Sequence record: MK573636
DNA from: Escherichia phage vB_EcoM_PHB13
Direction: 5' to 3' (one strand)
Length of the DNA: 64,000 nt
In this document: positions 1-64,000 of the stretch, piece by piece
Layout of the letters: each line of letters opens with the position of its first letter
How positions within the stretch are numbered: the stretch's first letter is position 1
The notes under the pieces: generated by a model
What the model saw: the letters and a program-made list of their open reading frames with translations, nothing else
Told to the model about the DNA's origin: nothing
Database searches by the model: none
Made by a program: the position numbers and the translations under genes

Positions 1-90
1 ATGTGCTTTAGATGGGGTCTATACGGCTGGAACGTGTCCGGCGATAGTGAAGCTGAATGTATCAATAAAAATGCCAGAACATTCCACTAA
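1..90 (+). CDS. 3' end of an upstream gene (partial, hypothetical)
   Basis: Frame 1 is open from the window edge to TAA at 88-90; no start within the window. Confidence 0.35.
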   Translation: MCFRWGLYGWNVSGDSEAECINKNARTFH

Positions 91-104
91 GCGAGGTTTT
101 TGAT

Positions 105-347
105 ATGGTTGTTATTAATGATATGGCTAATGTAATACATCTACAATCAATTGTCGCGTGGAACCGTCAAAAGATTCATTGTGACTATGCACAACATGTA
201 ATGAATTTTAACAACAAAGTACGCGCATACATGGCAACGGACCGACTGTTAACCGATAATTACGGTAAAGGAATTATTGATTGTAGCGGTTTCATTCTTG
301 ATAAAAATGATCTGGAGTTATTCCGGCACATCGCGGAGGATATTTAA
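105..347 (+). CDS. hypothetical protein (80 aa)
   Basis: ORF with GAGG Shine-Dalgarno 8 nt upstream of ATG 105; stop abuts dexA start. Confidence 0.5.
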   Translation: MVVINDMANVIHLQSIVAWNRQKIHCDYAQHVMNFNNKVRAYMATDRLLTDNYGKGIIDCSGFILDKNDLELFRHIAEDI

Positions 348-348
348 A

Positions 349-1017
349 ATGCTTCCAGTGGATTTAATGATTGACTTTGAAAGTTTAGGTTATCCGCCTG
401 ATGGGGCGGTTATCAATATGGCGGCAATCGGATTTAAAGAAGATCCGCACAATCCACCTACATTTAAAGAACTGGTTGACAATTCCTTTCTGGTAAAATT
501 TGATATTCCTTCCCAGAAAGGTGTAAGAGTGTTTGATCATGGTGTGGTTGAATGGTGGAAGAATACCGCCTCAGAAGGCATGAGAAAGCAATTAATCACA
601 AATGGTACGGAAGTATCAACTAAAGAAGGTTTAGCGCGTTTTAACGCATTCTGTGAAGCCGTAGGAGTAGATCCGGTTAAATCCGTAATGTGGTCACGCG
701 GTAATGCGTTTGATATTCCGTTACTAGTTGATATGATCCGCCGTGCACACAATACACGAGAGACGTTCAGTCTTGAACCTGTGCGATTCTGGAATATCCG
801 AGATGTTCGCACCGCCATTGAGCGTACATTGATGCATCGCGGGATGTGTGAGTGTCCGTTACCAATGGGTACGCTAGATGGTTTTATCGCACATGATGCG
901 ATTCATGATTGCGCTCGCGATATTCTTATGCTAATCTATGCACAACGTTATGCTATGGGTCTGGAAGACCTGCCAGAAAATCCAGATCCAAATTCAGTTA
1001 AGAAACAAAGGGGATAA
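349..1017 (+). CDS. dexA: exonuclease A (DexA)
   Basis: Protein MLPVDLMIDFESLGYPPDG...WWKN...HDAIHDCARDILM matches T4 DexA along its length; GGAGGA RBS before ATG 349. Confidence 0.85.
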   Translation: MLPVDLMIDFESLGYPPDGAVINMAAIGFKEDPHNPPTFKELVDNSFLVKFDIPSQKGVRVFDHGVVEWWKNTASEGMRKQLITNGTEVSTKEGLARFNAFCEAVGVDPVKSVMWSRGNAFDIPLLVDMIRRAHNTRETFSLEPVRFWNIRDVRTAIERTLMHRGMCECPLPMGTLDGFIAHDAIHDCARDILMLIYAQRYAMGLEDLPENPDPNSVKKQRG

Positions 1018-1018
1018 T

Positions 1019-1192
1019 ATGCCATTATATGATTATTCTTGTGAAGAACACGGTCAATTTCAGAAAATCCGCAAAATTTCAGAGCGTGAAAAAGCGGAAT
1101 GTCCTGAATGTGGTAAAGAATGCAAACAGGGATTAACTGCCCCGCGCGGGATTAATGGCGGGTACTATGATAAAAATGTGCGCGTGTCATGA
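1019..1192 (+). CDS. FmdB-like zinc-ribbon protein (57 aa)
   Basis: MPLYDYSCEEHG...CPECG: two Cys pairs typical of the FmdB zinc-ribbon family. Confidence 0.5.
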   Translation: MPLYDYSCEEHGQFQKIRKISEREKAECPECGKECKQGLTAPRGINGGYYDKNVRVS

Positions 1193-1280
1193 GTCATATA
1201 CTTGACAATCACTCAATTTTTAATATGATTGTTGCAGCCGTCTTTGTGGCGGTTGCAGTAAGTTATGGTTATGTTATGTA

Positions 1281-2024
1281 TTGGAGAGAGAAAAAGTGAA
1301 CATCAAAAAGTTTATTGTTGATGTTCTGGAGGCGAAAAGCGGAAATAGACTAAACTCAAATCTTTTTAAAGAAAATAAAATTCCAGAAATGGAAAAATTG
1401 TATCCTGCGGAATTTCAGATTATAAGGAATGAGTTTAAGTTCTGTAATGGAGGTCTCAGAAATCAACAACCATATAACGAGGCTGTTTATAGATTGCGCC
1501 ACGGAATAACAGGAATAGTTAAATGTGCAAGATGCCCAAATCCCGTAAATTATCATACATACTCTAGAGGCTATCATAAATTTTGCTGTTCTCGTTGCGC
1601 ATCGTTGGACCAGGCACAAAACATAAAGATTGAACGAGAATGCGCTAAATGTGGTAAACCATTTGTTGCAATAAACGCATCTCAAAAGTATTGTTCTGAT
1701 GCGTGTCGATTGTTTGAGAAGCGAGAGCGAGAACTAGATAGGCCATATCATCATGCAGAAAATGGTATAAAAATATCAAAAAGAGAAGCGTTGGAAATTT
1801 TAGGTAGAGTTGACAATTGCGAGATATGCGGTGTAAAATTCATAAATGAACGATGCGGCGAGAGAAAACGCCAAAAGTGGAAACATCTTGACCATAATCA
1901 TAAGACTGGTAAGATAAGAGGTGTTCTTTGTGGAAAATGTAATGCCGGATTAGGAATGTTCAAAGACGATCCTCAAATATTATATGCGGCATTGGAATAC
2001 CTGAAACGAACTGACGGAGAATGA
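1281..2024 (+). CDS. HNH / endonuclease VII-type homing endonuclease-like protein (mob-like)
   Basis: C-terminus CEICG...HLDHNHKTGKIRGVLCGKCNAGLG is the His-Me finger endonuclease VII motif, plus additional Cys clusters; start may be GTG 1296. Confidence 0.65.
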   Translation: MEREKVNIKKFIVDVLEAKSGNRLNSNLFKENKIPEMEKLYPAEFQIIRNEFKFCNGGLRNQQPYNEAVYRLRHGITGIVKCARCPNPVNYHTYSRGYHKFCCSRCASLDQAQNIKIERECAKCGKPFVAINASQKYCSDACRLFEKRERELDRPYHHAENGIKISKREALEILGRVDNCEICGVKFINERCGERKRQKWKHLDHNHKTGKIRGVLCGKCNAGLGMFKDDPQILYAALEYLKRTDGE

Positions 2025-2030
2025 TATAAT

Positions 2031-3854
2031 ATGTCTGAATTTTTGCTGTTAGATGATCGCGCTCACTGTCTTAAGAGACCTTCAATGTACATCGGGTCAA
2101 CTACTTATGAATCACATAATCGTTTCCTATTTGGAAAATGGACCAAAGTTTCATACGTTCCCGGTCTAGTTAAAATTATTGATGAAATTATCGACAACTC
2201 TGTAGACGAGGCGATCCGCACTAATTTTGAGTACGCTAATGTTATTAGTGTGGATATAAAAGATAACATTGTGTCAGTAACAGATAATGGTCGCGGTATT
2301 CCGCAACATATTGTTACGACGCCAGAAGGGAAACAGATTCCACAACCAGTTGCTGCATGGACACGAGCTAAAGCAGGGTCTAACTTTGATGATACAAATC
2401 GTGTTACTATGGGTATGAATGGGATCGGAAGCGCGCTCACATCATTTTTCTCGTCCTGGTTTACTGGTGTGACGTGTGACGGAGAGAATGAACTGACCGT
2501 TCAATGTACCAATGGTGCAGAAAATATTAGCTGGTCATCCAAGCCGTCAAAACTGAAAGGAACTAAGGTTACGTTCTGCCCCGATTTCGATCATTTTGAA
2601 GGTATGATCATGTCACAAGAAATTTCAGATGTGATTTGCGACCGAATGTATTCATTGAGTGTAATCTTTCCTAAGATCACGTTTAAATTTAACGGCAAAA
2701 AGATAACCAGCAAGTTCAAGGATTATGCTAAACTATACAATGATGATCCGTTTGTCATCGAGGATAAAAACTTCTCACTTGCCCTAGTTCCTGCGGTCGA
2801 GGGAGAAGGTTTTAAATCAGTATCCTTTGCTAATGGTCTGTTTACCAAAAACGGGGGAACACACGTAGACTACGTGACAGATGATCTTTGTGAAGAGATT
2901 GTAAAACGAATCAAGAAAGAATATAAGGTTGATGTTACTAAAGCTGCGGTTAAGTCTGGATTGACCTGTATTCTTATTGTTCGTGAATTGCCAAACCTCC
3001 GTTTTGATTCACAGACAAAAGAACGATTGACTAATCCAACTGGTGATATCAAGCGTCATATTGATCTTGATTTTAAAAAGCTGGCTAAAGTCATTGCGAA
3101 GAAAGAAAACATTATCATGCCTATTATTGCTGTAGTCCTGGCACGCAAAGAGGCAGCAGATAAAGCGGCAGCGACTAAGGCAGCAAAGGCAGCAAAACGG
3201 GCTAAGGTAGCAAAACACGTTAAAGCTAACCTTATTGGAACTGACGCAGAAACTACCCTGTTTTTGACGGAAGGTGATTCCGCGATCAACTATCTGATCT
3301 CTGTACGTGATCAAGATTTACATGGCGGTTTCCCATTGCGAGGTAAAACTCTTACAACATGGGAACAACCGGAGGCAAAGATCGTTAAGAACGCCGAAAT
3401 TTTTAACATCATGGCTATCACTGGTTTGCAATTTGGTGTTGATGCATTGGAAGTTATGCAATACAAAAATATTGCGATTATGACTGACGCGGATACCGAC
3501 GGGATCGGGTCTATTAAACCTAGTCTGATCTCCTTCTTTGCACGTTGGCCTGAATTGTTCGAAGATGGACGAATCCGGTTTATCAAAACGCCTATTATCA
3601 TTGCTGAACCAAAGAAAGGTGATGATGTTCGATGGTATTATGACCTAGAAGATTTCGAGAACGACCGAGATAATATCAAAGGTTACAACATTCGATATAT
3701 CAAAGGTTTAGCATCGCTCACAGAATCAGACTATCATCGCGTGATCAACGATCCTGTCATGGAGATCATCACGTTACCGGAAAACTATAAAGAGCTATTC
3801 GATTTGCTCTATAGTGAAGATGCAGATCAGCGCAAAATTTGGATGCAATCATAA
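2031..3854 (+). CDS. 39: DNA topoisomerase II large subunit, fused gp39+gp60 equivalent (607 aa)
   Basis: N-terminal GyrB-like ATPase region matches T4 gp39; C-terminal IAIMTDADTDGIGSI...RIWMQS matches T4 gp60; one uninterrupted ORF. Confidence 0.9.
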   Translation: MSEFLLLDDRAHCLKRPSMYIGSTTYESHNRFLFGKWTKVSYVPGLVKIIDEIIDNSVDEAIRTNFEYANVISVDIKDNIVSVTDNGRGIPQHIVTTPEGKQIPQPVAAWTRAKAGSNFDDTNRVTMGMNGIGSALTSFFSSWFTGVTCDGENELTVQCTNGAENISWSSKPSKLKGTKVTFCPDFDHFEGMIMSQEISDVICDRMYSLSVIFPKITFKFNGKKITSKFKDYAKLYNDDPFVIEDKNFSLALVPAVEGEGFKSVSFANGLFTKNGGTHVDYVTDDLCEEIVKRIKKEYKVDVTKAAVKSGLTCILIVRELPNLRFDSQTKERLTNPTGDIKRHIDLDFKKLAKVIAKKENIIMPIIAVVLARKEAADKAAATKAAKAAKRAKVAKHVKANLIGTDAETTLFLTEGDSAINYLISVRDQDLHGGFPLRGKTLTTWEQPEAKIVKNAEIFNIMAITGLQFGVDALEVMQYKNIAIMTDADTDGIGSIKPSLISFFARWPELFEDGRIRFIKTPIIIAEPKKGDDVRWYYDLEDFENDRDNIKGYNIRYIKGLASLTESDYHRVINDPVMEIITLPENYKELFDLLYSEDADQRKIWMQS

Positions 3855-3857
3855 CAC

Positions 3858-3896
3858 TTGACATACAAGGGAGATTCTCTATAATGGGAGTCTCCC
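3858..3896 (+). promoter_or_regulatory. sigma70-type early promoter with embedded stem-loop (PeSL-like)
   Basis: TTGACA 3858-3863, 16-nt spacer, TATAAT 3880-3885; inverted repeat GGGAGA...TCTCCC (3869-3896) encloses the -10 and is followed by a T-run. Confidence 0.6.
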
Positions 3897-3919
3897 TTTT
3901 CTTTTATGAGGATTTAATA

Positions 3920-4219
3920 ATGAGCAAAAAGAATAACATGATGATGAGTATGGCAAAGTTCATGGAAGCAGACCTGATCAAAAATACAGTACAGCATGAA
4001 CGCCAGCGCGAAGCCGCAGTGATTGCAGAACAAGGTTTTCAGGTTATCCACAATCCACCTAAAGACACGGTTAAATCGAAATACAGAGACGATCTGAAAG
4101 ACCATGAAGTACGGGAACTGGTTAATGATCTGCGTGACATTGCCATCAAATATCATGGTTATCAGTGCTTACGAGAACTGATCGCAGAGCGAGTAATGGA
4201 TGCATTGAAAAAAGATTAA
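3920..4219 (+). CDS. hypothetical protein (99 aa)
   Basis: ORF starting MSKKNN at ATG 3920 downstream of the promoter; the ORF track extends it 5' from a TTG. Confidence 0.5.
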   Translation: MSKKNNMMMSMAKFMEADLIKNTVQHERQREAAVIAEQGFQVIHNPPKDTVKSKYRDDLKDHEVRELVNDLRDIAIKYHGYQCLRELIAERVMDALKKD

Positions 4220-4226
4220 AAATCTG

Positions 4227-4261
4227 TTGACACTGGATCGGGGATATATCATAATGTCCCC
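4227..4261 (+). promoter_or_regulatory. early promoter with stem-loop (PeSL-like)
   Basis: TTGACA 4227-4232, 17-nt spacer, CATAAT 4250-4255; stem GGGGATAT/ATGTCCCC around the -10. Confidence 0.55.
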
Positions 4262-4285
4262 ATCGAAAACAAAAGGTTGACTTAT

Positions 4286-4480
4286 ATGAAACCGTTTAAG
4301 AATGAAGAAACTCAAAAATTTTGTGAAAAAATTGCAGAAATCTACTTGACAGGGAATAAGGAAAAAGCTAATATTATGTTCAAAGAGTCGGTTTCCATGA
4401 TGAAAGTAGCACGCTGGGAACTGATCGCAATGCAAGACCAAATTCGTTATCTAGTAACAAAGGAGAATCAAAATGCGTAA
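4286..4480 (+). CDS. hypothetical protein (64 aa)
   Basis: ORF from ATG 4286 (MKPFKNEE) after AAAAGG; ORF track starts at TTG 4277. Confidence 0.5.
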   Translation: MKPFKNEETQKFCEKIAEIYLTGNKEKANIMFKESVSMMKVARWELIAMQDQIRYLVTKENQNA

Positions 4481-4667
4481 CCATTACATCGAACTGGCAA
4501 GCCGTAAAGTTTCCGATCTGAAAGGCGTAATTGCTTACTATGAAGAAGTCTTGAAAAACGAAATAGCTGATTGGGAACGTAAAGAATACAGCAAGTGCTT
4601 AGAGAAAAGCCGCGCTGAACTGGTTGACGCAGAAGCCCATCTGCAATGGGTGATTGAAAATGTATAA
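4473..4667 (+). CDS. hypothetical protein (64 aa)
   Basis: ORF overlapping the previous stop; GGAG RBS upstream. Confidence 0.5.
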   Translation: MRNHYIELASRKVSDLKGVIAYYEEVLKNEIADWERKEYSKCLEKSRAELVDAEAHLQWVIENV

Positions 4668-4677
4668 GGAGTAGAAA

Positions 4678-4935
4678 ATGAGTCGAAGTTTTGATTTTCT
4701 GATCGCCAAGTGTCATCGAGAAAAGAAATCGATGGACCTGTTTATGGAGTGTTTGAGGTATGAATATGCGCATCTTCATAAACACAAAATTGATCCGCAA
4801 GTTTCCTACGAAAACATCAAGAAATATGCGAAAGAAGTGATTGACAACGATTGCACCGTGACATATAATGCGTTTATTGATTTATGGGCGTGGGATGTAA
4901 TCTACGCAGAGATGGACAAAGAAGATTTTAATTAA
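4678..4935 (+). CDS. hypothetical protein (85 aa)
   Basis: ORF with AGGAG RBS upstream. Confidence 0.5.
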   Translation: MSRSFDFLIAKCHREKKSMDLFMECLRYEYAHLHKHKIDPQVSYENIKKYAKEVIDNDCTVTYNAFIDLWAWDVIYAEMDKEDFN

Positions 4936-4949
4936 GTGAGGATTATATT

Positions 4950-7058
4950 ATGAAAATGCATATTGATAATGAAGAAGTATTTGGCAGTGACTTGAGCGGT
5001 GCGGTTGATTTTTCACTGAAAGCAAGTAGCAAGGCTTTTATGGTGCTTTCTAAGAACACTTATCAATATTGTGAGCGTGCTTGCGTCCGTGAGTATTCGT
5101 GCAATGCTACCGACACTCACAAAGAAGCCGGAACCTTAGATCGTCCGTTTGATATTCATTTACCGACTGCAATCGAACCGTATTTTTCTGTGCGTGATTA
5201 TGGTACTGGTATTCCGTCTAAGAAAGAATTAGAACAACTGTTTACGGTTTACTTTGAATCAACAAAAGACCAGACTAATGACTATATCGGGTCTTTTGGT
5301 TTGGGTGCGAAGTCTGCTTATAGCTATACCGACACCTTTACAATCGTAAACTATTACAATGGTCGCGCTTATGGCTTTACGGCATTTGTGCAAAACTCTA
5401 TGCCGAAAATGGTGCAGATTTTCGACGAACCGACCTATGAAGACAATGGTCTGAAAATCACTATTCCGGTGAAAGAAAAAGATATTAAAACATGGCATCG
5501 AGAAGCACAATTTGTACTGCGTCATTTTGGGGAACATAAACCGAATATCAACGCAATCGAAATTAACTATTTCCCTAGCTTTGATAATTATTATGTGTGT
5601 AATGGGCGTGATAACGATTCCTACGTGGTATATGCAATCATGGGTAAGATCCAGTATCCAATCCCGTATGAATATATTCGCGGAACATGGTTAGAAGCTG
5701 TAAACCGCCAGCACCAGACCATTTACATTAATTTTGAGTTGGGTGATCTGGACCTGATGCCATCGCGTGAAGAAGTTCACTTGTCAATTGAGACTAAAGC
5801 GAACATCGAAAAACGTATTGCAGAAATCAATGAAATGATGTTGGAAAAGGTTAAAGAAAAGATCGCCAGCATTGAAACAGAGCGTAAACTTGCTCAATTT
5901 ATGAGCGAGTATTCATCGACTCAACGCAATATTATTGGCAAGATGGGTAAGATCGGACAATGGGATGATCCGGTAGCAATCTATAATAAGTTTGTGAATG
6001 CTGGCAAAGATTCACCCAATGACGTAGAAGGACAGGTGTATACTCTGTATCATACTCGTCACACAATCAGTAAATTGCGCCCTGCTTTCGTTAGCAGTCA
6101 ATACAACATTACGCATTTTGTATGGATGCATAAAGAAGATATTACGTGTCTTATTGATGATACCGATAAACCGAAACTGCGTGCACTGACTCTTAACGGC
6201 ATGGTCCAGGAATACGGCATCAATAAAAAGGTGCTGGTGTTCCGTCAGAACAACGAAAAACATATGGAGACTTTCGAGTACATCAAACAGTATTATGATG
6301 ATTCTGAAATGACCGTGATTAAGGTATCAGAGGCCGATGATCTTCGTGCTAAAGCAATTAAGCCGGAGAAGACCGAGCGTACACAACGTGAATCAACTCC
6401 TAAGCTGCCTAACGTGTATATCATGGAAAAGATTGGTGACAGTTGGCATAAAACCAGCCATCATATGAAAGCGGCAGAGATTCGCGAGTTATCAGGCTTG
6501 CACATGTTCCGCGTGGGTGATGCATTCGAAAGCCGTAGCCGTCAATCGATCTATAATGAAAATACATTACACACGGCGCTTGACTACTTCGGGGTAACAA
6601 AGTATATTATTACCCGTAACGAGACACAAAAATATCTCGTTGACGAACAATTGGAATGTGCGCTAGAATTTGTTCGCGGTAAGCTGGCTGGTCTGGCTAA
6701 GAAGGTTAAGACCAATCATCTGGGGTATGGCGAATATCTGGGTGTGATCACTATGTTGTTTCATGACGATGAACTAGAACGCTGTGTTCCAGAATTTATT
6801 GACAGACTGTACGGTCGTCATTATAATAAAGAGGTTTCCAAGTTACTCCTTCGTACTCGTTGGATTATGGACGAAGAAACTAAAAAGATCTGTGATGAAA
6901 AATTCACGGCAGCAAACGAACGAATTAAAGCAGTTTGTGCGAAGTTTAAAGAGAATAGCCCGTTACTGTATGATATTGTAGATAACTGGTATCGTATTCT
7001 GCATAACGACAAACGCGCACAAGACTTTATGAAACTGGTTAAGAATGTTAAATTTTAA
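4950..7058 (+). CDS. rIIA: rIIA protein (702 aa)
   Basis: Size and HATPase-like N-terminal region (DYGTGIP...GSFGLGAKSAY) match T4 rIIA; it sits between the topoisomerase gene and rIIB as in T4. Confidence 0.85.
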   Translation: MKMHIDNEEVFGSDLSGAVDFSLKASSKAFMVLSKNTYQYCERACVREYSCNATDTHKEAGTLDRPFDIHLPTAIEPYFSVRDYGTGIPSKKELEQLFTVYFESTKDQTNDYIGSFGLGAKSAYSYTDTFTIVNYYNGRAYGFTAFVQNSMPKMVQIFDEPTYEDNGLKITIPVKEKDIKTWHREAQFVLRHFGEHKPNINAIEINYFPSFDNYYVCNGRDNDSYVVYAIMGKIQYPIPYEYIRGTWLEAVNRQHQTIYINFELGDLDLMPSREEVHLSIETKANIEKRIAEINEMMLEKVKEKIASIETERKLAQFMSEYSSTQRNIIGKMGKIGQWDDPVAIYNKFVNAGKDSPNDVEGQVYTLYHTRHTISKLRPAFVSSQYNITHFVWMHKEDITCLIDDTDKPKLRALTLNGMVQEYGINKKVLVFRQNNEKHMETFEYIKQYYDDSEMTVIKVSEADDLRAKAIKPEKTERTQRESTPKLPNVYIMEKIGDSWHKTSHHMKAAEIRELSGLHMFRVGDAFESRSRQSIYNENTLHTALDYFGVTKYIITRNETQKYLVDEQLECALEFVRGKLAGLAKKVKTNHLGYGEYLGVITMLFHDDELERCVPEFIDRLYGRHYNKEVSKLLLRTRWIMDEETKKICDEKFTAANERIKAVCAKFKENSPLLYDIVDNWYRILHNDKRAQDFMKLVKNVKF

Positions 7059-7069
7059 GAGGTGATATT

Positions 7070-7201
7070 ATGACTAAACTGACCGCTATCCAGAAAGAAA
7101 CCATCCGTAAACAATACGCTCGCGGCTTGACTAAAGGCGAACTGGCACGAATCTATAATGTATCAGACCGCACAATCCGCAAGGTTGTAGAAGCAAAATA
7201 A
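7070..7201 (+). CDS. small helix-turn-helix protein (43 aa) resembling the rIIB N-terminus
   Basis: MTKLTAIQKETIRKQYARGLTKGELARIYNVSDRTIRKVVEAK; resembles the N-terminal HTH region of T4 rIIB; not in the ORF track (below 60 aa). Confidence 0.45.
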   Translation: MTKLTAIQKETIRKQYARGLTKGELARIYNVSDRTIRKVVEAK

Positions 7202-7204
7202 TTC

Positions 7205-7241
7205 TGGTATAATGATGTGAATCGGGCGGCGATAGTCGCCC
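7205..7241 (+). promoter_or_regulatory. possible extended -10 promoter plus leader hairpin upstream of rIIB
   Basis: TGgTATAAT at 7205-7213 with no clear -35; inverted repeat GGGCG...CGCCC at 7224-7241. Confidence 0.35.
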
Positions 7242-7263
7242 AACTAATAGAGGAATGAATACT

Positions 7264-8256
7264 ATGACTAAAGCAAAAATCACCGTCTCTGACCGTAACG
7301 TTCAATGCCTGGATTCTGCGAAACAAATCAAACTGGCTAAACAGTGGGGAGAAGGTAAGTTTACTACCCGCGAAGCACTTGCGGCAGCATTTGGGGTATC
7401 TCGTCGTACTGCCTCCCGTGTATTACTGATTCAGAAAGACGCAGTAGCGGAAGGTCGCAAGGCACTAGAAAAACGTAAAGCACGCCGTAAAACAAGTAAA
7501 GGAAAAGGCGGTGAACGCGCAAAAAAGCCCGTGACTACTACCTCAAAAATCGTAGCCATAGCCTCAACTAAGTTTATTACTATTACATGCGGTGACATTG
7601 TTTATACTGCTGATCCATCACATGTTAACTTTAAGGAAGCACTGGAAGCAGTTAAGCAGAATGATTTTATTAAAGCAATTACGCTGATTGACATTAAGAA
7701 AGCGGTTGAAGTATATTATCACGGCGCTTTCCGTATCGAAAATGGTATTGTGTATTATCATAATATTGTTCTTGATAATAATCTGACTCGTCGAGTTGTT
7801 GAGTCTATTAAAGAGAATAAGCCATATACGCACTATCTGAACTTCTTTGAGAAGTGCAAGAAAAACCCTAGCCGTAAGGCGGTAGATCGTCTGTTTGACT
7901 TCTTAGAACACAACGACATTGAGATCGGGGAAGATGGTTGTTTCTATGCATGGAAACGTGTTGATGTTGATTATAAAGATTTCTTTACTCATACGTTTGA
8001 TAATAGCCCAGGGCGCACGGTTAAAATGAAGCGTAAAGACGTTGACCCAGATGATGATCGCACTTGCTCTAATGGCCTCCACGTTGCAGCGAAACACTAT
8101 ATTCCACACTATAGCGGTGGACGAGGCCGAATCATTAAATGCAAAGTTGATCCTCGTCACGTTGTAAGTATTCCGAAAGATTATGCGAATGCCAAAATGC
8201 GCTGTCATCGTTACTATGTGGTTGAAGATGTAACCGAAGGTTTTAGCCATTACTAA
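7264..8256 (+). CDS. rIIB: rIIB protein
   Basis: C-terminal half (KAVDRLFDFLEHNDIEI...CSNGLHVAAK...RHVVSIP...YYVVEDVTEGF) matches T4 rIIB; AGAGGA RBS favours ATG 7264 over 7255. Confidence 0.85.
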   Translation: MTKAKITVSDRNVQCLDSAKQIKLAKQWGEGKFTTREALAAAFGVSRRTASRVLLIQKDAVAEGRKALEKRKARRKTSKGKGGERAKKPVTTTSKIVAIASTKFITITCGDIVYTADPSHVNFKEALEAVKQNDFIKAITLIDIKKAVEVYYHGAFRIENGIVYYHNIVLDNNLTRRVVESIKENKPYTHYLNFFEKCKKNPSRKAVDRLFDFLEHNDIEIGEDGCFYAWKRVDVDYKDFFTHTFDNSPGRTVKMKRKDVDPDDDRTCSNGLHVAAKHYIPHYSGGRGRIIKCKVDPRHVVSIPKDYANAKMRCHRYYVVEDVTEGFSHY

Positions 8257-8270
8257 CAGAGGAATTAATT

Positions 8271-8597
8271 ATGGTTGATATGAAAGTTACTTGCGAAAGT
8301 GCACATGTTGAAGTTGAAAGTAGCCAATATTCATTGCGTCCGTCCGGTCGCGTTACTGTGACTATGGATGATGTTGATTTGGTTAATAATGTTAGTGTTG
8401 AAGATATCGTTAATGAGTATGATCATAGCGAACTGCTAGACGCAATTCCTGAACATGTTGTGATCCAGCACGTAGTAAGCAATAATGATCCATCGACTTT
8501 CATTAAAGAATACGGCGCTGATGAAATGCTCGATGAAATTGGCGAAAAGATTGTTATTGCATGGCTTGAAAACAACGGTTATACTGTAGAACAATAA
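8271..8597 (+). CDS. hypothetical acidic protein (108 aa)
   Basis: ORF with GAGGAA RBS upstream. Confidence 0.5.
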   Translation: MVDMKVTCESAHVEVESSQYSLRPSGRVTVTMDDVDLVNNVSVEDIVNEYDHSELLDAIPEHVVIQHVVSNNDPSTFIKEYGADEMLDEIGEKIVIAWLENNGYTVEQ

Positions 8598-8605
8598 TCA
8601 ACATA

Positions 8606-8628
8606 GGCCGCTTTGCGCGGCCTTTCTT
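8606..8628 (+). terminator. rho-independent terminator
   Basis: Hairpin GGCCGC-TTTGC-GCGGCC followed by TTTCTT. Confidence 0.5.
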
Positions 8629-8642
8629 AGAGGGAATACATT

Positions 8643-8936
8643 ATGACGGTCACGGTTATTACCAAATACGACGACGAAAATATGATTTACGGTGACGTGG
8701 TTGTTGTTCACGGTCGTAGCATGAAAGTTACTGGTAATTGTAAAGATGGTGCTATTATTTGTGGTGAATTGGTGAGAACAGTCAATCCTATCACCGACGA
8801 ACAAAAGCGAGTCATTATCAGAAAACTTAAAGACAGTGGATATTGTAACGTCGTGGTGATTCAAGAAAAAATTGAAGTAGGCCACTTATACACAAATCAG
8901 AAAACAATTCCGGTATCAATGGTTAAAGGCGGTTAA
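8643..8936 (+). CDS. hypothetical protein (97 aa)
   Basis: ORF with AGAGGG RBS upstream. Confidence 0.5.
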   Translation: MTVTVITKYDDENMIYGDVVVVHGRSMKVTGNCKDGAIICGELVRTVNPITDEQKRVIIRKLKDSGYCNVVVIQEKIEVGHLYTNQKTIPVSMVKGG

Positions 8937-8938
8937 TA

Positions 8939-9301
8939 ATGCTAGGTCATTCTAAAATAGAAGATTGCTCATTCAGAGCAATGAAAGATGATTTTTCGGT
9001 CCTGTACGCGTCTATCCGAGAGTTGTTTGTAGATTTTAAGCAATTCAGAGAATACAAAGGCGTTAAGATGCGGGAGTGGGTATTCTGGCCTTTCTATATC
9101 ATTACTCTGTTTTCTATGGTATTTTGTTTTGTCGGGATCACTATCGCTAGTTTTGTCACTTGCGTTTTCCTGATTATCAGGTGTATCATGTTTGCTTTGA
9201 TTGCTGCCCCGTTTATTGTTTCAATCCTTCCGTTAAAATGGCTATTGGATTGGGCTGATAAATCTGATAAAGTAAAGAATGTGATTTGTAAGCGTGTATG
9301 A
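8939..9301 (+). CDS. small membrane protein (120 aa)
   Basis: Long hydrophobic stretch (WVFWPFYIITLFSMVFCFVGITIASFVTCVFLII...) predicting 2-3 TM helices. Confidence 0.5.
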   Translation: MLGHSKIEDCSFRAMKDDFSVLYASIRELFVDFKQFREYKGVKMREWVFWPFYIITLFSMVFCFVGITIASFVTCVFLIIRCIMFALIAAPFIVSILPLKWLLDWADKSDKVKNVICKRV

Positions 9302-10673
9302 GGTGAAGATGGATAAAATTAGTCAAATTGTAAACACATTTACTTACCGCAGCCTTGAAAGCATTGTACATAATGAAGCTAAGGAATATGCGATCTATTC
9401 TGCCGAGGAACGCGGGATTCCTCAATTAGTGGATGGGCTTAAACCAGTGCAACGCTTTGTTATGGAGTGCGCACTTCAAAAGAGTAAAGGCGACCGTAAG
9501 AAATTCCGTAAGATGGCAGATATTGGATCTGGTGTTGCTGAGTTGGGTTATCACCACGGGGAAACTAATGCCGTAGAAGCCGGATCACTCATGGCGAATA
9601 CATGGAGCAATAATACTCCACTGCTTGACGGTCAAGGTAACTTCGGATCGCGTTTAGTCCAGAAAGCAGGTGCGGCACGTTATATCTTTGCTCGTGTGCA
9701 TGAAAACTTCTTTAAAATCTATAAAGATATGAATTGCGCACCTAAGCACGAAGATCTGGAACACATCCCGCCAGCATTCTACTTGCCAGTTGTGCCAATG
9801 GTATTGGCTAATGGTATTAGTGGTATTGCTACAGGGTATAAAACTGACATTTTACCGCATTCACTGGAAAGCCTTATTGAATGCACAGAGCTAGCACTTG
9901 CCGGAAAACTGGATAAAGAACCTAGTGTTCAATTCCCAAAATTCACGGGTAAAGTTATCCCGCGAGATGATCGCGATGGTGTGATTCTTGAGGGTACATA
10001 TGAACTAAACGGCAAGACTAAACTGACAATATCAGAAGTTCCTTATAAGTTCGACCGTGAAGAATATGTGGCGGTACTGGATGCGCTGGAAGAAAAAGAT
10101 CTGATTGTATCGTATAATGACCGTTGCTCTAAGGACGGATTCAGATTTGAAGTAACACTGAAACGCGATTATTTCAAAAGCGAAGATGAATCCGCTCGAC
10201 ATGAGCAAATCATGAAGGATTTTAAACTAACGCAGTTAGTAGCCCAGAATATCGTGGTAGTTAATGAACGTGGCTTAGTTGAAGTATTCGAGAAAGCGAG
10301 CGATCTGATCCGTCGATTCGTCGAAATCCGATTAGGGTATGTCGATAAACGCATTGAATTGATGCAAGCGGAAACGCTGGAAGCATACAATTATGCAATG
10401 GCTAAAGCCAAATTTATCGACCTTGTAATTAAGGGCGAAATCGAGCTACAGGGAAAGAAAAAGGCCGAGGTAATGCAATCCATCAATGGACATGAAAAAC
10501 TGCGTCCATACGCCGATAAGCTAGTTTCTATGCCATTGTATAGCGTTACTCAAGAAGAGTATGATCGACTGGTCAAAGATGCCGAGAAACATCATAGTGA
10601 ATATGAGTATTGGACAAAGACGACCGCAATGAAGGAATATAAGAAAGATCTTAAAGAACTTAAGAAGGGTTGA
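9294..10673 (+). CDS. 52: DNA topoisomerase II medium subunit (GyrA-like)
   Basis: GLKPVQRF...DIGSGVAELGYHHGE...LLDGQGNFGSR...RYIFARV matches T4 gp52; alternative start ATG 9309. Confidence 0.9.
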   Translation: MYEVKMDKISQIVNTFTYRSLESIVHNEAKEYAIYSAEERGIPQLVDGLKPVQRFVMECALQKSKGDRKKFRKMADIGSGVAELGYHHGETNAVEAGSLMANTWSNNTPLLDGQGNFGSRLVQKAGAARYIFARVHENFFKIYKDMNCAPKHEDLEHIPPAFYLPVVPMVLANGISGIATGYKTDILPHSLESLIECTELALAGKLDKEPSVQFPKFTGKVIPRDDRDGVILEGTYELNGKTKLTISEVPYKFDREEYVAVLDALEEKDLIVSYNDRCSKDGFRFEVTLKRDYFKSEDESARHEQIMKDFKLTQLVAQNIVVVNERGLVEVFEKASDLIRRFVEIRLGYVDKRIELMQAETLEAYNYAMAKAKFIDLVIKGEIELQGKKKAEVMQSINGHEKLRPYADKLVSMPLYSVTQEEYDRLVKDAEKHHSEYEYWTKTTAMKEYKKDLKELKKG

Positions 10674-10873
10674 TTATGAAAGAATATCCAGAAGGCGGTT
10701 ATATTGCATTTCTGTACAACAATAAAAAGATTGTGCCAATTGTCGTTGAAACACTGGAAGAATCCAACCGGATCACCAGTGAATCTCTGAGCAAATTAGC
10801 AGAGATGACAAACACGCCAGAACACAGAGCAAAGATCGACAGCTTGATGAAAGAATTATCAGAGAGGAAATAA
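10670..10873 (+). CDS. hypothetical protein (67 aa)
   Basis: ORF overlapping the gene 52 stop (ATGA). Confidence 0.5.
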   Translation: MIMKEYPEGGYIAFLYNNKKIVPIVVETLEESNRITSESLSKLAEMTNTPEHRAKIDSLMKELSERK

Positions 10874-10876
10874 ATT

Positions 10877-11272
10877 ATGACTGAACGACGCATCACTTCA
10901 AATGGTTTGGGTACTCATCATGCATGGATGGTTGACCCAGACAAAAATCCTTATAAACTTTACGATACAACGATTAAACCGTGGAATAATGGCGTATGGA
11001 AAACACCACACACAACAGCACCTATTATGACTGATCCGAAACCGATTAGCCCGATGGCGGAACCAGTACAGATTAAGCCGTTACCTTACCAGATAACAAC
11101 GAATAGCATCGCCAACAAACAAGAAAATGATATTGATATGATCTACGAGATGATTAAACTTTGGCGTGATGTTTATCTGGGTGTTCTCTGCAACACAGAT
11201 AAAAGTGCACATGCGGCAGCGGTACTGGCATCTCATGCAGTAGACGAAGCCAAAAAGAAATTTAGTAAGTAA
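10877..11272 (+). CDS. hypothetical protein (131 aa)
   Basis: ORF with GAGAGG RBS upstream. Confidence 0.5.
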   Translation: MTERRITSNGLGTHHAWMVDPDKNPYKLYDTTIKPWNNGVWKTPHTTAPIMTDPKPISPMAEPVQIKPLPYQITTNSIANKQENDIDMIYEMIKLWRDVYLGVLCNTDKSAHAAAVLASHAVDEAKKKFSK

Positions 11273-11283
11273 CTGATTATTAA

Positions 11284-11310
11284 GCCGATCCTTGTGGTCG
11301 GCTTTTTTAT
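11284..11310 (+). terminator. rho-independent terminator
   Basis: Hairpin GCCGA...TCGGC followed by TTTTTT. Confidence 0.65.
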
Positions 11311-11322
11311 TTTAAAAAGTTG

Positions 11323-11351
11323 TTGACTTACAGAATCCAACATTGCATAAT
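11323..11351 (+). promoter_or_regulatory. sigma70-type early promoter
   Basis: TTGACT 11323-11328, 17-nt spacer, CATAAT 11346-11351, then conserved leader ending AGGAGAATCAAAG-ATG. Confidence 0.55.
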
Positions 11352-11382
11352 ACACCCATACCAAACAAAAGGAGAATCAAAG

Positions 11383-11655
11383 ATGTGCAACGAAAACAGC
11401 AAAGTGTTGGCAATTGCAGATAAAGTAGGTTACTGGAAATGCTGGGATGATATGGAGAAATTAGGCGGTCGCTATCTCGATAACTTAGAGTTGCATTATT
11501 GCCAAGCGCGTAATGCAGAAGTTGCGGGAGTAGCAATCGAAGATATTCCGTCTAAAGTCTTCGGATTCTCTAAAGATGATACTCTAGAGTATGTTTTTAA
11601 GGCTGTAATGGATCAAGCATGGGAAGACGCAGAGACACGCGCTCTTGATTGGTGA
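11383..11655 (+). CDS. hypothetical protein (90 aa)
   Basis: ATG 11383 follows AAGGAGAA; the ORF track extends 5' across the promoter, which is unlikely to be real. Confidence 0.55.
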   Translation: MCNENSKVLAIADKVGYWKCWDDMEKLGGRYLDNLELHYCQARNAEVAGVAIEDIPSKVFGFSKDDTLEYVFKAVMDQAWEDAETRALDW

Positions 11656-11659
11656 TAAT

Positions 11660-11878
11660 ATGAACTGGTATAAAATTTGGAAAAATCAGGTGGAGGCTTA
11701 TCTAGGGTATAAGCCCACCGACGAAGAATTACTCGATGCAATGTACGAAGACGGACTAAATCCGAAAGTAGCCGCGCGAGAATACGCGGAATGGATGAAG
11801 GTCGAAGATAACCTAGAGGCAACGAAAAATTTTCACGAAAATAATAAAAAAGCAGTTGACGCCAAAGGTCATCGATAG
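11660..11878 (+). CDS. hypothetical protein (72 aa)
   Basis: ORF from ATG 11660 (MNWYKIWK); ORF track starts at TTG 11645. Confidence 0.45.
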   Translation: MNWYKIWKNQVEAYLGYKPTDEELLDAMYEDGLNPKVAAREYAEWMKVEDNLEATKNFHENNKKAVDAKGHR

Positions 11879-11884
11879 TATTAT
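11856..11884 (+). promoter_or_regulatory. sigma70-type early promoter
   Basis: TTGACG 11856-11861, 17-nt spacer, TATTAT 11879-11884, then leader CCCATACCGAAACGAA. Confidence 0.5.
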
Positions 11885-11918
11885 ACTCCCATACCGAAAC
11901 GAACTGGAGGAAATAAAA

Positions 11919-12161
11919 ATGGTTAAAGTTAATGTTATCGAAGTTGCACTGTACGACGCTGGAATCTTCCTGAATGAAAAAGAAGCTGCCGTGCTCGATG
12001 AACTGAAAACTGTTTTTGTTCCTGTAGTAGAAGACGTTGAAGCAATTAAAATCGCTTCTCGTAAACTGTCTCGCGAAGCATTCGACATGATTGATCCGGT
12101 TTTCAAAGTTATGCACGAATGCGCGGTTATGATGACCGAAGAAGAAGCGAAAAATTTCTAA
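11919..12161 (+). CDS. hypothetical protein (80 aa)
   Basis: ATG 11919 (MVKVNVIEV) after GGAGGAA RBS. Confidence 0.55.
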   Translation: MVKVNVIEVALYDAGIFLNEKEAAVLDELKTVFVPVVEDVEAIKIASRKLSREAFDMIDPVFKVMHECAVMMTEEEAKNF

Positions 12162-12168
12162 AAACCAG

Positions 12169-12203
12169 TTGACGTAAAGAAACGGGAGTAGTAAGATACT
12201 CCC
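12169..12203 (+). promoter_or_regulatory. early promoter with stem-loop (PeSL-like, GGGAGTA family)
   Basis: TTGACG 12169-12174, 17-nt spacer, TAAGAT 12192-12197 in the loop of GGGAGTA...TACTCCC (12184-12203). Confidence 0.6.
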
Positions 12204-12226
12204 ATACCAAACGAAAGGAGAATCAC

Positions 12227-12439
12227 ATGAAATCTATCGAGCAAGTAGTAACAGAGTTTATGAGCTACGAAGGAAACCGCATCTTTGGACGTTCTCAAGT
12301 TCGCGAGATCGTGGAAGAGGTCTCTGGAGAGTTTGCGGAATCTGGTCACGTTATCACGCAAGAACGTAAAGAAGAAGCAGTAAACCAGATCATGGCTATG
12401 CAGAAAATGCGTATTAATGCACGAGCGGGTAAAAATTAA
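12227..12439 (+). CDS. hypothetical protein (70 aa)
   Basis: ORF after AAGGAGAATCAC-ATG. Confidence 0.55.
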   Translation: MKSIEQVVTEFMSYEGNRIFGRSQVREIVEEVSGEFAESGHVITQERKEEAVNQIMAMQKMRINARAGKN

Positions 12440-12446
12440 AAAGTAG

Positions 12447-12481
12447 TTGACACCGGATTAAGGGAGTAGTAAGATACTCCC
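12447..12481 (+). promoter_or_regulatory. early promoter with stem-loop (PeSL-like, GGGAGTA family)
   Basis: TTGACA 12447-12452, 17-nt spacer, TAAGAT 12470-12475; stem GGGAGTAGTAAGATACTCCC identical to the 12184 copy. Confidence 0.6.
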
Positions 12482-12508
12482 ATCAAGAAAAACATTGAGG
12501 AATATATT

Positions 12509-13309
12509 ATGAAAAACATTATCGCTGCGATCGTTCTTTCTACTACGGCTTTCGGTGCTAATGCTGCGTCCTTTGATTGCGCTAAAGCTACTACCAAACC
12601 AGAGAAGTTTATTTGTGCTAATGAGTCAATCTCCGCACTGGATTCTAAACTTAATGAAGTATATGTTAAGGCTGTTAAGATTGATCCATCTCTTAAACAA
12701 GAGCAACGCAACTGGAATAAAACTGTTCGTGATACAATGATCAACATCGGGCAAATACAGCCACTGGAGGCTGTATATAACGCTCAAATCCAAAACTTGA
12801 TGAACGTATTACCTAAAGAAGAAACAGCGTCAGAAAGCGATTCAGAGACTTCTGCGAAGGTTGAAGAAGAACAACCGAAACAAGAAGAAAAAGTGGTAGA
12901 GCAACCGAAGAAAGAAGAGAAAATCTATGGATCTATCACTTACCAGTGCATTGCAAAATTTACATGGAAAATCATTGATGGTATTGAGACAGACAGCCGC
13001 AAAGATCCATTGTATGGAAACTCTACTTATGGCAACAAGGGCGGAAAGCTGAAAATGACCATGACCGAAGGTGAATTGTCTTCTTTCGTATATGTTGATG
13101 AGCGCGAAGTGTTTAAATCAAATCTGACACGCAGCAAACAATATAAAAATATGGTTGTTGGTATGAGCAAACCGGATGTAGCAGGATACTTCAACGAGTA
13201 CAAAATGTGGGTAGGGGAAAACGATGAAATCCGCTTTGAAGTCATCGAGAAAGGTCGCATTAGCTATGATTATGGTACTCAATATGTTTGCGAATATAAG
13301 AAGGGTTAA
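12509..13309 (+). CDS. secreted protein with DUF1311 (LprI-like) N-terminal domain
   Basis: Signal peptide MKNIIAAIVLSTTAFGANA; then C..A...E.FIC...S...LD..LN..Y......QRNW...VRD pattern typical of DUF1311. Confidence 0.5.
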   Translation: MKNIIAAIVLSTTAFGANAASFDCAKATTKPEKFICANESISALDSKLNEVYVKAVKIDPSLKQEQRNWNKTVRDTMINIGQIQPLEAVYNAQIQNLMNVLPKEETASESDSETSAKVEEEQPKQEEKVVEQPKKEEKIYGSITYQCIAKFTWKIIDGIETDSRKDPLYGNSTYGNKGGKLKMTMTEGELSSFVYVDEREVFKSNLTRSKQYKNMVVGMSKPDVAGYFNEYKMWVGENDEIRFEVIEKGRISYDYGTQYVCEYKKG

Positions 13310-13591
13310 ATGATGAAATTTAACAACATGAAGTTTAAAAAAGATTGGTGGGATGCTATGAGAGCTAACGACCGGATCGGAATTGGAAAGGCAGAAAAGA
13401 CAGTTGTTATTGTCAAGTATAAAGCGACGCAAGATCTTTTGATTAAGGAACTCATTCGAGCGGGTAACTATCAAACACCGGAAGGTCTTATTGACATGAT
13501 GGTTGATAACATGTATAGTGACGAACCACCAAACATTAAACAATATTACAAGCAGTATTACCGAAAGTGGCAGAATTACAACCGAAAATAA
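13310..13591 (+). CDS. hypothetical protein (93 aa)
   Basis: ORF with TAAATG stop-start overlap with the previous gene. Confidence 0.5.
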   Translation: MMKFNNMKFKKDWWDAMRANDRIGIGKAEKTVVIVKYKATQDLLIKELIRAGNYQTPEGLIDMMVDNMYSDEPPNIKQYYKQYYRKWQNYNRK

Positions 13592-13614
13592 GTTGTTGAC
13601 GTGAGGATTATATT

Positions 13615-13806
13615 ATGGTAATTTTTAATCGCGATGGTATCATAGTTCGGCAACACCCATTCCTTGAATACTATCAGGTTGAACAATGGGGATATGGGGA
13701 TTGTTCTCGATCATACGGTCAAAGCTGGGGATACCGTACAGTTTTTGAATCAACCGATATTGACAAAGTACGACAGAAAGTTTTAGAACTTCTTAACGAT
13801 AAGTGA
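13615..13806 (+). CDS. hypothetical protein (63 aa)
   Basis: ORF after GTGAGGATTATATT-ATG RBS motif. Confidence 0.5.
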   Translation: MVIFNRDGIIVRQHPFLEYYQVEQWGYGDCSRSYGQSWGYRTVFESTDIDKVRQKVLELLNDK

Positions 13807-13816
13807 GGATTAAATC

Positions 13817-14185
13817 ATGGAAATTCAAAACAATTACGAAAAATGTGTTATTATCAATGATTTGCAACGTCAATTGCATCATTACGAAACCGATTATAAA
13901 ACAGCAACCAAAACCGGAAAGTTGAAAGTGTGGGAAGTCTGGTATAACCGAAACTATCTGGGAAGCATCCACAAACTTGATCGCAGTGATGTTTATACAA
14001 TGCATGTGGGCGCGTGTGGCGAATCGGATGTAGCATCTAATTTCATGGAAGCACTTGCATTCTATGTAGAATATCTGGTAGACTATATCGAGTTGGAAGA
14101 GGAAGTGGTAGAATTGCTTCCTCCACCGGAAGAAGCGCCGGAAGCAACGATCCTGAAAGCATTAAAGAAAATCTTTGTTAAGTGA
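13817..14185 (+). CDS. hypothetical protein (122 aa)
   Basis: ORF after GTGAGGATTAAATC-ATG. Confidence 0.5.
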   Translation: MEIQNNYEKCVIINDLQRQLHHYETDYKTATKTGKLKVWEVWYNRNYLGSIHKLDRSDVYTMHVGACGESDVASNFMEALAFYVEYLVDYIELEEEVVELLPPPEEAPEATILKALKKIFVK

Positions 14186-14193
14186 GGTGAACT

Positions 14194-14526
14194 ATGAAAA
14201 ATGTACTGATTGTGTGGGAACTGATTCCAGAAACTACTGAATTATACATGGTACAGGTTGATAATAAAGAATTTGAAATTCTGAAACGCGTCAACTGCAA
14301 ATATATTAACATTGATGACATGACCCCAGAAATGGACTATGTAAACTATGCTCTCATGCAGCCTAGTTGGATTATGGATGAAACTAAAGCCGACGCCGAA
14401 TCGCTGGGTGTACCGGAAGAAGTATTAGCGAAATGGCATCAATTCAAAGTTGAAATAAAAGAGGGCGAACCGTTTATTCCTAGTGGTATGATCGATGCGG
14501 TGATCGTAACAGGTTTTCATCTGTAA
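14194..14526 (+). CDS. hypothetical protein (110 aa)
   Basis: ORF after GAGGTG RBS. Confidence 0.5.
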   Translation: MKNVLIVWELIPETTELYMVQVDNKEFEILKRVNCKYINIDDMTPEMDYVNYALMQPSWIMDETKADAESLGVPEEVLAKWHQFKVEIKEGEPFIPSGMIDAVIVTGFHL

Positions 14527-14538
14527 GGAGATTATACA

Positions 14539-14871
14539 ATGTTTAACTATGACAAATATGAATCATGGAAAGCGACCGAACTGAAAGAGGCAGCGCGGTT
14601 AATCACACCGCGTCTTTATCCGGTGTTGTTTAGCGCCGATAAAGTAACAAGGGAAGTAAACGAGGCGCTATCGGTTTTAGGCTATCTGATCGATAAAGTA
14701 GAGAAGACATCGGTATTCACAAATAGCGTAGAATATACCAGATATCGAGTGTTTTTAGATTCCTTGCTCGTTGTCATTAAAGCACTAAATGATCATAACT
14801 ACACCATGAACATGACGAAAATAATCGACGAAGCAAGAATTATGACAGAGAATATTTTCGGTAAATTTTGA
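14539..14871 (+). CDS. hypothetical protein (110 aa), paralogue of 14986-15309
   Basis: C-terminus ...IIDEARIMTENIFGKF resembles ...IVKDARKLAENVYGKF of the next gene. Confidence 0.5.
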   Translation: MFNYDKYESWKATELKEAARLITPRLYPVLFSADKVTREVNEALSVLGYLIDKVEKTSVFTNSVEYTRYRVFLDSLLVVIKALNDHNYTMNMTKIIDEARIMTENIFGKF

Positions 14872-14985
14872 TTATGAAAGATGATGAATCATTGAAAATT
14901 GCACTGGTTATGCTATTACAAGGTATAGAATTAGCAAACCACGAAAAAATGTTGAAACAACAGCGTGAAATTATGAGAGGTGATT

Positions 14986-15309
14986 ATGATCGAGTTTGAA
15001 ATTGACAACTTTCACGAAAAAGCAGAAGACCTAACCAAAATTTTGATTAGTCGAGGTGCATATAATACGAAAGATATTATAAAAGAAGTTAATGTAGCGA
15101 TGGACGCGATCCGAAAGGAATTTAAACATATTTCAGAGATTGGAGAAAATGGTCATCTTGAAGATGTTGAGCTGGTAGCACTGCGACGCTATTACTTCTT
15201 TGTTGATTGCATCATTGATCTATCTAAAAATTATAGTCATTACATGAAAGATATTGTAAAAGATGCACGTAAGCTGGCAGAGAATGTTTACGGGAAGTTT
15301 CCAGAATGA
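14986..15309 (+). CDS. hypothetical protein (107 aa), paralogue of 14539-14871
   Basis: ATG 14986 after GAGAGG; shared C-terminal motif D.AR...EN..GKF. Confidence 0.5.
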   Translation: MIEFEIDNFHEKAEDLTKILISRGAYNTKDIIKEVNVAMDAIRKEFKHISEIGENGHLEDVELVALRRYYFFVDCIIDLSKNYSHYMKDIVKDARKLAENVYGKFPE

Positions 15310-15554
15310 AATTAGAACAAGCGATTGTATACTTTGAGATGGGCTATGATATTGCTCGTGTAGAGTGGGAAGATGGTGATTTTGTCCGATTGATTAATCT
15401 TCCAGAAACAGCTATTGCACTGGTCAAAGTAGAAAACGGTATACAACGAAATTACGCGTTCTCTGACGAAGACAAACAAGCCGATGACTGGTACGCTACA
15501 TGTTTTCATCATACAGCGTCAAAATGTGATTCAGGGGCTTCTATGCGCCAATAA
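15306..15554 (+). CDS. hypothetical protein (82 aa)
   Basis: ORF overlapping the previous stop (ATGA). Confidence 0.5.
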   Translation: MKLEQAIVYFEMGYDIARVEWEDGDFVRLINLPETAIALVKVENGIQRNYAFSDEDKQADDWYATCFHHTASKCDSGASMRQ

Positions 15555-15557
15555 AAA

Positions 15558-15590
15558 GAAGGGGAGGCCGAAAGGCTTCCCCTTTAAGTT
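15558..15590. terminator. convergent-gene terminator hairpin
   Basis: Stem GAAGGGGAGGCC / GGCTTCCCCTT with GAAA loop between convergent genes; T-run on the - strand side (after holin). Confidence 0.5.
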
Positions 15591-16245
15591 ATCTAATCCT
15601 TCCGAGGATTCTGGCAGATTGATTGCAAAGAGTATCTAAATTCTCAATGTCAATATCCGGTTTATTCTTCCATGAAATGGCGATACTACCAGAATAGACA
15701 TTATCGAGATTGAATATAGGACAAGAATACATGAAACCTATATCGATATTCTCTAATTTCTTTTCTCTTGATGGAATATACTGGAAATCTTTATCGGTAA
15801 AATATGATTTACCTAAAAGATGCCTACGATATTCTTCACTCGTTTTATTGATAGGGAATCCGCCTAAATTTTTTTCATCGATTGTGTGTGGTAGCTTTCC
15901 TTCATATGCCACCAAATCAACAAAATAGTTTAGGTTTTTCGGACGAAAACTAAAAACAGCAGAAAAATCGGCATCAGCCGACACATGAACTATCTGTAAC
16001 TGCTCCTGTGCTGCATTATCAAAATTGCGGTCTTTCTCTACCTGGAGAATGTGAGCATAAGTCTCATAACGAGTCTCTTTATAAAGCGCAAATAACTCGT
16101 TTTTACTATAAACGACAAATGCCAATATGGACAACACGACGGCAGCAAAAACACGAAGTACGAGCAACTCCGTGCTTTTAGTTGTGAAAATAGCGCGCAG
16201 GACATTTGAGATAGCAAAGTCTTTCCCTTTTTCAGAAACTTGCAT
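15589..16245 (-). CDS. t: holin T (218 aa)
   Basis: Matches T4 holin T: ...YKETRYETYAHILQVEK...EQLQIVHVSADADFSAVFSFRPKNLNYFVD...AYEGKLP...MYSCPIFNLDNVYSG...ARILGR; same length. Confidence 0.9.
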   Translation of the reverse strand: MQVSEKGKDFAISNVLRAIFTTKSTELLVLRVFAAVVLSILAFVVYSKNELFALYKETRYETYAHILQVEKDRNFDNAAQEQLQIVHVSADADFSAVFSFRPKNLNYFVDLVAYEGKLPHTIDEKNLGGFPINKTSEEYRRHLLGKSYFTDKDFQYIPSREKKLENIDIGFMYSCPIFNLDNVYSGSIAISWKNKPDIDIENLDTLCNQSARILGRIR

Positions 16246-16278
16246 ATAATGCCCTAAGATAACTATGACAGTGTACTC

Positions 16279-16518
16279 TTATTTAGGTAGTTGACTATCA
16301 CTAGGTTTATCTTGCTCGTTACTATCTTCTGACTGATCTTTATTAAACTCCTTATAAAGTTCTTCCACAAAACGATCATCAATTGGCGTATTGGTATAAG
16401 CCGCAAGACGACGAGCGCAATAGAAGAAAATTTTAGTGAGCATCTTTTCACTAATTAACTTTGACAATAATTTCATTCCGAAATTAGACAAAGCACCAAT
16501 GACGATATTATAGACCAT
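16279..16518 (-). CDS. hypothetical protein (79 aa)
   Basis: - strand ORF with strong RBS (TAAGGAGAAACGGCT-ATG) between gene 37 and holin; no gp38 resemblance. Confidence 0.5.
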   Translation of the reverse strand: MVYNIVIGALSNFGMKLLSKLISEKMLTKIFFYCARRLAAYTNTPIDDRFVEELYKEFNKDQSEDSNEQDKPSDSQLPK

Positions 16519-16558
16519 AGCCGTTTCTCCTTAGTAGTTCCCTTCCCTGGGATTTTCC

Positions 16559-19477
16559 TTAATTCTTTTTAAGTTCCGCTAGTTCAGCTTTAACGGCTTT
16601 CAATTCTTCGCTCATTTCCTGAAACGCCTTAATTAAAAGAGCGTTGACAGCAGAGTTAGAAATTGTTAAGATCTCTTCTGGTTTATCTGGATCGCCGATC
16701 TTAGAAGTTGTTACTGCTTCCGGCAATTCTTTTTCAAGATCCTGAGCAATAATACCAACTTCATGAGCGATAACAGTGCGGTCCGTCAAAGACTTAACCT
16801 TATCGTAGGTGTACACAGTCAAGCGATTAACTTTATCGGTGGCATTCTCCTTATACTCTTCCTTGTTGATTTTCAGACGAGCATCAGAACGAATATACAC
16901 ATCGTTAAACGAACCGTTACGTCCTGCCGACATGTCACCGGTGGCGCTAAAGTCAAAGTTGGCGTCATTAACGTTTAGGCGTGCTATAGCATTACCTATA
17001 GTGCCGCCAGGAACGTGTACACCCATTGCCGCAATATGATATTTTCCCCAATGAGTCGCTTTCCAGATGTTATGAGCGGAATCGGTTGATTGAGGACAGT
17101 CTACGAGGATTCCGGCAGAACGATCACGCCAGCTAGCCCAGCTACCACCAGCAACACTACCACGAATCAAACCTTTATCAGATCCGCCGACGCTACCAGA
17201 TTCCAACTGGATCATTTTATCTGCAAATTTCCACACCTGGGCTTGTTTCTGACCACGGAAGCGAATAACACCAGCATCATCGCAGTACATCAAGCCTAAC
17301 TCTAAACCGTTCGGATCTCTAAACCAGATGTGCTTATTGCCAGTACGACGAAAATCAATATCAGAACCGCCCAAAATAATATTACCGCCAGTGGTAATTG
17401 CTTGCGGCCTAAGAGTACCGTTGATGGCAAACTCGATTAATTCAGTACCCGGACCGCCAGGTCGGTGGGTATACCAATGCCACCCGCTTTCATCACCGCA
17501 TTCAAATATTTGTTTACGACTATCGTTACCCCATACACGTAGAGTAAACGTAGATGCGGCGGTCCCTTTACCCCATTTAATTTGACCAGCAGATTCCAAA
17601 TCACCGAAGAATTTAGTTTTAATCGCACCAGTTGATAAAGTACGTTCAGTGGTGAAGTGTGCACCCATGCTATCGTCAAGCTGTAAGATGTTATCACGCG
17701 CGTTATTGCTATCGCCCCAATGGTTAAACCGGAAGTAGTCGCGGGAATTTAATCGCCCAGCGTCGAAAGTCAAATGCCCTTTCTTAATGTAAACGTCATT
17801 ACTAAAGCGAGCGGCACGAGAAGCACGTTCTAACGTTAATGCTTCTTCGTTACCATCACCGCCTAATTGAACGTTACCGGAAGTTAAATCATAAATGAAT
17901 GGACGATAGCTATTCCATCCACCAAAACGATCATTTTCGGCAGTAGAAAGAAGATAAACTTTAGTGCCGTCATTACGCCAGAATGCACCGTAATTACCAA
18001 AGATCATACGGTATGCATTAGAGTTAGCGGAATAATATTGTCCGTTGGTATATACAATTTTTGTTTTTCCTACCGACAGCGTAACCTGACCAGTATCATC
18101 CAGTCTTAATGAGTTAGTACCTTCCGTTAATTCATTTACTAACTGTACGGTGTTAGTAGTAGCGTCACCATACCCTAGATAACCTTGACGGCGGTTAGCA
18201 CCGGAACGATAATCATAAAATTCTAGGTAATTACTTTGTCCGTCTCTACGCTCCATTCTGATAGCGTTATTTCCCTTAACGAAAAGACGATTTACAGTAA
18301 CCCCATTAAAATCAATTTTTAGTTGGTCTGACTGATCAGTAACGCCAGTAGCTAAACGATATACGCCACCCTCGACAACCTCATGCCATATTGTTTCTGC
18401 GGATTTGCTACGAAACTTACGAAGATATTTTTTATTGCTATCAGTCGAGTTATTCAAGCTGATAATATCATACGTTCCTTGACCGTTATTATCAAACATC
18501 AACGTTCCGGCTTTGTTTTCGGTGTTGAACATGGTAATAACACGAGCATCAAATTTAGTTCCGGTTTCTGGTTTAGTCGCCGAAAATTCAGGAACATCGT
18601 GAACAGTCAATGCAACATCAACAGTTTTTCCAAACTCTACAATAACGTTATCAGTGAAGCGACCATAGTTAACATAAATGTCATAGTTATCACCGGAAGT
18701 ATTAATTGCAAATACTTCATGGACGTTCAAAGAATTTCGACGATATGCAGCAATACTAACGCCTTTAGGGTTATTATTACCACTACGAATCACAATTTCA
18801 AGGAAATCCACCTGATCGTAGGAGTTAACATTAAATCCGTTCCCACCATAGATTCGCAGAAACGCCATCCGACCACTCTGCGGGATCATTGCGGATGCAA
18901 TTTTAAAATAACCACGGGTTGCTCCACCAGAAGGAGTAGACATTTTAACGTTCTTAACAAACATACGGTCAATTTCTTGTTTGCTATAGACGTTCAATTC
19001 TGAGGGAGTAGGTTTATCACCTTCGTGATACATGCGAAAGCTGAATCTCTTGTTACCATCCTTATCAAAGCCATAGGTTTTAACCTGAGAGGAACTAGAA
19101 CCATATTGAAATTCGAACCCGCGACCGTGTGCTTTACCGCTGGGATGAGGAATGTTCAGAATCAAGTTAGACCAATCATCAGCATTATTCGGTCGAAACG
19201 CACCAAAATAATTAAGATCTCGCGCGGTTTGGTCTTCAAAATAATTAGCGGTTTTACTTAAAATATAATTATTTCCTTTAACCTTACCCGCCATTGTAAC
19301 ATCGCTGTCATAAACCGGAGGACAACTTAAATTGATAATAGCACCGGAATCATTTTTAGTAAGAAGATATTGATCCGCAAGGTTGATTGCCAATTCCCCC
19401 GGATTCATCGTACTAGCATCCGGTCGACGACCTTTAGTGCTAGTGCGTTTAAATTGGATTCTGCTTAAATCTGCCAT
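16559..19477 (-). CDS. 37: long tail fibre distal subunit gp37 with C-terminal intramolecular chaperone domain
   Basis: N-terminus MADLSRIQFKRTSTKGRRPDAS...GELAINL matches T4 gp37; C-terminus ...SDARLKINKEEY...AVKAELAELKK resembles S74-type self-cleaving chaperone domains. Confidence 0.85.
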   Translation of the reverse strand: MADLSRIQFKRTSTKGRRPDASTMNPGELAINLADQYLLTKNDSGAIINLSCPPVYDSDVTMAGKVKGNNYILSKTANYFEDQTARDLNYFGAFRPNNADDWSNLILNIPHPSGKAHGRGFEFQYGSSSSQVKTYGFDKDGNKRFSFRMYHEGDKPTPSELNVYSKQEIDRMFVKNVKMSTPSGGATRGYFKIASAMIPQSGRMAFLRIYGGNGFNVNSYDQVDFLEIVIRSGNNNPKGVSIAAYRRNSLNVHEVFAINTSGDNYDIYVNYGRFTDNVIVEFGKTVDVALTVHDVPEFSATKPETGTKFDARVITMFNTENKAGTLMFDNNGQGTYDIISLNNSTDSNKKYLRKFRSKSAETIWHEVVEGGVYRLATGVTDQSDQLKIDFNGVTVNRLFVKGNNAIRMERRDGQSNYLEFYDYRSGANRRQGYLGYGDATTNTVQLVNELTEGTNSLRLDDTGQVTLSVGKTKIVYTNGQYYSANSNAYRMIFGNYGAFWRNDGTKVYLLSTAENDRFGGWNSYRPFIYDLTSGNVQLGGDGNEEALTLERASRAARFSNDVYIKKGHLTFDAGRLNSRDYFRFNHWGDSNNARDNILQLDDSMGAHFTTERTLSTGAIKTKFFGDLESAGQIKWGKGTAASTFTLRVWGNDSRKQIFECGDESGWHWYTHRPGGPGTELIEFAINGTLRPQAITTGGNIILGGSDIDFRRTGNKHIWFRDPNGLELGLMYCDDAGVIRFRGQKQAQVWKFADKMIQLESGSVGGSDKGLIRGSVAGGSWASWRDRSAGILVDCPQSTDSAHNIWKATHWGKYHIAAMGVHVPGGTIGNAIARLNVNDANFDFSATGDMSAGRNGSFNDVYIRSDARLKINKEEYKENATDKVNRLTVYTYDKVKSLTDRTVIAHEVGIIAQDLEKELPEAVTTSKIGDPDKPEEILTISNSAVNALLIKAFQEMSEELKAVKAELAELKKN

Positions 19478-19514
19478 TTTATAAAATCCTTAAACGGTTA
19501 TTAGAATAATATTA

Positions 19515-19545
19515 TTTAGAAAAGCGGGGAGATAATCCCCGCTAA
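19515..19545 (-). terminator. rho-independent terminator or attenuator between genes 36 and 37
   Basis: On the - strand: GCGGGGATTATCTCCCCGC followed by TTTTCT. Confidence 0.45.
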
Positions 19546-19547
19546 AA

Positions 19548-21038
19548 TTAGAAAGTACCAAAATCAATCACCGCATTAAGTGGAACTGCGCCAACATCAG
19601 CCGGAGTAGGTTTATTGCCTTCATGATAAAGCTGATAGCGGTCCACGGTTTGAGTATTGTTTCTAGAACGGAAAAACACGACCTTTGAGTCGTGGGTGAT
19701 CCCCAGCTTTTCGGTCCCTTTAATATCACTAATACGGTGAATCATAGCAGTACCATCAGCACCGCTTAACGCCGCATAACAGTTATCCCCGTTATAGTTA
19801 GTTTTAGCTGTTCTAACACCGTTTGCAGCCGGAACAGTTAACGGTCCTGTCATGGTATCGCCAGTTACGTTAACATAGCGAATATCGGCTAATTTACGGT
19901 GATCTACATAGTTCCATGCAGTCCATGATTCATTAGAACACGAACGCCAGCACATCGGATGATCAATAGATTCAGGATAATACACCTGAACAATTCGACG
20001 AGTACCGACCGCATCTTCTGGGCGATATACCATCAAAACGCCGTTATAATAACTATCAGACGGTTTATTAGTACCCGACCCAGCATTTTCCACACGATAG
20101 ATACCGCGATTAATAAGAGTGTTCCAATCAACGTTTCCAATGATGGTTGGATTTGCTACCATTGATTTTCTCTCAAAGTAGCTCAAACGAACCAATTCAT
20201 TAGGACCAGCAGGATCGTTTGTCGCCAACATTCTAGGCGCTTGCAAGTTACCTTCCATAATATCACCAGCACGTTTAACCTGTGCATCATTGGTGACATT
20301 GCCTAGCCCAACATCGGCTTTAGTTGGTTTATTGTTGGTGTGATAAAAACGACCTTCTCTGCCATTAACAAAAATGGTAGGCTCATCTTTACTTCGGAAT
20401 ACCAACGTATCAAGAACGTTACCATAATAGATCTTAGTCGCATCAAAATTAATTAAATCACGTTCCCTTGCAATTAATTTCGAATCAACCGATAGTTTAA
20501 CAGTGACAGTGTTTAAATTATATGTTCCTGTGAGAGTATCACCGCGACGAGACACCAAATCTAAATCATTATTCGTTGGTTTATTAACAGGGCTATAGAC
20601 GCGTTGACCTGTGTCTTTAATGGTTGTCCCTTCGATAGTCCCTTTAGACTTAAATTCGCCCGTTGTGGTGTCAATATACGCCATAATAACGCCATCACGG
20701 GCATTAACAAAGCCGATTGACTTCCATGAATGCAAACCCCAGCTTACGCCGTCAAAATTAGCGGCATCACTCTGGCCTTTAAAGATACCATTCTTTTTGG
20801 TTTCTCCAGCCGATGCGCTACCTACGCTTAAACCTTCCTCGAAATGAACTTGCTTTTGAAATGTGCCACCTTCGGATGCACTAACAGCATCAAAATCGGT
20901 AGCCGAAGGTCTATCAAAAGCGGTATAGATTTTATGACCTTTGTAGAAAAGCTGGTCCCCCGCTGGCTGGATCGTCAAGTTTCCTTGCGTCCAAATGGGA
21001 GATCCGCCTACAGTAGATCCATATTTCAAATCTGCCAT
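19548..21038 (-). CDS. 36: long tail fibre subunit gp36 (496 aa)
   Basis: N-terminus MADLKYGSTVGGSPIWTQGN matches T4 gp36 (MADLKVGSTTGGSVIW); position between 35 and 37. Confidence 0.8.
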   Translation of the reverse strand: MADLKYGSTVGGSPIWTQGNLTIQPAGDQLFYKGHKIYTAFDRPSATDFDAVSASEGGTFQKQVHFEEGLSVGSASAGETKKNGIFKGQSDAANFDGVSWGLHSWKSIGFVNARDGVIMAYIDTTTGEFKSKGTIEGTTIKDTGQRVYSPVNKPTNNDLDLVSRRGDTLTGTYNLNTVTVKLSVDSKLIARERDLINFDATKIYYGNVLDTLVFRSKDEPTIFVNGREGRFYHTNNKPTKADVGLGNVTNDAQVKRAGDIMEGNLQAPRMLATNDPAGPNELVRLSYFERKSMVANPTIIGNVDWNTLINRGIYRVENAGSGTNKPSDSYYNGVLMVYRPEDAVGTRRIVQVYYPESIDHPMCWRSCSNESWTAWNYVDHRKLADIRYVNVTGDTMTGPLTVPAANGVRTAKTNYNGDNCYAALSGADGTAMIHRISDIKGTEKLGITHDSKVVFFRSRNNTQTVDRYQLYHEGNKPTPADVGAVPLNAVIDFGTF

Positions 21039-21071
21039 AAAGTAACCTCAAAAATTAGTTATAGTTCCGAG

Positions 21072-21079
21072 TATTTATA
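21072..21079 (-). promoter_or_regulatory. candidate T4-type late promoter for gene 36
   Basis: Exact TATAAATA on the - strand 34-41 nt upstream of the gene 36 ATG. Confidence 0.4.
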
Positions 21080-21204
21080 GAATGTTAACAAAATATCGCT
21101 TCGCGACGTGCCGTAGGCACTGACTAATTTTTAACCGAAACAAACTTTTCTATATTCTAAAGATCTTTCTTCGTTTTGGTTACATTTTAACCAACTGTAT
21201 AAAA

Positions 21205-21240
21205 ATAAAGCCGACCACATGGATCGGCTTGTAAAAAATG
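21205..21240 (-). terminator. rho-independent terminator after gene 35
   Basis: On the - strand: hairpin AGCCGA...TCGGCT followed by TTATTTTTAT. Confidence 0.5.
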
Positions 21241-22380
21241 TTAATCAACATCGAACTCTTTAAAGTTGTTGGATGTGATGTGTTTATTATCTCTGGGTAG
21301 TTTAAGAAGACTCATTACAGGGTTAGTAAAATCACCGTTATCCTGAATATGAGTTGTTCTAACACCATTAACACCAAATGAAGTAGGACCAGTAGTTTTG
21401 ACGACTCCACTGATCGGCGTTATTAGTATGTTTCTAATTTTAACAATACCTTCATTGGAGTTGGTTGGATATCTGATACAACCAGTTACTACACTATCGA
21501 CACCTTCCGGTACTGTATAGACTGCTTCAAACTTTTCCCATTGGTCTTTTTTGCTGGCATTGTATCTAACACCAGTTTTATATTGTCCATCGGTGAAGTA
21601 GTTGTGATAGAAACGCGCTGTTACGTTGGCTGCGGCTGCGGCACTATCACGGAACAATTCAAAGGATATTGATAGTTTGTCACCTGCCTTTATGTTAAAA
21701 TCTTCAAGTGGTGCGCTGATCTCATCGTGAGGCCATTGTATTAGCTCGAAATGTTCGGCATCTTCGCTAACATACTCAACCGGATAATCTAAAAATCGTT
21801 GTGGTGTTCCTGTTATAGCAAGATCATCTATAGTATCATAGACTTTCTCAATTTGTATAGATGAATCTTGTCCTTCCCCGTGAGTTGCTTGCATCCCTTC
21901 GCACACAATTTTACCCATTTTAGTAGAATAAATTGCTGCATATGATACACGAGGCATTTGCTGTAACAAAATGTGATTCGGGAATGATACCGATCCCATC
22001 TTAGAAAATACAACATCACTTATCGGATCTGCAAACAATTCTCCATGAGTTGCCATCGCAATGATATAATCACCTTTCAGCAAAGAAAGATAATCACGCA
22101 TTGCCAAAACAGCACCGCGACCATAGAATACCTTTTCTTCGTGTAGTTGTCCAGTTGGAGTAAGAACTTTAAAATTTAGGCCATTTTCATAGCCAGTGCC
22201 AACGATATCCACTCCATTAAATCTAATCCTTGCTGGTTTGGTAGAATCCGCATTAGATCCGCGCACTTCCAGCTTATACATCACAGAGTTATTTTCTGAA
22301 ATGCTGGTAAATGTCGCAGAGTCTTCGTCGAAATGCGCAAACCTAATTCCAGTGTTGCGTAATTCTATATCTTGTGTCAT
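21241..22380 (-). CDS. 35: long tail fibre hinge protein gp35 (379 aa)
   Basis: Size and position between gp34 and gp36 as in T4 (gp35 372 aa). Confidence 0.7.
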   Translation of the reverse strand: MTQDIELRNTGIRFAHFDEDSATFTSISENNSVMYKLEVRGSNADSTKPARIRFNGVDIVGTGYENGLNFKVLTPTGQLHEEKVFYGRGAVLAMRDYLSLLKGDYIIAMATHGELFADPISDVVFSKMGSVSFPNHILLQQMPRVSYAAIYSTKMGKIVCEGMQATHGEGQDSSIQIEKVYDTIDDLAITGTPQRFLDYPVEYVSEDAEHFELIQWPHDEISAPLEDFNIKAGDKLSISFELFRDSAAAAANVTARFYHNYFTDGQYKTGVRYNASKKDQWEKFEAVYTVPEGVDSVVTGCIRYPTNSNEGIVKIRNILITPISGVVKTTGPTSFGVNGVRTTHIQDNGDFTNPVMSLLKLPRDNKHITSNNFKEFDVD

Positions 22381-22392
22381 AATAACCCCATA

Positions 22393-22410
22393 GGGGGGCT
22401 TTCGCCCCCC
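22393..22410 (-). other. GNRA-tetraloop hairpin between genes 34 and 35
   Basis: - strand reads GGGGGGC-GAAA-GCCCCCC; no T-run follows. Confidence 0.5.
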
Positions 22411-22417
22411 CCTTTAA

Positions 22418-25400
22418 TTAGTCTTCCCAGATAAAGTCTACGGTACGAGTCAGATTATTGGCGATGATTTTAACATTACCAACTTTGATCCAATCACGAA
22501 CCGTCATAGAGTTCATTAAACCACCTTCTGCAACTACTGCCCCGATTTCCTGAGCTGTAGGCTTATTCTGTTTGGTGTAAATTTCACCCCATGCGGTCCA
22601 TTGACCACCAGTACCGGAACGGATATAATGTTTATGAGTACCATCAGGGGACCAAAGCTGGGTAAGCCCGTCCGCGTCAGTACCCCATTGCATCAGAGTA
22701 CCGTTTTTCTTCTCTGGATAAGTTTCTTTGATGTTCTGGGTAGTAACTCGCATATTCCAGAAACCGATGTTACCGATTGCTGGAGCGGTTGCCGCGCTAG
22801 CTTCATGCTTAACAGAAACAATAGGCGCATTATCCATAGTCAGCTTACCGACCATTGTATCGCCAGCATTCTTAACAAACTGACGGTTAAGAACTTCGTC
22901 AGCGTTTCCTGCGTGTACGATCTGATATTTCTGTCCGGCGATCTCTGTAGTTAACGTTTGATGACCTGCCTTGATGTTAACACTTCCACCGTGCCCGATA
23001 TTCAGCATACCATCTGGGGAACGAGTCATTGCCGGATTAGACTGGTCAACAATGTATAAACCGCCTTGTTTCGCATACAGGTTACGACCTGCAATAAAGT
23101 CTCTATATGCTGTCGCGTCGCCATTGTGTTTCATAGCAAAGGCGTAATGCTCGACGACTCCACCATCATTGATTTTACCGAAAGCGATAGCATCACTATC
23201 AACAACTTGCGCTGTTCCAGTACCACCAACGATAATAGACCATGAGTTTTTCATGCCTTCCGATGCGGTTGTGCCATGCAGAGTAATTCCGGTGTGTCCG
23301 TCAACTCCACGCTCACCCAACACCAGATGACCATTACTCGGATCATCAGTAGAGTTCTTAGTCACAGACAGAGTTTCAAAGGAACCAGATTTTAAGCACT
23401 CTAAATCGCCCTTCACGTTAACGTTTTTATTAAACGTGTAATTGCTCTCTATGGTCTGGTCAATGTCTCTACGCGCCCATTTAGCGGCCTCTACGTTACC
23501 CAATTTCAAACTATTCTGAGCGGTTGCCATCTTAGGTAAGAAATTAGCAAGTGCGTAGTTTAATCCTTTAGGGGTAACAGCAATTCCGTCATGCTGGTAG
23601 TTTCCTAGTTCTTGAGTAGAACCTTGCAGATTATCACCAACAAAACAGTTTTCCTGAGTAGCAACTTTCAAGAATCCACGACGCGCTTCTGTTGCTTTCC
23701 ATGTATCCTCTGTCTGAACAACATATTTGAAGTTCTTCGGAGAAATTGCTACATTAGCCAGTGTACCAGCCACGGTTTCGGCTTGAGTACCAACTCGGAT
23801 AATACCTTCTTTACCTTCGGTGGCTTTTTTGCCTTGTAGCTTTTTAGGCGTGATGATTGTAGTATCATCTTGACCAGCATCCGTAAGCTGAGTAGTAGCA
23901 ACTTTAGCGACACCTTTTGTGTCTTCGGTTGCATCCAGACCGCTGATCATGATACCTTGCCACAAATCACCAGTAAGGTTAAGCCCCTGAGTCGGATCTA
24001 CTTTCAAACGCTGTGCATTCTCAAAGAAGGTTTTAATCTTCAATGGGGTAGAAATGCGAGCATCGTCAAGACCTGCGTCAAACTCCGGTTGAGTTGCAAT
24101 TTCTGCTAAACCATGTAAAGTTTCCGTTGCGCGGCGAGTATGCAGCTTTTTAGGCGTGATGATATGGTTATCACTTTGACCTAAGTTTGTTTCTTCCTGA
24201 GTTGCAATTTCAGCGATACCAGTGCGCGATTCTGTAGCAGTACGTTTCGTTAGCGTGCGAGTCGTGATTAGTAAAGCATCTTGCGGGGTTGATTCTGTAG
24301 CCCCTTGCACTTCCGCGTCAGTTGCCAGATAGCCAACACCACGGGAAGTTTCGGTCGCCTTGACTTCGTTGATGTTTTGTGGCGTAACAATTTTAGCATG
24401 GTCGTTGATGTTATAGATCCCTGTACCAGCTTCGCCACGTCGAGCGGCAGCACTACCGCCAACCTGAACAATTTCAGCAATACCAGCGAGATCTTCGGAA
24501 GCGCGACGTTCTTCTAATTTCTTAGGAGTTATTGCGCGAGTATCGTCTAAACCTTCGTTGGTTTCATGTTGAGTTGCAATTTCCATCACACCACGACGGG
24601 CTTCGGTAGCAACACAATCATTTAACTTTTTAGGCGTAACGATAACATCATCCAGGAAGCTGGAACCAGTATCTTGATGCGTTTCCGCTTGAGTCGCAAT
24701 GCGAGCAATACCGCGTCGAGTTTCGTTGGCGGTTTTATTAGCCAGCATTTTTGGTGTTACCGCAACTTCGTCGCTAGGATTCTCTTCATGATTTTTATTC
24801 GTTTCAGTCTGGGTAGCCAGTGCAATTACACCAACACGATCTTTACGAGTCGGATCTACTCGTTCTACAATCGGGTGAGCATGTGCCACCAACCAGTATT
24901 TCTTACCATCATCAACTTCTGAATAAGAGAACTCCAGATAAGGTACATAATCATTTGCAGCGTTGAAAGACAATTCAGACACTCCCGTCCATGTATCGGT
25001 CCCATTGAATGGGTACTCGCTACGCTTAGGAAACTGAACCATGTTTTTCTGAATAAGGATTTTTGTATCCTCTGTGGCGGTGATAATACGGCAATTCTGG
25101 TTTCCTTGCATATACTGCATAGAAACTTGAATACGATCACCCTGCTCGACATTGGTCGGCAGCGTCAGAGTAACATCACGATCACCAAATACAGCAACAT
25201 AGCTATTAGGTTGCAAGCGAGTGTCATCGATGATCGGTTTAAGACGAACAGACTGATCACCATCCCACAAACGCCATAAGTTTTCCGTCTTGTCAAAGAT
25301 GAATACACCATGACCGCTACGCTTACCGATAATCTCTTTTAGACCGGACGTGCCAATTGATTGTTCTTCTGCGTGCTCATGAACTTTAACCGTAACGTGG

Positions 25401-26158
25401 TTGGTTGCGGTTAATCCGTCAAGGTCTGTAGTCTGGATCATGTCGCCATTGTTGGCAAACTTAGGAAGCACTAAGGTAATATTACCCAACGAACTACGAC
25501 GAAATACCTGATCACCATTCTGCATTTGAATAGCATCAATCGCTGGCTGTGCGTACACACCGCGCGGCTCTGTTCCCGTCTGATAAACATGCCAACGATT
25601 CCGAACAAAGATGAAATAGTTCATTGCATACGGGGTAGTGCAATACCATTTTCGGTTATACACATTACCGTTATGGTAAAACTCATGTCCTGAACTCAAG
25701 AACGATAATTCGTTAACACCACACTTGCCACCGATATCTTTTACTGTTATAGTGTCTCCCTCTGCTGGTTTAGTTGGCATAGAGAAAGTCAAGTTTGCAA
25801 ATTGACCATCTGCTGCGATATAATCACCAGACTTTAAAGGAGTATCACCGGAAGTTGCTGCAATATAATCCCAACGTGGGTCAGTGCGCAGTGCTTGCCA
25901 TTTAGTCGGGTCAAAATCACCTGCTGGCTTTGTGATATCTTCTTTTGCATAATACGGACGGTTTTGATAGATTGTAGTTCCGTATTGATCATAACCGCGA
26001 GTTGTGTCATACTGAGTAATACCATTATGGTAATTGAAAAATTCAACGTTGACCGCATCCGTTGATGTGTTTTTATCTGCGTATGCTACATTGACGACCT
26101 TTTCATTACCAGCGTCAAAGCCAAATGTGGCCTTGAAATGTTGAGAAAAATCTGCCAT
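22418..26158 (-). CDS. 34: long tail fibre proximal subunit gp34 (1246 aa)
   Basis: N-terminus MADFSQHFKATFGFDAGNEKVVNVAYADKN matches T4 gp34; internal ...GIARIATQAET... and ...GIAEIATQ... repeats and C-terminus ...IRDFLRIGNV-like also match. Confidence 0.9.
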   Translation of the reverse strand: MADFSQHFKATFGFDAGNEKVVNVAYADKNTSTDAVNVEFFNYHNGITQYDTTRGYDQYGTTIYQNRPYYAKEDITKPAGDFDPTKWQALRTDPRWDYIAATSGDTPLKSGDYIAADGQFANLTFSMPTKPAEGDTITVKDIGGKCGVNELSFLSSGHEFYHNGNVYNRKWYCTTPYAMNYFIFVRNRWHVYQTGTEPRGVYAQPAIDAIQMQNGDQVFRRSSLGNITLVLPKFANNGDMIQTTDLDGLTATNHVTVKVHEHAEEQSIGTSGLKEIIGKRSGHGVFIFDKTENLWRLWDGDQSVRLKPIIDDTRLQPNSYVAVFGDRDVTLTLPTNVEQGDRIQVSMQYMQGNQNCRIITATEDTKILIQKNMVQFPKRSEYPFNGTDTWTGVSELSFNAANDYVPYLEFSYSEVDDGKKYWLVAHAHPIVERVDPTRKDRVGVIALATQTETNKNHEENPSDEVAVTPKMLANKTANETRRGIARIATQAETHQDTGSSFLDDVIVTPKKLNDCVATEARRGVMEIATQHETNEGLDDTRAITPKKLEERRASEDLAGIAEIVQVGGSAAARRGEAGTGIYNINDHAKIVTPQNINEVKATETSRGVGYLATDAEVQGATESTPQDALLITTRTLTKRTATESRTGIAEIATQEETNLGQSDNHIITPKKLHTRRATETLHGLAEIATQPEFDAGLDDARISTPLKIKTFFENAQRLKVDPTQGLNLTGDLWQGIMISGLDATEDTKGVAKVATTQLTDAGQDDTTIITPKKLQGKKATEGKEGIIRVGTQAETVAGTLANVAISPKNFKYVVQTEDTWKATEARRGFLKVATQENCFVGDNLQGSTQELGNYQHDGIAVTPKGLNYALANFLPKMATAQNSLKLGNVEAAKWARRDIDQTIESNYTFNKNVNVKGDLECLKSGSFETLSVTKNSTDDPSNGHLVLGERGVDGHTGITLHGTTASEGMKNSWSIIVGGTGTAQVVDSDAIAFGKINDGGVVEHYAFAMKHNGDATAYRDFIAGRNLYAKQGGLYIVDQSNPAMTRSPDGMLNIGHGGSVNIKAGHQTLTTEIAGQKYQIVHAGNADEVLNRQFVKNAGDTMVGKLTMDNAPIVSVKHEASAATAPAIGNIGFWNMRVTTQNIKETYPEKKNGTLMQWGTDADGLTQLWSPDGTHKHYIRSGTGGQWTAWGEIYTKQNKPTAQEIGAVVAEGGLMNSMTVRDWIKVGNVKIIANNLTRTVDFIWED

Positions 26159-26209
26159 TATTGGGTCTCCTGTTATAATATGAAATTATTTATTATGTGA
26201 GGTGTTGTT

Positions 26210-26774
26210 GTGGCAAAAACAAAATTTTGGGATATCGAGACACAGAAAGCGATAAAAGGTAGATTTTATCATGTTGATGGAATATTATACCATTTAAAGG
26301 ATTCTGTATCTGCTGGATTCCGAAAAGAAGGGTCCAGATACAAAAAAAGGTGATGTGGTAAGGGTACGTCTCCATAAAGAAGGATATTTATACTTTACAT
26401 TTTATAACAATGGTCATAAACTTAATCTGTTTGTACATAGAGTTGTCTGGTTTTTAGAGTATGGTACTCAGGTTGAACTAATAGATCACATAGACCAAGA
26501 CAAAACTAACAATAGACCGTCAAACATGAGAGAAGCAACAGAACAGCAAAATCAGTTTAACGTCTCAAAGAAAAAGGCTTGCCATAGCAAATATAAAGGT
26601 GTATCATTATCAACAAGCAAGAAAAAGCCGTGGAAGGCGTATATTGTTATCAATCGAAAGAATATACATCTAGGATACTTTGAGACAGAAGTTGAGGCGG
26701 CTAAGGCTTATGACCGTGCAGCACATGAAAGAGTTGGCGAGTATGCTTATTTAAATTTTCCAAAAAGAGGATGA
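26210..26774 (+). pseudogene. HNH-AP2 homing endonuclease-like gene interrupted by a frameshift at an A7 tract
   Basis: Fragment 26210-26353 (...FWDIETQKAIKGRFYHVDGILYHL...) stops just after AAAAAAA (26342-26348); downstream ORF 26355-26774 carries the HNH (FVHRVVW...IDHIDQDKTNN) and AP2 (YKGVS...AYIVINRKNIHLGYFETEVEAAKAYDRAA) motifs; removing one A joins them. Confidence 0.6.
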
Positions 26775-26780
26775 TATATT

Positions 26781-26966
26781 ATGGTTAAAGTTGATTTGTC
26801 AGAAGGTGCAAAATGGGTAGTTGACAGAATCCCTGATAAGGATTATAATTATTTCCGTGCCGAATTAAACAATGCAATTCTGCGAGTTATGGAAAAGTAC
26901 GGGTATGACCGTGAAGTATCTAACTCGTTTGGTGAATATGTTGTTGTGAGAGTGGAGAGAACTTAA
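26781..26966 (+). CDS. hypothetical protein (61 aa)
   Basis: ORF with AGAGGA RBS upstream. Confidence 0.5.
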   Translation: MVKVDLSEGAKWVVDRIPDKDYNYFRAELNNAILRVMEKYGYDREVSNSFGEYVVVRVERT

Positions 26967-26968
26967 TT

Positions 26969-27916
26969 ATGACGTATAACCCGTTTACAAAAACTACCGC
27001 TACACTTAATGATTTCTTCGATGATCCAGAAGATAAACTGCCGGAAGGTGTGCATTTGATTGATATGTCGCAGCTTATGATTGCTACTATCTCGCATACC
27101 TTTAAACCGGAAGATCCTATTAGTGAAGGTATGATCCGTCATCTTATTCTTGACACCATGCGTTATAATATGACAAAATTCAAAGAGCAATACCCAATTA
27201 CGGTACTTGCCTTTGATTCAAGCAAAGGTTACTGGCGACGTGATATCGCACCTTACTATAAACGCAACCGTAAGGAAAAACGAGACGCAGATCCGCGTGA
27301 TTGGGAGATGATCTTTGCTGCGATCAATAAGATCACCGAAGAGTTTAAAGAGAACATGCCTTATCACGTTATTAAGGTTGACAAAGTTGAAGCAGATGAT
27401 ATAATCGCTGTGTTAACTAAAAAGTTTTCTGTAGAAGGTCGCCAGGTGCTAATCAACTCCGGTGATGGTGACTACACACAGTTGCACAAATACAAAAACG
27501 TGAAACAGTGGGCACCAGTACAGAAAACATGGAAGAAGTGCAAATATGGTAGCCCATACAAAGACCTTATGGTAAAATGTGTTAAGGGTGACGCAAAAGA
27601 CGGTGTAGCTTCTATCAAGTGCCGTAGTGATTTCATTATCTCACGACTGGAAGGGGAACGAGCTAAACCAATTGCAACCAAATGGTTAGAGCAAATTTTC
27701 GATGCCGAAGATCCAAAGTCTTTGATGACAGAGGAAGAAGCACGACGCTTTGACGAAAACCGCGAACTTATTGATTTTGAATTTATTCCTGATAACATCG
27801 AATATGAAATTTTGTTAGCATGGGAGAAATCTAAACCAGCACCACGCGGTAAAATTTATAACTATTTTGTAACAAATGCGTTAGTTAAAATGTTGCAGAA
27901 AATTGGTGAGTTCTAA
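26969..27916 (+). CDS. rnh: RNase H / flap endonuclease
   Basis: GVHLIDMSQLMIATI... and downstream acidic clusters match T4 RNase H (305 aa); sits next to gene 34 as in T4. Confidence 0.85.
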   Translation: MTYNPFTKTTATLNDFFDDPEDKLPEGVHLIDMSQLMIATISHTFKPEDPISEGMIRHLILDTMRYNMTKFKEQYPITVLAFDSSKGYWRRDIAPYYKRNRKEKRDADPRDWEMIFAAINKITEEFKENMPYHVIKVDKVEADDIIAVLTKKFSVEGRQVLINSGDGDYTQLHKYKNVKQWAPVQKTWKKCKYGSPYKDLMVKCVKGDAKDGVASIKCRSDFIISRLEGERAKPIATKWLEQIFDAEDPKSLMTEEEARRFDENRELIDFEFIPDNIEYEILLAWEKSKPAPRGKIYNYFVTNALVKMLQKIGEF

Positions 27917-27926
27917 GGGTTGACAT

Positions 27927-28523
27927 ATGAAAGAACTTGAATTAAAATACTATGCACACTCACAAATTGGCGTCGAAACAATCTGTGATTTGTGGGTAGC
28001 AATGTATGACGGGTACAATCTAGTAGATCGTGCTAACACTCTAAAACACGAATTTTATTATGATACCGAAGATCATGCACTGCGTCGAAAAGGAATTTAT
28101 GCTAGACTTGACGTTAATAGATCATTGATCATGGTCAAAATAGGTGATAGTGAATCTGGACTCTTCAACCGAGAAGAAATTACTTTTTCAACAACGGATG
28201 ATTTCTATCACTATGTTGATAGTCTAGGCGTAAACTCCGACCTTATCATTCCTTTACTTCAAGTAATGACATACCGCAAGTCATTGACACTTGACCTTGA
28301 GGGTGCTATAGTGGAAATGTGCAAAGACACTTTCTATTATTGCAAAGTCGGCGAAGTAATGGGAGATGCTCACTATGAACTTGAGTTCGAGTTAAAATCA
28401 GGTGATGAAAAAGCACTTGACATTATCCGAGAAATGATGCTAGAATATGTTGGTGACGATTTAAGTCCTAGCGAAATTTCAAAAGCTGAACGTGGTTTTC
28501 AATTAATGACGAAAGAGGGTTAA
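27927..28523 (+). CDS. CYTH-like (triphosphate tunnel metalloenzyme-like) protein
   Basis: N-terminal ELELKY and C-terminal YELEFELK resemble the E-x-E-x-K signatures of CYTH domains; assignment is tentative. Confidence 0.4.
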   Translation: MKELELKYYAHSQIGVETICDLWVAMYDGYNLVDRANTLKHEFYYDTEDHALRRKGIYARLDVNRSLIMVKIGDSESGLFNREEITFSTTDDFYHYVDSLGVNSDLIIPLLQVMTYRKSLTLDLEGAIVEMCKDTFYYCKVGEVMGDAHYELEFELKSGDEKALDIIREMMLEYVGDDLSPSEISKAERGFQLMTKEG

Positions 28524-28528
28524 ATATT

Positions 28529-28804
28529 ATGACTGAACAGAAAAAAGAAAAAGTAGTATTCGATGAAAATGTACACGGAAATACCCTGGCACAACTGATT
28601 AAAGAAGCCAGCGATCAGAAAACCATTCAAGAAGCATACGGCGATAAGATCAAAGAGATCAAACAGCGTGCTAAAGAAGAATTAGGCGTAGACGGTAAAA
28701 TGTGGGGCATTCTGTTTAAACTGTATCACCAGCAACAGCGCGAAACCTTCGAAGCAGAACGCGATGAAGCGGTAGAACTCTATGATCGGGTGTTCAATGC
28801 TTAA
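28529..28804 (+). CDS. dsbA: double-stranded DNA-binding protein DsbA-like
   Basis: 91-aa basic/acidic protein in the T4 dsbA position between rnh and gene 33. Confidence 0.55.
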   Translation: MTEQKKEKVVFDENVHGNTLAQLIKEASDQKTIQEAYGDKIKEIKQRAKEELGVDGKMWGILFKLYHQQQRETFEAERDEAVELYDRVFNA

Positions 28805-29051
28805 TGAACATGCGGTAAAAGCCGCGAATAAAACAGCAAACGGTCTTGCAATCGAAAAACTGGTTGTTGAAGAGGGATTGACCTATCTTGAAGCAACAAC
28901 TCAGTTTGTAGAGGAAAACTCTATCGAATATGGTCACTATCAGAAGTATATTCCGGTGTCCATTATTGACAAGATCACACAAGAATGTATAGTAAATAGA
29001 ACGCTCAGGAAGGGAGTGATCGACGAACCGACCAACACTCTCGATATTTAA
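28782..29051 (+). CDS. 33: late transcription co-activator gp33
   Basis: IEKLVVEEGLTYLEATTQFVEENSI matches T4 gp33 (IEKMVEEFGMSYLEATTAFLEENSI); start may be ATG 28797. Confidence 0.8.
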   Translation: MIGCSMLNEHAVKAANKTANGLAIEKLVVEEGLTYLEATTQFVEENSIEYGHYQKYIPVSIIDKITQECIVNRTLRKGVIDEPTNTLDI

Positions 29052-29060
29052 GGGGTATGT

Positions 29061-29741
29061 ATGATCAGAAACCGTCTTCCTCCAGATCCAGATATGCGAA
29101 TTAATGCTAAATCTGTGTATATGTTATATTGCATGATGAAAGCTCATATGAACGGGCGTTATGATTGCGTAAAATACAATTGGAGGATGCGGTTGTCTGA
29201 TGCCGCATTCAATAAACGCAGAGATAAGTATTATTTCGCAAAATTAGCGGAAAAGTACAATCTAAGAGAACTATACTTCCTATTCCTAAGCAATCTGGTG
29301 GCTAATACCGATGCATGGGTAGGTGAAATCACTGATGTTGACGCATACGGCTTTTATATGGAATACATAGGAAAGATAACCGATGCAGCAACAAGATTTG
29401 ACGATGACATTAAAAGTCTGGTATACTTCTCCGAGAAACGCGGGGTTACTCTTAAAGAGCTAATTACATACAATCCCGCAACCGAAACAAGCGGTATCTT
29501 TAAACTACTGCAAAATCGGATTATATCGTTTGAGTCGTTTATGTTGTTAGATAGCTTTCTAAATATAATCGACGAACACGACAAGGTAGCCAAAGACTTG
29601 ATTTGGCAAACTTATAGTGTTAAAATGAAGGCGTACAAGAAACTACTTGTTATTGACGCCGCAAAAGCAAGAGCATTATTTGTTAAAGTAGTTAAAGAGT
29701 GTAAAGAAATATCTCAATTAAAAACCGAAACAAATAGTTGA
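29061..29741 (+). CDS. 59: helicase loader gp59
   Basis: ...KSVYMLYCMMKAHMNGRYDCVKYNWRMRLSDAAFNKRRDKYYF... matches T4 gp59 closely. Confidence 0.9.
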   Translation: MIRNRLPPDPDMRINAKSVYMLYCMMKAHMNGRYDCVKYNWRMRLSDAAFNKRRDKYYFAKLAEKYNLRELYFLFLSNLVANTDAWVGEITDVDAYGFYMEYIGKITDAATRFDDDIKSLVYFSEKRGVTLKELITYNPATETSGIFKLLQNRIISFESFMLLDSFLNIIDEHDKVAKDLIWQTYSVKMKAYKKLLVIDAAKARALFVKVVKECKEISQLKTETNS

Positions 29742-29765
29742 CAAGTAAATTTAAATCTGTATAAT
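29738..29765 (+). promoter_or_regulatory. sigma70-type promoter upstream of gene 32
   Basis: TTGACA 29738-29743, 16-nt spacer, TATAAT 29760-29765. Confidence 0.5.
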
Positions 29766-29795
29766 AATCTAGTAAATTAATCAAAAGAAGGAATA

Positions 29796-30770
29796 GTGAA
29801 TATGTTTAAACGCCAAGATTCTTCCAAACTGCAAGCTCAACTGGCCGCACTGAAAGGTGGCAACGGTTTCTCCAAAGAAGATCCGAAAGAGTGGAAGATT
29901 AAGACTGATGCAGCAGGTAACGGTGAAGCCCTGATTCGCTTCCTGCCGTCTAAGACAGAAGACGGTCTGCCGATTGTGAAACTGGTAAACCATTCCTTCA
30001 AAGTTAATGGCAAATGGTATTGGGAAAACTGCTCCAGCACCCACGGTGATTTTGATTCTTGCCCTGTGTGCAAATATATTAACGAAAAAGACCTGTACAA
30101 TACCGATAAAACAGAATGGCAACTGATTAAGCGTAAAGCGTCTTACTACGCAAATATTCTGGTACTGAAAGATCCTCAAGCACCAGAAAATGAAGGTAAG
30201 GTATTCAAATTCCGCTTCGGTCAGAAAATTTATGATAAGATCGTTGCAATGGTGAACGTGAATACCGATATGGGCGAAGTTCCGGTCGATGTAACTTGTG
30301 TGTTCTCTGGTGCTAACTTCCTCCTGAAAGCTAAGAAGGTTGATAAACACCAGAACTATGATGATTCTCGTTTCATGCAGCAATCACAGCTTCCGAAAAT
30401 TGAAGACGAAGCATATCAGAAATATCTGATGGAAAACATGGTTGATCTGAGTGAGATTGTAGCGCCTAGCCAGTTTAAACCGTTCGATGAACTGGAAACC
30501 AAATTTAAGAAAACTATGGGCGTTTCTATGGTAGCTGGTGCTGCGGCTTCCAGTGCTGCGGCAGCGATTAACAGCCAGCTTGACGATTTTGACGCACAGA
30601 TGAATGCATTCGATTCTGGTATGACCGCAGCTAGCACTGTAGTTGGTATTAACGCAGCTAGCACGGCGTTAGATTCTTCCGCTGATGACCTGATGGCATC
30701 GCTGGATCTGGGTGGCGGTACTTCCTCCGCTTCTGATCTGGATGATCTCGACGCTCTGTTAGGGATGTAA
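29796..30770 (+). CDS. 32: single-stranded DNA-binding protein gp32
   Basis: MFKRQDSS...[30 protein letters not shown]...[17 protein letters not shown]...acidic C-terminus matches T4 gp32; ATG 29802 is the likely start. Confidence 0.95.
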
Positions 30771-30780
30771 TGAATTTTAA

Positions 30781-30809
30781 AGCCTTCCTTCGGGGAGGCT
30801 TTTTTATTA
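30781..30809 (+). terminator. rho-independent terminator after gene 32
   Basis: Hairpin GCCTTCC-TTCG-GGGAGGC followed by TTTTTTATT. Confidence 0.65.
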
Positions 30810-30833
30810 CCTAAATTTTTATGAAAAAATATA

Positions 30834-30861
30834 TTGACATGCTGGCGCGGTAATGTATAAT
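30834..30861 (+). promoter_or_regulatory. sigma70-type early promoter
   Basis: TTGACA 30834-30839, 16-nt spacer, TATAAT 30856-30861, then leader CACATCGAAACAA and GGAGGA RBS. Confidence 0.55.
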
Positions 30862-30896
30862 ACACACATCGAAACAACGGAGGATAATATTATATT

Positions 30897-31226
30897 ATGT
30901 GGACTGTAGAACAAATCGTAGATGAAAAAGTAAGTATTATCTCGTGCGGCACTATTGAAGAATGCCTTAAAGCCGCTAATCGTGAATGTATTACGGTTTA
31001 TGAAGCCCGTCGCGGGGATGGTACTGTGTTAACCAGCGACTATCGATATGAACCAAAAATGATTACCTTTCGTTTTTGGGAAAATGGTGTTAATGTTGGG
31101 GTATCTCACTTAAAACGTTTTCGTGATTATTCTGACCGTTATTTCATCACACCGGATAACGGTCAAGAATTTAAGACAGCAATCACAGAAGAAAATGTAA
31201 ACGAAAACTATTTCAAACTGATTTGA
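30897..31226 (+). CDS. hypothetical protein (109 aa)
   Basis: ORF after GGAGGA RBS. Confidence 0.5.
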   Translation: MWTVEQIVDEKVSIISCGTIEECLKAANRECITVYEARRGDGTVLTSDYRYEPKMITFRFWENGVNVGVSHLKRFRDYSDRYFITPDNGQEFKTAITEENVNENYFKLI

Positions 31227-31241
31227 TGGGAGATTTATATT

Positions 31242-31811
31242 ATGATTCAATGTGTATTTGCGATTGGTGACACTAAAATGTCAGATGAAAATTGGGCTTT
31301 TGGTTTTAAAGGCGGTTTACCGTGGGGTCGTCCAATCAAAAAGGACATGGAAAACTTTAAAATGCGCACTATGGGAGATGTTGACCTTGCGGCGGTGGTA
31401 ATGGGACGTAATACCTTTGAAAGTCTCCCTAAAGCACTGGAAGGACGTCTTAATGTGGTTATTAGCACCGATGCCAGTAAGCCGACACCAAAAGCTAAAA
31501 ACGGCGACCAGCCTAATGTGTATACTGGAATTGAATTAAAGGATCTGTTAAAAGTCCTGGAGAAAACGCAAGGTTTGGTAAGCGTTATCGGTGGACCTTC
31601 CCTAATTGAAAAAGCAGTTGACTTTGCGGACCGTATTGTGTTAACGTATGTTCAACGTTCAGGGACCAACGATCCATTGGAATATGATGTTGGAATCTCT
31701 AAGGATATGATTCAGGAATTATTTTTTGACTTTGCAACAAAAGAAGAACATAATTACTTCCTTGATGATTACCTGATCAGCGAACAAATTTTAGAACGTA
31801 AGAAGGCGTAA
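31242..31811 (+). CDS. frd: dihydrofolate reductase
   Basis: ...AFGFKGGLPWGRPIKKDMENFKMRT...VVMGRNTFESLP...VIGGPSL... are DHFR motifs; sits upstream of td as in T4. Confidence 0.8.
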   Translation: MIQCVFAIGDTKMSDENWAFGFKGGLPWGRPIKKDMENFKMRTMGDVDLAAVVMGRNTFESLPKALEGRLNVVISTDASKPTPKAKNGDQPNVYTGIELKDLLKVLEKTQGLVSVIGGPSLIEKAVDFADRIVLTYVQRSGTNDPLEYDVGISKDMIQELFFDFATKEEHNYFLDDYLISEQILERKKA

Positions 31812-31812
31812 C

Positions 31813-31905
31813 ATGAAAATTCTGACAGATTATGAGTGCAAACATTGTGGTGAATCTTTGATGTTTGCTGGTAGTCGGTGCTTACATTGCGGACGGGAAC
31901 AATAA
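31813..31905 (+). CDS. possible 30-aa zinc-ribbon micro-ORF
   Basis: MKILTDYECKHCGESLMFAGSRCLHCGREQ: two CxxC pairs; stop overlaps the next start (TAATG). Confidence 0.3.
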   Translation: MKILTDYECKHCGESLMFAGSRCLHCGREQ

Positions 31906-32174
31906 TGAAAGTCGGTATTATTCAATTATGGACGGCTACCAGTGAAAACTACGCAGTAGCCGTAGATTATTACGGTTTACAATATCTCTATGATGAAGCG
32001 AGCGCATCATGGCTTCCTGTGCAAGAAAATAGCGATATCTCAAGACCTGCAACTGTATTCGACCGTGGCGTTGTCTTTATCGATATTGACGAGACAGTAG
32101 CAAAACTGCGTAAGAAAGCAATCAACAAGAAAAAGGTGATGTGGGATGAAAGAATATTTGAAACTGTTGCGTGA
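31905..32174 (+). CDS. hypothetical protein (89 aa)
   Basis: ORF from ATG 31905 (MKVGIIQLW); overlaps the td start. Confidence 0.5.
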   Translation: MKVGIIQLWTATSENYAVAVDYYGLQYLYDEASASWLPVQENSDISRPATVFDRGVVFIDIDETVAKLRKKAINKKKVMWDERIFETVA

Positions 32175-33366
32175 TGTTCTTGATAATGGCTGGCCTCGTG
32201 AAGACCGCACGGGGGTAGGTACGCTCTCTAAATTCGGCGCAGAGATGCGAATTGATTTAAGCAAGGGTTTCCCATTACTGACCACTAAAAAGATGGCTAC
32301 AGCCTCTGTAATTGGCGAATTGCTATGGTTTATGGAAGGGTCACTTGACCGCCGTCGCTTACAGGAAATTACACGCGGTAAGTTTGACGAAGAAGCCTTT
32401 GACATTTGGCGCGGTAATTGTCTTGATATGAAAGAAAAGAATCCTTTGCGATTCAATGGTTATAATGTTGGCAATATGTATGGTATGGCATGGCGACGCA
32501 AACCGATTCATCCACACGGTGAGATCAAAATTAAGCGCGTTAAGAGCAAATATACACATACATTTAAACACCCGTGGGTAGAAGACTTTACGCCAACCAA
32601 TGAAACAGAAGACCGTTTATGTGCTATCTGGCGTGGTATGATTTATGAAGAGTTTGATTGTATTCTGGTAGCAGACCACTGGAAGACTCAATCTAATTTT
32701 GTTAATGATGCATATTGCTTGTGGGGATTCCAGGAATGGGTAGATAGTGGTTATTTCGATTATCTGCTTGATAGTGATTATCTGGGTGGCGACATTTTAG
32801 CACCGGATACCACGATGTTTGTTAGTATGGACGTAGACACATCAAGCACTAAAGACGATGAAGAATATGTCTATCGCCCGAAGATTTGGGAAGACCAGTT
32901 ACAAAACGTGATTGAACAAATTAAAAACAATCCAACGGATCGCCGGATCATTATTGACTCATGGAACGTACAAGGAACACATAATGCTGTATTAGGTGTA
33001 TGTCATCCTTTCGTGCAATTCTATGTCAATGAAGGTAAACTGTCTTGTATGTGGTTTCAGCGAAGCGTAGACAGCTTTTTGGGCTTGCCCTTTAACGTCG
33101 CCAGCTATGCGCTGTTAACTCACATCATAGCGAAAATGTGTGATCTTGAGGTAGGAGAACTGATTTTCTCTGGTGGAGATACTCACATTTACAAAAACCA
33201 CTTTAATCAAGTTATGGAACAGTTAAGCCGTGTTCCGTTTGATAAACCAACAATTGAGTTGCCGGAATTTAAATCTTTAGATGAGATATTGACAAAGACT
33301 CCGAAAGACTTTAAAATTCACAACTATCAAAGCCATCCAGCGATCCCCGCTCAAATGGCAGTATAA
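32146..33366 (+). CDS. td: thymidylate synthase with ~125-aa internal insertion (406 aa)
   Basis: N-terminal MKEYLKLLRDVLDNG...DRTGVGT and C-terminal RRIIIDSWNV...VCHPFVQFYV...FQRSVDSFLGLPFNVASYALLTH...GDTHIYKNH...HPAIPAQMAV match T4/E. coli TS; an extra block follows YGMAWR. Confidence 0.85.
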   Translation: MKEYLKLLRDVLDNGWPREDRTGVGTLSKFGAEMRIDLSKGFPLLTTKKMATASVIGELLWFMEGSLDRRRLQEITRGKFDEEAFDIWRGNCLDMKEKNPLRFNGYNVGNMYGMAWRRKPIHPHGEIKIKRVKSKYTHTFKHPWVEDFTPTNETEDRLCAIWRGMIYEEFDCILVADHWKTQSNFVNDAYCLWGFQEWVDSGYFDYLLDSDYLGGDILAPDTTMFVSMDVDTSSTKDDEEYVYRPKIWEDQLQNVIEQIKNNPTDRRIIIDSWNVQGTHNAVLGVCHPFVQFYVNEGKLSCMWFQRSVDSFLGLPFNVASYALLTHIIAKMCDLEVGELIFSGGDTHIYKNHFNQVMEQLSRVPFDKPTIELPEFKSLDEILTKTPKDFKIHNYQSHPAIPAQMAV

Positions 33367-33372
33367 ACAAAG

Positions 33373-33388
33373 GGGGGCGAAAGCCCCC
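33373..33388 (+). other. GNRA-tetraloop hairpin between td and nrdA
   Basis: GGGGGC-GAAA-GCCCCC with no T-run after it. Confidence 0.5.
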
Positions 33389-33436
33389 AATATGGAGGAT
33401 AAAACTTGTTCCTGCTAAAATATGAAGTGAGGTAAT

Positions 33437-35680
33437 ATGATTAAAAATGTTGTTAAGTCTTCCGGTCTGACTGTTCCGTTTGAAAAAGAAAAAGTAATGA
33501 AAATTCTGGAAGCGGCAGCCGAAGGTCATAACGTTGATCCATATGAATTGTTTGATATGGTTGAACCACTTCTGACAGAAGGTATGTCTACCAATGATAT
33601 CCAGAAAGTATTGATTAAGGTCGCCGCAGATAACATTACTGTAGAAACGCCTGATTATCAATATGTAGCAAGTAACCTTGCAATGTTCGCTCTTCGTAAA
33701 TCAGTATACGGTCAATTCCAACCGATTGATTTTTATAGCCATATTGAGCGTAATATTGCAACCGGAAAATATGATCGTGAAATTCTGCAAAAGTATTCCC
33801 GTGAAGAAGTGGAATATCTGGAGAAATTCATCGACCATAAACTTGATTTTAAAATGACCTATGCTGGTGCGATGCAGTTAAAAGAGAAATATCTTGTTCA
33901 GGATCGCAGCACTAAGAAAATCATTGAAACACCGCAATTTGCGTATATGCTGATCGGTATGTGCTTGCATCAAGAAGAGACAGAAAATCGACTTGAACAT
34001 GTGATTGATTTTTATAATGCTGTTGCGAATAAGCAAATCTCTCTGCCTACTCCGATTATGGCAGGTGTGCGTACCCCAACACGCCAATTTAGTTCGTGTG
34101 TGGTGATTGAAAGTGATGACTCATTGCAGGGCATCAACGAAACAGCAAATGCAATCATCAAGTATATTAGCAAGCGTGCTGGTATCGGTATCAACGCTGG
34201 CATGATTCGCGCGGAAGGATCTAAGATCGGGCATGGTGAAGTTCGTCATACTGGCGTTATCCCATTCTGGAAACATTTTCAGACTGCCGTTAAGTCATGC
34301 TCACAAGGCGGTATTCGTGGCGGGGCGGCGACTCTCTATTACCCAATGTGGCATTTAGAGTTTGAAAGTCTTATTGTGTTGAAGAACAATAAGGGGGTGG
34401 AAGATAACCGCATTCGTCATCTTGATTACGGCGTACAGATTAATAACCTGATGGTAGAGCGATTCCTTAAACGGGATTACATTACTCTGTTTAGTCCAGA
34501 TGTTGCAGGTGGCTTGTTGTGGGATCTGTACTTCCGAGATGAGGAAGGTTTCCGCCAGCTTTACGAAAAACTGGAAAAAGATCCGAGTGTTCGTAAAACT
34601 CGTGTTAAAGCCGAAGACCTGTTTTTAGCGGTGGCAATTGAACGTTTTAACACTGGTCGAATCTATCCAGCGTTCACAGACAACATGAACAATCACGGGG
34701 CGTTTATTCGTAATGTAGCACCGATTAAACAATCCAACCTGTGTTGTGAAATTGCTCTGCCGACAAAACCGATGGGTCGTGATGATTCAGAGATCAGTCT
34801 ATGCACTTTGGCAGCATATGTTTTAGGAAACTTTGATATCGAAAATATGGAAGAAGTAGAACGCATTGCTATGGTTATGGTGCGTGCACTTGACAACCTG
34901 TTAGATTATCAGGATTATCCTGTAGAACAAGCTCTGACAGCCAAAAAACGTCGCTCTCTGGGTGTTGGCGTGACTAACTTTGCATCGTATCTCGCGGATA
35001 ATTTCTTCACATATGAAGACGCTAACGAGTTTACGCATAAAACGTTTGAACGCTTGCAATATGCTCTGATTAAGGCTAGTGTGCAACTAGCAAAAGAGAA
35101 GGGTACTTGCGAACTGATGCACGAAACACGTTATGGTCGCGGTGAACTGCCTATCGACTGGTACAAAAAGACAGTAGATGAACTGGTTGATCCGGTGTAT
35201 GAGATGGATTGGGAAGAACTGCGCGAAGACCTGAAAAAATATGGCATTCGTAACAGTACGCTTTCGGCTCTGATGCCTTGTGAGTCGTCTTCTCAGGTAT
35301 CTAACAGCACAAACGGTATTGAACCGCCTCGCGGGATTGTATCGGTTAAAGGATCAAAGGAAGGACAATTTAATCAGGTTATTCCGAACGTAGAGAATAA
35401 TGCTGATGTTATTGACCTGCTTTGGACACTGATCAAGAAAGGTAACAAGCCTTATCTGACACTGGCAGCGATTATGCAGAAGTTTGTAGATCAGGCGATT
35501 AGTTCCAATACATCCTATGATCCAAGCACTTATAAGACTGGTAAAGTCGATATTGCTGATGTGTTAGATGATATGTTGTTCGCTCAACATTACGGTCTGA
35601 AAACCCTGTATTATGCGAACGTTCGCGACGGTGCAGATGGTACGGAAGACGCTAGCGAGTGCTCATCTTGCAAGCTGTAA
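33437..35680 (+). CDS. nrdA: ribonucleotide reductase large subunit
   Basis: 747-aa ORF with N-terminal ATP-cone region and class I RNR features (…NLCCEIALP…, C-terminal CxxC); size matches T4 NrdA (754 aa). Confidence 0.9.
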   Translation: MIKNVVKSSGLTVPFEKEKVMKILEAAAEGHNVDPYELFDMVEPLLTEGMSTNDIQKVLIKVAADNITVETPDYQYVASNLAMFALRKSVYGQFQPIDFYSHIERNIATGKYDREILQKYSREEVEYLEKFIDHKLDFKMTYAGAMQLKEKYLVQDRSTKKIIETPQFAYMLIGMCLHQEETENRLEHVIDFYNAVANKQISLPTPIMAGVRTPTRQFSSCVVIESDDSLQGINETANAIIKYISKRAGIGINAGMIRAEGSKIGHGEVRHTGVIPFWKHFQTAVKSCSQGGIRGGAATLYYPMWHLEFESLIVLKNNKGVEDNRIRHLDYGVQINNLMVERFLKRDYITLFSPDVAGGLLWDLYFRDEEGFRQLYEKLEKDPSVRKTRVKAEDLFLAVAIERFNTGRIYPAFTDNMNNHGAFIRNVAPIKQSNLCCEIALPTKPMGRDDSEISLCTLAAYVLGNFDIENMEEVERIAMVMVRALDNLLDYQDYPVEQALTAKKRRSLGVGVTNFASYLADNFFTYEDANEFTHKTFERLQYALIKASVQLAKEKGTCELMHETRYGRGELPIDWYKKTVDELVDPVYEMDWEELREDLKKYGIRNSTLSALMPCESSSQVSNSTNGIEPPRGIVSVKGSKEGQFNQVIPNVENNADVIDLLWTLIKKGNKPYLTLAAIMQKFVDQAISSNTSYDPSTYKTGKVDIADVLDDMLFAQHYGLKTLYYANVRDGADGTEDASECSSCKL

Positions 35681-35688
35681 AATAAGTG

Positions 35689-35717
35689 TTGACGCGGGGA
35701 GAAATCCCCGCTATAAT
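35689..35717 (+). promoter_or_regulatory. early promoter with stem-loop in the spacer (PeSL-like)
   Basis: TTGACG 35689-35694, stem GCGGGGA-GAAA-TCCCCGC in the spacer, TATAAT 35712-35717. Confidence 0.6.
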
Positions 35718-35748
35718 ACAACCATCAAAAACAAGTGAGGATTTTATT

Positions 35749-35916
35749 ATGACCAAATTAAAATGTGTTGCTGTAGATTTTGAGCTAGCTGATAGCTTTG
35801 TTGTCGGTGATGTATATGATGCTCGACATGATGGGACTTGCTACTACGTTGAGGATGAATACGGCGTAGAATGGGCTATTCTTCCTGATGATAAATGTTT
35901 TGAGGTTGTCGGATAA
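35749..35916 (+). CDS. hypothetical protein (55 aa)
   Basis: ATG 35749 (MTKLKCVAVDF) after GTGAGGA RBS. Confidence 0.5.
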   Translation: MTKLKCVAVDFELADSFVVGDVYDARHDGTCYYVEDEYGVEWAILPDDKCFEVVG

Positions 35917-36089
35917 TGGCTACTGTATGGTTATTGATTGCAATCAGCAATTCAATGTATAATTACGGAAATATGTCAAGCATTGAGTTTGCAACAAAGC
36001 AGGATTGCGTTAAAGCTCGCGAGGTTATCCGCGAAGACAATAAACGCTTTATGAATCTGTACTGTGTTGAAAAGCAGAAGGTGAACTAA
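35916..36089 (+). CDS. small protein (57 aa), tandem paralogue A
   Basis: MATVWLLIAISNSMYNYG...SIEFATKQDC...CVEKQ; TAATG overlap with neighbours; not in the ORF track (below 60 aa). Confidence 0.5.
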   Translation: MATVWLLIAISNSMYNYGNMSSIEFATKQDCVKAREVIREDNKRFMNLYCVEKQKVN

Positions 36090-36256
36090 TGGCTACAATA
36101 TGGTTATTGCTTTCCGTTAGCGTAGGCGTATATAATAAAGGAACTGTTACCAGCGTAGAGTTTTCATCACATCAAAATTGTTTTGAAGCTGTGCAGGAAT
36201 TGCAGCAGGATAGCGAAATAAACAGAAATACTAAGTTCTTTTGTGTTAAAAAGTGA
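36089..36256 (+). CDS. small protein (55 aa), tandem paralogue B
   Basis: MATIWLLLSVSVGVYNKG...SVEFSSHQNC...CVKK; clearly similar to the preceding ORF. Confidence 0.5.
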   Translation: MATIWLLLSVSVGVYNKGTVTSVEFSSHQNCFEAVQELQQDSEINRNTKFFCVKK

Positions 36257-36271
36257 TAGTGAGGTGAATTA

Positions 36272-37435
36272 ATGAGCGTATTTAATCGTGAACATGTTGA
36301 TATTATGAATGAACCGATGTTTCTGGGTAGTGGGTTGGGTATCGCTCGCTATGATATTCAGCGTCATCAAGTATTTGAAGAATTAATTGAAAAATCTCTG
36401 TCATTTTTCTGGCGTCCAGAAGAAATTTCACTCGCAACCGACCGTATTCAATATCTTAATATGTGTGACGTTGAAAAGCGTTTCTTTACCGAAAACTTGA
36501 AGTATCAGACATTACTTGATTCTATTCAAGGTCGCGCACCGTCCGCAGCATTTGGTCCAATTGTATCTGATCCGACTCTCGATACATGGTTGCAAACATG
36601 GACATTCAGCGAAACGATTCATAGCCGAAGCTATACACACATTATGCGTAACTGTTTCATTGATCCGGCTAGTGAGTTCGACCAGATCATCGATAACCCT
36701 GCTATCATGAAGCGAGCGGAATCTATCGGGCAATATTATGATGATGTTCTGGTGAAAATCCGTGAATACGAGGACGCTAAAGAAAGTTTTAGTCGTTCTT
36801 CTGAAAATGAATTTGACCTTGATGCATATTCTGATAGCATTTCGTACGTGGAAGAAACTAAACGCAATCTGATGGACTCACTCTATCTGTGTATGCATTG
36901 CGTTAATGCACTGGAAGCAATCCGTTTTTATGTGTCCTTTGCATGTACTTTCAGCTTTGCCGAACGTGGTTTACTGGAAGGTAACGCGAAGATCATGAAA
37001 TTTATTGCGCGTGATGAACAACTTCACTTAAAAGGAACACAATACATTATTCGTCAATGGCAAACGGGGGCTGATGGTGATGAGTGGAAACAGATTGCGG
37101 AAGAACTTGAAGACGAAGCAACGAAAATCTTTCTGGATGTTGTCGAGCAAGAAAAAGAATGGGTAGATCACTTATTCGCAATGGGGGCAATTCCTGGCTT
37201 GTCACCGGAAATTCTGAAAACCTATGTAGAATACCTGGCAGATTCCCGTATGCGTGCTGCCGGACTGAAAAGCCCGTTTAGTGTTCGTCGTCATCCGTTA
37301 CCGTGGATGCGTAAATGGTTGAACTCTGACGAAGTACAGAATGCAGCGCAGGAAGTAGAGATTATGTATCTGGTATCTCAGGTTAATACCGATTTAACAG
37401 ACGACGACTACAACCGATTCGGGAAATATCTATGA
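36272..37435 (+). CDS. nrdB: ribonucleotide reductase small subunit
   Basis: 387-aa ORF with di-iron/tyrosyl radical region motifs; size matches T4 NrdB (388 aa); no intron interruption. Confidence 0.9.
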   Translation: MSVFNREHVDIMNEPMFLGSGLGIARYDIQRHQVFEELIEKSLSFFWRPEEISLATDRIQYLNMCDVEKRFFTENLKYQTLLDSIQGRAPSAAFGPIVSDPTLDTWLQTWTFSETIHSRSYTHIMRNCFIDPASEFDQIIDNPAIMKRAESIGQYYDDVLVKIREYEDAKESFSRSSENEFDLDAYSDSISYVEETKRNLMDSLYLCMHCVNALEAIRFYVSFACTFSFAERGLLEGNAKIMKFIARDEQLHLKGTQYIIRQWQTGADGDEWKQIAEELEDEATKIFLDVVEQEKEWVDHLFAMGAIPGLSPEILKTYVEYLADSRMRAAGLKSPFSVRRHPLPWMRKWLNSDEVQNAAQEVEIMYLVSQVNTDLTDDDYNRFGKYL

Positions 37436-37908
37436 TATATTTTGTCGATTTAGATTTTACGATCACAGATCCAACGCATCGACTAGCAAAGATGCCAACC
37501 GAAAATCTTGATAAAGTCGAGTCGTGGATCGAATATAACAAGGCATGTGGGGGAGATTCCCCCATTTACGATGTAGTTCGTGTTATTAATGCTCTTTCCG
37601 ACAACGGGCATTTGATTTACATCCTCACCGGACGAAGTTCACATGCTTACATGGAAACAATTGATTGGTTAATTTCTAACGGGGTGTGTTTTGATAAAAT
37701 CTTTATGAGAGGCCGTACCGATTCCCGTAAAGACTATCACATCAAATTAGAGGTAATTAAATCCTTTGATAAAGATGAAGTTGTCGGAGTCTTTGAGGAT
37801 AACCCAGAAGTGATTAAAGTTTTGCGTGAAAATGGTTATCGTGTCTTTGACGTAGGAAATCACAAAGATAAGACGCGAGCGGATATTGCAAATCACGGTC
37901 ATGATTAA
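37432..37908 (+). CDS. HAD-superfamily phosphatase-like protein
   Basis: N-terminal FVDLDFTITD (DxDxT motif) and C-terminal GVFEDN are HAD motifs; occupies the position of T4 denA but shows no endonuclease II similarity. Confidence 0.55.
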   Translation: MIYFVDLDFTITDPTHRLAKMPTENLDKVESWIEYNKACGGDSPIYDVVRVINALSDNGHLIYILTGRSSHAYMETIDWLISNGVCFDKIFMRGRTDSRKDYHIKLEVIKSFDKDEVVGVFEDNPEVIKVLRENGYRVFDVGNHKDKTRADIANHGHD

Positions 37909-37918
37909 TGTTTGTTCA

Positions 37919-37946
37919 AAGTCGCCCATAGTGGCGACTTTTTTTG
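37919..37946 (+). terminator. rho-independent terminator
   Basis: Hairpin GTCGCC...GGCGAC followed by TTTTTTTGTT. Confidence 0.65.
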
Positions 37947-37956
37947 TTATTGGGTG

Positions 37957-37985
37957 TTGACAATCTGATCTTGCCATAGCATAAT
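37957..37985 (+). promoter_or_regulatory. sigma70-type early promoter
   Basis: TTGACA 37957-37962, 17-nt spacer, CATAAT 37980-37985, leader CACATCGAAACGGAGGAA. Confidence 0.55.
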
Positions 37986-38009
37986 ACGCACATCGAAACG
38001 GAGGAACAT

Positions 38010-38228
38010 ATGGAAACAGAAGAACAAGTCATTGCATATTTTCATCGTAAAAAGATGAAACTTAGAATCGAAAAGCAGTACATCAATCACTACATTGACC
38101 GAGTTCACTTAACAAGTACACCTTACCTATTCCGGTTGATAAACCCTAGAAAACGGTGGGAGAAGTTGGATAGAAACACAAAAATAATTGATAAGCTCAC
38201 CCAATGGTGGAATGAATACAACAAGTAA
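38010..38228 (+). CDS. hypothetical protein (72 aa)
   Basis: ORF after GGAGGAA RBS. Confidence 0.5.
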   Translation: METEEQVIAYFHRKKMKLRIEKQYINHYIDRVHLTSTPYLFRLINPRKRWEKLDRNTKIIDKLTQWWNEYNK

Positions 38229-38242
38229 AAAGTAAAAAGTAG

Positions 38243-38276
38243 TTGACACTGAATAACGGGGTAGTAAGATACTCCC
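38243..38276 (+). promoter_or_regulatory. early promoter with stem-loop (PeSL-like, GGGAGTA family variant)
   Basis: TTGACA 38243-38248, TAAGAT 38265-38270 within GGGGTAGTAAGATACTCCC. Confidence 0.55.
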
Positions 38277-38301
38277 ATCAAGAAAACAAAGGAGAATCAA
38301 A

Positions 38302-38520
38302 ATGAAATTTACTTGCACCGACTCTATCAACAAACACTTTGTAGTGGGCGAAGTATACGAATCTACTACCATTCGCCAGCGTGACCTGATGGGTCGCCTT
38401 TACAATCAGCCAGTATTCATTATTGGTGAAGAATTGTTCTACATTGAAAACCGTCCGTGGGTTGCTTTCAATAAACGAGGACGCAAGGTAGCAAAATTCG
38501 AACTTGTCATTAAAAAGTAG
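38302..38520 (+). CDS. hypothetical protein (72 aa)
   Basis: ORF after AGGAGAATCAAA-ATG. Confidence 0.55.
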   Translation: MKFTCTDSINKHFVVGEVYESTTIRQRDLMGRLYNQPVFIIGEELFYIENRPWVAFNKRGRKVAKFELVIKK

Positions 38521-38555
38521 TTGACAGCATGAAACGGGGGTAGTAATATACCCCC
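38521..38555 (+). promoter_or_regulatory. early promoter with stem-loop (PeSL-like)
   Basis: TTGACA 38521-38526, 17-nt spacer, TAATAT 38544-38549 in loop of GGGGGTA...TACCCCC. Confidence 0.6.
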
Positions 38556-38588
38556 CATCGAAACGAAATACACTTTAAGGAGAATCAA

Positions 38589-38738
38589 ATGAACAACTTT
38601 GACGCGGTACTGAAAATGGCAATCGAAACTTACGCGGAGATCTCCGGCGAGAAAGTAGAGGACATTATCAAAGAATGTCAGAACTTTGAAAGCCAGACAG
38701 CCAAGAATGTTCAAATGTTGATGTTTGCGGTTGCATAA
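38589..38738 (+). CDS. hypothetical protein (49 aa)
   Basis: MNNFDAVLKMAIETYAEISGEK... after AAGGAGAATCAA-ATG; not in the ORF track. Confidence 0.45.
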   Translation: MNNFDAVLKMAIETYAEISGEKVEDIIKECQNFESQTAKNVQMLMFAVA

Positions 38739-38746
38739 AAAAGCAG

Positions 38747-38781
38747 TTGACAGCATATCACGGGAGTAGTAAGATACTCCC
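38747..38781 (+). promoter_or_regulatory. early promoter with stem-loop (PeSL-like, GGGAGTA family)
   Basis: TTGACA 38747-38752, 17-nt spacer, TAAGAT 38770-38775 within GGGAGTAGTAAGATACTCCC. Confidence 0.6.
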
Positions 38782-38808
38782 ATACCAAAACAACTAAGGA
38801 GTATCAAG

Positions 38809-39207
38809 ATGATTAAATTTCAAACTCGCAAAGACGTTCTGGACTTCGTTAAAGTTTTCGGTTACGCTGCATTGCAACATGCAATGGACAAAATGACCAT
38901 CTCCCCAGATCAGACTATGCTGATCCGTATGGTTAAAGCAACCGCCTACAAAAACGACATTACCCTCTCAGAAATCAACGACGGTAATACTGTCCGCGAG
39001 GTAATTGTTTCTTTCGAATCACCGAAAATTGGCGGTTTTCATACCACGATGTTAGGTGAAATCACTGTCACTGTATACGGGCAAGGTGGCGGAGTGTTTA
39101 CCGTCAAAGAAGCAATGGAAAATGGAACGCTGAACAAAGAAAAACTGGAATTTGTCCTGAAAATCATCAAGGAGCGTAACGAAGCTCGCGATATTCTGGA
39201 AAGTTAA
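38809..39207 (+). CDS. hypothetical protein (132 aa)
   Basis: ORF after TAAGGAGTATCAAG-ATG. Confidence 0.55.
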   Translation: MIKFQTRKDVLDFVKVFGYAALQHAMDKMTISPDQTMLIRMVKATAYKNDITLSEINDGNTVREVIVSFESPKIGGFHTTMLGEITVTVYGQGGGVFTVKEAMENGTLNKEKLEFVLKIIKERNEARDILES

Positions 39208-39213
39208 TAAGGT

Positions 39214-39240
39214 GGGCGGGAGAAATCCCGCCTTTGTTGT
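39214..39240 (+). terminator. rho-independent terminator
   Basis: Hairpin GGGCGGGA-GAAA-TCCCGCC followed by TTTGTTGT. Confidence 0.6.
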
Positions 39241-39257
39241 GACGTGAGGAAAGGATA

Positions 39258-39719
39258 ATGATTAATGAGCTAATAGAAAACTATGGATTCGTTAAATATT
39301 CATGTTTAGAGTGTAAAGATGGTGATGTGATTCTACCGCCTCAGAAGAACCGTTTAAATGTTCTTTATGCTATTGTGGTTGATGATGAACTGGTATACAT
39401 TGGTCAGACTGTCAATCTCAGAAAGCGGATCAATTATTACCGGACTAGCATTAACAGACAAACACCAACAGCGGATACTCGCAAGAGTAAGAATATTCAT
39501 AAGGCGCTAGAGGAAGGGAAGACAGTAACATTCTATTACCGCCAGTGCTTTGAGTTATATATTGAGAATCCAACGGGTAAAGATATTATAAGCACTGCCG
39601 ATATCGAAGAACCTGTTTTGATCACCAAATTTAAACCAGAATGGAACACAAATTATGTCAACAAAAGAAAACAACAAAAAAGTTTTAGCATTGTTCAAAA
39701 ATCTGATGGCACTATGTGA
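39258..39719 (+). CDS. GIY-YIG nuclease domain protein (153 aa)
   Basis: VLYAIVVDDELVYIGQTVNLRKRINYY matches the GIY...YIG...R motif; possibly a seg-like endonuclease. Confidence 0.55.
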   Translation: MINELIENYGFVKYSCLECKDGDVILPPQKNRLNVLYAIVVDDELVYIGQTVNLRKRINYYRTSINRQTPTADTRKSKNIHKALEEGKTVTFYYRQCFELYIENPTGKDIISTADIEEPVLITKFKPEWNTNYVNKRKQQKSFSIVQKSDGTM

Positions 39720-40824
39720 CGGATCTGATACGTTCTATTACAAAGATGAAATTACGGCGATGCAAACCCGTATGCGCATTTTTAGCTATCTGTACTTGAG
39801 CAAACCGGAAATGTGGAATAAACCAGATGCGTTAGAGTGTCGCGGGATCATGTTTGAAATTGACGATAAAGGTCGTCCGGTCCGCATCGCATCTCGTCCT
39901 ATGGAGAAGTTTTTTAATTTGGGTGAGAATGATCGCGCTCGCTTTAAGCCGGAAGATGTGGAAATGGTCATGGACAAAATGGACGGTAGTCTAGTAAGCA
40001 CATACATTGATAACGGCTATGTTCAGTTGAAGTCTAAAGCGGCCTTGTACTCAAGCCAGGCAGAGAGAGCAAACGGTCTTCTGTATTCAGAGAAGTATGC
40101 GGATCTACGAGCTAAGATCGCTGATATTGGGTCTGATTATACTTTCAACTTTGAATATACAGCACCCAGCAACCGAATTGTTGTAGAATATTCTGAACCG
40201 TCGCTAACACTTCTGAATGTACGCCATAACGTCACAGGAGAATACGTACCGCATCAAATGCTATTTGCTGACGCAATCCTACGTTCTCATCTGGTAAATG
40301 CGTTACAGGTTGATTCAGCGCGTTTTAGTAATATTCTTGATGAAGTTCGGACCGCAGAAGGTATCGAAGGAATTGTTGCACGCACTAAAGACGGTCAAAT
40401 GTTCAAGGTGAAGAGTGAATGGTATATTGGTGTGCATAACATTAAAAACACATCGATGTTTCCTAATAACCTGATCTACTATGTCGTAGAAAGCGAAACC
40501 GATGATTTGCGTGCTGCATATGAAGGCGAACCGGAAGCACTGGAACGAATCGAGCTATTCGAGGAAGCATTCAGGTCTATTCTTCGCAATGCCTTCACGA
40601 CAGCAACAGAATTTTATAACGCACACGCGGGAGAAGACAGAAAGACATATGCATCCAATGCGACTATCGAATCACGTAAACATGGTGACGCACAAGCATA
40701 TATTTTCATGTGTCTGATGATTGCATTTGATGGTCTTGATTATGACCGTATTCTGGCTTCAATGAAAACCTACTATCTACGGAATTATAAGAAACTGATT
40801 CCGGCTGATAAGATTGATTGGTAA
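39655..40824 (+). CDS. rnlA: RNA ligase 1
   Basis: ...DALECRGIMFEIDDKGRPVRIASRPMEKFFNLGEN...DGSLVSTY...FEYTAPSNRIV...KDGQMFKVKSEWY...GEDRKTYA...NYKKLIP matches T4 RnlA; start uncertain (overlaps the previous ORF). Confidence 0.85.
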   Translation: MSTKENNKKVLALFKNLMALCDGSDTFYYKDEITAMQTRMRIFSYLYLSKPEMWNKPDALECRGIMFEIDDKGRPVRIASRPMEKFFNLGENDRARFKPEDVEMVMDKMDGSLVSTYIDNGYVQLKSKAALYSSQAERANGLLYSEKYADLRAKIADIGSDYTFNFEYTAPSNRIVVEYSEPSLTLLNVRHNVTGEYVPHQMLFADAILRSHLVNALQVDSARFSNILDEVRTAEGIEGIVARTKDGQMFKVKSEWYIGVHNIKNTSMFPNNLIYYVVESETDDLRAAYEGEPEALERIELFEEAFRSILRNAFTTATEFYNAHAGEDRKTYASNATIESRKHGDAQAYIFMCLMIAFDGLDYDRILASMKTYYLRNYKKLIPADKIDW

Positions 40825-40830
40825 TAATAA

Positions 40831-40856
40831 GCGGGGCTTGCCCCGCCTTTTGTCGT
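40831..40856 (+). terminator. rho-independent terminator
   Basis: Hairpin GCGGGG-CTTG-CCCCGC followed by CTTTTGTCGTT. Confidence 0.6.
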
Positions 40857-40866
40857 TGGGGGTAAT

Positions 40867-41190
40867 ATGTCAAAACTGATATACATTGTTATCATATCTG
40901 TGTTGCTGGGGGTAGGTGGCAATATGTGGTGGGAAAATAAAAAGGAGGTAGATCGACTGAATCAGGAATTTACAGAGTATAAGAAAAAGACAGATGAGAA
41001 GATGAAGATTGTAGACTCACTACAAAAGGAGATGTACGGAATAAGAACTAAGTTTGCAGAAGAACAAAACAAAGCAATGAAAGACGCTACACGAGGCTAT
41101 GTAGTAGCACAAAAACCCAAGTTGGTAGAGAAACAGCTTAATGATTCATTTAAGGAGTTTACCGAAGAATTAAAGGAGGCTACTAAATGA
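40867..41190 (+). CDS. putative i-spanin (107 aa)
   Basis: N-terminal TM helix (LIYIVIISVLLGVGG) then charged coiled-coil region; next to pseT like the T4 i-spanin PseT.3. Confidence 0.5.
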   Translation: MSKLIYIVIISVLLGVGGNMWWENKKEVDRLNQEFTEYKKKTDEKMKIVDSLQKEMYGIRTKFAEEQNKAMKDATRGYVVAQKPKLVEKQLNDSFKEFTEELKEATK

Positions 41191-41306
41191 GCATAGAAAT
41201 ATTGCCTACACAAGAGCAGATAAGCAATTTTAATCTGGTTGATTATCTGTGGATAGGTGCAAGCATTATTATCCTGATGGTGTTTTCAATTTTCGTGATA
41301 CACTGG

Positions 41307-41639
41307 ATGTTTAAGAAAGCACATAAGAATTTTCAGACCGCCATAATCCATGTCTTCGCTGTGCCTATTGTATTTGCTCTTTCTTCGTGTACAATGGACC
41401 ATTATTCACAGGAACCGAAATTACATCCTCCACTACCAGCACCAATAGAAAAAGTTGACATTGACCTGAATGTGGATACAATAGACGGTAAGCCTAGAGT
41501 TTCTATGTCGTGGGAGGACTCCCAAAAATTTAGAGTCTGGTTGGCTGATATTAAGAGATATACACTTGAAAGTAAGTTGATCCTGTGTTATTATCGCAAA
41601 GAACTCAATGAGGAACGGTGTAAACCGAAGGAGAAATAA
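41307..41639 (+). CDS. putative o-spanin lipoprotein
   Basis: From ATG 41307: signal peptide MFKKAHKNFQTAIIHVFAVPIVFALSSC with lipobox LSSC; the ORF track starts earlier at 41187. Confidence 0.45.
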   Translation: MFKKAHKNFQTAIIHVFAVPIVFALSSCTMDHYSQEPKLHPPLPAPIEKVDIDLNVDTIDGKPRVSMSWEDSQKFRVWLADIKRYTLESKLILCYYRKELNEERCKPKEK

Positions 41640-42517
41640 TGCCGAAATGTGAAGTGATTTTAACCGTTGGTTGTTCTGGGTCCGGTAAAACTACATGGGC
41701 TATGGAAACGTGTAAACGGTTTAGTAATTATCGTAATGTGAATCGTGATGATCTTCGTCTTATGTTGTTTGGTGTTGACTCACCTTTGAAATACAAATAT
41801 ACTAAGGAAAAGGAAAAGCTGGTAGAGTCTATTCAGAGAATGATTGCTCGCGAGACTCTATCACGCGGATTAAGTATCATTATCTCTGATACTAACCTGA
41901 AAGAAAAACATCGTGTATTCTACAAAGAACTTGCAAAAGAATTTAACGCGGTGTATACTGAACAAGTGTTCAATGAATCATTTGAGACACTAAAGAAACG
42001 TAATTTCTATCGCGGCGAGAAAGCAATTCCACTTTCTCATTTGCGCAACCAATTTTATCTGATGCAGGAATATATGGGTCAAGAAGTATACAATCCGAAT
42101 ACCATGCTGCCGAAGGCAGTGATCTTTGATATTGATGGAACATTAGCGGATAAGGGCGGTCGTCATCCGTTTGACTGGACAAAGGTCAAAGAAGATAAAC
42201 CACGTCCGCAAGTGATCGAAATGCTTAAACTGTATCGTGATAATGGCTATCGTATCATTACATGCTCAGGGCGTGAGGATGTTTGCGAAGAAGATACTCT
42301 GCAATGGTTGCGTGAACAGGGTATTGAACCGAGTGATCACTTTCAACGTGAAACTAATGATCGTCGTCCTGATCATGAAGTGAAGAAAGAGATTTTCTTC
42401 TCTGAAATTGCACCGCGTTATCATGTTGTGTTGGCAGTAGATGATCGTGATCAAGTGGTTGACATGTACCGCTCAATTGGTGTAGAATGTTTTCAGGTTA
42501 ACTACGGAGACTTTTAA
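41639..42517 (+). CDS. pseT: polynucleotide kinase / 3'-phosphatase
   Basis: Walker A ILTVGCSGSGKTTWA plus HAD motif AVIFDIDGTLA and C-terminus ...IGVECFQVNYGDF match T4 PseT. Confidence 0.9.
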   Translation: MPKCEVILTVGCSGSGKTTWAMETCKRFSNYRNVNRDDLRLMLFGVDSPLKYKYTKEKEKLVESIQRMIARETLSRGLSIIISDTNLKEKHRVFYKELAKEFNAVYTEQVFNESFETLKKRNFYRGEKAIPLSHLRNQFYLMQEYMGQEVYNPNTMLPKAVIFDIDGTLADKGGRHPFDWTKVKEDKPRPQVIEMLKLYRDNGYRIITCSGREDVCEEDTLQWLREQGIEPSDHFQRETNDRRPDHEVKKEIFFSEIAPRYHVVLAVDDRDQVVDMYRSIGVECFQVNYGDF

Positions 42518-42720
42518 TGTTTACCGATAAAATCAAGCAATTAGGCGAAGCACTTGCTAAACGTGGTTTTAGTGTTGATATTGAACCAGCGCCAGTTATG
42601 CCGTTTAGCGATGAACGTCGTAGTTTATATGTCATCATGAGAAATAATCATGGTGTGAATACATTCAATGTAAAACAGTATAGCGACGGATCAGTAGAAT
42701 ACTTTCGCGTATACGGTTAA
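42517..42720 (+). CDS. hypothetical protein (67 aa)
   Basis: ORF overlapping the pseT stop (TAATG). Confidence 0.5.
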   Translation: MFTDKIKQLGEALAKRGFSVDIEPAPVMPFSDERRSLYVIMRNNHGVNTFNVKQYSDGSVEYFRVYG

Positions 42721-42741
42721 TTAATATGTGAGTATTATATT

Positions 42742-43248
42742 ATGTTGTCACAAACTTACATGCAGATCGCCTATCTAATCGCAAAGAACTCTAAATGCGT
42801 TTCGTGGAAGGTAGGCGCACTGATCGAAAAAGACGGGCGAATCATTTCTACTGGATTTAACGGCACTCCAGCAGGGCAAGTAAATTGTATCTGTCATGCA
42901 CATAAAAGCGGTTGGCTGGATGATGACGGCAAAATGATCTCAGAAAAACGACCAGAGCATAGTGCATGGTCACAGAAAAACGAGATCCACGCTGAATTAA
43001 ATGCTATTTTGTTTGCTGCCCGTAGCGGTGTATCGATTGAAGGCGCTAGTATGTGGTGTACTGCTTCACCGTGTCCAGATTGCGCTAAAGCAATTGCAAA
43101 CAGTGGAATTAAACATTTATACTATTGCGACACATATGATCGAAATGGTGGGCGTGATTGGGCTGATATTCTGAATAATGCAGATATTACGATCACGCGT
43201 ATTCCAAAAGCATTATTGACTGATTTGAAGGGTATTGATAATGACTGA
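42742..43248 (+). CDS. cd: dCMP deaminase
   Basis: HAELNAILFAA...C.ASPCPDCAKAI are cytidine/dCMP deaminase zinc motifs; position as in T4. Confidence 0.85.
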   Translation: MLSQTYMQIAYLIAKNSKCVSWKVGALIEKDGRIISTGFNGTPAGQVNCICHAHKSGWLDDDGKMISEKRPEHSAWSQKNEIHAELNAILFAARSGVSIEGASMWCTASPCPDCAKAIANSGIKHLYYCDTYDRNGGRDWADILNNADITITRIPKALLTDLKGIDND

Positions 43249-43561
43249 ACAAGTTGATAATATCGCACTTCGTGAAGCACTAAAGAAAATGTTTTCGGTC
43301 GGTACTCACTCTTTGCAGTTTACTAAGAAAGATGGTACTGTCCGTGAGATGATCGCCACGCGAGATCCGGCACTGATGCCATTTGAAACATACGAAAAAT
43401 GGTTAGTTCCTAATGTTGAAAAACCGCGTAAAGAATCAGAAACATCTTTGCCAGTATATGAAATTGCAGTTGAAGGTTTCCGTAGTTTTGGGCTTGATAG
43501 TCTGATTAATGTAGACGGGCTGACTCCAGCGCAGATCGTCGAAATTTACGGTGGCAGTTGA
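43235..43561 (+). CDS. hypothetical protein (108 aa)
   Basis: ORF overlapping the cd stop. Confidence 0.5.
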   Translation: MIMTEQVDNIALREALKKMFSVGTHSLQFTKKDGTVREMIATRDPALMPFETYEKWLVPNVEKPRKESETSLPVYEIAVEGFRSFGLDSLINVDGLTPAQIVEIYGGS

Positions 43562-43563
43562 CA

Positions 43564-44175
43564 ATGGAAACAAAAGATGATAATATCGTATTACCAGCGC
43601 CGGAAGAATGGAGACAAGCTGTAGGTTATCCGTGGTATGAAATCTCTAATTATGGTAGATTGAGATCTATTGACCGAAGTATCGAATTTTATAGAGAAGT
43701 TTCTCCCGGTAATATTAAGCTCGTAAAACAAAAACGTGCTGGTAAAATAATAAAACCAATTTTAGACCGATATGGATATTATTATTCAACATTGTCAAAA
43801 CAAAAAGACAATGGTAAAATCTCAGTTAAAGCCGAAAAGATACATCGACTTGTAGCAAATGCATTTCTAGGAGACGTTACCGGACTTGAGGTTAATCACA
43901 TCAATGGTGTAAAAACCTGCAATTATGTGTGGAATCTAGAAATAGTAACCTTACTAGAAAATATGAGACATTCATTTAGAACTGGACTCAATAACAATGT
44001 CGGTGAAAACCACTCACGGGCAAAACTGACAAATGCGCAAGTCGAAGAAATAATGCGGCTTAAAGGAAAAGTTAAGAAGCAAATTATAGCTGATATGTTT
44101 AATGTTTCTTATTGTTGTATAGCGCAAATACATTCCGGTCTGCGGAGAAATCCAAAGGTCGCGAAATATAAATAA
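43564..44175 (+). CDS. HNH homing endonuclease-like protein with C-terminal HTH
   Basis: YPWYEISNYGRLRS (NUMOD4-like), HRLVANAF...VNHINGVKTCNYVWNLE (HNH) and a C-terminal HTH-like region. Confidence 0.7.
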   Translation: METKDDNIVLPAPEEWRQAVGYPWYEISNYGRLRSIDRSIEFYREVSPGNIKLVKQKRAGKIIKPILDRYGYYYSTLSKQKDNGKISVKAEKIHRLVANAFLGDVTGLEVNHINGVKTCNYVWNLEIVTLLENMRHSFRTGLNNNVGENHSRAKLTNAQVEEIMRLKGKVKKQIIADMFNVSYCCIAQIHSGLRRNPKVAKYK

Positions 44176-44211
44176 TTTACTATTGAGATGAATTGAAGAG
44201 GTAAGAAAATT

Positions 44212-44535
44212 ATGACCGTTAAAACTCCTAAAGCACTTGGTGACTATGTGATCATTGAAGCTAAAGCGGAAAGCGCAGGGACCGAAGTAAAGAGCGATTT
44301 TGGTATTATCATCGAGCAAAAACGAACTATGGGAGAGATTCCTTTAGTCGGTAAGATTATTGATATCGGTGATAACGTTGATAAAGAATTGCTGGGCAAG
44401 ACTGTATTGCTTCCTCATGGGAAACTTAATAAAGTTCCTCATCCAGACGTTATTAACGGCGTTAAGAAGGAAGAAGAGATCGACCTGAAATGGACTGTAA
44501 CGCACAAACAGAATATTGTGGTAGTTTACGGTTAA
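44212..44535 (+). CDS. 31: co-chaperonin gp31 (GroES-like)
   Basis: ...LGDYVIIEAKAESAGTE...GIIIEQKRTMGEIP...NKVPHP matches T4 gp31 in size and motifs. Confidence 0.8.
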   Translation: MTVKTPKALGDYVIIEAKAESAGTEVKSDFGIIIEQKRTMGEIPLVGKIIDIGDNVDKELLGKTVLLPHGKLNKVPHPDVINGVKKEEEIDLKWTVTHKQNIVVVYG

Positions 44536-44546
44536 TGATTTTAAAC

Positions 44547-44574
44547 GGCGGGAAATAATCCCGCCTATATTTTG
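44547..44574 (+). terminator. rho-independent terminator after gene 31
   Basis: Hairpin GGCGGGA-AATAA-TCCCGCC followed by TATATTTTGG. Confidence 0.6.
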
Positions 44575-44617
44575 GCTATATGATTTTGTAAGTTATTGAT
44601 TATTAAGGAATTTTATT

Positions 44618-44782
44618 ATGAAAACTATGAATGTAAACATCCACGAAATCCATACCGAAGTATTCACCGAAGAAGACCAGTTTGGTGTATGGGTAAATCC
44701 TCATTCGATTACTATCGATATTCCTAATGACGATTATGATCCGTTCTCTCTGATTAGCGAGATTAGTTTCAATGACTTCTGA
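44618..44782 (+). CDS. hypothetical protein (54 aa)
   Basis: MKTMNVNIHEIHTEVFTEEDQF...; not in the ORF track. Confidence 0.4.
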   Translation: MKTMNVNIHEIHTEVFTEEDQFGVWVNPHSITIDIPNDDYDPFSLISEISFNDF

Positions 44783-45251
44783 AATTGATATCTATGCGGG
44801 TGGACCTTATCCATCGGGTGAATTGAGTAATTTCAATAAAAGACCATTCCGTCTATTTGGTTGCGATATTAACAGCACAGAAGGATTTTTACAGGGGCTA
44901 AGATTTAAGAACCCTCAGAGACAAAGAGAAATCTTTTTGATGCATGGTGGCAAAGCAAAAAGAACCGGAAGAACTGAAAAGATTGAGAATCACATGTTAT
45001 ATTTTCAGGGTCGCCCGATTCATCGAATGAGTGAGCATTATTACAAACTGGTACATCTGGCATTTGTTACGATGGCACGGAATAACCCAGAATTTTGTAA
45101 AGCATTACTCTCGACCGGAAATAAGAAATTACGTCATAGTATAGGTGGAACTGATCCGTTAAAGACTATATTGACTGAATCGGAATTTTGTAGTATCCTC
45201 AATGATATTCGTGAACGTTTAACAAAACGAGGTGAAAATGTCAATTCTTAA
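44772..45251 (+). CDS. NADAR-like (YbiA/DUF1768-like) protein
   Basis: GELSNFNKRPFRLFGCDINSTEGFLQGLRF resembles the NADAR signature (...SNF...F...G..F.S.EH.YQA.KF); tentative. Confidence 0.45.
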   Translation: MTSEIDIYAGGPYPSGELSNFNKRPFRLFGCDINSTEGFLQGLRFKNPQRQREIFLMHGGKAKRTGRTEKIENHMLYFQGRPIHRMSEHYYKLVHLAFVTMARNNPEFCKALLSTGNKKLRHSIGGTDPLKTILTESEFCSILNDIRERLTKRGENVNS

Positions 45252-46734
45252 TATCATTAATCAGCTTGCAGCAACAGACAAAACATCGCTGAAAGAAAAG
45301 ATCCTGAAAGAATCTGCAAGCAATGAAACGCTGAAAGAATGCTTTTATCTGGCATATTGCAAACAGGTTACGTTTGGCGTAAAGAAATACGATAAACCAT
45401 CGCGTTATTCGTCTGTATTGTCTTTATCCGGTGCATTACAGGTCTTTAAAAATAAACTTGCCACGCGTCAAGTAACTGGTAACGCAGCATTACAGCTAGT
45501 TACCGATACTCTGACTTGCTTGTCAGAAGATGATGCTAAAGTTGCAATGATGGTCCTGAATCGTGATCTGGAATGTGGTTGTTCCGCTACCACTGCAAAC
45601 AAGGTATGGAAGAAACTGATCCCCCAGCAACCGTGTCACCTTGCATCGTCATGTTCTGATAAGACTATTGCTAATATCAAGTATCCGGCGTATGCACAAC
45701 TTAAAAGCGATGGCGCTCGTGGTATGGCTGATATTGACGGGGAAACATTAGCAATCTATACCCGTTCAGGTAATACCTATCAGGGACTTGATGATTTGTT
45801 TGCGGTTTTAGAGCGTCTACGAGGCCGTGGAATTGTTCTAGATGGCGAATTGGTATATATGCCTACCCTTTCGCAAACACCAGCGCAGAACTTCGTTGAG
45901 AGCATTTATGATGGTACTCTGTCATGGATATTTGAAGAAGAGGAAATGCCATTAACGCCAGTAGCGGAAGCAGTAAAAGAATCCGTTGTTGCAGATCGTC
46001 AGACCGGAAATGGTATCCTCAACAAATCACTGAAAGGAACTATTCCAAAAGAAGAAGCCCAATGTATTGTTTACACTGTCTGGGATGTTATCGACCGTGA
46101 TGTGTATTACGGAAACGAGAAAGCAACGAAGCAATATAAAGATCGATTCGAAGAACTAAAACAGATTGTTGAAGAACTTAACGATCCTCGTGTTCAGATA
46201 ATCGAAAACACTGTAGTTAACAATATAGATGAAGCTCGCGAAGTATATCATCGCTATGTAAACATGGGCTTAGAAGGTATTATCCTTAAAAATTTACATG
46301 GTGTATTTGAAGATCGTCGCAGTAAAGATCAGGTTAAATTTAAAGAAGTGATTGACTTCGACGCGGAAATTGTTGATGTATATCCGCATAGTAAAGACCC
46401 TAATAAGGTAGGCGGTTTTACTGTCCGTAGTGCGTGCGGACGAATGATGACTAACACCGGATCGGGATTGACTGACACCACAACCGAAAAAGGTGATGAT
46501 GGTATTGAACGTGTAATTCCGTTCGATCGTCGAAATGAACTCGACCGAGAAATGTTATGGGCTGACCGTCATAACCTGATTGGAAAAGTCATTGAGATGA
46601 CATGCAACGGGTATATCCGCAGCAAATCACGTAAAGAAGATGAACCGGAGTTCTCTTTATTTCTCCCGATCATCAAACGTATTCGCTACGACAAGACCAC
46701 TGCAAATACAGTAAAAGAGGTATTCGATGTGTGA
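45232..46734 (+). CDS. 30: ATP-dependent DNA ligase
   Basis: ...AYAQLKSDGARG (adenylation lysine motif)...VLDGELVY...EGIILKN...KFKEVIDFD... matches T4 gp30 (487 aa). Confidence 0.9.
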   Translation: MKMSILNIINQLAATDKTSLKEKILKESASNETLKECFYLAYCKQVTFGVKKYDKPSRYSSVLSLSGALQVFKNKLATRQVTGNAALQLVTDTLTCLSEDDAKVAMMVLNRDLECGCSATTANKVWKKLIPQQPCHLASSCSDKTIANIKYPAYAQLKSDGARGMADIDGETLAIYTRSGNTYQGLDDLFAVLERLRGRGIVLDGELVYMPTLSQTPAQNFVESIYDGTLSWIFEEEEMPLTPVAEAVKESVVADRQTGNGILNKSLKGTIPKEEAQCIVYTVWDVIDRDVYYGNEKATKQYKDRFEELKQIVEELNDPRVQIIENTVVNNIDEAREVYHRYVNMGLEGIILKNLHGVFEDRRSKDQVKFKEVIDFDAEIVDVYPHSKDPNKVGGFTVRSACGRMMTNTGSGLTDTTTEKGDDGIERVIPFDRRNELDREMLWADRHNLIGKVIEMTCNGYIRSKSRKEDEPEFSLFLPIIKRIRYDKTTANTVKEVFDV

Positions 46735-47200
46735 TAATGAAGGGGCGAAAGCCCCTAAACCTAAAAAATTGTCAAAGAAAGAGCAACGCCAGATCCTGAA
46801 AATGAAATATGGTGGACGTTGTGCCTATTGTGGCGAGGAACTAGGGGATCGCTGGCACGCAGACCACATCAAACCAGTATTGCGACGCTCAAAGGTAGTC
46901 TATGATGAAAATGGACGAATTGCCCGTAATGATGATGGATCGTGGAAGTATAAGGTTGTAGGAATGCATAAACCGGAACATGATATACTTGATAACATGA
47001 ATCCGGCGTGTGTGCAATGCAATCTTTATAAAAGCTGTATGGGCTTAGAATACTGGCGTAAGTTTATACGCGAGAACTTCCAGAAGTACATTCAGCGAAA
47101 TATGGGGTTGCGAGCGGCTAAACGCTTTGGCTTGCTGTCAATTCATGACCAGCCAGTAGAATTTTATTTCGAAAAGTACGAGCGCGAAAATAAGGAGTAA
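46727..47200 (+). CDS. HNH endonuclease-like protein
   Basis: CAYCGEE...WHADHIKP...NMNPACVQCNLYK is an HNH motif; true start may be downstream at MKYGG given the hairpin at 46743. Confidence 0.6.
   Translation: MCDNEGAKAPKPKKLSKKEQRQILKMKYGGRCAYCGEELGDRWHADHIKPVLRRSKVVYDENGRIARNDDGSWKYKVVGMHKPEHDILDNMNPACVQCNLYKSCMGLEYWRKFIRENFQKYIQRNMGLRAAKRFGLLSIHDQPVEFYFEKYERENKE
46743..46756 (+). other. GNRA-tetraloop hairpin just after the ligase stop
   Basis: GGGGC-GAAA-GCCCC with no T-run; lies in the annotated 5' end of the next ORF. Confidence 0.45.
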
Positions 47201-47207
47201 CCATTAT

Positions 47208-47552
47208 ATGTTCTTTATGTTTATCTATATCCTTTTTGTTTTCCTGGTAGGCATGTACGCAAGCCGTTTAAACCGTAGCGTTATCGGTTATGTTCTCCTA
47301 TCTTTGATCATTAGCCCGTTGATCACCTTTATCATTTTGTTGGTGTTGGGTCCAACTAAATCATATGAACAGGAACAAGCAGACAAGCTAAAAGCAGAGA
47401 TGGTAGAGAAACAATTTGTTCAACTGTATCTAGAAAACCCAGAGTTTGAGGAAGTTTCCACCCTTAAGCGAATGTATGACGATCTAACACGATACCCTAA
47501 CTATCGAAATGTGCTGGCTATGGAAGAAGCCATTAAGCTCATGAAAAAATAA
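47208..47552 (+). CDS. small membrane protein (114 aa)
   Basis: Two hydrophobic helices (FMFIYILFVFLVGMY, VLLSLIISPLITFIILLVLG). Confidence 0.5.
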   Translation: MFFMFIYILFVFLVGMYASRLNRSVIGYVLLSLIISPLITFIILLVLGPTKSYEQEQADKLKAEMVEKQFVQLYLENPEFEEVSTLKRMYDDLTRYPNYRNVLAMEEAIKLMKK

Positions 47553-47565
47553 TTCAAAAAAGTTG

Positions 47566-47594
47566 TTGACAGGGGATCACGTATCCCCTATACT
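47566..47594 (+). promoter_or_regulatory. early promoter with stem-loop (PeSL-like, GGGGATC family)
   Basis: TTGACA 47566-47571, stem GGGGAT-CACGT-ATCCCC, TATACT 47589-47594; conserved leader and AGGAGAATCAAAA-ATG. Confidence 0.6.
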
Positions 47595-47637
47595 ACACAC
47601 ATCAAAACGAAACACACTTTCTTAAGGAGAATCAAAA

Positions 47638-47949
47638 ATGAAATACATCGTAACGCTGCCAATGATTGACTTCGACGGAACCATGAACACCCAGAAGACC
47701 ATGAGCGCGGAGAACCAACTGAAAAACGCTACCCTGATTCGTGAAGTTCGCAAGGCACTGGCAAAAGAATTTAACACCAAAATTCATTCTGTAACTGGCG
47801 AACGTTTCGCGGATCATCTTGATATCAATATCAAACCAGTGCGCAACGGTGTTATCTCTGTAACAACCAACCGCCCACATGCTGACGCTGATAATCTGAC
47901 CGCTCGCGCAGAAGATGTAATTATGACCGTTATCATGGAAAAACTTTAA
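47638..47949 (+). CDS. hypothetical protein (103 aa)
   Basis: ORF after the cassette; shares A.R.VR.A.AKEFN.K with the 50954 ORF. Confidence 0.55.
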   Translation: MKYIVTLPMIDFDGTMNTQKTMSAENQLKNATLIREVRKALAKEFNTKIHSVTGERFADHLDINIKPVRNGVISVTTNRPHADADNLTARAEDVIMTVIMEKL

Positions 47950-47958
47950 AAAAAGTTG

Positions 47959-47988
47959 TTGACAGGGGAGGTTAAACTCCCCTATAAT
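47959..47988 (+). promoter_or_regulatory. early promoter with stem-loop (PeSL-like)
   Basis: TTGACA 47959-47964, stem GGGGAG-GTTAAA-CTCCCC, TATAAT 47983-47988. Confidence 0.6.
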
Positions 47989-48022
47989 ACACACATACCG
48001 AAACGAACTAGGAGAATCAATT

Positions 48023-48202
48023 ATGAACTTCAACGAAATCATCGCTAAAATCCGCTACAACGAAGAAACCATTGAACTGATGCAAAACAATATCACCAAT
48101 GGATATATGATTGCAGCGTCACAAGAAATCATTGATTTGACGGTAGCAGAAAATGCTCAGTTGAAACATCAACTTTCAACGGCTGGCGTGATTGTTATGT
48201 AA
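48023..48202 (+). CDS. hypothetical protein (59 aa)
   Basis: MNFNEIIAKIRYNEETIELMQ... after AGGAGAATCAATT-ATG. Confidence 0.45.
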   Translation: MNFNEIIAKIRYNEETIELMQNNITNGYMIAASQEIIDLTVAENAQLKHQLSTAGVIVM

Positions 48203-48219
48203 TAAAGAGAGGTGACTAA

Positions 48220-48522
48220 ATGGCAAAAGTTCAGGTAGGTGAGGTCTTCAAAATGGAAGACCATACCGTGGAAGAGATGAAAGGCGCAGTATTGAAAGTA
48301 ATTAATTCAATGTGGCGTAGTGTGCTTTACATCAACTTTATCGACGGTGATGTGTGGTGGGCTAGCGATAGCGATAAATGGGATATCAAGTTCTACAAAG
48401 GTCATACTCACTGGTTAGGATCAGAGGATGTTGTAGAAGTTCTGGCGGTTGATGTTATGCCAGGAGAGATCGAGAATCTTAGCGGAACAGCAAAAGAAGC
48501 ATTGACACGCCATTTTGCGTAA
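48220..48522 (+). CDS. H-x-H-W family paralogue 1 (100 aa)
   Basis: ...YINFIDGDV...KGHTHWLGSEDVVEVLAVDV... Confidence 0.55.
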   Translation: MAKVQVGEVFKMEDHTVEEMKGAVLKVINSMWRSVLYINFIDGDVWWASDSDKWDIKFYKGHTHWLGSEDVVEVLAVDVMPGEIENLSGTAKEALTRHFA

Positions 48523-48578
48523 TGTAGTATAACAATAATCGGGAGGGTAATACTCTCCCACAAATTGAGGATAATATT

Positions 48579-48770
48579 ATGTGTGGTCTTAAAATGGTTG
48601 CTGAATATAAGCGAACTGGTAATGTTATGATGTATCGACGCAATGCCAACGAAGAATGGAAACCTTCAAACCGCATTAAATCCATCCAGACGTTTATGAA
48701 TAACATCAAAGAAAACCTTTTCGTTAAGCGTGCTGGTGCTGGACATTGGGAAGTTTACGAAGCTGTATAA
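48579..48770 (+). CDS. hypothetical protein (63 aa)
   Basis: ORF after GAGGATAATATT-ATG; preceded by a stem GGGAG...CTCCC lacking a -35. Confidence 0.5.
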   Translation: MCGLKMVAEYKRTGNVMMYRRNANEEWKPSNRIKSIQTFMNNIKENLFVKRAGAGHWEVYEAV

Positions 48771-48786
48771 TTTTGAGGAAAATATT

Positions 48787-49095
48787 ATGGAACAAACTAA
48801 GCTATTTGTCGCGGAACCTTTTGTAAGAGACAATAAAAATCTGGCTAAAACAATCATTTTGTATTCGGATTGGATCTTTTATATCGATGGTAATTTAGAC
48901 GTATATTGTCGCACAGCTCCAACTGATTCGTTTTATATCGAAGAAAACGACACTCATAATCATTGGTATGATGGAAACGACAAAACCGAACTAGCTGTTG
49001 TCCTAGCGTCAGACGTAGAACCTGAAAACGCGGACAAAGTAGCAGACAAATTTATGAAGTACGCATATAAAGATAAAAATGAAGATGAAGAATAA
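48787..49095 (+). CDS. H-x-H-W family paralogue 2 (102 aa)
   Basis: ATG 48787; ...WIFYIDGNLDVY...DTHNHWYDGNDKTELAVVLASDV... Confidence 0.55.
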   Translation: MEQTKLFVAEPFVRDNKNLAKTIILYSDWIFYIDGNLDVYCRTAPTDSFYIEENDTHNHWYDGNDKTELAVVLASDVEPENADKVADKFMKYAYKDKNEDEE

Positions 49096-49102
49096 AAAGT
49101 TG

Positions 49103-49131
49103 TTGACAGGGGATCACCGATCCCCTATAAT
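49103..49131 (+). promoter_or_regulatory. early promoter with stem-loop (PeSL-like, GGGGATC family)
   Basis: TTGACA 49103-49108, stem GGGGATC-ACC-GATCCCC, TATAAT 49126-49131. Confidence 0.6.
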
Positions 49132-49165
49132 ACACACATACCAACGAGATATAGGAGAATCAAAA

Positions 49166-49333
49166 ATGTTCCAGACTAAAGCAGAATGCGAAGCATACAT
49201 TGTAGCAAACCACGGTGAAGACTACCTGAAATTCGATATCGTAGTAGCACAGAAGATCACCGGAATGGTTGCAAAATATCTGGGTGTTAAAGAAGGTTAC
49301 TATCCTAGCAACGCACCAGAAATTAACAAATAA
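49166..49333 (+). CDS. small protein (55 aa), copy 1 of a duplicated gene
   Basis: MFQTKAECEAYIVANHGEDYLKFDIVVAQKITGMVAKYLGVKEGYYPSNAPEINK; near-identical to 52424-52591. Confidence 0.6.
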   Translation: MFQTKAECEAYIVANHGEDYLKFDIVVAQKITGMVAKYLGVKEGYYPSNAPEINK

Positions 49334-49336
49334 TAG

Positions 49337-49371
49337 TTGACAATGATTAAAGGGAGTAGTAAGATACTCCC
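49337..49371 (+). promoter_or_regulatory. early promoter with stem-loop (PeSL-like, GGGAGTA family)
   Basis: TTGACA 49337-49342, TAAGAT 49360-49365 within GGGAGTAGTAAGATACTCCC. Confidence 0.6.
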
Positions 49372-49397
49372 ATCAAGACAACAAACGGAGAATCAAA

Positions 49398-49577
49398 ATG
49401 AAAGCTATCGAAGTTCAGAAGTACATGGAAATCATCGTTGAAAGTAAAGCACATTTAGTGTTGACTACTCACGTAGGATATGATAAAAATGTGCATATGC
49501 TGGTAGACAACATCGGCTGGATGAAGTTTAATCCTAACGAGAACGTACAAGCTCAAGAAATGACCATCCCTTTCTAA
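49398..49577 (+). CDS. hypothetical protein (59 aa)
   Basis: MKAIEVQKYMEIIVESKAHLVLTTHVGYDK...; not in the ORF track. Confidence 0.45.
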   Translation: MKAIEVQKYMEIIVESKAHLVLTTHVGYDKNVHMLVDNIGWMKFNPNENVQAQEMTIPF

Positions 49578-49589
49578 GAGGAATATATT

Positions 49590-49868
49590 ATGATGCGAAT
49601 TACTGCAACGCTGGATAAGACACACAAAGAAAGATTTTTCGGTATGATCTTAAAAACGCCGATTTTCGATAATTACCTTTATGTTGACTATAACGGTCAC
49701 ATTAGCTATAAATGTAAAAATGATATTCGTGATTCCTTTGGTGATAAATCACAAGCCGATATTCACGATCATTGGTGGAACCATGACGAACCTTTACGGG
49801 TTATCGCAGTTGATGTAAAAACAACAAAAGAAGCTGATAAGGTAGTGAATGATTATGAGCAAATTTAA
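49590..49868 (+). CDS. H-x-H-W family paralogue 3 (92 aa)
   Basis: ...NYLYVDYNGHISY...DIHDHWWNHDEPLRVIAVDV... Confidence 0.55.
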   Translation: MMRITATLDKTHKERFFGMILKTPIFDNYLYVDYNGHISYKCKNDIRDSFGDKSQADIHDHWWNHDEPLRVIAVDVKTTKEADKVVNDYEQI

Positions 49869-50064
49869 AGATTATAAAGCATATCAACAGATCTTGCGAG
49901 TATACGAACCAGAGTTCGCCGAAAAGATGATGGAAGATGCATCAAAATGCCCGTCCTTTTCTGGAAACAAAAACCATTATTCTACTGGTATTGTATCATG
50001 GAAAGAAACCGCATATACTCAACAATGGATAGATGTGTTTTCAAAAACTCTTGATTGGTGTTAA
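49855..50064 (+). CDS. small protein, MSKFKDY family copy 1
   Basis: MSKFKDYKAYQQI...MMEDASKC...; tandem paralogue of the next ORF. Confidence 0.5.
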   Translation: MSKFKDYKAYQQILRVYEPEFAEKMMEDASKCPSFSGNKNHYSTGIVSWKETAYTQQWIDVFSKTLDWC

Positions 50065-50066
50065 TT

Positions 50067-50282
50067 ATGAGTAAATTTAAAGATTATCGAGCATATAAAG
50101 CGATCTGCGATATATTCGATGAAAAGACCGCTCATGCAATGATGGAAGATGCAGAACAATATGAATCATTCGTCAATTCCAAAGATTGCACAGTAAACGA
50201 GGTTGTGTGCTGGAAAGATACAAAGTATGAAGAAAAATGGATTACTGTGTATTACGGAGAACTAGAATATGAAATTAACTAA
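50067..50282 (+). CDS. small protein, MSKFKDY family copy 2
   Basis: MSKFKDYRAYKAI...MMEDAEQY... Confidence 0.5.
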   Translation: MSKFKDYRAYKAICDIFDEKTAHAMMEDAEQYESFVNSKDCTVNEVVCWKDTKYEEKWITVYYGELEYEIN

Positions 50283-50589
50283 AAAGATTTTCCCAGAATT
50301 GCGTAACTGTCTGTTACTGGTTACTGAATATAAACCTTATACGATCTACTTGTATGTTGATGAAAATCTGAAAATCCGTTACTATGATTATACGTCTCCA
50401 GTAATGAGATCATTTGCTCACGCGATAGCAAACAATTGTATGAATCATAATCATTGGGTAAGTGATAATGATCATGATGCGTCAGAAGTTGTAGTGATCG
50501 CATGGAATCTATCACCAGCGGAAGCAGATCAAGCACGCATTAAGCATTATGCGAAAAACAATTGGTTTGACCTTATAAGTGAGGACTAA
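50269..50589 (+). CDS. H-x-H-W family paralogue 4 (106 aa)
   Basis: ...YTIYLYVDENLKIRYYDY...NHNHWVSDNDHDASEVVVIAWNL... Confidence 0.55.
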   Translation: MKLTKKIFPELRNCLLLVTEYKPYTIYLYVDENLKIRYYDYTSPVMRSFAHAIANNCMNHNHWVSDNDHDASEVVVIAWNLSPAEADQARIKHYAKNNWFDLISED

Positions 50590-50593
50590 TATT

Positions 50594-50872
50594 ATGTTCA
50601 AAGTAGGTGATAAGTTTATTCTTAGTCGTGATATTCTCCCTAATCTGAAAGGTTGTATCATCAATCCTAGTAAAAATTCATGGTTTTATCTGTTTATCGA
50701 CGACAAACTGAATGTACGCGCCGAATATAAAGAAGGTCTTCGTACTGGTCTAGGTTTCTTTCACGATCATGATCATAGCCATTGGCTAAACGGTGGATTC
50801 GAAGCAACGGTGCTAGCGGTTGATGTGACTTACACGAACATCATAGAAAAATATCAAAAAATTATTTTATAA
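50594..50872 (+). CDS. H-x-H-W family paralogue 5 (92 aa)
   Basis: ATG 50594 after GAGGAC; ...WFYLFIDDKLNV...HDHDHSHWLNGGFEATVLAVDV... Confidence 0.55.
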   Translation: MFKVGDKFILSRDILPNLKGCIINPSKNSWFYLFIDDKLNVRAEYKEGLRTGLGFFHDHDHSHWLNGGFEATVLAVDVTYTNIIEKYQKIIL

Positions 50873-50878
50873 AAAGTG

Positions 50879-50913
50879 TTGACATAAGATCGGGTGTATA
50901 GCATAATACACCC
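50879..50913 (+). promoter_or_regulatory. early promoter with stem-loop (PeSL-like, GGGTGTAT family)
   Basis: TTGACA 50879-50884, 17-nt spacer, CATAAT 50902-50907 in loop of GGGTGTAT...ATACACCC. Confidence 0.6.
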
Positions 50914-50953
50914 ATCGAAACGAGATACACTTTCTAACTAGGAGAATCAAATT

Positions 50954-51241
50954 ATGGCATACATCACTATCACTCTGAAAGTTAACAAATTTGCTCACGC
51001 TGCACACGAAACCGATAATGCAATCCGTAACAACAAGTTTGCACGTCTGGTACGCGATGCAGTAGCTAAAGAGTTCAACTTCAAATTTGCAGATGGTAAA
51101 GTTATCACTAAATGGACTCATGACGGCGAAACTAAAGTAGAACTTGCTGACAACTTCGCAAATCAGGAATATGCACACCGCCGCATCAATGAAATCATCA
51201 GCGATGAACTCTACTACGGAGTACAGGAAGGTTTGTTTTAA
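50954..51241 (+). CDS. hypothetical protein (95 aa)
   Basis: ORF after the cassette; weak similarity to the 47638 ORF. Confidence 0.55.
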   Translation: MAYITITLKVNKFAHAAHETDNAIRNNKFARLVRDAVAKEFNFKFADGKVITKWTHDGETKVELADNFANQEYAHRRINEIISDELYYGVQEGLF

Positions 51242-51245
51242 TATA

Positions 51246-51267
51246 GGGGGCGTTAAGCCCCTTTTAA
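51246..51267 (+). terminator. rho-independent terminator
   Basis: Hairpin GGGGC-GTTAA-GCCCC followed by TTTT. Confidence 0.55.
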
Positions 51268-51290
51268 TCTATCTGAATGAGGATATCACT

Positions 51291-51599
51291 ATGAAAAATC
51301 TTGTAGTTGAATTTACCCGCGAGAATTTACCACAATTTCGCAATTCTCTGCTTAAACTAGAGAACAGTAATTATGATGTATATTTTTACATCACCGAAGA
51401 TCTAGAGATCCTTTACGCTGATTACCCAGGTCCGATCCGTACCTTCGAAACCGCATCAAAATATAAAAATGTGCACGGTCATGAGCACTGGTTACGAGAA
51501 AACCCAGGTCGCAAGAAAGCACGCGTTAAAGTGTTGGCGATTGACATAACACCAGCATACGCCGACCGGATTGCACAGAATGATTATTTGTCTAAATGA
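51291..51599 (+). CDS. H-x-H-W family paralogue 6 (102 aa)
   Basis: ATG 51291; ...YDVYFYITEDLEILYADY...HGHEHWLRENPGRKKARVKVLAIDI... Confidence 0.55.
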   Translation: MKNLVVEFTRENLPQFRNSLLKLENSNYDVYFYITEDLEILYADYPGPIRTFETASKYKNVHGHEHWLRENPGRKKARVKVLAIDITPAYADRIAQNDYLSK

Positions 51600-51606
51600 T
51601 TTCATT

Positions 51607-51633
51607 AGCCGACCTTAGTGTCGGCTTTTTTAT
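51607..51633 (+). terminator. rho-independent terminator
   Basis: Hairpin AGCCGAC...TCGGCT followed by TTTTTTATT. Confidence 0.6.
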
Positions 51634-51657
51634 TGCATAAAATTTAAAAAAAAGGCA

Positions 51658-51686
51658 TTGACACCAGATCACGCCTATAGCATAAT
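51658..51686 (+). promoter_or_regulatory. early promoter (degenerate GGGTGTAT-family cassette)
   Basis: TTGACA 51658-51663, 17-nt spacer, CATAAT 51681-51686; right arm ATACACCC kept, left arm degenerate. Confidence 0.5.
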
Positions 51687-51726
51687 ACACCCATCGAAAC
51701 GAGATACCACTTAGGAGAATCAAACA

Positions 51727-51996
51727 ATGGCGCTGACTAAAACCACTACCAACTTTGCAAAACGTCACGGCTTCGACCTTGAAATCAATAGCTTTAACGA
51801 TTACACCCTTCTGTGTGTATATGAAATCGAAAATGATTGCGAGTGGATGTTCAGCTATCGCGTAAACGAAGACGGATCTTTCACTTGGAACGGAAATATC
51901 TATCTTGCACAGGAAGTAAAAGAAGAACTTCCGGCGACTATCAAAGATGAGAAACATTTACGTCAAGTTTTAAAATTTATTTCTGAAAATATCTAA
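51727..51996 (+). CDS. hypothetical protein (89 aa)
   Basis: ORF after TTAGGAGAATCAAACA-ATG. Confidence 0.55.
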   Translation: MALTKTTTNFAKRHGFDLEINSFNDYTLLCVYEIENDCEWMFSYRVNEDGSFTWNGNIYLAQEVKEELPATIKDEKHLRQVLKFISENI

Positions 51997-52003
51997 AAAG
52001 TTG

Positions 52004-52032
52004 TTGACACCAAAGTAAGAACATAGCATAAT
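52004..52032 (+). promoter_or_regulatory. early promoter (degenerate GGGTGTAT-family cassette)
   Basis: TTGACA 52004-52009, 17-nt spacer, CATAAT 52027-52032, then ATACACCC. Confidence 0.5.
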
Positions 52033-52065
52033 ACACCCATACCGAAACGAACTGGAGAATCAAAA

Positions 52066-52347
52066 ATGAAATTCATCAAAGCAACCGAAATCCTGAAAAA
52101 CAAAGAAGCATACATCGGAAACATCGTTGGTATGAACATTCGCGGCGCTGGTAGCCAGTGGACCAAACTGGTTGATGTTAAAGCTAAAGGCGATAAAATT
52201 GAGTTCACTGTAAAAATGCTTACTCATAACGCACATATGGGTATCAAGACAAAAACGATGGCAGCAGATAAAAGCATCAACTATCAGGATCTGGGTGATT
52301 GGCTGAACTGGTGCAAAATGCACAACATCGAAACTAATCACGAATAA
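52066..52347 (+). CDS. hypothetical protein (93 aa)
   Basis: ORF after GGAGAATCAAAA-ATG. Confidence 0.55.
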   Translation: MKFIKATEILKNKEAYIGNIVGMNIRGAGSQWTKLVDVKAKGDKIEFTVKMLTHNAHMGIKTKTMAADKSINYQDLGDWLNWCKMHNIETNHE

Positions 52348-52361
52348 TTTTAAAAAAGTTG

Positions 52362-52390
52362 TTGACGGGGATCGGGAGATCCCCTATAAT
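52362..52390 (+). promoter_or_regulatory. early promoter with stem-loop (PeSL-like, GGGGATC family)
   Basis: TTGACG 52362-52367, stem GGGGATC-GGGA-GATCCCC, TATAAT 52385-52390. Confidence 0.6.
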
Positions 52391-52423
52391 ACACACATAC
52401 CGAAACGAAATAGGAGAATCAAA

Positions 52424-52591
52424 ATGTTCGAGACTAAAGCAGCATGTGAAGCATATATCATTGAAACCCACGGCGAAGATTATCTGAAATTTGACATTGT
52501 AGTAGCACAGAAGATTGTAGGGATGGTTGCGAAATACCTCGGAGTTAAAGAAGGTTACTATCCAAGCAACGCACCGGAAATTAACAAATAA
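52424..52591 (+). CDS. small protein (55 aa), copy 2 of a duplicated gene
   Basis: MFETKAACEAYIIETHGEDYLKFDIVVAQKIVGMVAKYLGVKEGYYPSNAPEINK; about 90% amino-acid identity to 49166-49333. Confidence 0.6.
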   Translation: MFETKAACEAYIIETHGEDYLKFDIVVAQKIVGMVAKYLGVKEGYYPSNAPEINK

Positions 52592-52606
52592 TTTTTATAA
52601 AAAGTG

Positions 52607-52635
52607 TTGACAGGGGAGACACCCTCCCCTATAAT
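52607..52635 (+). promoter_or_regulatory. early promoter with stem-loop (PeSL-like)
   Basis: TTGACA 52607-52612, stem GGGGAG-ACACC-CTCCCC, TATAAT 52630-52635. Confidence 0.6.
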
Positions 52636-52675
52636 ACAACCATCAAGACGAGATACCACTTAGGAGAATCAAACA

Positions 52676-52927
52676 ATGGCTAACATCGAAACCGCAAAGA
52701 AAATCGCTAAAGACCTGAACGTTAAAGGCTTCCGTAAACTGAAATTACAGCGTGTACGCTACACCATCGGCAAACAGTGCTCTTTCATGAGCGAAGAAGT
52801 TGCTAACAGCCTCATTGATAACCTGATTGCGGCTGGCTGGGAAGTTGCGGATCTGAAAACTTGCCGCGAACTGGCTAACAAAGGTCTTTTAGATTCTGTT
52901 ACTATAAAACCAATGGGGGCAGCGTGA
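52676..52927 (+). CDS. hypothetical protein (83 aa), first gene of a coupled operon
   Basis: MANIETAKKIAKDL...; first 16 coding nt identical to the 54805 ORF; stop overlaps the next start (GTGA). Confidence 0.55.
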   Translation: MANIETAKKIAKDLNVKGFRKLKLQRVRYTIGKQCSFMSEEVANSLIDNLIAAGWEVADLKTCRELANKGLLDSVTIKPMGAA

Positions 52928-53169
52928 AAAGAAAATTAATTAAACGAAATAAGGAATTTTTGAATAACTGCATTAAGGTTGCTAATGGTTGGCCTTTGTT
53001 CCTCTTCCTTTATGATTGGTATTCTAAACAATCGGTAGAGGAAACACGACACTATAAGAAGATCAGAAAAGAATCATATACAAAACAAGGCCGCATTAAC
53101 GGACTTTACTTAATGTGGCACGGCAAAGAACCTTCTAAAATCTGTGTTGGATTAAAGGGGCGTATATGA
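52924..53169 (+). CDS. hypothetical basic protein (81 aa)
   Basis: GTG start overlapping the previous stop; its stop overlaps the next start (ATGA). Confidence 0.45.
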   Translation: MKRKLIKRNKEFLNNCIKVANGWPLFLFLYDWYSKQSVEETRHYKKIRKESYTKQGRINGLYLMWHGKEPSKICVGLKGRI

Positions 53170-53882
53170 AACAAAAATTAATATTCTGCAACTTTGACGG
53201 ATCGGGGATAATGGGGCTAGAATGGGCTAAAGCAGGTCATAAGGTGATCTGCTTTAATGCAGATGATGCCGACCACGGCACATACAAAAAGTATAATACC
53301 CGATTTGAACATCCAAACATTACATATGTAAACACATGGATTGATTTGGATTGGCTGGAAAGAGCAATGGACCTTGAATGGGGAAAACCAGATATTATCT
53401 TTGCATTCCCACCGTGCACCAATTTAGCTGTTAGTGGCGCTGCACACTTTGAACGAAAGAAACGAGAACAAGGACCATTAATTCAAGTTCATGATGTAAG
53501 GGCAGCTAAAATAACCGCTTATTTGGGCGAATGGTTAGAAGTTCCCTACATGATAGAGAATCCTGTAAGCGTTATCTCTAGCATGTGGCGTAAGCCTGAT
53601 TACATGTTCCACCCGTGGGAATATGGCGGTTATTTGCCGGAATATGATATACATCCTACGTTTCCTGAGTATATTGCCTCCCGTGATATGTACCCGAAAA
53701 AGACTTGCTTATGGACGGGACAAGGTTTTATAATGCCAGAAAAGAAACCTATACCGATTAATAAAGGGTACAGTAAACAGCATTCTAAGCTAGGCGGGAA
53801 AGGAACCAGAACAAAGACTATCAGGTCACTTACCCCGCGAGGATTCGCAAAGGCAGTATTTGAAGCCAATAAGGATCTATGA
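53166..53882 (+). CDS. cytosine-C5 methyltransferase-like catalytic core protein (238 aa)
   Basis: Motif I-like FCNFDGSGIMG, motif IV-like IIFAFPPCTNLAVSGA (Pro-Cys) and motif VI-like YMIENPVSV in DNA C5-MTase order; too short for a target-recognition domain. Confidence 0.5.
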   Translation: MKQKLIFCNFDGSGIMGLEWAKAGHKVICFNADDADHGTYKKYNTRFEHPNITYVNTWIDLDWLERAMDLEWGKPDIIFAFPPCTNLAVSGAAHFERKKREQGPLIQVHDVRAAKITAYLGEWLEVPYMIENPVSVISSMWRKPDYMFHPWEYGGYLPEYDIHPTFPEYIASRDMYPKKTCLWTGQGFIMPEKKPIPINKGYSKQHSKLGGKGTRTKTIRSLTPRGFAKAVFEANKDL

Positions 53883-54211
53883 TGGGATTGTTTAAGTATT
53901 CGCTAACGTCAAATTACGATAAACAAGGTCATTGCATCAGTTGCCCTGATTGTCGTAGCCATAACATCGAAAGCAAGATCACCGATCATATTGATGGACT
54001 TTGGTCGCCAGCAAGCGAGATAGAATACTATTGCGCTGATTGTGGAATTGTAGTAGCATATTGGGCATACGGATCATATGATCCTTACTTCCAGATGGGA
54101 GAGCGTTCAATCCCTGCTCTTATCTGGAGAATTAAGAACAATATCCGCCATTCATGGGATGAGTTCTTAAAAGATATTGATTTACGTGATGATCCATTCA
54201 GGAGACTATAA
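53879..54211 (+). CDS. zinc-ribbon protein (110 aa)
   Basis: CISCPDC ... CADCG: four-Cys zinc ribbon; start overlaps the previous stop (ATGA). Confidence 0.5.
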   Translation: MMGLFKYSLTSNYDKQGHCISCPDCRSHNIESKITDHIDGLWSPASEIEYYCADCGIVVAYWAYGSYDPYFQMGERSIPALIWRIKNNIRHSWDEFLKDIDLRDDPFRRL

Positions 54212-54212
54212 C

Positions 54213-54731
54213 ATGAACCGTTTGACGCCTAAACGCCGTTACTATACCAATACTAAAAACTTTGTCATCTCTGTTTATGAGGCGTGGTTAGAAGATGGCT
54301 ATATCAACATGAACCCAGATTACCAGCGTCCTTTGGTATGGGACACCGAAAACAAACGTATGTTTATCGAAAACCTGATTAATGATTTTCCGGTTGGTGC
54401 TATCGCAATGGCTAAGATTGATGATGGCTCTCGCTATGAGATCGAAATCGTGGACGGTAAACAGCGTTTAAACGCAATATTCTCCTTTATGAAAGATGAG
54501 TTTAGCATTGCTGGTAATGATGATTCTATGTTGTATTACAGTGATTTTACGCCAGCAGAAAAGCGACGTTTTCGCAATCTCGGACTACCCGCGATCATGA
54601 TGGAAGAGAGCACACGAGAAGATCGATTAGAATATTTCTACAAAACAAACTTTTTCGGTGTGCCTCAATCAGAAGATCATCGCCAGCATGTGATTGCATT
54701 ATTGCAAGATGAGCAATTAAAAAATAACTAA
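54213..54731 (+). CDS. DUF262 / ParB-like nuclease-domain protein (172 aa)
   Basis: NPDYQRPLVW...FIENLINDFPVGAI...EIVDGKQRLNAI matches the DUF262 hallmarks (YQR...W, DGQQR-like); ATG 54213 after GGAGA. Confidence 0.55.
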   Translation: MNRLTPKRRYYTNTKNFVISVYEAWLEDGYINMNPDYQRPLVWDTENKRMFIENLINDFPVGAIAMAKIDDGSRYEIEIVDGKQRLNAIFSFMKDEFSIAGNDDSMLYYSDFTPAEKRRFRNLGLPAIMMEESTREDRLEYFYKTNFFGVPQSEDHRQHVIALLQDEQLKNN

Positions 54732-54738
54732 AAAGTTG

Positions 54739-54768
54739 TTGACAGGGGGATCGGTGATCCCCTATAAT
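54739..54768 (+). promoter_or_regulatory. early promoter with stem-loop (PeSL-like, GGGGATC family)
   Basis: TTGACA 54739-54744, stem GGGGGATC-GGT-GATCCCC, TATAAT 54763-54768. Confidence 0.6.
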
Positions 54769-54804
54769 GCAAACATACCGAAACGAACTACTAAGGAGTA
54801 TCAA

Positions 54805-55017
54805 ATGGCTAACATCGAAATCATCATTACCGACGTAACTTATGACCGCATTAACGAAATCGGTACTGCTTTGCTAGAAGATGGAACAACTCGCACCATC
54901 AACTACGCAGAATACGTTGAAATGCGCGGTTGTATTAAACGAGTAGGAAAATATATCCTGATTGAAAAAGACTATTCAGGATACACATTAGAGCAATTGC
55001 TCGATGGTGCATTATAA
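54805..55017 (+). CDS. hypothetical protein (70 aa)
   Basis: MANIEIIITDVTYDRINEIG... after TAAGGAGTATCAA-ATG. Confidence 0.55.
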   Translation: MANIEIIITDVTYDRINEIGTALLEDGTTRTINYAEYVEMRGCIKRVGKYILIEKDYSGYTLEQLLDGAL

Positions 55018-55023
55018 TAAATT

Positions 55024-55044
55024 GGGGCGTTAAGCCCCCTTTTC
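55024..55044 (+). terminator. rho-independent terminator
   Basis: Hairpin GGGGC-GTTAA-GCCCC followed by CTTTT; same loop as the 51246 terminator. Confidence 0.55.
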
Positions 55045-55084
55045 ATAAATATAGGTTTATAGGTTATCAACTAGAGGATATAAA

Positions 55085-57136
55085 ATGTTTAACTTAGAAA
55101 TCGACGATCTAATGATTGAATCTTTCGAGAAATGGCTGTTGACGGAAGAGGAAGAAAACTTTGGCAGTATTGCTCCGGTACAGTGCTTAAAGCCTAAGCA
55201 GAATCCTAAACAGCTTTTTGCAGTACAGACACGCGATAAAGATGTGATTGTCCGTCTTTGTAACTTCACCAACAAAACACCTAAAATCATTCGTATGGGT
55301 GACAAGACCGCACATGTTGTACTGTGCGAAATGAACAAAAGCGGTCGTATTGTACAGCTTAAAAATGGTCTAGGCGATAACCCGATTGCAGTTATGGCAA
55401 GTGCTTTTGATGTGGTTATGGAAACAGCCCGTAAAGCGCAATTAGACGCTGTTATGTTCCGTTTTAACGTATCCCGCATGAAAGGTAAGACCGAACTGGT
55501 TAAGCGCGTTATAGAGCGTTTGGTGCGTCGTACACCGAAGTTTGAAGTATTCCAGCAGGAAGTAATGACCAGCAAAAAGATCGCTTTAGTTGTTGTCAAG
55601 CGTCGAGGTATGGCGATTGATAAGATTAAAGGGATTAAACTTGATGAATCCTTGTTCACTAAAGTAGAAAGTGATTTAGGTGATCGCTGGGTATCTAAAG
55701 CTACTGGCGAATCTCTGACTAAAGATGAAGCATATGCGGCTAGTCTTGTGTCAGAAGAAGAACGAAACGCGGAAGCAGAACAACGCGTAGCGGCTAAATC
55801 TCGTTTGACTAAAGAAGAAATGCTGAAAACTCAAGCGACCTATAACAGCGACTATGTGAATCATCCAGAAAAAATTAATCTTAAACCGGAAGAAGATATC
55901 ACCGAAGCAGAACCTAAGAAACAGTTTAATACTCTGATTGACCGTCAAGCCTTAGAACGTTCAACCGCCCGTTCTCTGAATGACTGGACAAGTGATATTA
56001 TCACTCGCTATGGTTTCATGCGTACTATTTTTGAAAGCGAAGCCGATGCAAAATACGCAGTAAGCGAACTGGTAAAAGTTCAGGACCAATATGATCCGTT
56101 GTCTGCGGAAGTTATCGCAGCATCAATCAAACGCTTAAAAGAAATCATGAGCGAGGAAGTATTCGAAAACAAGATCACTGCGTTGGCAATGGATCGAGTA
56201 GACCAGTCTATGCCAGCAGATGTAAAAGCTGAAATGCTGCGTAGTCATATCACACAGATTAAAACCGATGCCCTTCGTAATGTTGCCTCCGGTATGTTTG
56301 AAGCAATTGCAAGTAACATGGGTGAAATGATGGCAGATATTGATCTTGACCTACCAGGCGCGGAAGGTTTTGTGTTGAGCGAATATGCGGATGCAGCATA
56401 CATCAATATGAACAACTTCCTAACCGATCGTAAGCTGGATGAGTTCGAAGGGATCGCTGACCCAGAAGAATTGGTCAAGATGTGCGACGCACTGGATAAT
56501 GCCTTCGCTAACTATGGCGTTAAACTTGATCCGGGTACTATTCTGTATCGTGGTATGGACTTCCGGTCTCAAATGTGGGAAACTGCACGTAAGCAAAAAG
56601 CGTTTTACTTTAAAAACTATGTGAGCACTTCCCTTGCACCTAACATTTTTGGCGGCTGGAATGCAAACGTGGCTAGTGCCGTTGCTGGTGTTGATTCTAT
56701 GGCTGGCTCTCGCGGTGAAGGTGGCGCGAATGTTGCTTTCTCCATTGCTGGCGCGGAAAACATCCCTGTATTGCCAGTAGGTAACAAAGCATTTGCTTAC
56801 AAAGAATGCGAGATTTTACTTCCTCGCGGTGTTGTGTTATCCTTTGATACGGTAACTCGTGCTACGGCATCGACGGATTCACAAGAAACATATTACATTG
56901 AGGCACATATTATGAACAAAAGTGAACTGGCAGCATTACAAGAATCTGGCGAAATGATCGCGGATGGTGATGCATTCATCCGTGAAGGTGTTGTTAAACC
57001 TGCTTCTGACCTGTCTTTCTCCAGATTCATTACAGAAGCTAAAACCGAACGTAAGAAAGCAGATAAGGCAACTCTACGTCAGCTTATCGCTGATCTGGTG
57101 TCTGTAGACGCAATGCCAGATAAATTTAAAATGTAA
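55085..57136 (+). CDS. alt: Alt ADP-ribosyltransferase (683 aa)
   Basis: Length equals T4 Alt (682 aa); catalytic region LYRG...YVSTSL...ECEILLPRG (R / STS / E-x-E) and C-terminus ...PDKFKM match T4 Alt (...PLKFVM). Confidence 0.85.
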   Translation: MFNLEIDDLMIESFEKWLLTEEEENFGSIAPVQCLKPKQNPKQLFAVQTRDKDVIVRLCNFTNKTPKIIRMGDKTAHVVLCEMNKSGRIVQLKNGLGDNPIAVMASAFDVVMETARKAQLDAVMFRFNVSRMKGKTELVKRVIERLVRRTPKFEVFQQEVMTSKKIALVVVKRRGMAIDKIKGIKLDESLFTKVESDLGDRWVSKATGESLTKDEAYAASLVSEEERNAEAEQRVAAKSRLTKEEMLKTQATYNSDYVNHPEKINLKPEEDITEAEPKKQFNTLIDRQALERSTARSLNDWTSDIITRYGFMRTIFESEADAKYAVSELVKVQDQYDPLSAEVIAASIKRLKEIMSEEVFENKITALAMDRVDQSMPADVKAEMLRSHITQIKTDALRNVASGMFEAIASNMGEMMADIDLDLPGAEGFVLSEYADAAYINMNNFLTDRKLDEFEGIADPEELVKMCDALDNAFANYGVKLDPGTILYRGMDFRSQMWETARKQKAFYFKNYVSTSLAPNIFGGWNANVASAVAGVDSMAGSRGEGGANVAFSIAGAENIPVLPVGNKAFAYKECEILLPRGVVLSFDTVTRATASTDSQETYYIEAHIMNKSELAALQESGEMIADGDAFIREGVVKPASDLSFSRFITEAKTERKKADKATLRQLIADLVSVDAMPDKFKM

Positions 57137-57153
57137 TTTTTAAGAAATAATGG

Positions 57154-57194
57154 TTGACTCAAACGGGGACTAGTTTTATACTAGCCCCGTTTTC
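57154..57194 (+). promoter_or_regulatory. promoter with stem-loop that may also terminate alt transcripts
   Basis: TTGACT 57154-57159; stem GGGGACTAG...CTAGCCCC around TATACT (57177-57182), followed by GTTTTCTGTT. Confidence 0.5.
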
Positions 57195-57214
57195 TGTTAT
57201 ATGGGAGGTTTAAA

Positions 57215-58039
57215 ATGTTCAAGAAATTACAGGATTTTCGTCTTTCAGAAGAATCACGCGAATCAATGATGGAACGTATGGATAATTACATCGAAACATA
57301 TGACATTGAGGGGATTAATGGTTACATGATCACTGAGATGATCAGCGATCAGATTAACTTTGATGATTATGTGAAGGTTATCCGCTTCCTTGAGCGTGAG
57401 ACACAAGATTATGGATTTGTCAAGAAAATCATTAATGTGATGTATGAAGTACACTCCGAAGACTTTGGAGATAATGTATTCAAACATTACAAACATAACA
57501 ACATAACCCCAGCAGAATATAATGCAATCTGTGATTATGTGTCTGAACAATACGAATGGGTAAATGGTGCTCTCTTAGGGGAAGAAGACATGACCGATGA
57601 GATATCAGAGATTGTTGATTTGATGGATTGCGCCATGGATAAAACCGAAAAGTTAAACGGTACTCTTTATCGCGGTCAACATCTTGACATTCAGACAATA
57701 GAGCGTATTATTGAAGATAAGGAATTTACCTTTAAAAACTTTGTGTCAACCAGCATGACACCGATCATCTTTGGAGGCTGGCTATCAAACAGCACTAGCC
57801 TTTATTGTGAGAATCGATATGAATCCATGACCGGAAAGATGCAACATTCTTGTAATGTATCGTGGGTAATTGACGTAAAAGATCATAAAGGTTTTGTTGT
57901 TGGGTCAATTGCATGGAATCCTTGCGAATGTGAAGTAATTTTACCGCGCGGGACTTGCGTCAAGGTAAACGACGTAGTAGAATCTTTCGGTGATGAGAAT
58001 CGTAGACAATTTACAATTTTCGGTGAGGTGACTAAATGA
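57215..58039 (+). CDS. second, shorter ADP-ribosyltransferase (Alt paralogue, 274 aa)
   Basis: LYRGQ...FTFKNFVSTSMTPIIFGGW...CECEVILPRG parallels the Alt catalytic region (FYFKNYVSTSLAPNIFGGW...ECEILLPRG). Confidence 0.7.
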   Translation: MFKKLQDFRLSEESRESMMERMDNYIETYDIEGINGYMITEMISDQINFDDYVKVIRFLERETQDYGFVKKIINVMYEVHSEDFGDNVFKHYKHNNITPAEYNAICDYVSEQYEWVNGALLGEEDMTDEISEIVDLMDCAMDKTEKLNGTLYRGQHLDIQTIERIIEDKEFTFKNFVSTSMTPIIFGGWLSNSTSLYCENRYESMTGKMQHSCNVSWVIDVKDHKGFVVGSIAWNPCECEVILPRGTCVKVNDVVESFGDENRRQFTIFGEVTK

Positions 58040-58548
58040 AAATGATTAAACTGATTGGTCTTGCGGCTTTAGTGGCTATGCTTAATGGGTGCGCTGTGCA
58101 TGATCTGGCACTTGCATCTAAGAATACACACGAGTTTGTACGGTCATGTGAACGATGGCAGAAAGAGTCACGTTTTCCATTTAATAGCGTTGAAGATTGC
58201 GTGATTGACTACCTTGAAAAGAAAGACGCCTCATTACAGCGTTTAGGTCGTCAACCGGAATCAGCAGAACAGATCGCAAAGATTAAGGCAGATAAAGAAG
58301 CAGAGAAGAAACGCATTTACGAATATTATTATGGTCATGAAAATTCAATTGAAGAAATGAATCGCAAAGCAATGGAAGATGCCGACCGTCGTAGAAAATT
58401 TGGAGTATGTGTAATCGGGACGGAAGCAGCATATCAAGATGATCTTTCGGCTGCATATGAGGAAGGGGATTATGAAAAACTTCAATTGCTACAATCAAAA
58501 CAGTATCGCTATAAACTACGCAAACAATGTGATGATTTAATCAAATAA
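58036..58548 (+). CDS. putative lipoprotein (170 aa)
   Basis: Signal peptide MKMIKLIGLAALVAMLNGC with lipobox LNGC; charged mature part. Confidence 0.55.
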   Translation: MKMIKLIGLAALVAMLNGCAVHDLALASKNTHEFVRSCERWQKESRFPFNSVEDCVIDYLEKKDASLQRLGRQPESAEQIAKIKADKEAEKKRIYEYYYGHENSIEEMNRKAMEDADRRRKFGVCVIGTEAAYQDDLSAAYEEGDYEKLQLLQSKQYRYKLRKQCDDLIK

Positions 58549-58575
58549 AAGGCGGGGATTATCCCCGCCTTTCGC
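58548..58575. terminator. bidirectional terminator between convergent genes
   Basis: Hairpin GGCGGGGA-TTAT-CCCCGCC with T-runs on both strands (TTTCGCTT on +, TTTTATTTGA on -). Confidence 0.6.
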
Positions 58576-58578
58576 TTA

Positions 58579-59511
58579 TCAGAACCAGTTAGTGACAGTA
58601 TTCACCACACGCCCACCAACGCCATTTAGACGCGATAAAGCATTACCAGCAGCAGATAACCCACTATCAAGTAAATTATTGCCGAACGTGTTTGTTATTG
58701 CGTTTATTGCCTTATCCTCAATCCATTCTCGCGCGGCTTGCTCTCCTACAGCACCAGTTTGCATAGAACGATATGCGAAAGTAACATCGAATGTTGTGAT
58801 TTCGTTGTTGTTTTCATAGTTTAATTCCGGTGCACTCACACCAACAGGAACACAACCATTAAACATCATGATCGTGTGAGGAACTCCCATTCGGTTATGT
58901 AAGTTGACCTGAATATCTGCTTCAACGTCAACAGGAAGCGCACGAAGCCCTGTAACGGGGTCTTCTACTGAGTTAACCCAATCCTGCATTGCTCGATAGT
59001 TTGATGCGCTAGAGTCCATTCTAAAGCTCAATACAAGCGGATCGAAATCACGTCCGGTAATTCGAATGTTTGGCGCATTGTGGTTACGGTCCATTTCATA
59101 ATTCAATCTGTTTTCTGGAACCTTAACAGCATACACCAGAAGACCGCTTGTCTTATATGCCATATTGAACCAGTCAAGCGCATATGTACCAACATCAAAT
59201 TGCCCCAGAAGAGATTGAACTACGCGGGATGACATTGCACCTAAAAGATACTTTTTGACACCAGATGAATCAACAGCACGCCTAACACCCTGTACAGCAA
59301 GATTTGTTAATGCGTCAGTATAATCACCACGAGTAATCCCGAAATAGTCATTTAATGCATTTGGTATAATATCATATACCGCACCGCCCATACTTTCTAG
59401 GATCGCTTGTGTCTTATTACTTGGAGTGGTGGCAAATGCCACGCTGAATAAGTTAGATCGCTGAAAGTCAAGGTTAGCGGCTTGTTCGTTAAAGTCATTT
59501 AAATCAAACAT
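58579..59511 (-). CDS. 54: baseplate tail-tube initiator gp54
   Basis: 310-aa - strand ORF in the gp54 position next to alt; size close to T4 gp54 (320 aa). Confidence 0.7.
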   Translation of the reverse strand: MFDLNDFNEQAANLDFQRSNLFSVAFATTPSNKTQAILESMGGAVYDIIPNALNDYFGITRGDYTDALTNLAVQGVRRAVDSSGVKKYLLGAMSSRVVQSLLGQFDVGTYALDWFNMAYKTSGLLVYAVKVPENRLNYEMDRNHNAPNIRITGRDFDPLVLSFRMDSSASNYRAMQDWVNSVEDPVTGLRALPVDVEADIQVNLHNRMGVPHTIMMFNGCVPVGVSAPELNYENNNEITTFDVTFAYRSMQTGAVGEQAAREWIEDKAINAITNTFGNNLLDSGLSAAGNALSRLNGVGGRVVNTVTNWF

Positions 59512-60569
59512 TATGCCGCACTCCCAAATATAGTACCACGGGAAAGTGTCAAGATCTCTCTAAATGATACTTCCAGAACAAAGGTACTCGGCAAGTTAGG
59601 AGAAATAGCAAGGCCATTAAACTTACCATCAGGCGACTTGTCCAGACGTACACTTGAGATCTGAGCGGGACCAAATGCATCGCTACGCCCTTCAAACGAT
59701 GTACGCTTACCGAAGTTAGAGATCATCCATATTGTCGGGTTAGATACAGTAATTGCGTTTGATAGAAAATCGGTGATCCCTTCAAACAGAGTATCATTTC
59801 TCTTCGCTTCCTCTGGGGTGGATTTTCTCAATAGTGTATTTTTATACCACGCATCAACTTCCGCTTTTAGTTCTTTTGCGGTGCTTGAAATACCACTAGA
59901 TCCATAAGACAATTCTAAAAACGTTTCGTATATGATCAGAATATTGCGAAGGTCTTCAATACTACGTGGGGTTAAATGCCATACATAGTTTTTAGTTCGT
60001 GCGTCAGCACCCGCATACATGCTTCGTGCAGTATTATAAATCTGTTCACCGTGATCGGCAAGGTATCCACCAGTAATACTTTCGATACCACCAAAAACGG
60101 CAGTAGATGCCATATTAGAAAGAGCACCGCCTAAAGTACCACCGCCGCGAGAAATGACAGATTCACCAACATCATTAAACTTATGGCTAGCAGCGTCAAC
60201 GTCAGATTGACTACGAGGAAGAAGAATATTAGCAATTGCCTCTCGGTCAAATGCAGCATTTCTCCCACCCAAATTTAAATCAAAACCAGCGATATTAACG
60301 CTACCACCAAAACCACTAGCAACATTTTTCTTTTTCCTGAAATCACGCAACGATCCGGTAGTACGAGATGTATAATCGTATGCAGTGAATAACAGACCAT
60401 TATTATATAAGTCGTTGATATAATAACCGCTAGCATCATTACCGCTAGCACGTTCAGCGGGGAATTGAGCGGTTAATGTTTTCCCTTTATTTTTTGAGGT
60501 AAAACCAGCGGAGGTTTTAACCCCCGCTTTAAAGCTATCAACGGCATCATTGATAACACTAATTTTCAT
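59511..60569 (-). CDS. 48: baseplate tail-tube junction protein gp48
   Basis: 352-aa ORF coupled to gp54 (start/stop overlap); size close to T4 gp48 (364 aa). Confidence 0.7.
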   Translation of the reverse strand: MKISVINDAVDSFKAGVKTSAGFTSKNKGKTLTAQFPAERASGNDASGYYINDLYNNGLLFTAYDYTSRTTGSLRDFRKKKNVASGFGGSVNIAGFDLNLGGRNAAFDREAIANILLPRSQSDVDAASHKFNDVGESVISRGGGTLGGALSNMASTAVFGGIESITGGYLADHGEQIYNTARSMYAGADARTKNYVWHLTPRSIEDLRNILIIYETFLELSYGSSGISSTAKELKAEVDAWYKNTLLRKSTPEEAKRNDTLFEGITDFLSNAITVSNPTIWMISNFGKRTSFEGRSDAFGPAQISSVRLDKSPDGKFNGLAISPNLPSTFVLEVSFREILTLSRGTIFGSAA

Positions 60570-62296
60570 TAAAAGTTCCCCATATTAATTGTACCGGGGG
60601 CATCAATTCTAGTTGTTGGTGCACCCTGTTTAATAGTTCTATTGTTTGTTACAATTTGTGTATTATTTACGTTTGAGGTCTGATTTGTCGTTTGTTGCTG
60701 GATTGCAGCTTGTTTCTGCATTTGTTCAGTACGTTCCGCTTGTTTTGCTGTTTCCGTTTCAGTTGCAGGAACAGGATTAGTTGGAACCACACCATTAGTT
60801 TTATCAGCATACATCTCATCAAATTTTTCAATAAGACGCTCTAACTGAGAACGATCACTTTCAACTAATGTAGGATCTTGAACTTGCTCACGGTAAACAT
60901 CAATATCCTTTTTCAACTCTACCATTCTTTCTTTGTCATAGTCACCGCTCAAATTCTCCATAACTTCATTAATATTATTGATCGCACCCTCGCTTTTAAT
61001 TCTAAGTTTACGACTAGCAGATCGTTGTTCAGCAGAAACAGACTTGTATTCCCCTCGTTTTAATTCTTCTTGTCGTTTCTCTGCGTCAACATCCTTTTGA
61101 TCTCTCCAGCCCAGACTAACAAGACCTTCATTAAATTTATCTTTAATAGATTCGCCTATGGCCTCGCCAATATCACGGGCTTTTCCTGTCCATCCTGTGC
61201 GCTCTCCATATTTGTCTTCTTCGTGTTCAGACTCGACCTTATCCATTAATTCGAGTTCTCTGTCATTTGGCTTATAGCCTTTAGCAACAGCAGACTTTAA
61301 AGCACCGTATTCTAAATTATCGGCATAATCACCCATACCAGGGATCATGCGAAGAATTTTAGCAATACCAGTAGTGATAATTCGATCAAGTTGGATAAAG
61401 GTTTTATAGAATGCATCACCAATACCCATAACCAGCGATTTAATTAATTCTTTATATTCTCCTTTAGACCAATAATCTCGAACCTGACGAACAGTAGTTA
61501 AAATATCGCTAATAGGACCAGCCCATCCTCCGGCCTTATCCATAAATTCATTGAATTTTGTTTCGAATAAATCACTCCAATATCTGAAATGAACCATCAG
61601 GGTATCAATAACAAAAACAATACCCAGCAAAATAGCACCCCATTTTGCGGCTTCTGCCATTGCGGTTAAGGTGATCTTAAATAACATCCCTAAGACCTTA
61701 TTAGAGATTCCTATGGTTTCTTTAAATCCACCACGAACAACTTTAATAAGATTTTCCATAGAGTCTTTATCTAACTCTTTCCTTTTCTTCTTTTTGTCTT
61801 CCTGTTCAGGTTTCCTCTTAGGGAGATTCTGATAATTGTCGTTGTTAGGTTGTTCAGGGACAGTAGGCAAAACTGGCTGAGGTGATGGCATTGTTTGCGG
61901 TTGTTCCGGTTTTTTCAGTGCTTCTTCAATCGCACCAATACCGCTAGCCATTTTACTGACAACACCAAATCTACGTTCCATCATAACACCAAAACCACGT
62001 AATTTCTCATTCATCTGAGAAGAGAAATTATTGAGTTTTTGCAATTCTTCATAAGTTTTTTGGGTATTGCCAGCGGTAGATTGTGTATTTTCTGCCGTCA
62101 ATTCATTGGCTGCGGTGTTATCCTCTACCGCACCAACAACTTCATTAGATTTTTGTTCCACTGTCTCCGCCACCAATTCGGTAGCGGCTTGCAAATTATC
62201 AATAGAATCAAGTTTATCTAATTTGTTAAGTTTATCAATCGGGTTTTCTTCCGCTTCCTTGCGCATCCCGCGAAATGATGTTAATGCGTCATTCAT
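60569..62296 (-). CDS. 29: baseplate hub / tail-length determinator gp29
   Basis: 575-aa ORF, size close to T4 gp29 (590 aa), in the 28-29-48 order. Confidence 0.7.
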   Translation of the reverse strand: MNDALTSFRGMRKEAEENPIDKLNKLDKLDSIDNLQAATELVAETVEQKSNEVVGAVEDNTAANELTAENTQSTAGNTQKTYEELQKLNNFSSQMNEKLRGFGVMMERRFGVVSKMASGIGAIEEALKKPEQPQTMPSPQPVLPTVPEQPNNDNYQNLPKRKPEQEDKKKKRKELDKDSMENLIKVVRGGFKETIGISNKVLGMLFKITLTAMAEAAKWGAILLGIVFVIDTLMVHFRYWSDLFETKFNEFMDKAGGWAGPISDILTTVRQVRDYWSKGEYKELIKSLVMGIGDAFYKTFIQLDRIITTGIAKILRMIPGMGDYADNLEYGALKSAVAKGYKPNDRELELMDKVESEHEEDKYGERTGWTGKARDIGEAIGESIKDKFNEGLVSLGWRDQKDVDAEKRQEELKRGEYKSVSAEQRSASRKLRIKSEGAINNINEVMENLSGDYDKERMVELKKDIDVYREQVQDPTLVESDRSQLERLIEKFDEMYADKTNGVVPTNPVPATETETAKQAERTEQMQKQAAIQQQTTNQTSNVNNTQIVTNNRTIKQGAPTTRIDAPGTINMGNF

Positions 62297-62811
62297 GATA
62301 GGCGATCCAATATGTTAATTCCACCATAGATAGTACCTTCCGGTGTATCCAGTGCAATAGTTTTTCTTAATCCTGTAGCCCAATCCATAATAAAAGCTGG
62401 GAAATCATGGAAGTCTACGCTAGGATCGTGATAATGATGACTCAAGAAATCAGCGTCATCGATAATGGGGTCAGAAGTATACATTGGATTTTTAAATTTA
62501 AAGACTTTACCATTTAAAGTAAATTCAGTCTCTGTACAAATATACACATCAGACAGCTTAAGACCATCTTTTTCTTCCAGACACTTACCATTAAACGCAC
62601 AAAGGTTAAGCATAACCAATTCAGACTCGGCAGCGTTTAACCCAGGACAGATTGAATCAAGAAGAATCTTTAATGTTTCATCACAGCTACGAACATCTTT
62701 TAATAATCGATGTTGCTTAATCCCCATTTTTGGGATCTTAATATGTTTCCCGTTTATCTCTAATTTTTTTACAGGAACAACAAATTTTAACATAGGTTTA
62801 GTTTCTGTCAT
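62293..62811 (-). CDS. 28: baseplate hub distal subunit gp28
   Basis: 172-aa ORF, size close to T4 gp28 (177 aa); overlaps neighbours by 1-4 nt. Confidence 0.65.
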   Translation of the reverse strand: MTETKPMLKFVVPVKKLEINGKHIKIPKMGIKQHRLLKDVRSCDETLKILLDSICPGLNAAESELVMLNLCAFNGKCLEEKDGLKLSDVYICTETEFTLNGKVFKFKNPMYTSDPIIDDADFLSHHYHDPSVDFHDFPAFIMDWATGLRKTIALDTPEGTIYGGINILDRLS

Positions 62812-63920
62812 TATATCTTACCTTCAAATTTGACTTCCTGTAATTCTTCGCTGTTACCGATCATATACAGGTGAGTTAATGATTGCTCTCGGCTAATTTC
62901 ATGCACAACTTCGTCAACAATAAAATCATTGCGTGCTTGTTGCTTCTCATCAAAGAATCGAATAACCATACCGGGGCGCAACGAAAAATTACCGTGACAC
63001 ACGGCGGTAGCATATGAATCATATTGTTCTATTGTGGCAAGTTTAGAACCTTCCAAAAACGCATTCTTATAAGTTAAATCGCCATAAGCGCCACCATGAG
63101 CAAAGTGTGCAATATTATCCCCATTACCAACAATAATTTTATTATACTGCTTAGTAACAAAATCAATAGTTGTGTATGTCACATTGCTAAACGAATTTTT
63201 AACTTTAGCATTGCTCTTAGTCTGCCATTCGAAATTAAAAACCATCAGATTAGGCGACATATCAATAAATTGCCCCATGAGTCTAGGCTCACAGATTATA
63301 GCTGGTATTGGCTCATTTTTTAGTATTGTATCGTGTCCAGCGATCGTTATACCATCAAAATCTTCCCAGCAATACACGAAAGACTCTGTTTCTACGCTTT
63401 GCCCGTATGCCCTCACAAAATCCATATAGTCATTTATGGTACTAACCCACGGACAACGAGGAATAACAACGTTATCACCCTTTATAGTAGGTTTCCATAA
63501 AGGAACTTCCTTATAGATGGCATCAATCATGCTAGTTACGTTATTAACCGCGTTATTTGTCAATGAGCGAGAAAATTTAAGGTTTAATGTTTCGTGATAG
63601 CTCTTTAACTGGAATGTTAAAATATTGTCGGATTTTTGGTCAATTGTTACATTACTATGAGAGATCCCATAGATTCGGTTAAACACTTCATCTGTATTAG
63701 CAGTGGATAGCGAAATCTGAATGATCTCTCTCCCGTTTAATTTTGTATGCATCGCCTTATTATCATAGAATTGCAACAATCCTTCATTCACCCCACGAAT
63801 CGAATCACGCAGAGTCATTGTAACAAAGGTAGCACCCAACTCTATAAAGCGATGATTTAGAAATGCCTCATAATCCTGATAAAGTTTTATTGAGACATTA
63901 GGAAACCCCGTTCTTTGCAT
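62811..63920 (-). CDS. 27: baseplate hub subunit gp27
   Basis: 369-aa ORF, size close to T4 gp27 (391 aa); synteny 51-27-28-29-48-54. Confidence 0.7.
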   Translation of the reverse strand: MQRTGFPNVSIKLYQDYEAFLNHRFIELGATFVTMTLRDSIRGVNEGLLQFYDNKAMHTKLNGREIIQISLSTANTDEVFNRIYGISHSNVTIDQKSDNILTFQLKSYHETLNLKFSRSLTNNAVNNVTSMIDAIYKEVPLWKPTIKGDNVVIPRCPWVSTINDYMDFVRAYGQSVETESFVYCWEDFDGITIAGHDTILKNEPIPAIICEPRLMGQFIDMSPNLMVFNFEWQTKSNAKVKNSFSNVTYTTIDFVTKQYNKIIVGNGDNIAHFAHGGAYGDLTYKNAFLEGSKLATIEQYDSYATAVCHGNFSLRPGMVIRFFDEKQQARNDFIVDEVVHEISREQSLTHLYMIGNSEELQEVKFEGKI

Positions 63921-64000
63921 TATTTGCCTCTTTTACGTCTTTCTCGACCAGTGTCAGCGCAATGTTTCTCTCAATCGGTAACATATCCATAAGATCACTG
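63920..64000 (-). CDS. 51: 3' end of the baseplate hub assembly gene (gp51-like), partial
   Basis: - strand reading frame open to the window edge, ending with a TAATG overlap onto the gp27 start. Confidence 0.45.

Follow-up and report, generated by a model that had tools for sequence, protein, structure and literature searches.

A gene between rnh and dsbA of Krischvirus coliphages encodes a small CYTH/triphosphate tunnel metalloenzyme

The window analysed here, a stretch of 64,000 nucleotides from the Krischvirus (RB49-like, T4-type) coliphage Escherichia phage vB_EcoM_PHB13 (MK573636), contains on its plus strand an ATG-initiated open reading frame for a 198-aa protein (27927..28523). An earlier sequence-only reading had placed this frame between rnh and dsbA, which is borne out by Pfam matches on either side: the left neighbour encodes a T4-type RNase H (rnh, 26969-27916; PF09293, E 2.6e-37, and PF02739) and the right neighbour DsbA (28529-28804; PF11126, E 5e-22), followed by the genes for gp33 (28782-29051), gp59 (29061-29741) and gp32 (29796-30770). 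As read from the sequence, a Shine-Dalgarno-like AAGGG (27915..27919, plus strand) lies 7 nt 5' of the ATG and overlaps the rnh stop codon (27914-27916), an arrangement from which we infer translational coupling of rnh to the downstream gene. In T4 only 8 nt, and no gene, lie between rnh and dsbA, so that the frame constitutes an insertion relative to T4; its GC content is ordinary, and base composition gives no sign of recent foreign acquisition. The region 26900-29100 shares 96-98.5% nucleotide identity with RB49, JSE, vB_EcoM_011D4 and others (97-98.5% for RB49 and JSE), and an Rfam scan of 25500-31500 returned no matches.

The gene is probably transcribed early, together with rnh, from σ70 consensus promoters. 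Eleven perfect TTGACA-N16-18-TATAAT sequences occur in the 64-kb window, where chance would give 0.07, and all of them are on the plus strand. Of the candidate early promoters upstream of the gene, the closest is a perfect TTGACA-16-TATAAT with a TG extension within rnh (27378..27405, plus strand), and a second perfect and co-directional σ70 consensus precedes rnh (26821..26849, plus strand); no late promoter TATAAATA was found near the gene.

The protein was detected by tblastn (E<=1e-3) in 58 phage records, all of them Krischvirus-like, and nowhere else among 50,697 phage genomes, and a profile search run exhaustively over 1.84 billion representatives returned only four clusters below E 1e-15, followed by about 200 weak matches to cellular proteins of the stand-alone CYTH (~200 aa) and CYTH-CHAD (~500 aa) types. 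A search of viral contigs with the back-translated family alignment recovered only two close Krischvirus loci, the patterns being too generic. Where divergent representatives could be located on contigs (P0043, P0044 and P0045), the gene lies directly upstream of dsbA-gp33 in 3/3 cases, with rnh upstream of it in P0043, so that its position is shared by more distant T4-like phages; on these contigs DsbA, gp33 and gp59 are 69-92% identical to those of the window, as against only 45%, 35% and 31%, respectively, for the CYTH protein. Overall, CYTH identity falls to 31-58% where that of dsbA, gp33 and gp59 is 69-100%.

Sliding nucleotide identity to other Krischvirus genomes resolves this divergence into an allelic cassette (27940..28397, plus strand), around which rnh and dsbA stay at 97-100%. 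Against Skers, identity is 45-63% in most 60-nt windows across 27981-28397 and returns to 98-100% over the final ~125 nt; it is 97-100% throughout dsbA, gp33 and gp59 and over most of rnh, which shows a brief dip close to its 3' end. Genomes of the ECD7 type show a matching pattern (79%). The cassette has a dS of 0.48 (flanks, 0.08-0.13) and a dN/dS of 0.2-0.3; as judged from these substitution patterns, its variants are old alleles that recombination has shuffled while purifying selection acted on them. The same values, with dS raised as well, do not support positive selection as an origin of the hot spot. Retention of the frame in 58/58 related phage records, combined with this dN/dS, identifies it as a real protein-coding gene. 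In one of these records, isolate G2494, a one-base frameshift splits the gene, consistent with either a dispensable accessory gene or a sequencing error. The gene is a non-core accessory of Krischvirus-like phages that evolves much faster than its neighbours.

From the acidic motifs at hand, the sequence-only reading had proposed a CYTH-like protein, and profile searches agree. CYTH (PF01928) is the sole Pfam family reported at E<=1 for the 198-aa protein and scores above the curated gathering threshold (26.6 bits versus 23.2; E 6.2e-6), a borderline match in that alleles P0040 and P0045 fall under the cut-off and P0043 is barely over it. Among PHROGs the protein belongs to phrog_14893 (E 1e-131), annotated as 'unknown function', which is also the only PHROG family matched by P0057 and P0046, the two cellular CYTH proteins that were compared with PHROGs. 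A profile of the phage family (22 homologues) aligned by hhalign to one of 50 canonical YgiF-like CYTH proteins with a probability of 99.8% (E 1.5e-28, 188 columns), and searching the former against the PDB recovered a single solved relative by sequence, E. coli YgiF (E 0.004). There is no Pfam match to a CHAD domain, and the protein stops after the tunnel domain.

Structure prediction leads to the same family. The AlphaFold2 model generated from the phage alignment is confident (pLDDT 91.3, pTM 0.84) and consists of nine strands and a C-terminal helix, arranged in the order β1, helix, β2, short helix, β3-β4-β5, helix, β6-β7-β8, helix, β9 and C-terminal helix. This strand order is that of the triphosphate tunnel metalloenzyme (TTM) barrel; closure of the tunnel and the orientation of side chains, as deduced from secondary structure, would follow the same plan. 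The top Foldseek match in the PDB is YgiF (5a60; E 2e-12, TMq 0.77, 23% identity), and nearly all of the 49 PDB matches at E<=1e-3 are TTM proteins: YgiF is followed by TTMs of B. halodurans, B. anthracis, Sulfolobus and plants, mammalian thiamine triphosphatases and class IV cyclases, with weaker matches to Mediator Med18/20-type barrels, VTC and capping-enzyme triphosphatases. Both outcomes that the sequence-only reading had named as refuting it, absence of a CYTH profile match and a predicted fold without the barrel tunnel, thus failed to appear, and the gene that separates rnh from dsbA encodes a small CYTH/triphosphate tunnel metalloenzyme.

YgiF (5a60/5a61), a CYTH-CHAD inorganic triphosphatase, is thus the best PDB match of the phage protein by both sequence and structure. 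The two have in common the ExExK motif, the glutamates of metal sites 1 and 2, Lys-69 (phage K71), the RxE strand and the C-terminal SK..RG helix; they differ in that the phage protein lacks CHAD, measures 198 aa rather than 433, has a shorter β3-β4 hairpin, carries RxD with a tyrosine two residues upstream in place of RxR, and has gained K40. Identity is only 23%, and the phage gene was not captured recently from the host. TTMs of the stand-alone kind from bacteria and archaea (SaTTM 7ns9, B. halodurans 2gfg and the NeuTTM/CthTTM type), which are triphosphatases with a two-metal mechanism, likewise consist of one domain, measure about 150-200 aa and have a tunnel fold and ExE; they are nevertheless farther from the phage protein than YgiF (TMq 0.6-0.65, 15-17% identity), and keep both arginines of RxR as well as a small residue at the position of Y58.

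The roles of canonical TTM residues in YgiF and AtTTM3 have been assigned from structures and mutagenesis (PMC4641920). In YgiF, Glu-160 binds metal 1, while Glu-4, Glu-6 and Glu-162 bind metal 2, activating the attacking water (Martinez et al., PMC4641920); Arg-56 is catalytically important and Lys-69 assists substrate binding (PMC4641920). The ExExK and ExExExK stretches in which the sequence-only reading had seen a resemblance to CYTH signatures do align onto these metal-binding glutamates. The first, E3-L-E5-L-K7 on β1 (27933..27947, plus strand), is invariant in the 22 homologues and also kept in the distant members P0044 and P0045, with E3 and E5 corresponding to Glu-4 and Glu-6 of metal site 2. 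The second, E151-L-E153-F-E155-L-K157 on β8 (28377..28397, plus strand), aligns E153 with Glu-160 (site 1) and E155 with Glu-162 (site 2), and K71 aligns with Lys-69. ELELKY lies near the start of the protein as had been described (residues 3-8), but YELEFELK (residues 150-157) does not form its end, being followed by about 40 residues. These include S185-K186-x-x-R189-G190..L193 (28479..28505, plus strand), the invariant SK..RG basic motif of YgiF-like TTMs, which aligns with canonical S186/K187/R190/G191 and falls in a C-terminal helix (186-195 in the AlphaFold2 model).

Of the 15 residues that never vary in the canonical profile, hhalign finds 14 in the phage family, where they are invariant too (E3, E5, K7, Y44, D46, R60, K71, R82, E84, R117, D134, E153, E155 and K186, equivalent to canonical E4, E6, K8, Y40, D42, R56, K69, R81, E83, R122, D139, E156, E158 and K187), D134 being apparently absent from the distant member P0044; the sole exception is the second arginine of the β3 RxR pair, which is replaced by D62. 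The basic tunnel residues K7, K71, R82, R117, K186 and R189 are all present. No allele departs from the four glutamates that bind metal, from the lysine of ExExK or from the other basic residues, although overall identity among these alleles is only 45-58%. When the phage alignment is viewed together with the model, invariant positions alternate every second residue, the pattern of an inward-facing strand, and helices and loops vary. Such invariance is as would be expected for an active enzyme, and we infer catalytic activity from it. Loss of one tunnel arginine to D62, fast evolution and a viable isolate with a frameshifted copy (G2494) could instead suit a catalytically dead tunnel protein, acting as a binder (sponge) of triphosphate or polyphosphate or in a structural or regulatory role; we regard this as highly improbable, given that constancy of the metal glutamates, lysine and other basic residues in such divergent alleles is what selection for catalysis predicts.

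The strand that departs from the canonical pattern is β3, where the phage protein reads G56-I-Y58-A-R60-L-D62 (Y58-A-R60-L-D62 at 28098..28112, plus strand) instead of [A/S/G]-x-R-x-R, with R60 as its single arginine. In canonical proteins the tyrosine (DxY) is separated from the first arginine by 16 residues in 134/137 sequences, and the latter from the lysine by 13 residues in 118/137; in the phage protein neither the [A/S/G]xRxR motif nor this spacing is kept, the distance from tyrosine to lysine being two residues shorter. Being short by two residues in all, the phage protein allows two registers by sequence, and a count of motif spacing alone is ambiguous between them. In one (register A), produced by phmmer and by hmmsearch against YgiF, Y58 lies opposite YgiF Arg-56, so that the catalytic arginine would be missing, as in cyclases; in the other (register B), produced by hhalign and, for most of the distant homologues, by hmmalign, R60 occupies the position of the first arginine.

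Comparison of two AlphaFold2 models bears on this choice. In that of the canonical homologue P0057 (pLDDT 97.5), a helix (47-50) is followed by a strand (54-60), an N61-G62 turn and a second strand (63-69), boundaries by which Lys-69 would pair with Gly-54, two residues before the first arginine. The phage model has a short helix (51-54) at an identical offset from the YxD motif, followed by strands 57-62 and 67-76, and the four-residue loop between the latter would pair K71 with Y58. On these modelled boundaries and the profile-profile alignment, register B is quite probably correct: R60 would be the catalytic arginine, D62 would replace the second arginine and Y58 would occupy the position of Trp-53 in ThTPase; loss of the catalytic arginine to Y58, as suggested by phmmer and hmmsearch, is provisionally rejected. 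Whichever register applies, the canonical two-arginine strand is, by its sequence, cut to one arginine, and the aspartate in place of the second arginine takes a positive charge out of the predicted tunnel. In AtTTM3, mutation of the second arginine (Arg-54) to alanine does not strongly impair catalysis (PMC4641920). K40 and D/N62 are peculiar to the phage clade, and a salt bridge of K40 across strands that would compensate for D62 was considered.

The sequence-only reading had left the activity as that of a triphosphatase or a cyclase-like enzyme; the CYTH/TTM fold on which both suggestions depend holds, and a published signature disfavours the second. True class IV adenylyl cyclases (AC-IV) are marked by HFxxxxExExK, by replacement of the first arginine with a small neutral residue and by ExA on β8 (Vogt et al., PMC8233210). 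In the phage protein only M-K precedes ExExK, which starts at residue 3, so that the HF motif is impossible, and E153-F-E155 is invariant in the phage family where AC-IV strictly has ExA. A neutral residue at the first-arginine position is absent in register B (R60) and present in register A (Y/V/I), where it would be akin to the V/C/L of AC-IV. CyaB/YpAC-IV (2fjt, 3n10; E about 1e-6) share the superfamily fold and a single β3 arginine with the phage protein, but their TMq of 0.47-0.48 compares to 0.77 for YgiF. A class IV-like nucleotidyl cyclase that converts NTP to cAMP or another cNMP, and thereby manipulates CRP-dependent physiology or signalling of the host, would agree with register A, with the common fold and with the 'adenylate cyclase' annotation of two GenBank records; we nevertheless consider it very unlikely in view of the motifs above and of R60, which both hhalign and the modelled strand geometry put at the first-arginine position. 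Many such labels on CYTH proteins are known to be wrong, and this one is probably wrong too, because the HF motif is lacking, ExE is present and the first arginine is kept in the preferred register. Judged by sequence, 'inorganic triphosphatase', the annotation of two other GenBank records, appears the better guess.

The likely reading is that of a stand-alone TTM of the YgiF-like branch without CHAD, an active two-metal triphosphate hydrolase encoded by a fast-evolving and probably early accessory gene. By homology to YgiF and AtTTM3, a substrate bearing a triphosphate would sit in the β-barrel tunnel, held by K7, R60, K71, R82, R117, K186 and R189 and by Mg2+/Mn2+ on E153 (site 1), with R60 touching the β-γ bridging oxygen; a second metal on E3, E5 and E155 (site 2) would activate a water for attack on the terminal phosphate, releasing Pi and diphosphate. 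The clade-specific Y58 (V/I in distant members), D62 and K40 suggest that preference may have moved off plain inorganic PPPi, possibly to an organic triphosphate, for instance a nucleotide. As far as the sequence goes, this altered strand, with its tyrosine, aspartate and added Lys-40, argues against assuming the strict PPPi specificity of YgiF.

The nature of such an organic substrate is where a more specific proposal enters. In mammalian 25-kDa ThTPase (5a64, 3bhd; TMq 0.55-0.6, 15-17% identity), an aromatic residue stands two positions before the first β3 arginine and ExE is present, much as in the phage protein; the W/YxRxR motif of ThTPase is not reproduced, in that the phage protein has YxRxD, with aspartate for the second arginine, and the aromatic is not kept in the wider phage clade, being V or I in P0044 and P0045. 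An aromatic at the Trp-53 position hints, by sequence analogy, at a substrate with an organic moiety. A hydrolase of an organic triphosphate that acts in infection (host takeover or anti-defence), in which Y58 would stack on the organic moiety like Trp-53, might accordingly target a nucleotide-derived host signal or immune messenger, the alarmone pppGpp, or thiamine or adenosine-thiamine triphosphate. Y58 at the W/Y of W/YxRxR in the preferred register, where most TTMs have A/S/G, agrees with it, as do the restriction of K40 and D/N62 to the phage clade, the divergence of the gene relative to its neighbours, the probably early expression, and the swapping of divergent alleles among nearly identical genomes, a pattern frequent for host-interaction genes. 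On the other side stand the V/I at position 58 of P0044 and P0045, the dN/dS below 1 with raised dS, which speaks for old recombined alleles and makes positive selection not demonstrable, the lack of any match in NCBIfam and PADLOC scans, and a literature that gives no tie to defence systems; overall we hold this proposal to be unlikely.

An extension of it, which we judge quite unlikely, would have the hydrolase serve counter-defence or host takeover by destroying a small molecule with a triphosphate that E. coli uses as a stress or immune signal, candidates being a 5'-triphosphorylated linear oligonucleotide messenger, pppGpp, and thiamine or adenosine-thiamine triphosphate; Y58, K40 and D62 would then form the specificity pocket, and the alleles would reflect an arms race. 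The grounds for an anti-signalling or anti-defence role are indirect hints.

Nucleic-acid genes surround the locus (rnh, dsbA, gp33, gp59 and gp32), and the tunnel fold is shared with the Cet1, mimivirus and vaccinia RNA triphosphatases (Foldseek ranks 43-50), which together would fit an RNA 5'-triphosphatase analogous to the TTM-type enzymes of eukaryotic viruses. Its targets would be transcripts of host or phage, whose 5'-ppp ends it might, for instance, convert to 5'-pp and so speed RppH/RNase E-dependent decay. Similarity in structure to these enzymes is weak (TMq 0.40-0.50, rmsd 7-12 Å), the Cet1-type family (PF02940) is not among the Pfam matches at E<=1, which comprise CYTH only, and, the gene being an insertion relative to T4, its T4-type neighbourhood is a weak guide to function. 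Moreover, no activity on RNA ends is known for YgiF-type TTMs of bacteria. We rate this activity as most improbable, and retain the two-metal triphosphate hydrolase of the YgiF-like branch.

The CYTH assignment itself is not new: the protein is the orthologue of an RB49 frame listed, as RB49ORF244c, with a Pfam CYTH match (E 0.0026) in 2006 (Nolan et al. 2006, PMC1524935), most cluster representatives carry a precomputed PF01928 match, and some GenBank records already say triphosphatase or adenylate cyclase. The present analysis adds a residue-level case, drawn from sequence comparison, for an intact hydrolase-like enzyme with a YxRxD/K40 variant, and further the conserved rnh-CYTH-dsbA synteny, the fast divergence and the allelic-cassette structure. 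A phage-encoded enzyme of this kind had been called unusual, which is right in so far as it is rare among phages and less so within Krischvirus, across which it is conserved and where it has been listed since 2006; a few other phage CYTH proteins are known, some of them in BFVD. Other virus-encoded tunnel enzymes (CYTH proteins of uncultured Caudovirales, jumbo-phage CYTH NTPases, and giant-virus or poxvirus capping triphosphatases) show no detectable close relationship to the phage protein, the BFVD matches being 8-16% identical.

Literature searches found no biochemical, genetic or functional study of any phage CYTH protein. A small, soluble, apparently dispensable and putatively early tunnel enzyme in a tractable coliphage could therefore inform the physiological roles of bacterial TTMs, E. 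coli YgiF included, and its combination of an intact predicted catalytic set with an altered substrate strand makes it a cheap test case for which triphosphate compound matters in infection. Should the substrate be a signalling nucleotide, the protein would represent a new enzyme class for phage counter-defence; should it be PPPi, polyP or an NTP, it would be an ordinary auxiliary metabolic gene product. CYTH triphosphatases are scattered in jumbo phages, where a dNTP-clearing role has been proposed (Iyer et al. 2021). For the phage family described here, clearing of unmodified dNTPs in support of DNA hypermodification is unlikely: cytosine modification is not the same in TB34 and SAP, two Krischvirus phages that are nearly identical, yet their CYTH copies match that of the window with equal identity and score.

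In comparisons with the phage Skers locus (L001) and the ECD7-type comparison locus (L002), nucleotide identity over window positions 27940-28397, within the gene for the predicted CYTH protein, amounts to 45-63% in most 60-nt windows against Skers and to 79% against ECD7-type genomes. The fall in identity is abrupt and does not extend beyond the gene's first ~470 nt; the flanks are 97-100% identical, and synonymous divergence is also elevated within this segment, a pattern indicating that recombination replaced an allelic cassette. The gp32 gene (29743-30800), with only 70-89% nucleotide identity to ECD7-type genomes, is a second mosaic segment of the block; gp59, located just 5' of it, is 96-100% identical to the same genomes. 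Moreover, a 139-aa homing-endonuclease-like ORF with HNH and AP2 domains lies on the + strand between gene 34 and rnh (26355-26774). In phage Skers no such ORF occurs there; an HNH endonuclease separates gp59 from gp32 instead (L001 5802-6398). Directly 5' of rnh, which it overlaps by 4 nt, is a conserved + strand ORF of 61 aa (26781-26966; phrog_3594, function unknown) that is also found in Skers.

The CYTH gene is itself broken in phage vB_EcoM_G2494 (L010 301-896), where a one-base frameshift splits it into ORFs of 66 and 130 aa, the latter forming its own protein cluster (P0035) and being also present as a BFVD entry. Immediately downstream of the CYTH gene, dsbA shares 23 nt with gene 33 (28782-28804), an overlap equal in length to that of T4 (NC_000866, 149509-149531).

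Consensus matching located 11 perfect sigma-70 promoters in the window (3858, 4841, 6799, 26821, 27378, 29738, 30834, 47959, 49103, 52607 and 54739), all on the + strand, against a chance expectation of 0.07. Common to the four at 47959-54768, which resemble the "promoter-early stem-loop" cassettes described for RB49/Phi1-type phages, is an inverted repeat within the spacer, GGGG(A)...(T)CCCC (TTGACAGGGGAG...CTCCCCTATAAT). In addition, near-consensus (11/12) + strand matches at the CYTH start codon (27920-27948) and inside the ORF (28284-28312 and 28417-28446) could allow dsbA and gp33 to be transcribed without dependence on CYTH.

The nearest cellular relative, P0046, is encoded on contig L007, which looks archaeal because it also encodes Sec61-beta and RIO1. 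In the interval 4797-6606 of this contig, the P0046 gene lies immediately 3' of a PRK-family kinase gene, an adjacency reminiscent of plant TTM1/2, in which PRK and CYTH are fused.

Follow-up and report, generated by a model that had tools for sequence, protein, structure and literature searches.

Homing endonuclease genes (HEGs) are thought to persist in essential genes only inside self-splicing introns or inteins, or else between genes. HEG-bearing inteins (LAGLIDADG; ICP1 NrdA) and intron-borne HEGs such as I-TevI of the T4 td gene place a selfish endonuclease near conserved motifs of nucleotide-metabolism enzymes. The insert described here shares that setting, and with I-TevI it shares the host gene itself, td, which encodes thymidylate synthase (TS); unlike these systems, however, it is equipped for neither protein nor RNA splicing. 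The insertion sites differ as well: the T4 td intron lies about 65 codons downstream of the loop after YGxQWR in which the present insert sits. Another group, the AP2-HNH HEGs, was reportedly described by Magnani et al. in 2004, and the IPA-HNH proteins are a branch of it.

The IPA-HNH family was defined on ICP1 gp59, gp115-116 and gp209 and combines a divergent HNH with an AP2 domain; the HNH is missed by the Pfam HNH_3 model and seen only by HHsearch, and the nuclease and homing roles of the family were inferred from HHsearch and distribution (Barth et al. 2023, PMC10448857). The module is homologous to that of the td insert, and the full-length inserts of other TS proteins follow the same block order, including the AP2-like tail. 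The IPA-HNH genes described are free-standing ORFs beside essential genes, whereas the td insert is fused in frame inside one; moreover, the td copy analysed here lacks AP2, the N-terminal module and the invariant polar residues. A related case is mobE, whose insertion divides nrdA in the Aeromonas phage Aeh1 (Friedrich et al. 2007, as summarized in PMC10448857). It resembles the td insert as a free-standing-type HNH HEG in an essential T4-like nucleotide-metabolism gene that contains no splicing element and leaves the enzyme functional. The Aeh1 host protein is broken into two reassembling polypeptides, whereas the td frame is continuous and the element forms an internal domain.

The closest conceptual precedent is ShiLan, an insertion found in DNA methylases of mycobacteriophages (Arsenault, Gosselin and Gogarten 2025, PMC11855218). 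Like the td insert, the ShiLan domain is in frame with its host, shows presence/absence polymorphism and no detectable intein or intron features, and has a predicted protruding structure that spares the host enzyme (PMC11855218). In ShiLan, however, the HNH lies in another frame and the in-frame product is a meaningless hairpin, whereas in td an endonuclease-like protein is read and folded in the host frame. Furthermore, the td host is a core metabolic enzyme, and the copy studied here is degenerate and fixed.

The td gene and its insert

The window, that is, the whole 64-kb stretch of Escherichia phage vB_EcoM_PHB13 that was analyzed, derives from a Krischvirus (an RB49/Phi1-like, T4-like coliphage). 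The td gene has gp32, frd, a small ORF and nrdA as neighbors, and its product is 96-98.5% identical to the td proteins of the Krischvirus phages Phi1, E26, phiS and RB49. The ORF occupies 32146-33366 on the + strand, from an ATG start to a stop codon at 33364-33366, and encodes 406 aa. An earlier note on this DNA had given this position and length and compared the latter with 286 aa for T4 TS and 264 aa for E. coli ThyA; all proved exact against the ORF and the chains of the solved structures (1tis for T4).

Pfam PF00303 (Thymidylat_synt) matches residues 2-406 over all 266 profile positions (1-266; E 1.7e-84; 283.6 bits, cut-off 24.3), and TIGR03284 matches with 283 bits (cut-off 108). Against the solved structures of E. 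coli ThyA and T4 TS (1tis_A), the match falls into two parts, query 1-82 and 250-406, which correspond to ThyA 1-82 and 110-264. Fifteen catalytic and substrate-binding residues were checked (E. coli R21, E58, W80, Y94, R126, R127, C146, H147, Q165, R166, S167, D169, N177, H207 and Y209), and all 15 are present at the aligned positions: R21, E58, W88 and Y112 in the N-terminal core, and R266, R267, C286, H287, Q305, R306, S307, D309, N317, H347 and Y349 in the C-terminal core. The 406-aa protein has the TS fold and is a bona fide ThyA; TS itself is intact and presumably active.

Three-way alignment with the E. coli and T4 enzymes places the extra block between YGMAWR (aa 112-117) and DQLQNV (from aa 250), between E. 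coli ThyA R99 and D110; it thereby bears out the earlier observation of an in-frame block of about 125 aa after YG.QWR. The native loop comprises 10 residues in E. coli and 5 in T4, and the length of the insert is about 122-131 aa depending on how this loop is counted (Table 1). All insert-bearing TS proteins share x(I/V)K(I)KR at their N-junction, and at the C-junction (Y/H)V(Y/V)RPxI(W/Y) is conserved. Smaller additions to TS are familiar. The Lactobacillus casei enzyme has a 50-aa insert in its small domain, and human TS carries a 12-residue insert at the same loop as here (eukaryotic insert 1). Like the td insert, these are surface extras of the small domain tolerated without loss of function; they are, however, short or helical elaborations unrelated to mobile-element proteins, and in the L. 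casei enzyme the insertion point precedes YGxQWR instead of following it (PDB 1lca 162-316 corresponds to query 250-406).

Table 1. Features of the td gene, with positions counted from the first nucleotide of the window
Feature	Position	Strand	Residues and remarks
TS N-terminal core	32146-32499	+	aa 1-118; ends in the conserved YGMAWR; corresponds to E. coli ThyA 1-99
Insert, broad sense	32500-32892	+	aa 119-249, KPIHPHGEIKIK...YVYRPKIWE; a few residues are equivalents of the native loop
Foreign part of the insert	32518-32877	+	about aa 125-244
Ascending stalk strand	32521-32535	+	aa 126-130, EIKIK; strand predicted at 126-130
Long helix	32602-32658	+	aa 153-171, ETEDRLCAIWRGMIYEEFD; helix predicted at 153-171
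Deletion scar and indel polymorphism	32656-32664	+	D-SEYN-LF (RB49-type) vs D-CIL (window)
Remnant of a divergent HNH-like core	32662-32868	+	aa 173-241, ILVADHWKTQSNFVNDAYCLWGFQEWVD...LLDSDYLGGDILAPDTTMFVS...
Descending stalk strand	32866-32880	+	aa 241-245, YVYRP; rejoins the TS hairpin; strands predicted at 241-245 and 248-250
TS C-terminal core	32893-33363	+	aa 250-406; catalytic Cys286-His287; corresponds to ThyA 110-264, 163.6 bits

The earlier note had proposed structure prediction of the insert and comparison with the td genes of related phages as checks, and had named an alignment artefact as what would overturn its reading. AlphaFold2 models the insert with pLDDT values of 83-98 (about 90) inside a td model of mean 93.9, and with a pLDDT of 83 when it is modeled alone. 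It is confidently predicted to fold as a separate domain, carried clear of the TS core by a stalk of two strands. In the phage collection, tblastn with the insert recovers it at 88-100% identity in 58 of 58 Krischvirus td genes. Because it is kept in all of these genes and confidently modeled, the insert is real and not an artefact of alignment.

In-frame insertion beside conserved motifs of a nucleotide-metabolism enzyme is a typical intein habitat, and the presence/absence polymorphism among relatives described below would suit an intein as well. Nevertheless, it is extremely improbable that the insert is an unconventional intein removed by protein splicing. Pfam yielded no Hint or intein family match in the whole td protein, in the insert alone or in long-insert homologs, including the Klebsiella phage KP13-7 and Vibrio phage D181 proteins introduced below (E <= 1 to 10). 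The td junctions, ...PHG/EIKIK and ...RPKIWE/DQL, contain no Cys, Ser or Thr nucleophile, neither at the first insert residue nor at +1; all of the insert-bearing homologs compared, more than 20, have Asp directly downstream of the insert, and a terminal His-Asn was found in none of them. The absence of intein hallmarks, already claimed in the earlier note, is upheld by these results. In addition, the entire insert is colinear with a non-intein free-standing protein, and in the predicted structure its two ends form a paired beta stalk that runs on into the TS hairpin.

Removal at the RNA level, as a group I or group II intron that happens to be open in frame, has a counterpart in the group I introns with endonuclease ORFs known from T4 td and other phage genes, but here it is scarcely credible. 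Rfam found no intron-like RNA at E <= 1 in window positions 31000-36000 or in two long-insert genes (L001 and L002). The in-frame translation is homologous to protein over its full length, which leaves no room for a ribozyme core, and the substitutions show purifying selection at the protein level. The alignment with T4 TS is gapless where T4 td is interrupted, so that the earlier statement that this gene lacks the T4-type td intron is true; it is also unremarkable. Sequencing of RB49 and four other T4-like genomes likewise revealed no group I introns (Nolan et al. 2006, PMC1524935). The other frames of the insert contain no long ORF, only one of 41 aa (+) and one of 70 aa (-) that overlap its 5' end; no ShiLan-type endonuclease ORF in an alternative frame was seen, and the homology lies in the td frame itself. 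From its sequence, the insert is neither intron nor intein, and it is probably translated with TS and retained in the mature protein.

Relationship to the IPA-HNH family

Outside Krischvirus, tblastn with the insert led to KP13-7, a jumbo phage of Klebsiella whose thyA matches at E 2e-4 (28.9% identity, 95% of the query covered), and, weakly, to Vibrio phage genes annotated as 'HNH endonuclease'; against PHROG 2081 ('HNH endonuclease') the window insert itself reaches only E 0.038. KP13-7 ThyA is a 517-aa protein with a larger insert at exactly the same TS loop. The same holds for the 'HNH endonuclease' of Vibrio phage D181, which is a 477-aa TS-fold protein (PF00303, E 1.9e-47) that also carries a larger insert at exactly this loop. 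For the inserts of KP13-7 and D181, the matching PHROGs are 2081, 953 and 374, all annotated 'HNH endonuclease', with E values from 1e-33 to 1e-20. In a large protein collection, the KP13-7 insert leads to free-standing phage proteins of about 250 aa (P0003-P0010), several of them with a C-terminal AP2, and it matches 1,022 phage genome records, among them ICP1 gp59 (9e-11).

A test HMM was built only from 69 free-standing, non-TS proteins, with T4 TS as the negative control. It matches aa 173-241 of the window TS with 23.7 bits (E 1.6e-9 per target), and T4 TS is negative. As the HMM was built solely from free-standing proteins, the homology test is not circular. TS inserts of 245-284 aa align end to end with the whole free-standing proteins of about 250 aa (MAFFT). 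They share, in order, an N-terminal beta module (GxYxVxG…VxFxxTG), PSVxGVGYLG, LYxxWxxMxxRCY, VxVCxxWHNFxNF, LDKD…YSPDTCxFxPxxxN and an AP2-like tail; the free-standing members match AP2 (PF00847) with E values of 1e-5 to 1e-7. Since the direct similarity of the window insert is modest (23.7 bits; PHROG E 0.038), its link to the free-standing family rests partly on these intermediates.

The HNH-like module itself has no model in Pfam or NCBIfam, and in the TS inserts it is invisible to the Pfam HNH models, as it is in the IPA-HNH family; long non-TS carriers of the module likewise show no Pfam domains. A profile of the free-standing family searched against PDB sequences gave only a marginal AP2 match to WRI1 (E 0.13), the remainder being noise. 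A word-indexed protein search with the window insert alone returned no match, because the insert is too diverged to share 5-mers; it was tblastn on phage genomes that revealed the link. An exhaustive profile search with the module returned 37,245 representative clusters, 9,785 of them at E <= 1e-10 and nearly all outside TS. A gene of Vibrio phage D332 annotated 'HNH endonuclease / DNA primase' was considered as a second host gene and rejected; it is a normal free-standing gene that lies between those for primase and polymerase. The rest of the 64-kb window was searched for a donor copy of the module, and none was found.

Distribution, decay and selection

At least 20 insert-bearing TS proteins share the same loop as insertion site, with total sizes of 401-414, 441, 517-524, 546-559 and 613 aa (full-length query); among the best 148 module representatives, 18 are further TS proteins split at the same position. 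These TS proteins do not form one close-knit lineage: in their cores, P0029 and P0028 share 89% and 83% identity with insert-less TS, but only about 50% with the window core. This comparison relies on pairwise identities and manual alignments, without a count of monophyly; flagging of inserts based on hmmalign misclassified several representatives, D181 and P0177 among them.

The P0029 and P0028 genes (filled) can be paired with the insert-less P0115 and P0111 (empty). The empty site reads …YGVQWR-DWRG-VDQLSNLIEG… and the filled site …YGVGWR-TWES-[about 276 aa]-KFYT-DQLSNLIEG…, with about 80 residues past the junction identical between the two; the P0115 allele has the empty-site DNA, ...TACGGCGTACAGTGGAGAGACTGGCGAGGAGTTGACCAACTC.... 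Both alleles lie in syntenic phage contigs (98-aa ORF, DHFR, TS). The DNA flanking them is about 85% identical on either side; the 41 bases immediately upstream of the junction are identical, and changes cluster at the junction itself. This pattern is what homing would produce, and the full-length copies have presumably spread in this way. Sporadic presence and absence was seen only in this lineage. In that of the window the insert is fixed (58/58), and no insert-less td in the phage collection is above 60% identity to the window td. P0016, a TS only 52% identical to that of the window, already has the short form of the insert; it is encoded in a T4-like contig of 169 kb in which gp32…frd-td-nrdA-nrdB follow one another as in the window. 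The decay therefore predates the Krischvirus radiation.

Relative to the family protein, four blocks are missing from the window insert, namely the module at the N-terminus, GVGYLG, the segment RCY…Y and the tail. Pfam did not find AP2 in the window protein, and the corresponding columns are deleted in the alignment. The long helix ETEDRLCAIWRGMIYEEFD aligns with the LYxxWxxMxxRCY block of the free-standing family minus its RCY end; the invariant W is kept, and R, C and Y are lost. The scar at 32656-32664 marks the place of the missing NPRKNHxSY segment of full-length inserts. RB49-type genomes retain four more residues (SEYN) exactly at this scar, and the trimming is therefore still visible as polymorphism. 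In the free-standing proteins, 26 columns reach a conservation of at least 80%; the window insert keeps nine of them, compared with 17-23 in the full-length TS inserts. The nine are aromatic or aliphatic core residues plus two Asp. The invariant polar residues have all been replaced or deleted (R and C of RCY, K of DKD, Y of YSP), and the C of TC, the N of the final helix and the G of GVGYLG are lost as well. Charge has shifted too. The window insert has a pI of 4.75 and a net charge of -11, whereas the free-standing members are basic (median pI 9.1, minimum 7.97) and the full-length TS inserts have pI values of 7.7-9.6.

Owing to this replacement of the invariant polar residues and to the acidic character of the domain, the remnant has most likely lost both nuclease activity and DNA binding. 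Lacking AP2, the conserved polar residues and a sporadic distribution, the insert is best filed as a derivative of the IPA-HNH/AP2-HNH family and not as a functional member. The label 'inserted domain' in the earlier note was correct in that the block is a real in-frame domain within a complete TS; what it missed is the origin, which appears to be a truncated derivative of a mobile element. Likewise, the earlier note had allowed that homologs might reveal a known intein or a mobile element with splicing motifs: they do reveal a mobile element, but no splicing motifs.

The Nei-Gojobori dN/dS, taken over nine td genes of Krischvirus, spans 0.15-0.6 for the insert (typically about 0.25) and 0.01-0.07 for the TS core (about 0.03). 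The insert is thus under relaxed purifying selection, constrained 5-10 times less than the enzyme. Its GC content of 40.0% equals that of the C-terminal td core and of the whole window, and consequently there is no sign of recent acquisition. A dN/dS of about 0.25, together with the presence of the short form across T4-like phages (TS 52% identical), would also fit a domain with a new function.

Origin and implications

We regard it as probable, with good confidence, that the insert is a decayed, fixed and unspliced remnant of an IPA-HNH-type homing-endonuclease-like protein, tolerated in frame in a surface loop of TS. Under this proposal, an IPA-HNH-type gene would have integrated in frame into the surface beta-hairpin loop between YGxQWR and DQ(L/I), which rank among the best-conserved TS motifs, and the inserted protein would have been tolerated as a stalked surface domain. 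The element would then have become fixed in an ancestor of Krischvirus. Through in-frame deletions it would have lost its beta module at the N-terminus, its GVGYLG and RCY blocks and its AP2 tail, while the polar residues were replaced and the domain turned acidic, leaving the hydrophobic core of the fold. This core may have been kept because an unfolded or badly excised insert would harm an essential enzyme.

The main rival explanation starts from the same origin, but in it the acidic remnant was exapted in Krischvirus and is retained for a selected function, for example a protein-protein contact within the phage dNTP-synthesizing complex, regulation of TS, or nucleic-acid mimicry or repulsion. 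We consider it unlikely, although several observations speak for it. The insert is under purifying selection (dN/dS about 0.25), the short form persists throughout the 58 Krischvirus genomes and in T4-like relatives with a TS identity of only 52-62%, the fold is predicted to be compact with confidence, and the shift to a pI of 4.75 is marked. However, the TS core is under selection 5-10 times stronger, and a folded insert in an essential enzyme would be constrained simply by the need to avoid misfolding. Furthermore, deletions are still occurring, as the SEYN indel indicates, the retained loops vary widely among short-insert homologs, and no sequence feature points to a specific new activity. 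The insert might instead be a lineage-specific elaboration of the TS small domain whose resemblance to endonucleases is convergent, or reversed in direction, the free-standing proteins deriving from TS. The loop is indeed a known site of length variation, and P0108-type TS has about 28 extra residues there. Yet the module occurs in 37,245 clusters that lie nearly all outside TS, the TS inserts are colinear with complete free-standing proteins, N-terminus and AP2-like tail included, and nearly identical TS genes occur with and without the element; the chance that this explanation is right seems negligible.

The td insert is real, and its origin is identifiable and rather unusual; its interest lies chiefly in the implications of its full-length relatives and in the presence of the fossil in coliphages that are easy to culture and handle, RB49, Phi1 and JSE being standard laboratory phages. 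In the literature covered, which is incomplete, we found no published description of the RB49-like td insert or of TS with IPA-HNH modules. The td locus and its relatives point to another route by which a HEG may persist in an essential gene: entry in frame into a permissive surface loop as an extra domain. We suggest tentatively, with rather less than even confidence, that the full-length relatives represent a fourth HEG lifestyle beside the intron-borne, intein-borne and free-standing ones, in which the HEG is read in the frame of its host gene and is a permanent, unspliced surface domain of a still functional essential enzyme. The resulting bifunctional TS-endonuclease would cut the insert-less td of co-infecting phages.

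Several consequences follow for phage enzymes in general. 'Inserted domains of unknown function' may often be endonuclease fossils, and annotation pipelines mislabel such inserts in both directions, as with the D181 TS homolog called 'HNH endonuclease'. The TS loop tolerates inserts of 120-280 aa, which is useful for protein engineering. The inserts also form a natural series of stepwise decay, from 280 through 245, 196 and 163 to 125 aa, that lends itself to the study of how a selfish domain is neutralized while its host is spared. If the fourth lifestyle is real, the td gene of Krischvirus (RB49, Phi1, JSE) would be the fixed, decayed end-stage of its cycle.

Carriers of the module

The divergent HNH-like module embedded in the window thymidylate synthase (TS) belongs to a very large family, for which 37,245 clusters were retrieved at E<=1e-3 in a search of representative sequences and for which neither Pfam nor NCBIfam holds a model. 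Proteins of 430-720 aa that carry the module are numerous (for example, among P0131-P0147 of the protein collection), and several contain two to six matched stretches. No second recognisable domain was identified in these carriers.

A free-standing copy was located in Vibrio phage D332 (Table), where it overlaps the primase stop; judged by its length, an AP2 region is not apparent. Sites beside replication genes are typical of homing-endonuclease-like genes, and the D332 copy occupies such a location. In Vibrio phage D181, a TS-fold protein, which occurs also in Vibrio phages D148 and D69, is annotated as an "HNH endonuclease" because of the embedded module. Its core shares only about 32% identity with the window TS; a TS and a related enzyme that modifies pyrimidines are both candidate identities for the protein.

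Table. Coordinates of the td gene, its neighbours and the loci compared with it
Feature	Location	Strand	Length	Remarks
td	window 32146-33366	+	406 aa	
RB49ORF236c homologue	window 31878-32174	+	98 aa	hypothetical in annotations of all relatives
G+C-rich hairpin GGGGGGCGAAAGCCCCC	window 33372-33388			directly 3' of td stop codon, ahead of nrdA
Free-standing module	L015:2504-3028, phage D332		175 aa	between DNA primase and DNA polymerase genes
TS-fold protein	L002:2138-3571, phage D181 (OZ196140.1)		477 aa	PF00303 E 1.9e-47, Cys-His retained
TS with insert	L012:1560-3218			filled allele
TS without insert	L014:2376-3218			empty allele

Neighbours of td

The 98-aa ORF upstream extends across the td start codon, with an overlap of 29 nt, and its annotated homologue in phage G2494 is shorter. 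The hairpin behind td is a putative terminator according to the annotation of phage G2248; no T-run follows it.

The insertion loop and recombination

At the very same loop, about 28 extra residues are present in P0108 and other "insert-less" TS of 299-305 aa, which are close kin of the insert-bearing P0028 and P0029; the loop reads …HWRK-PLNLSAESLVVQDELGDWFSGPIPAADE-IDQV…. These residues may be remnants of the element at a further stage of erosion, or the loop may have grown independently. When the filled and empty alleles were compared, the 41 nt directly 5' of the junction were identical, followed by a bunch of substitutions in the final ~25 nt that lead up to the insert (…GGTGTTGGATGGAGAACATGGGAATCC vs …GGCGTACAGTGGAGAGACTGGCGAGGA). 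This pattern could represent target-site immunity changes or co-conversion.

In a comparison with the window td and L010, the td core of phage JSE (L009) is far from those of other Krischvirus members (dS about 0.45-0.68, dN about 0.075), and its insert is nearly the same as the insert in phage kvi (dN 0.003). The td of JSE is a mosaic produced by recombination, in which a boundary lies at the insert or close to it. Beyond the insert, the metagenomic protein P0012 (88% identical) diverges in a similar pattern.

Follow-up and report, generated by a model that had tools for sequence, protein, structure and literature searches.

Two PHROG 5579 mini-protein genes between nrdA and nrdB of an RB49-like coliphage

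In phages RB49 and phi1, promoters of the PeSL class carry a stem-loop between the -35 and -10 elements (Arbiol et al. 2010, PMC2839356). Such PeSL elements have been shown to be strong early promoters that also act as terminators or attenuators (Arbiol et al., PMC2839356), and in these phages they accompany cassettes of ORFans, uncharacterised small genes lying directly 3' of the element. The nrdA-nrdB small-gene locus is not mentioned in that paper (PMC2839356). In T4, the nrdA-nrdB intergenic region holds mobE and nrdB.1, and this locus is a homing endonuclease hotspot in the T4 and Krischvirus lineages alike. Among catalogued protein families, PHROG 5579 (pVOG VOG8694 / VOG6395) has as members RB49p232, RB49p231, phi1 ORF232/231 and JeanPiccard bas02_0072. 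Neither the locus tags RB49p232/RB49p231 nor PHROG 5579 is mentioned in any paper that we found, and a loosely specified literature search returned no Krischvirus expression data. Here we compare with these systems a tandem pair of small ORFs between nrdA and nrdB.

By sequence, the window (the whole 64-kb stretch of DNA that was analysed) is from a Krischvirus, an RB49-like T4-type coliphage. The 2-kb stretch around the pair aligned with 58 phage records at 90-98.5% identity, with KFS-EC as the best match. On the local + strand the gene order is td, nrdA, ORF X, ORF1, ORF2 and nrdB. The upstream boundary of the locus is nrdA (33437..35680, +), a 747-aa ORF for the large subunit of class Ia ribonucleotide reductase that is annotated as nrdA in RB49 and KFS-EC. 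An intergenic region of 68 nt separates it from the 55-aa ORF X (35749..35916, +), the first gene of the small-ORF cassette, which matches phrog_16302 at E=1e-41. ORF X is followed by ORF1 (35916..36089, +; 57 aa), a homologue of RB49p232, and by ORF2 (36089..36256, +; 55 aa), a homologue of RB49p231, each with an ATG start. The downstream gene is nrdB (36272..37435, +), which encodes the reductase small subunit and is likewise annotated in RB49 and KFS-EC. Beyond it, 3' of nrdB, lie a phosphatase with the HAD_PNKP domain alone, several small ORFs, a GIY-YIG gene and an Rnl1-type RNA ligase.

The cassette is tightly packed. TAATG stop/start overlaps join ORF X to ORF1 and ORF1 to ORF2; the coordinates, sequences and overlaps that an earlier note had reported for a 57-aa and a 55-aa ORF between nrdA and nrdB proved to be exact. 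ORF1 has the Shine-Dalgarno site GAGG 10 nt 5' of its ATG, and ORF2 has AAGG 7 nt 5' of its own. The gap between ORF2 and nrdB is 15 nt long and contains a Shine-Dalgarno site alone, with no promoter recognisable there in a sigma-70 scan. Within 35400-36500 we found neither a terminator-like site nor an Rfam family. A programmed frameshift that would fuse ORF1 with ORF2 was also considered and is unlikely, since inspection of the junction, GGTGAACTAATGG, revealed no X XXY YYZ slippery heptamer.

Between nrdA and ORF X we identified a PeSL, an early sigma-70 promoter with a stem-loop in its spacer (35689..35717, +). It has the form TTGACG-17-TATAAT, with 11/12 consensus matches, and the spacer holds the GC-rich hairpin GCGGGG-AGAAAT-CCCCGC. 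Folded as RNA, the element reaches -21 kcal/mol (z=-4.5). All of its bases (29/29) are unchanged across 20 Krischvirus loci and two divergent ones, L036 and L037. In KMB43 the PeSL is duplicated and the copies flank an inserted methyltransferase-like gene, and in the window we found no second copy when up to 3 mismatches were allowed. The match to the PeSL class, its conservation and the activities reported for PeSLs therefore suggest that ORF X, ORF1, ORF2 and nrdB form one early transcription unit, with translation coupled through the overlaps. The PeSL here probably terminates or attenuates read-through from nrdA and starts transcription of X-ORF1-ORF2-nrdB.

ORF1 and ORF2 align by BLASTP with 21/55 identities (38%) and 75% positives at E=1e-16, and a single PHROG profile is common to both. 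This similarity is far beyond chance and bears out the paralogy proposed in the earlier note. A family HMM run over all six frames of the window recovered ORF1 and ORF2 alone (E=7e-28 and 2e-25), with the next match at E=0.24, and tblastn found exactly two sites per Krischvirus genome. Across 15-17 Krischvirus genomes, dN/dS estimated by the Nei-Gojobori method was 0.064 for ORF1 and 0.31 for ORF2; for comparison, ORF X gave 0.19 and the flanking parts of nrdA and nrdB gave 0.02-0.06. Polymorphism in both ORFs fell mostly at third codon positions, and no internal stop occurred in either of them in these genomes. These substitution patterns indicate that ORF1 and ORF2 are genuine genes under purifying selection, and we read them as genes because of their annotation, dN/dS, Shine-Dalgarno sites and the PeSL promoter upstream. 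The central proposal of the earlier note, two small paralogous protein-coding genes, thus stands on homology, on purifying selection, on presence in related phages (ORF1 in 52 and ORF2-type genes in 54 of the 58 Krischvirus records) and on homologues in unrelated phage families. Its remark that the ORFs are easy to miss does not stand, for the annotations of RB49, KFS-EC and most relatives list both as hypothetical proteins. NCBI and UniRef already contain the exact ORF1 and ORF2 protein sequences. The two are already known genes, encoding hypothetical proteins of a catalogued family, and the finding is correct but ordinary.

Both proteins match PHROG 5579 over the length of its profile, ORF1 at E=5.5e-24 (residues 2-53 on profile 1-52/52) and ORF2 at E=3.4e-24 (residues 2-55 on profile 1-52/52), and both show the family core of W5, L7, F25 and two cysteines at a length of 50-65 aa. 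The same profile, phrog_5579, was matched by 30/30 aligned homologues. KFS-EC gp120 and gp119 have the very same sequences as the two window proteins. Among 1.8 billion proteins, 51 cluster representatives were found at E<1e-3, nearly all of 50-65 aa. Two longer hits, P0018 (775 aa, 10 stretches) and P0031 (351 aa, 5 stretches), were considered as tandem domain arrays and rejected as false positives because they are low-complexity tandem repeats without the W/L/C/C core. Searching with tblastn from ORF1 or ORF2, we found no T4-type phage outside Krischvirus. Retrieval of loci from ORF2 alone gave two IMG/VR loci only.

Single copies of the family are spread over distant phages. They occur in the Drexlerviridae JeanPiccard (bas02_0072), Henu7 and tonijn, in the Koutsourovirus SDFMU_EhYP, where the gene is unannotated, in the jumbo Erwinia phage Hallingskeid and in several metagenomic phage contigs. 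Autographiviridae are among the groups with once-per-locus homologues of 50-65 aa, and a Vibrio phage homologue is a tblastn-level match. Scanning the loci L001-L028 with the family HMM gave one copy in every non-Krischvirus locus; tonijn and the Vibrio phage lie outside this set and were placed by tblastn only. The genes next to the family vary, and include a DnaB-type helicase with a DNA polymerase, a polynucleotide kinase/phosphatase, glycosyltransferases and runs of small genes, with no constant partner gene across the family loci. ORF1 and ORF2 had no match in Pfam, NCBIfam or PADLOC at E up to 10, and ORF X had none in Pfam or NCBIfam at the same limit. The 30 aligned members gave isolated sub-threshold matches to Pfam, in 1-2 members each (best E=0.015), and the family profile found nothing meaningful among PDB sequences. 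By profile and fold, the pair falls outside the PADLOC anti-phage defence components and the families of solved structure.

AlphaFold2, supplied with a 30-sequence alignment, modelled ORF1 with a mean pLDDT of 89.3 and a pTM of 0.71, all five models scoring at least 82. The predicted elements are beta strands at residues 5-11, 20-25 and 46-52 and an alpha helix at residues 28-42, the helix preceding the last strand. ORF2, modelled from a shallow alignment, has the same topology (pLDDT 81.5). For each protein, then, the high-confidence prediction is a soluble, compact domain with the order beta-beta-alpha-beta. The AlphaFold model folds the hydrophobic N-terminus into a three-stranded sheet as strand beta1 (pLDDT ~88), and the hairpin-plus-crossover topology makes it likely that beta1 is buried at the centre of the sheet. 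L7, C31 and C50/52 (C50 in ORF1, C52 in ORF2) are invariant, and W5 and F25 are conserved at 90% or above, in alignments of 24 and 30 sequences. C31 belongs to the first turn of the helix and C50/52 to the last part of beta3, a topology that probably puts both cysteines at one end of the domain. Searching BFVD with Foldseek retrieved the ORF2 homologue of Makalu_003 (E=1e-7) together with dozens of uncharacterised phage proteins of 50-70 aa and similar fold, matched more weakly (E 1e-3 to 0.09, TM 0.4-0.83). Neither structural nor sequence comparisons gave a match indicating function.

Two metagenomic relatives of Krischvirus, in which NrdB is 82-90% identical to that of the window, each carry one family member directly 5' of nrdB, 49-51% identical to ORF2. 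In one of them, L036, the family gene lies directly 3' of the identical PeSL and there is no X gene. Because NrdB has kept 82-90% identity in these divergent relatives whereas the mini-protein has kept 49-51%, the comparison indicates that the nrdA-nrdB slot for a mini-protein is old in the Krischvirus lineage and that the mini-protein evolves much faster than the neighbouring genes. In a neighbour-joining tree, ORF2 grouped with the single pre-nrdB gene of the divergent relatives (35% bootstrap), and ORF1 and ORF2 were sisters in 0.5% of bootstrap trees, which are weakly resolved at ~55 columns. A recent tandem duplication in place was considered and set aside, the 0.5% sister bootstrap lending it no support in a tree that is weak at this number of columns. 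The pair is probably an old duplication or a second acquisition, judging from the sequences, and a recent in-place duplication is not likely.

Copy number varies among close relatives. ORF X, which is found in Krischvirus only and is unrelated to ORF1 and ORF2, is present in all 58 records, although it is broken in FL20, FL37, G37-3 and AV108. JSE, FL15 and AV108 lack both ORF1 and ORF2, so that X runs straight into the normal post-ORF2 sequence, and in these three phages an inserted gene for a 215-aa homing endonuclease separates the Shine-Dalgarno site of nrdB from the nrdB ATG. PTE-Eco09 carries the same 215-aa endonuclease gene as the JSE type and keeps both ORFs, as does G5211, which has a different endonuclease gene of the HNH type (179 aa). 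G37-3 combines the 179-aa HNH gene with a single hybrid ORF gene; FL20 has the same hybrid and no endonuclease gene. This hybrid joins ORF1-type first codons to the body of ORF2, with the crossover in the shared stretch ATGGCTAC..TATGGTTATTG. The metagenomic contig L007 encodes a 44-aa in-frame chimera (ORF1 1-30 plus ORF2 42-55) that adjoins the HNH gene, and its junction lies at GCAGGAT, common to ORF1 and ORF2. The deletion junctions fall in short stretches of identity shared by the two paralogues or located at the paralogues' edges, and in most of the deleted variants an inserted homing endonuclease gene lies alongside.

From these junctions we infer that the 2-, 1- and 0-copy states arose from break repair at an endonuclease hotspot or from ordinary recombination between diverged repeats. 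Natural Krischviruses occur with two copies, one copy and none, and the genomes therefore indicate that ORF1 and ORF2 are accessory, dispensable genes. A functional link between X and ORF1 was suggested by FL20 and G37-3, both of which are ORF1-less and have X broken by different mutations. We rejected it: FL37 has the 2-nt X frameshift of FL20 and keeps ORF1 and ORF2, X is also broken in AV108, and X is intact beside the chimeric ORF of L007.

What the two genes do can be approached by weighing several readings against the same evidence. That the ORFs have no protein product, and are chance ORFs or a spacer or leader coupling translation or transcription into nrdB, would agree with the natural loss of both in JSE, FL15 and AV108. 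The idea is barely credible and fits the data poorly, given the strong purifying selection at the amino-acid level, the protein homologues of 30-50% identity at unrelated positions in unrelated phages, the confidently predicted AlphaFold fold and the L036 homologue, which at 51% identity keeps the same length and reading frame. Membrane-anchored or secreted products are very unlikely. On this proposal the N-terminus would be a signal peptide or anchor, leaving a mature peptide of ~40 aa with one disulfide and a role at the envelope, such as superinfection exclusion or the timing of lysis. The hydrophobic N-terminal stretch pointed out in the earlier note is real, with uncharged runs of 11 residues in ORF1 and 15 in ORF2; uncharged hydrophobic runs of 9-17 residues, small residues at ~11 and 13 in many members that resemble a -3/-1 cleavage motif, and two invariant cysteines that could make a periplasmic disulfide all speak for export. 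The signal peptide or transmembrane segment that the note had raised did not emerge, however, from hydropathy, insertion energy or n-region charge. We looked for a charged n-region followed by a core of ~10-15 residues with an AxA-type site, or else for a helix of ~19 residues. The Kyte-Doolittle 19-residue maximum is 0.61 for ORF1, 1.11 for ORF2 and 1.55 for the family, none reaching 1.6; the Hessa summed insertion energy has a family minimum of +3.9 kcal/mol; and K or R is found among the first six residues of 2/30 members. The hydrophobic run is too short, the positively charged n-region is missing, and the putative cleavage motif is absent in P0028, P0034 and P0037. All five AlphaFold models place residues 5-11 in a sheet strand, with block means of 88-96 over residues 1-40. 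Export thus fits poorly. Because hydropathy is low, a basic n-region is rare, and a near-invariant W5 and invariant L7 are unusual in a signal peptide, we conclude that the proteins are, by prediction, soluble, and that the N-terminus is neither a signal peptide nor a membrane helix. A pair in which neither member works alone, whether toxin/antidote-like or an obligate heterodimer, might be expected from the tight, translationally coupled tandem and from the difference in selective constraint (dN/dS 0.06 vs 0.31). Such a pair is highly improbable and also fits poorly: every non-Krischvirus locus examined has a single copy, FL20 and G37-3 carry a single ORF2-type gene, and both proteins have the same fold and conserved core, with no toxin/antidote differentiation seen.

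The main rival, by virtue of its conserved position, is a ribonucleotide reductase accessory, a cysteine-pair mini-protein that would help to assemble, reduce or regulate class Ia NrdA/NrdB of the phage or the host. In one variant, an ORF1/ORF2 dimer with a metal, an Fe-S centre or a redox disulfide would act loosely in the manner of YfaE, NrdH or NrdI. A family member sits between nrdA and nrdB in every carrying Krischvirus, the position is kept in the divergent relatives despite the gap between NrdB and mini-protein identity (82-90% vs 49-51%), the pair and nrdB are downstream of the same PeSL, and two cysteines are invariant. This reading is nevertheless weakened, and we regard it as unlikely. 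JSE, FL15 and AV108 have intact nrdA and nrdB and lack both mini-protein genes, and the complete genome of SDFMU_EhYP carries a homologue and has no NrdA/NrdB match. Moreover, the neighbours in Drexlerviridae, jumbo phages and other contigs are unrelated, ORF1, ORF2 and ORF X lack Pfam/NCBIfam matches (E up to 10), also to thioredoxin-, ferredoxin- and flavodoxin-type families, and there is no CxxC motif. Because SDFMU_EhYP is a carrier without reductase genes, the genomic evidence makes it unlikely that the proteins serve the phage reductase specifically. A broader idea is that PHROG 5579 is a new class of cysteine-pair effectors of nucleotide or DNA metabolism, each a dimer around a metal, an Fe-S centre or a redox disulfide. 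Its members might, for instance, activate or protect a class Ia reductase (phage or host NrdB, YfaE-like) or neutralise a host defence or enzyme that depletes dNTPs, and the dimer here could be an ORF1-ORF2 heterodimer. If true, it would explain both the nrdA-nrdB position in the Krischvirus lineage and the occurrence of family members among the replication genes of phages dependent on the host's reductase; we consider it a long shot.

The explanation that we favour, and hold to be probable on the whole, is that ORF1 and ORF2 are two early accessory genes of Krischvirus that encode diverged, soluble PHROG 5579 mini-proteins that may modulate a partner. Under this explanation the genes would probably be expressed early from the PeSL upstream of X-ORF1-ORF2-nrdB, and their small early products would work in the cytoplasm, binding a protein of the host or of the phage and modulating it. 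This mode of action is common among phage proteins of 50-60 aa, and we put it forward by analogy, as a tentative proposal. From the predicted topology, the proteins may act as homo- or hetero-oligomers, and the cysteine pair may serve as a disulfide staple or share a metal site. The copies may also differ in which targets they recognise.

The practical value of the locus is small, and no long-standing open question is touched. The pair neatly represents a family of phage mini-proteins that is widespread and wholly uncharacterised. Because its fold is modelled confidently, its two cysteines are invariant and variants with 0, 1 and 2 copies occur naturally, it is an easy target for knockout or pull-down experiments. 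The locus also illustrates how homing endonuclease insertion and short-homology recombination remodel small-gene cassettes beside T4-type core genes.

Set beside the described systems, the pair shares the genomic position of T4 mobE and nrdB.1. T4 NrdB.1 (83 aa), compared by sequence inspection only, lacks the W-L...C...C pattern and looks unrelated. Among reductase accessory proteins, YfaE is a 2Fe-2S ferredoxin, NrdH is glutaredoxin-like and NrdI is flavodoxin-like. Unlike these, the pair has two cysteines only, 19-21 residues apart and without a CxxC motif, in a beta-beta-alpha-beta fold of ~55 aa. In the 30 members we found no ferredoxin-, thioredoxin- or flavodoxin-type Pfam domain, FMN_bind being sub-threshold in 2/30 (best E=0.027), and neither sequence and profile comparison nor co-occurrence with reductase genes places the family among the accessory redox proteins of ribonucleotide reductase. 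The UDG inhibitor p56 of phi29/PZA, at 56 aa, is matched at E=1.7, within the background of generic alpha/beta folds. Sequence identity to p56 and to the anti-CRISPR AcrIC8 is 6-8%, with no shared motifs, and a profile search of PDB sequences gave no match; the likeness to such small early inhibitors is an analogy in mode of action and not one of membership. The RB49 and phi1 PeSL cassettes resemble the locus more closely: here too a sigma-70 promoter with a GC-rich, polyG/polyC stem-loop lies in an intergenic region directly 5' of uncharacterised small ORFans, and gene content differs among close relatives. The locus departs from them in having a PeSL on the upstream side only, instead of flanking PeSLs on both sides, with the core gene nrdB as its downstream neighbour. 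Unlike PeSL-PeSL recombination, moreover, the deletions here use microhomology of the paralogues or their borders, mostly beside homing endonuclease genes. With PHROG 5579 itself the pair shares its length, the W-L...C...C pattern and an early-region location, and it differs from the family in none of these.

The small-ORF run that leads into nrdB is preceded by a PeSL (window 35689-35717), an early promoter of the form TTGACG-17-TATAAT whose spacer holds a GCGGGG/CCCCGC hairpin. All 29 of its bases are identical across 20 Krischvirus loci and in two divergent metagenomic relatives, L036 and L037. Phage KMB43 carries two copies (690-718 and 1588-1616 of its locus, L015), which bracket an inserted gene annotated as "DNA-cytosine methyltransferase". 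This doubled arrangement is the layout expected if cassettes are inserted by means of the PeSL.

The first gene of the run, ORF X (window 35749-35916), encodes a 55-aa protein of phrog_16302 with three cysteines and a weak resemblance to DUF7244. ORF X is restricted to Krischvirus, is missing from the divergent relative L036, and has been inactivated recurrently among Krischviruses: by a 2-nt deletion in FL20, by a frameshift in AV108 and, in G37-3, where codon 12 has turned from GAG into TAG. FL37 apparently carries the same frameshift as FL20, judging from a two-piece tblastn match and a split annotation that are alike in both. A 72-aa ORF at 38302-38520 shares a short FVVG-VY motif with ORF X, in a match confined to 13 residues (E=0.003).

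Outside Krischvirus, a clear homologue of PHROG 5579, the family of the paralogues ORF1 and ORF2, is present in the Enterobacter phage SDFMU_EhYP (Koutsourovirus). It is 56 aa long and 49% identical to ORF1, and its position (L004 2501-2668, corresponding to OQ884031.1 2644-2811) falls between the genes for an AAA ATPase and a DNA polymerase, where the record has no annotation. The family profile also matched 10 stretches of P0018 (775 aa) and 5 of P0031 (351 aa), both long tandem-repeat proteins; we rejected these as multi-copy family members, since both are without the core pattern conserved in the family and appear to be false positives of low complexity. PHROG 5579 members adjoin or stand near pnk/phosphatase genes in Henu7 and tonijn, two phages of the Drexlerviridae, which hints weakly at a putative association with such genes. 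The gene annotated as "polynucleotide kinase" in RB49 and KFS-EC (window 37432-37908, 158 aa), downstream of nrdB, has HAD_PNKP phosphatase as its sole domain match and lacks the kinase domain.

The thymidylate synthase gene td (window 32146-33366) encodes 406 aa that match a 266-position Pfam profile end to end, implying an insertion of ~140 aa at roughly residues 115-250. This insert contains an RL-x-IW-x-GM ... W motif, presumably akin to the DNA-binding modules that accompany phage HNH endonucleases. The td product of L036 is likewise long (~412 aa). In a divergent Krischvirus-like metagenomic phage, an I-HmuI/NUMOD-like endonuclease gene (237 aa) splits nrdA into two ORFs (L036 753-3940; L037 56-2304).

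The nrdA-nrdB gap, between window positions 36256 and 36272, is itself a homing endonuclease hotspot, as seen by comparing the equivalent positions in loci L016, L024, L014, L007 and L030-L032. A 215-aa endonuclease gene occupies it in JSE, FL15, AV108 and PTE-Eco09, and a 179-aa HNH_3/AP2 endonuclease gene in G5211, G37-3 and the metagenomic L007. Either gene is inserted after the nrdB Shine-Dalgarno site and before the nrdB start codon. These insertions parallel the situation in T4, where mobE occupies the same gap between nrdA and nrdB.

Follow-up and report, generated by a model that had tools for sequence, protein, structure and literature searches.

The gene at 44772-45251 of the window analyzed here (the whole 64,000-nucleotide stretch of DNA from Escherichia phage vB_EcoM_PHB13) is the Krischvirus ortholog of T4 gp30.3/AdfN and encodes a minimal single-domain protein of NADAR fold with predicted ADP-ribosylglycohydrolase activity. 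This protein quite probably acts by the AdfN-type mechanism, that is, by removing from guanine in phage DNA the ADP-ribose installed by the toxin DarT1. The direct basis for this reading comprises family membership, fold, conserved catalytic positions, synteny and purifying selection, and the enzymatic activity and anti-DarTG1 function would be those of the T4 ortholog, from which they are transferred by analogy.

T4 gene 30.3 was recognized as a phage NADAR on bioinformatic grounds in 2012 (as cited in PMC11825919 and PMC11543638). Its product was later reported to remove guanine-ADP-ribose (G-ADPr) from DNA in vitro (Cihlova et al., 2024; PMC11125620) and was retested in 2026 (PMC12945103). 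Johannesman et al. (2025; PMC11825919) renamed the protein AdfN (anti-DarT factor NADAR) and reported that it is necessary and sufficient for the resistance of T-even phages to the toxin-antitoxin defence DarTG1, that it strips DarT1-made ADP-ribose from DNA, that it is ineffective against DarTG2, which modifies thymine, that its function is impaired by the substitutions E36A and K43A, and that the RB69 allele, naturally truncated and devoid of the C-terminal helix, is defective. Full function of AdfN-T4 is confined to T-even infection, which suggests that another phage factor assists it, and the protein cannot replace DarG1 in uninfected cells (PMC11825919). The DarTG1 assays covered the phages Bas35-47, T2, T4, T6 and RB69, with no Krischvirus among them (PMC11825919), and both activity on G-ADPr DNA and protection from DarTG1 have been shown for the T4 and T2 alleles only (PMC11825919, PMC11125620, PMC12945103); the phage studied here, being a Krischvirus, lies outside the Tevenvirinae used in those assays. 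Independently, a HIDEN-SEQ transposon screen found that T4 requires 30.3/adfN only when DarTG1 is present (conditional essentiality), the gene being non-essential on K-12.

The features of the region are collected in Table 1. The adfN gene is an ATG-initiated open reading frame (ORF) of 159 codons, preceded by an ORF of 54 amino acids and followed by the DNA ligase gene, with start and stop codons overlapping throughout this series. The last 14 nucleotides of adfN overlap the ligase gene from its ATG at 45238, a start shared with the RefSeq record of KFS-EC, and a GAGGT motif lies four bases 5' of this ATG. The ligase ORF is 41% identical to the T4 ligase (tblastn, E 8e-113). The 54-aa ORF gave no match in the Pfam scan; its position is kept in relatives, it is annotated as a CDS in KFS-EC, and a 54-aa gene occupies the same place in the divergent locus L004. 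Upstream of it, a hairpin with a 7-bp stem, six of its pairs G-C (GGCGGGAAATAATCCCGCC followed by TATATTTTGG), probably marks the boundary of the unit formed by the 54-aa ORF, adfN and the ligase gene; it is a consensus match only, and site counts for the region are no higher than those of shuffled sequences. A sigma-70 promoter scan of the region returned 12 sites where 12.5 were expected, that is, no excess, and no promoter was assigned. Fifty-nine phage records match the region at 95-99% identity, and in 55 of them the match spans 80% of the query or more. They come from Krischvirus phages that infect E. coli and Shigella (RB49/ECD7-like, family Straboviridae); vB_EcoM_G37-3 matches best, with 99.0% identity. 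In the Krischvirus records examined the adfN ortholog is labelled "hypothetical protein".

Table 1. Features of the adfN region and of other parts of the window (positions in the 64,000-nucleotide stretch; aa, amino acids).
Feature	Position	Strand	Description or basis
Small ORF	43235-43561	+	
ORF with NUMOD4 and HNH_3 domains	43558-44175	+	HNH endonuclease
Terminator-like GC-rich hairpin and T-run	44547-44565	+	after gene 31 homolog, before 54-aa ORF
54-aa ORF, function unknown	44618-44782	+	5' of adfN, stop overlaps adfN start; ATGACTTCTGA
adfN / gene 30.3 ortholog	44772-45251	+	159-aa single-domain phage-type NADAR, Pfam PF08010
Active-site motif S35-x-E37-G-F-L-Q-x-L-R44	44874-44903	+	alignment to T4 AdfN; hhalign to YbiA TSEHYFQAQK
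His122 codon (CAT)	45135-45137	+	last beta-strand (E119-121 in model), within KLRHSIG
C-terminal alpha-helix, residues 136-157	45177-45242	+	starts inside conserved TILTxxEF motif (132-139)
ATP-dependent DNA ligase, gene 30 ortholog	45238-46734	+	Pfam DNA_ligase_A_M, E 2.8e-22
HNH endonuclease ORF	46727-47200	+	overlaps ligase 3' end
184-aa ORF with GmrSD_N (DUF262) domain	54177-54731	+	restriction-endonuclease N-terminal domain, Pfam E 5e-20
Alt-like ADP-ribosyltransferase, 683 aa	55085-57136	+	Pfam ADPrib_exo_Tox, E 5e-9
Second ADP-ribosyltransferase, 274 aa	57215-58039	+	Pfam ADPrib_exo_Tox, E 3.5e-17; adjacent to Alt-like ORF

The gene order cd - 31 - ... - 30.3 - ... - 30 is common to T4 and Krischvirus. 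In the window adfN adjoins and overlaps the ligase gene, whereas in T4 genes 30.2 and 30.1 lie between the two, and the contact is thus explained by the absence of 30.2 and 30.1. Indeed, tblastn with T4 30.1, 30.2 and 30.4-30.9 (T4 locus L002, 1723-5058), taken as candidate AdfN cofactors, found no homolog anywhere in the 64-kb window, 30.3 and 30 alone being retained from this block. A nearby 30.2 homolog as the AdfN cofactor was therefore rejected for this phage, and it follows that AdfN cannot universally depend on 30.2 as a cofactor encoded close by. The block containing gene 31, adfN and the ligase gene is flanked by two HNH endonuclease ORFs. The divergent relative L004 lacks the upstream one, as probably do those Krischvirus records whose match is split in two (83-84% coverage), a pattern consistent with the insertion of a mobile homing endonuclease. 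For the small ORF at the left end of the region, the positional counterpart in L004, which lies at 3101-3409 and is flanked by cd and gene 31, has a precomputed match to WYL_2 (PF10902).

Profile searches place the protein in the gp30.3 family far above threshold: it matches Pfam PF08010 (Phage_30_3, 'Bacteriophage protein GP30.3') with 130.6 bits (E 4.6e-38; the cutoff is 36 bits), its residues 13-148 aligning to positions 2-138 of the 138 in the profile, and PHROGs phrog_652 with E 2e-44. Against the T4 protein, taken from the T4 record (L002:3498-3956), identity is 38% from residue 3 to the last residue of T4 gp30.3 (E 6e-30). Both are bare NADAR cores of similar size (159 aa here, 152 aa in T4, the difference being seven extra C-terminal residues) that share the Pfam family, the catalytic Glu, the diagnostic His and the C-terminal helix; they differ in that Arg44 of the window protein stands in place of T4 Lys43. 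The canonical NADAR profile PF08719 scores 15.9 bits (E 0.016), below its cutoff of 35.1, while other PF08010 members reach 21-27 bits on it; the NCBIfam model for anti-phage NADARs (DS32_2) gives 14.5 bits against a cutoff of 240, so that membership in that equivalog is ruled out. These weak NADAR-type matches, found in three libraries, are accounted for by the fact that Pfam keeps the gp30.3 clade as a family of its own. PADLOC returned no match for the protein, which is unsurprising if the gene serves counter-defence and not defence.

Homologs occur in 1,509 phage records. A word-indexed search yielded just seven proteins, and the true size of the family required an exhaustive profile search, which gave 1,632 clusters at 50% identity; the PF08010 family is thus much broader than the description 'T4-like phage protein' implies. 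Metagenomic members include PF08010 domains fused to metallophosphoesterase, NT5C 5'-nucleotidase, alpha/beta-hydrolase or BspA-type LRRs, as well as tandem PF08010 domains in which the second copy is degenerate and has lost the catalytic Glu (examples of fusions and tandems from the exhaustive search: P0013, P0014, P0026, P0121, P0153, P0015, P0029, P0031). The window gene is under purifying selection: comparison with the 67%-identical ortholog in L004 gave dN/dS ~0.12, with dS ~1.8, a value at which synonymous sites are saturated. A chance ORF was rejected on the basis of the Pfam and PHROG matches, the wide occurrence of homologs and this ratio, and pseudogenization of the kind represented by the RB69 frameshift was likewise rejected, as the ORF is full length, the C-terminal helix is intact and dN/dS is 0.12.

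The protein adopts a NADAR fold in the structural model. AlphaFold2, supplied with an alignment (A2) of 59 single-domain homologs drawn from the exhaustive profile search, produced a model with mean pLDDT 95.7 and pTM 0.90, in which the helical core and small flanking sheets of the YbiA fold are present and the C-terminal helix (assigned by DSSP) is complete. Foldseek against the PDB retrieved YbiA (E 3e-6) and 8bau (E 2e-3), all other matches having E > 3, and a search of a viral structure library placed gp30.3-type phage proteins first (TM 0.87-0.94) and, after them, dozens of proteins with an annotated NADAR domain. Comparison of the family profile with YbiA by hhalign gave 93.7% probability (E 1.9e-7), pairing GELSNF...STEGFLQGLRF with GDFSNF...TSEHYFQAQKF of YbiA. 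A weak match to DltA (7vhv, E 0.002) in a single-sequence search of PDB sequences was considered spurious, since the profile search ranks YbiA first and the fold searches find NADARs only. The first-pass annotation, made from the DNA letters, had described a 159-aa protein upstream of the ligase gene and had tentatively placed it among the NADARs because of an N-terminal pattern reminiscent of NADAR/YbiA domains. The ORF and its quoted sequence are exact, the quoted stretch is the very one that hhalign sets on the YbiA motifs, and the assignment is borne out by PF08010, by the predicted structure and by orthology to T4 AdfN. The check that it proposed, a hit to the NADAR profile, fails at the curated threshold: PF08719 stays below it, and the relationship is recovered in the profile comparison with YbiA.

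The window protein has every motif that is near-invariant across a set of 156 full-length family domains (L18-S-N20, S35-x-E37-G-F-L-Q41, Q51, R85, H122 and T132-I-L-T-x-x-E-F139). Glu37 occupies the position of T4 E36, a ligand of the distal ribose, and is Glu in 151 of the 156; at position 122 the count for His is 149, and hhalign sets this residue on the Glu of YbiA KLVE. The residue of the last strand distinguishes the groups of the superfamily, being His in the phage NADAR clade, Glu in YbiA and Asp in DarG1-type enzymes (PMC11125620, PMC11543638, PMC12945103). Judged from the alignment, Arg44 is the sole unusual feature of the window protein. It lies at the position of T4 K43, the phosphate-coordinating Lys whose counterparts are K50 of PnNADAR and K95 of E. 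coli C7 NADAR (PMC11543638), in a column that holds Lys in 147 homologs and Arg in seven. Arg with both Glu and His intact is found in the Krischvirus clade (the window protein, P0001 and the 67%-identical P0002) and also in P0134 and P0140, which are ~40% identical to the window protein and to each other; the remaining two cases are degenerate second domains in which the Glu is lost as well.

The exchange of Lys for Arg is conservative and is not guaranteed to be neutral. In the work of Schuller et al. (2023; PMC11543638), C7 NADAR K95R hydrolysed guanine-ADPr in vitro and failed to rescue cells from DarT1, and because of this loss of rescue the in vivo efficiency of the Arg44 protein is uncertain. 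Decay of the gene is argued against by dN/dS ~0.12 over saturated synonymous sites together with retention of the codon AGA at position 44 in both the window gene and the L004 ortholog.

Other NADAR systems differ in ways that place the window protein apart from them. DarG1-type NADARs (the BC4488 family, with Geobacter lovleyi NADAR, 8bat, and E. coli C7 NADAR) carry an N-terminal extension that the window protein lacks (137 of 219 residues aligned) and have the catalytic Asp in the last strand where the latter has His; their gene stands next to darT1, whereas the window gene is an orphan in a lytic phage, with the 54-aa ORF and the ligase gene as neighbours. E. coli YbiA (2b3w) shows ~20% identity with the window protein, in which the family-defining Glu is replaced by His122; it is a host enzyme of the LexA regulon linked to riboflavin and rescues cells from DarT1 inefficiently (PMC11125620). 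AdfN-Bas32 (T5-like) and AdfN-Bas60 (Vequintavirinae) are likewise phage-encoded orphan NADARs that remove G-ADPr and counter DarTG1; they differ in belonging to other NADAR clades, acquired independently, and in needing no T-even cofactor (PMC11825919). They escape BLAST with AdfN-T4 as query (PMC11825919).

In the proposed mechanism, host DarT1 would ADP-ribosylate guanine (N2) in phage DNA and thereby block replication. AdfN would then bind the ADP-ribose, whose distal ribose would lie between Glu37 and His122 and whose diphosphate would touch Arg44 (a position held by Lys in most homologs), and would hydrolyse the N-glycosidic bond to restore unmodified guanine, after which the phage could replicate in DarTG1-carrying E. 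coli. The identity of just 38% to the tested T4 protein, the Arg at the phosphate-binding position, the PF08719 score below threshold and the apparent need of AdfN-T4 for a T-even factor weigh against this reading. One departure from it keeps the chemistry and changes or broadens the target, which would be ADP-ribose attached to RNA, on guanine or some other base, or to DNA by a toxin different from the DarT1 studied so far, with the Lys-to-Arg change as a retuning. All tested NADAR families, that of T4 included, also remove G-ADPr from RNA (PMC12945103), Johannesman et al. suggest that some counter-defences may detoxify undiscovered systems that ADP-ribosylate DNA or RNA (PMC11825919), and Arg44, rare as it is, has been fixed and maintained across a synonymous-saturated divergence. 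This explanation is nevertheless unlikely, as positive evidence for another target is lacking, the enzymes listed as reversing C-ADPr are of the NADAR and YbiA types and not phage NADARs (PMC12945103), and a conservative Lys-to-Arg change left G-ADPr hydrolysis in vitro intact in C7 NADAR (PMC11543638). The protein might also inhibit another defence by binding ADP-ribose without catalysis, as a NADAR-type protein of T5 is reported to do with Retron-Eco1 (Carabias 2024, as cited by Johannesman et al.; PMC11825919), and the binding of ADP-ribose would survive an Arg at the phosphate site. Strict retention of the catalytic Glu and His under purifying selection, the impairment of the T4 ortholog by E36A, which indicates a need for catalysis, and the placement of the T5-type NADAR in a different clade (PMC11825919) make such a role highly improbable.

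The first-pass annotation had offered two functional settings, a link to the two ADP-ribosyltransferases of the phage itself and the countering of host ADP-ribosylating defences. Both transferases are present as ORFs with ADPrib_exo_Tox domains ~10 kb downstream of adfN, and T4 too has alt just past gene 30; reversal or editing by the window protein of the modifications made by these Alt-like enzymes could be imagined. This linkage is ordinary T4-like synteny and not a specific co-variation, PF08010 is widespread outside T4-like phages and in unrelated fusions, and T4 adfN is dispensable on K-12 and essential only with DarTG1 (HIDEN-SEQ). Moreover, Alt and Mod enzymes modify protein arginines. 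The characterized NADAR substrates are, by contrast, N-glycosidic base adducts or riboflavin intermediates (PMC11125620, PMC11543638, PMC12945103). The proposal is thus very unlikely, and found no support here; it is unsupported rather than refuted, because the NADAR literature cited here reports no assay of NADARs on Arg-ADPr proteins. Just 5' of the Alt-like ORF lies the ORF with a GmrSD_N domain, a defence-type domain in a lytic phage. A housekeeping N-glycosidase acting on riboflavin-pathway intermediates, as YbiA does, would fit the presence of E. coli YbiA among the best sequence and structure matches in the PDB; it is exceedingly improbable given that the protein has His in place of the YbiA-defining Glu of the last strand, groups with phage gp30.3 and not with the YbiA family, and would serve no evident need in a lytic phage. 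The second setting, the countering of a host defence, is the one that gains support, through the action of the T4 ortholog on DarTG1.

The family, fold, chemistry and biological role of AdfN have already been published (bioinformatics in 2012, experiments in 2023-2026), and little of what is described here is new in these respects. A shift in the substrate or partner requirement of Krischvirus AdfN with Arg44 (the product of another DarT-like toxin, G-ADPr in RNA, or independence from, or dependence on, a different phage cofactor) is improbable; if it were true, comparison of Arg44 and Lys44 forms could help to explain the context-specificity of AdfN-T4. In any case the natural Lys-to-Arg variant provides a ready-made test of the weight of the phosphate-binding residue in vivo. 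The practical value of the result lies in annotation, as a "hypothetical protein" becomes an AdfN/gp30.3-type NADAR encoded by a probable anti-DarTG1 counter-defence gene, and better annotation of this kind helps in predicting whether E. coli strains with DarTG1 fall within the host range of therapeutic T4-like phages.
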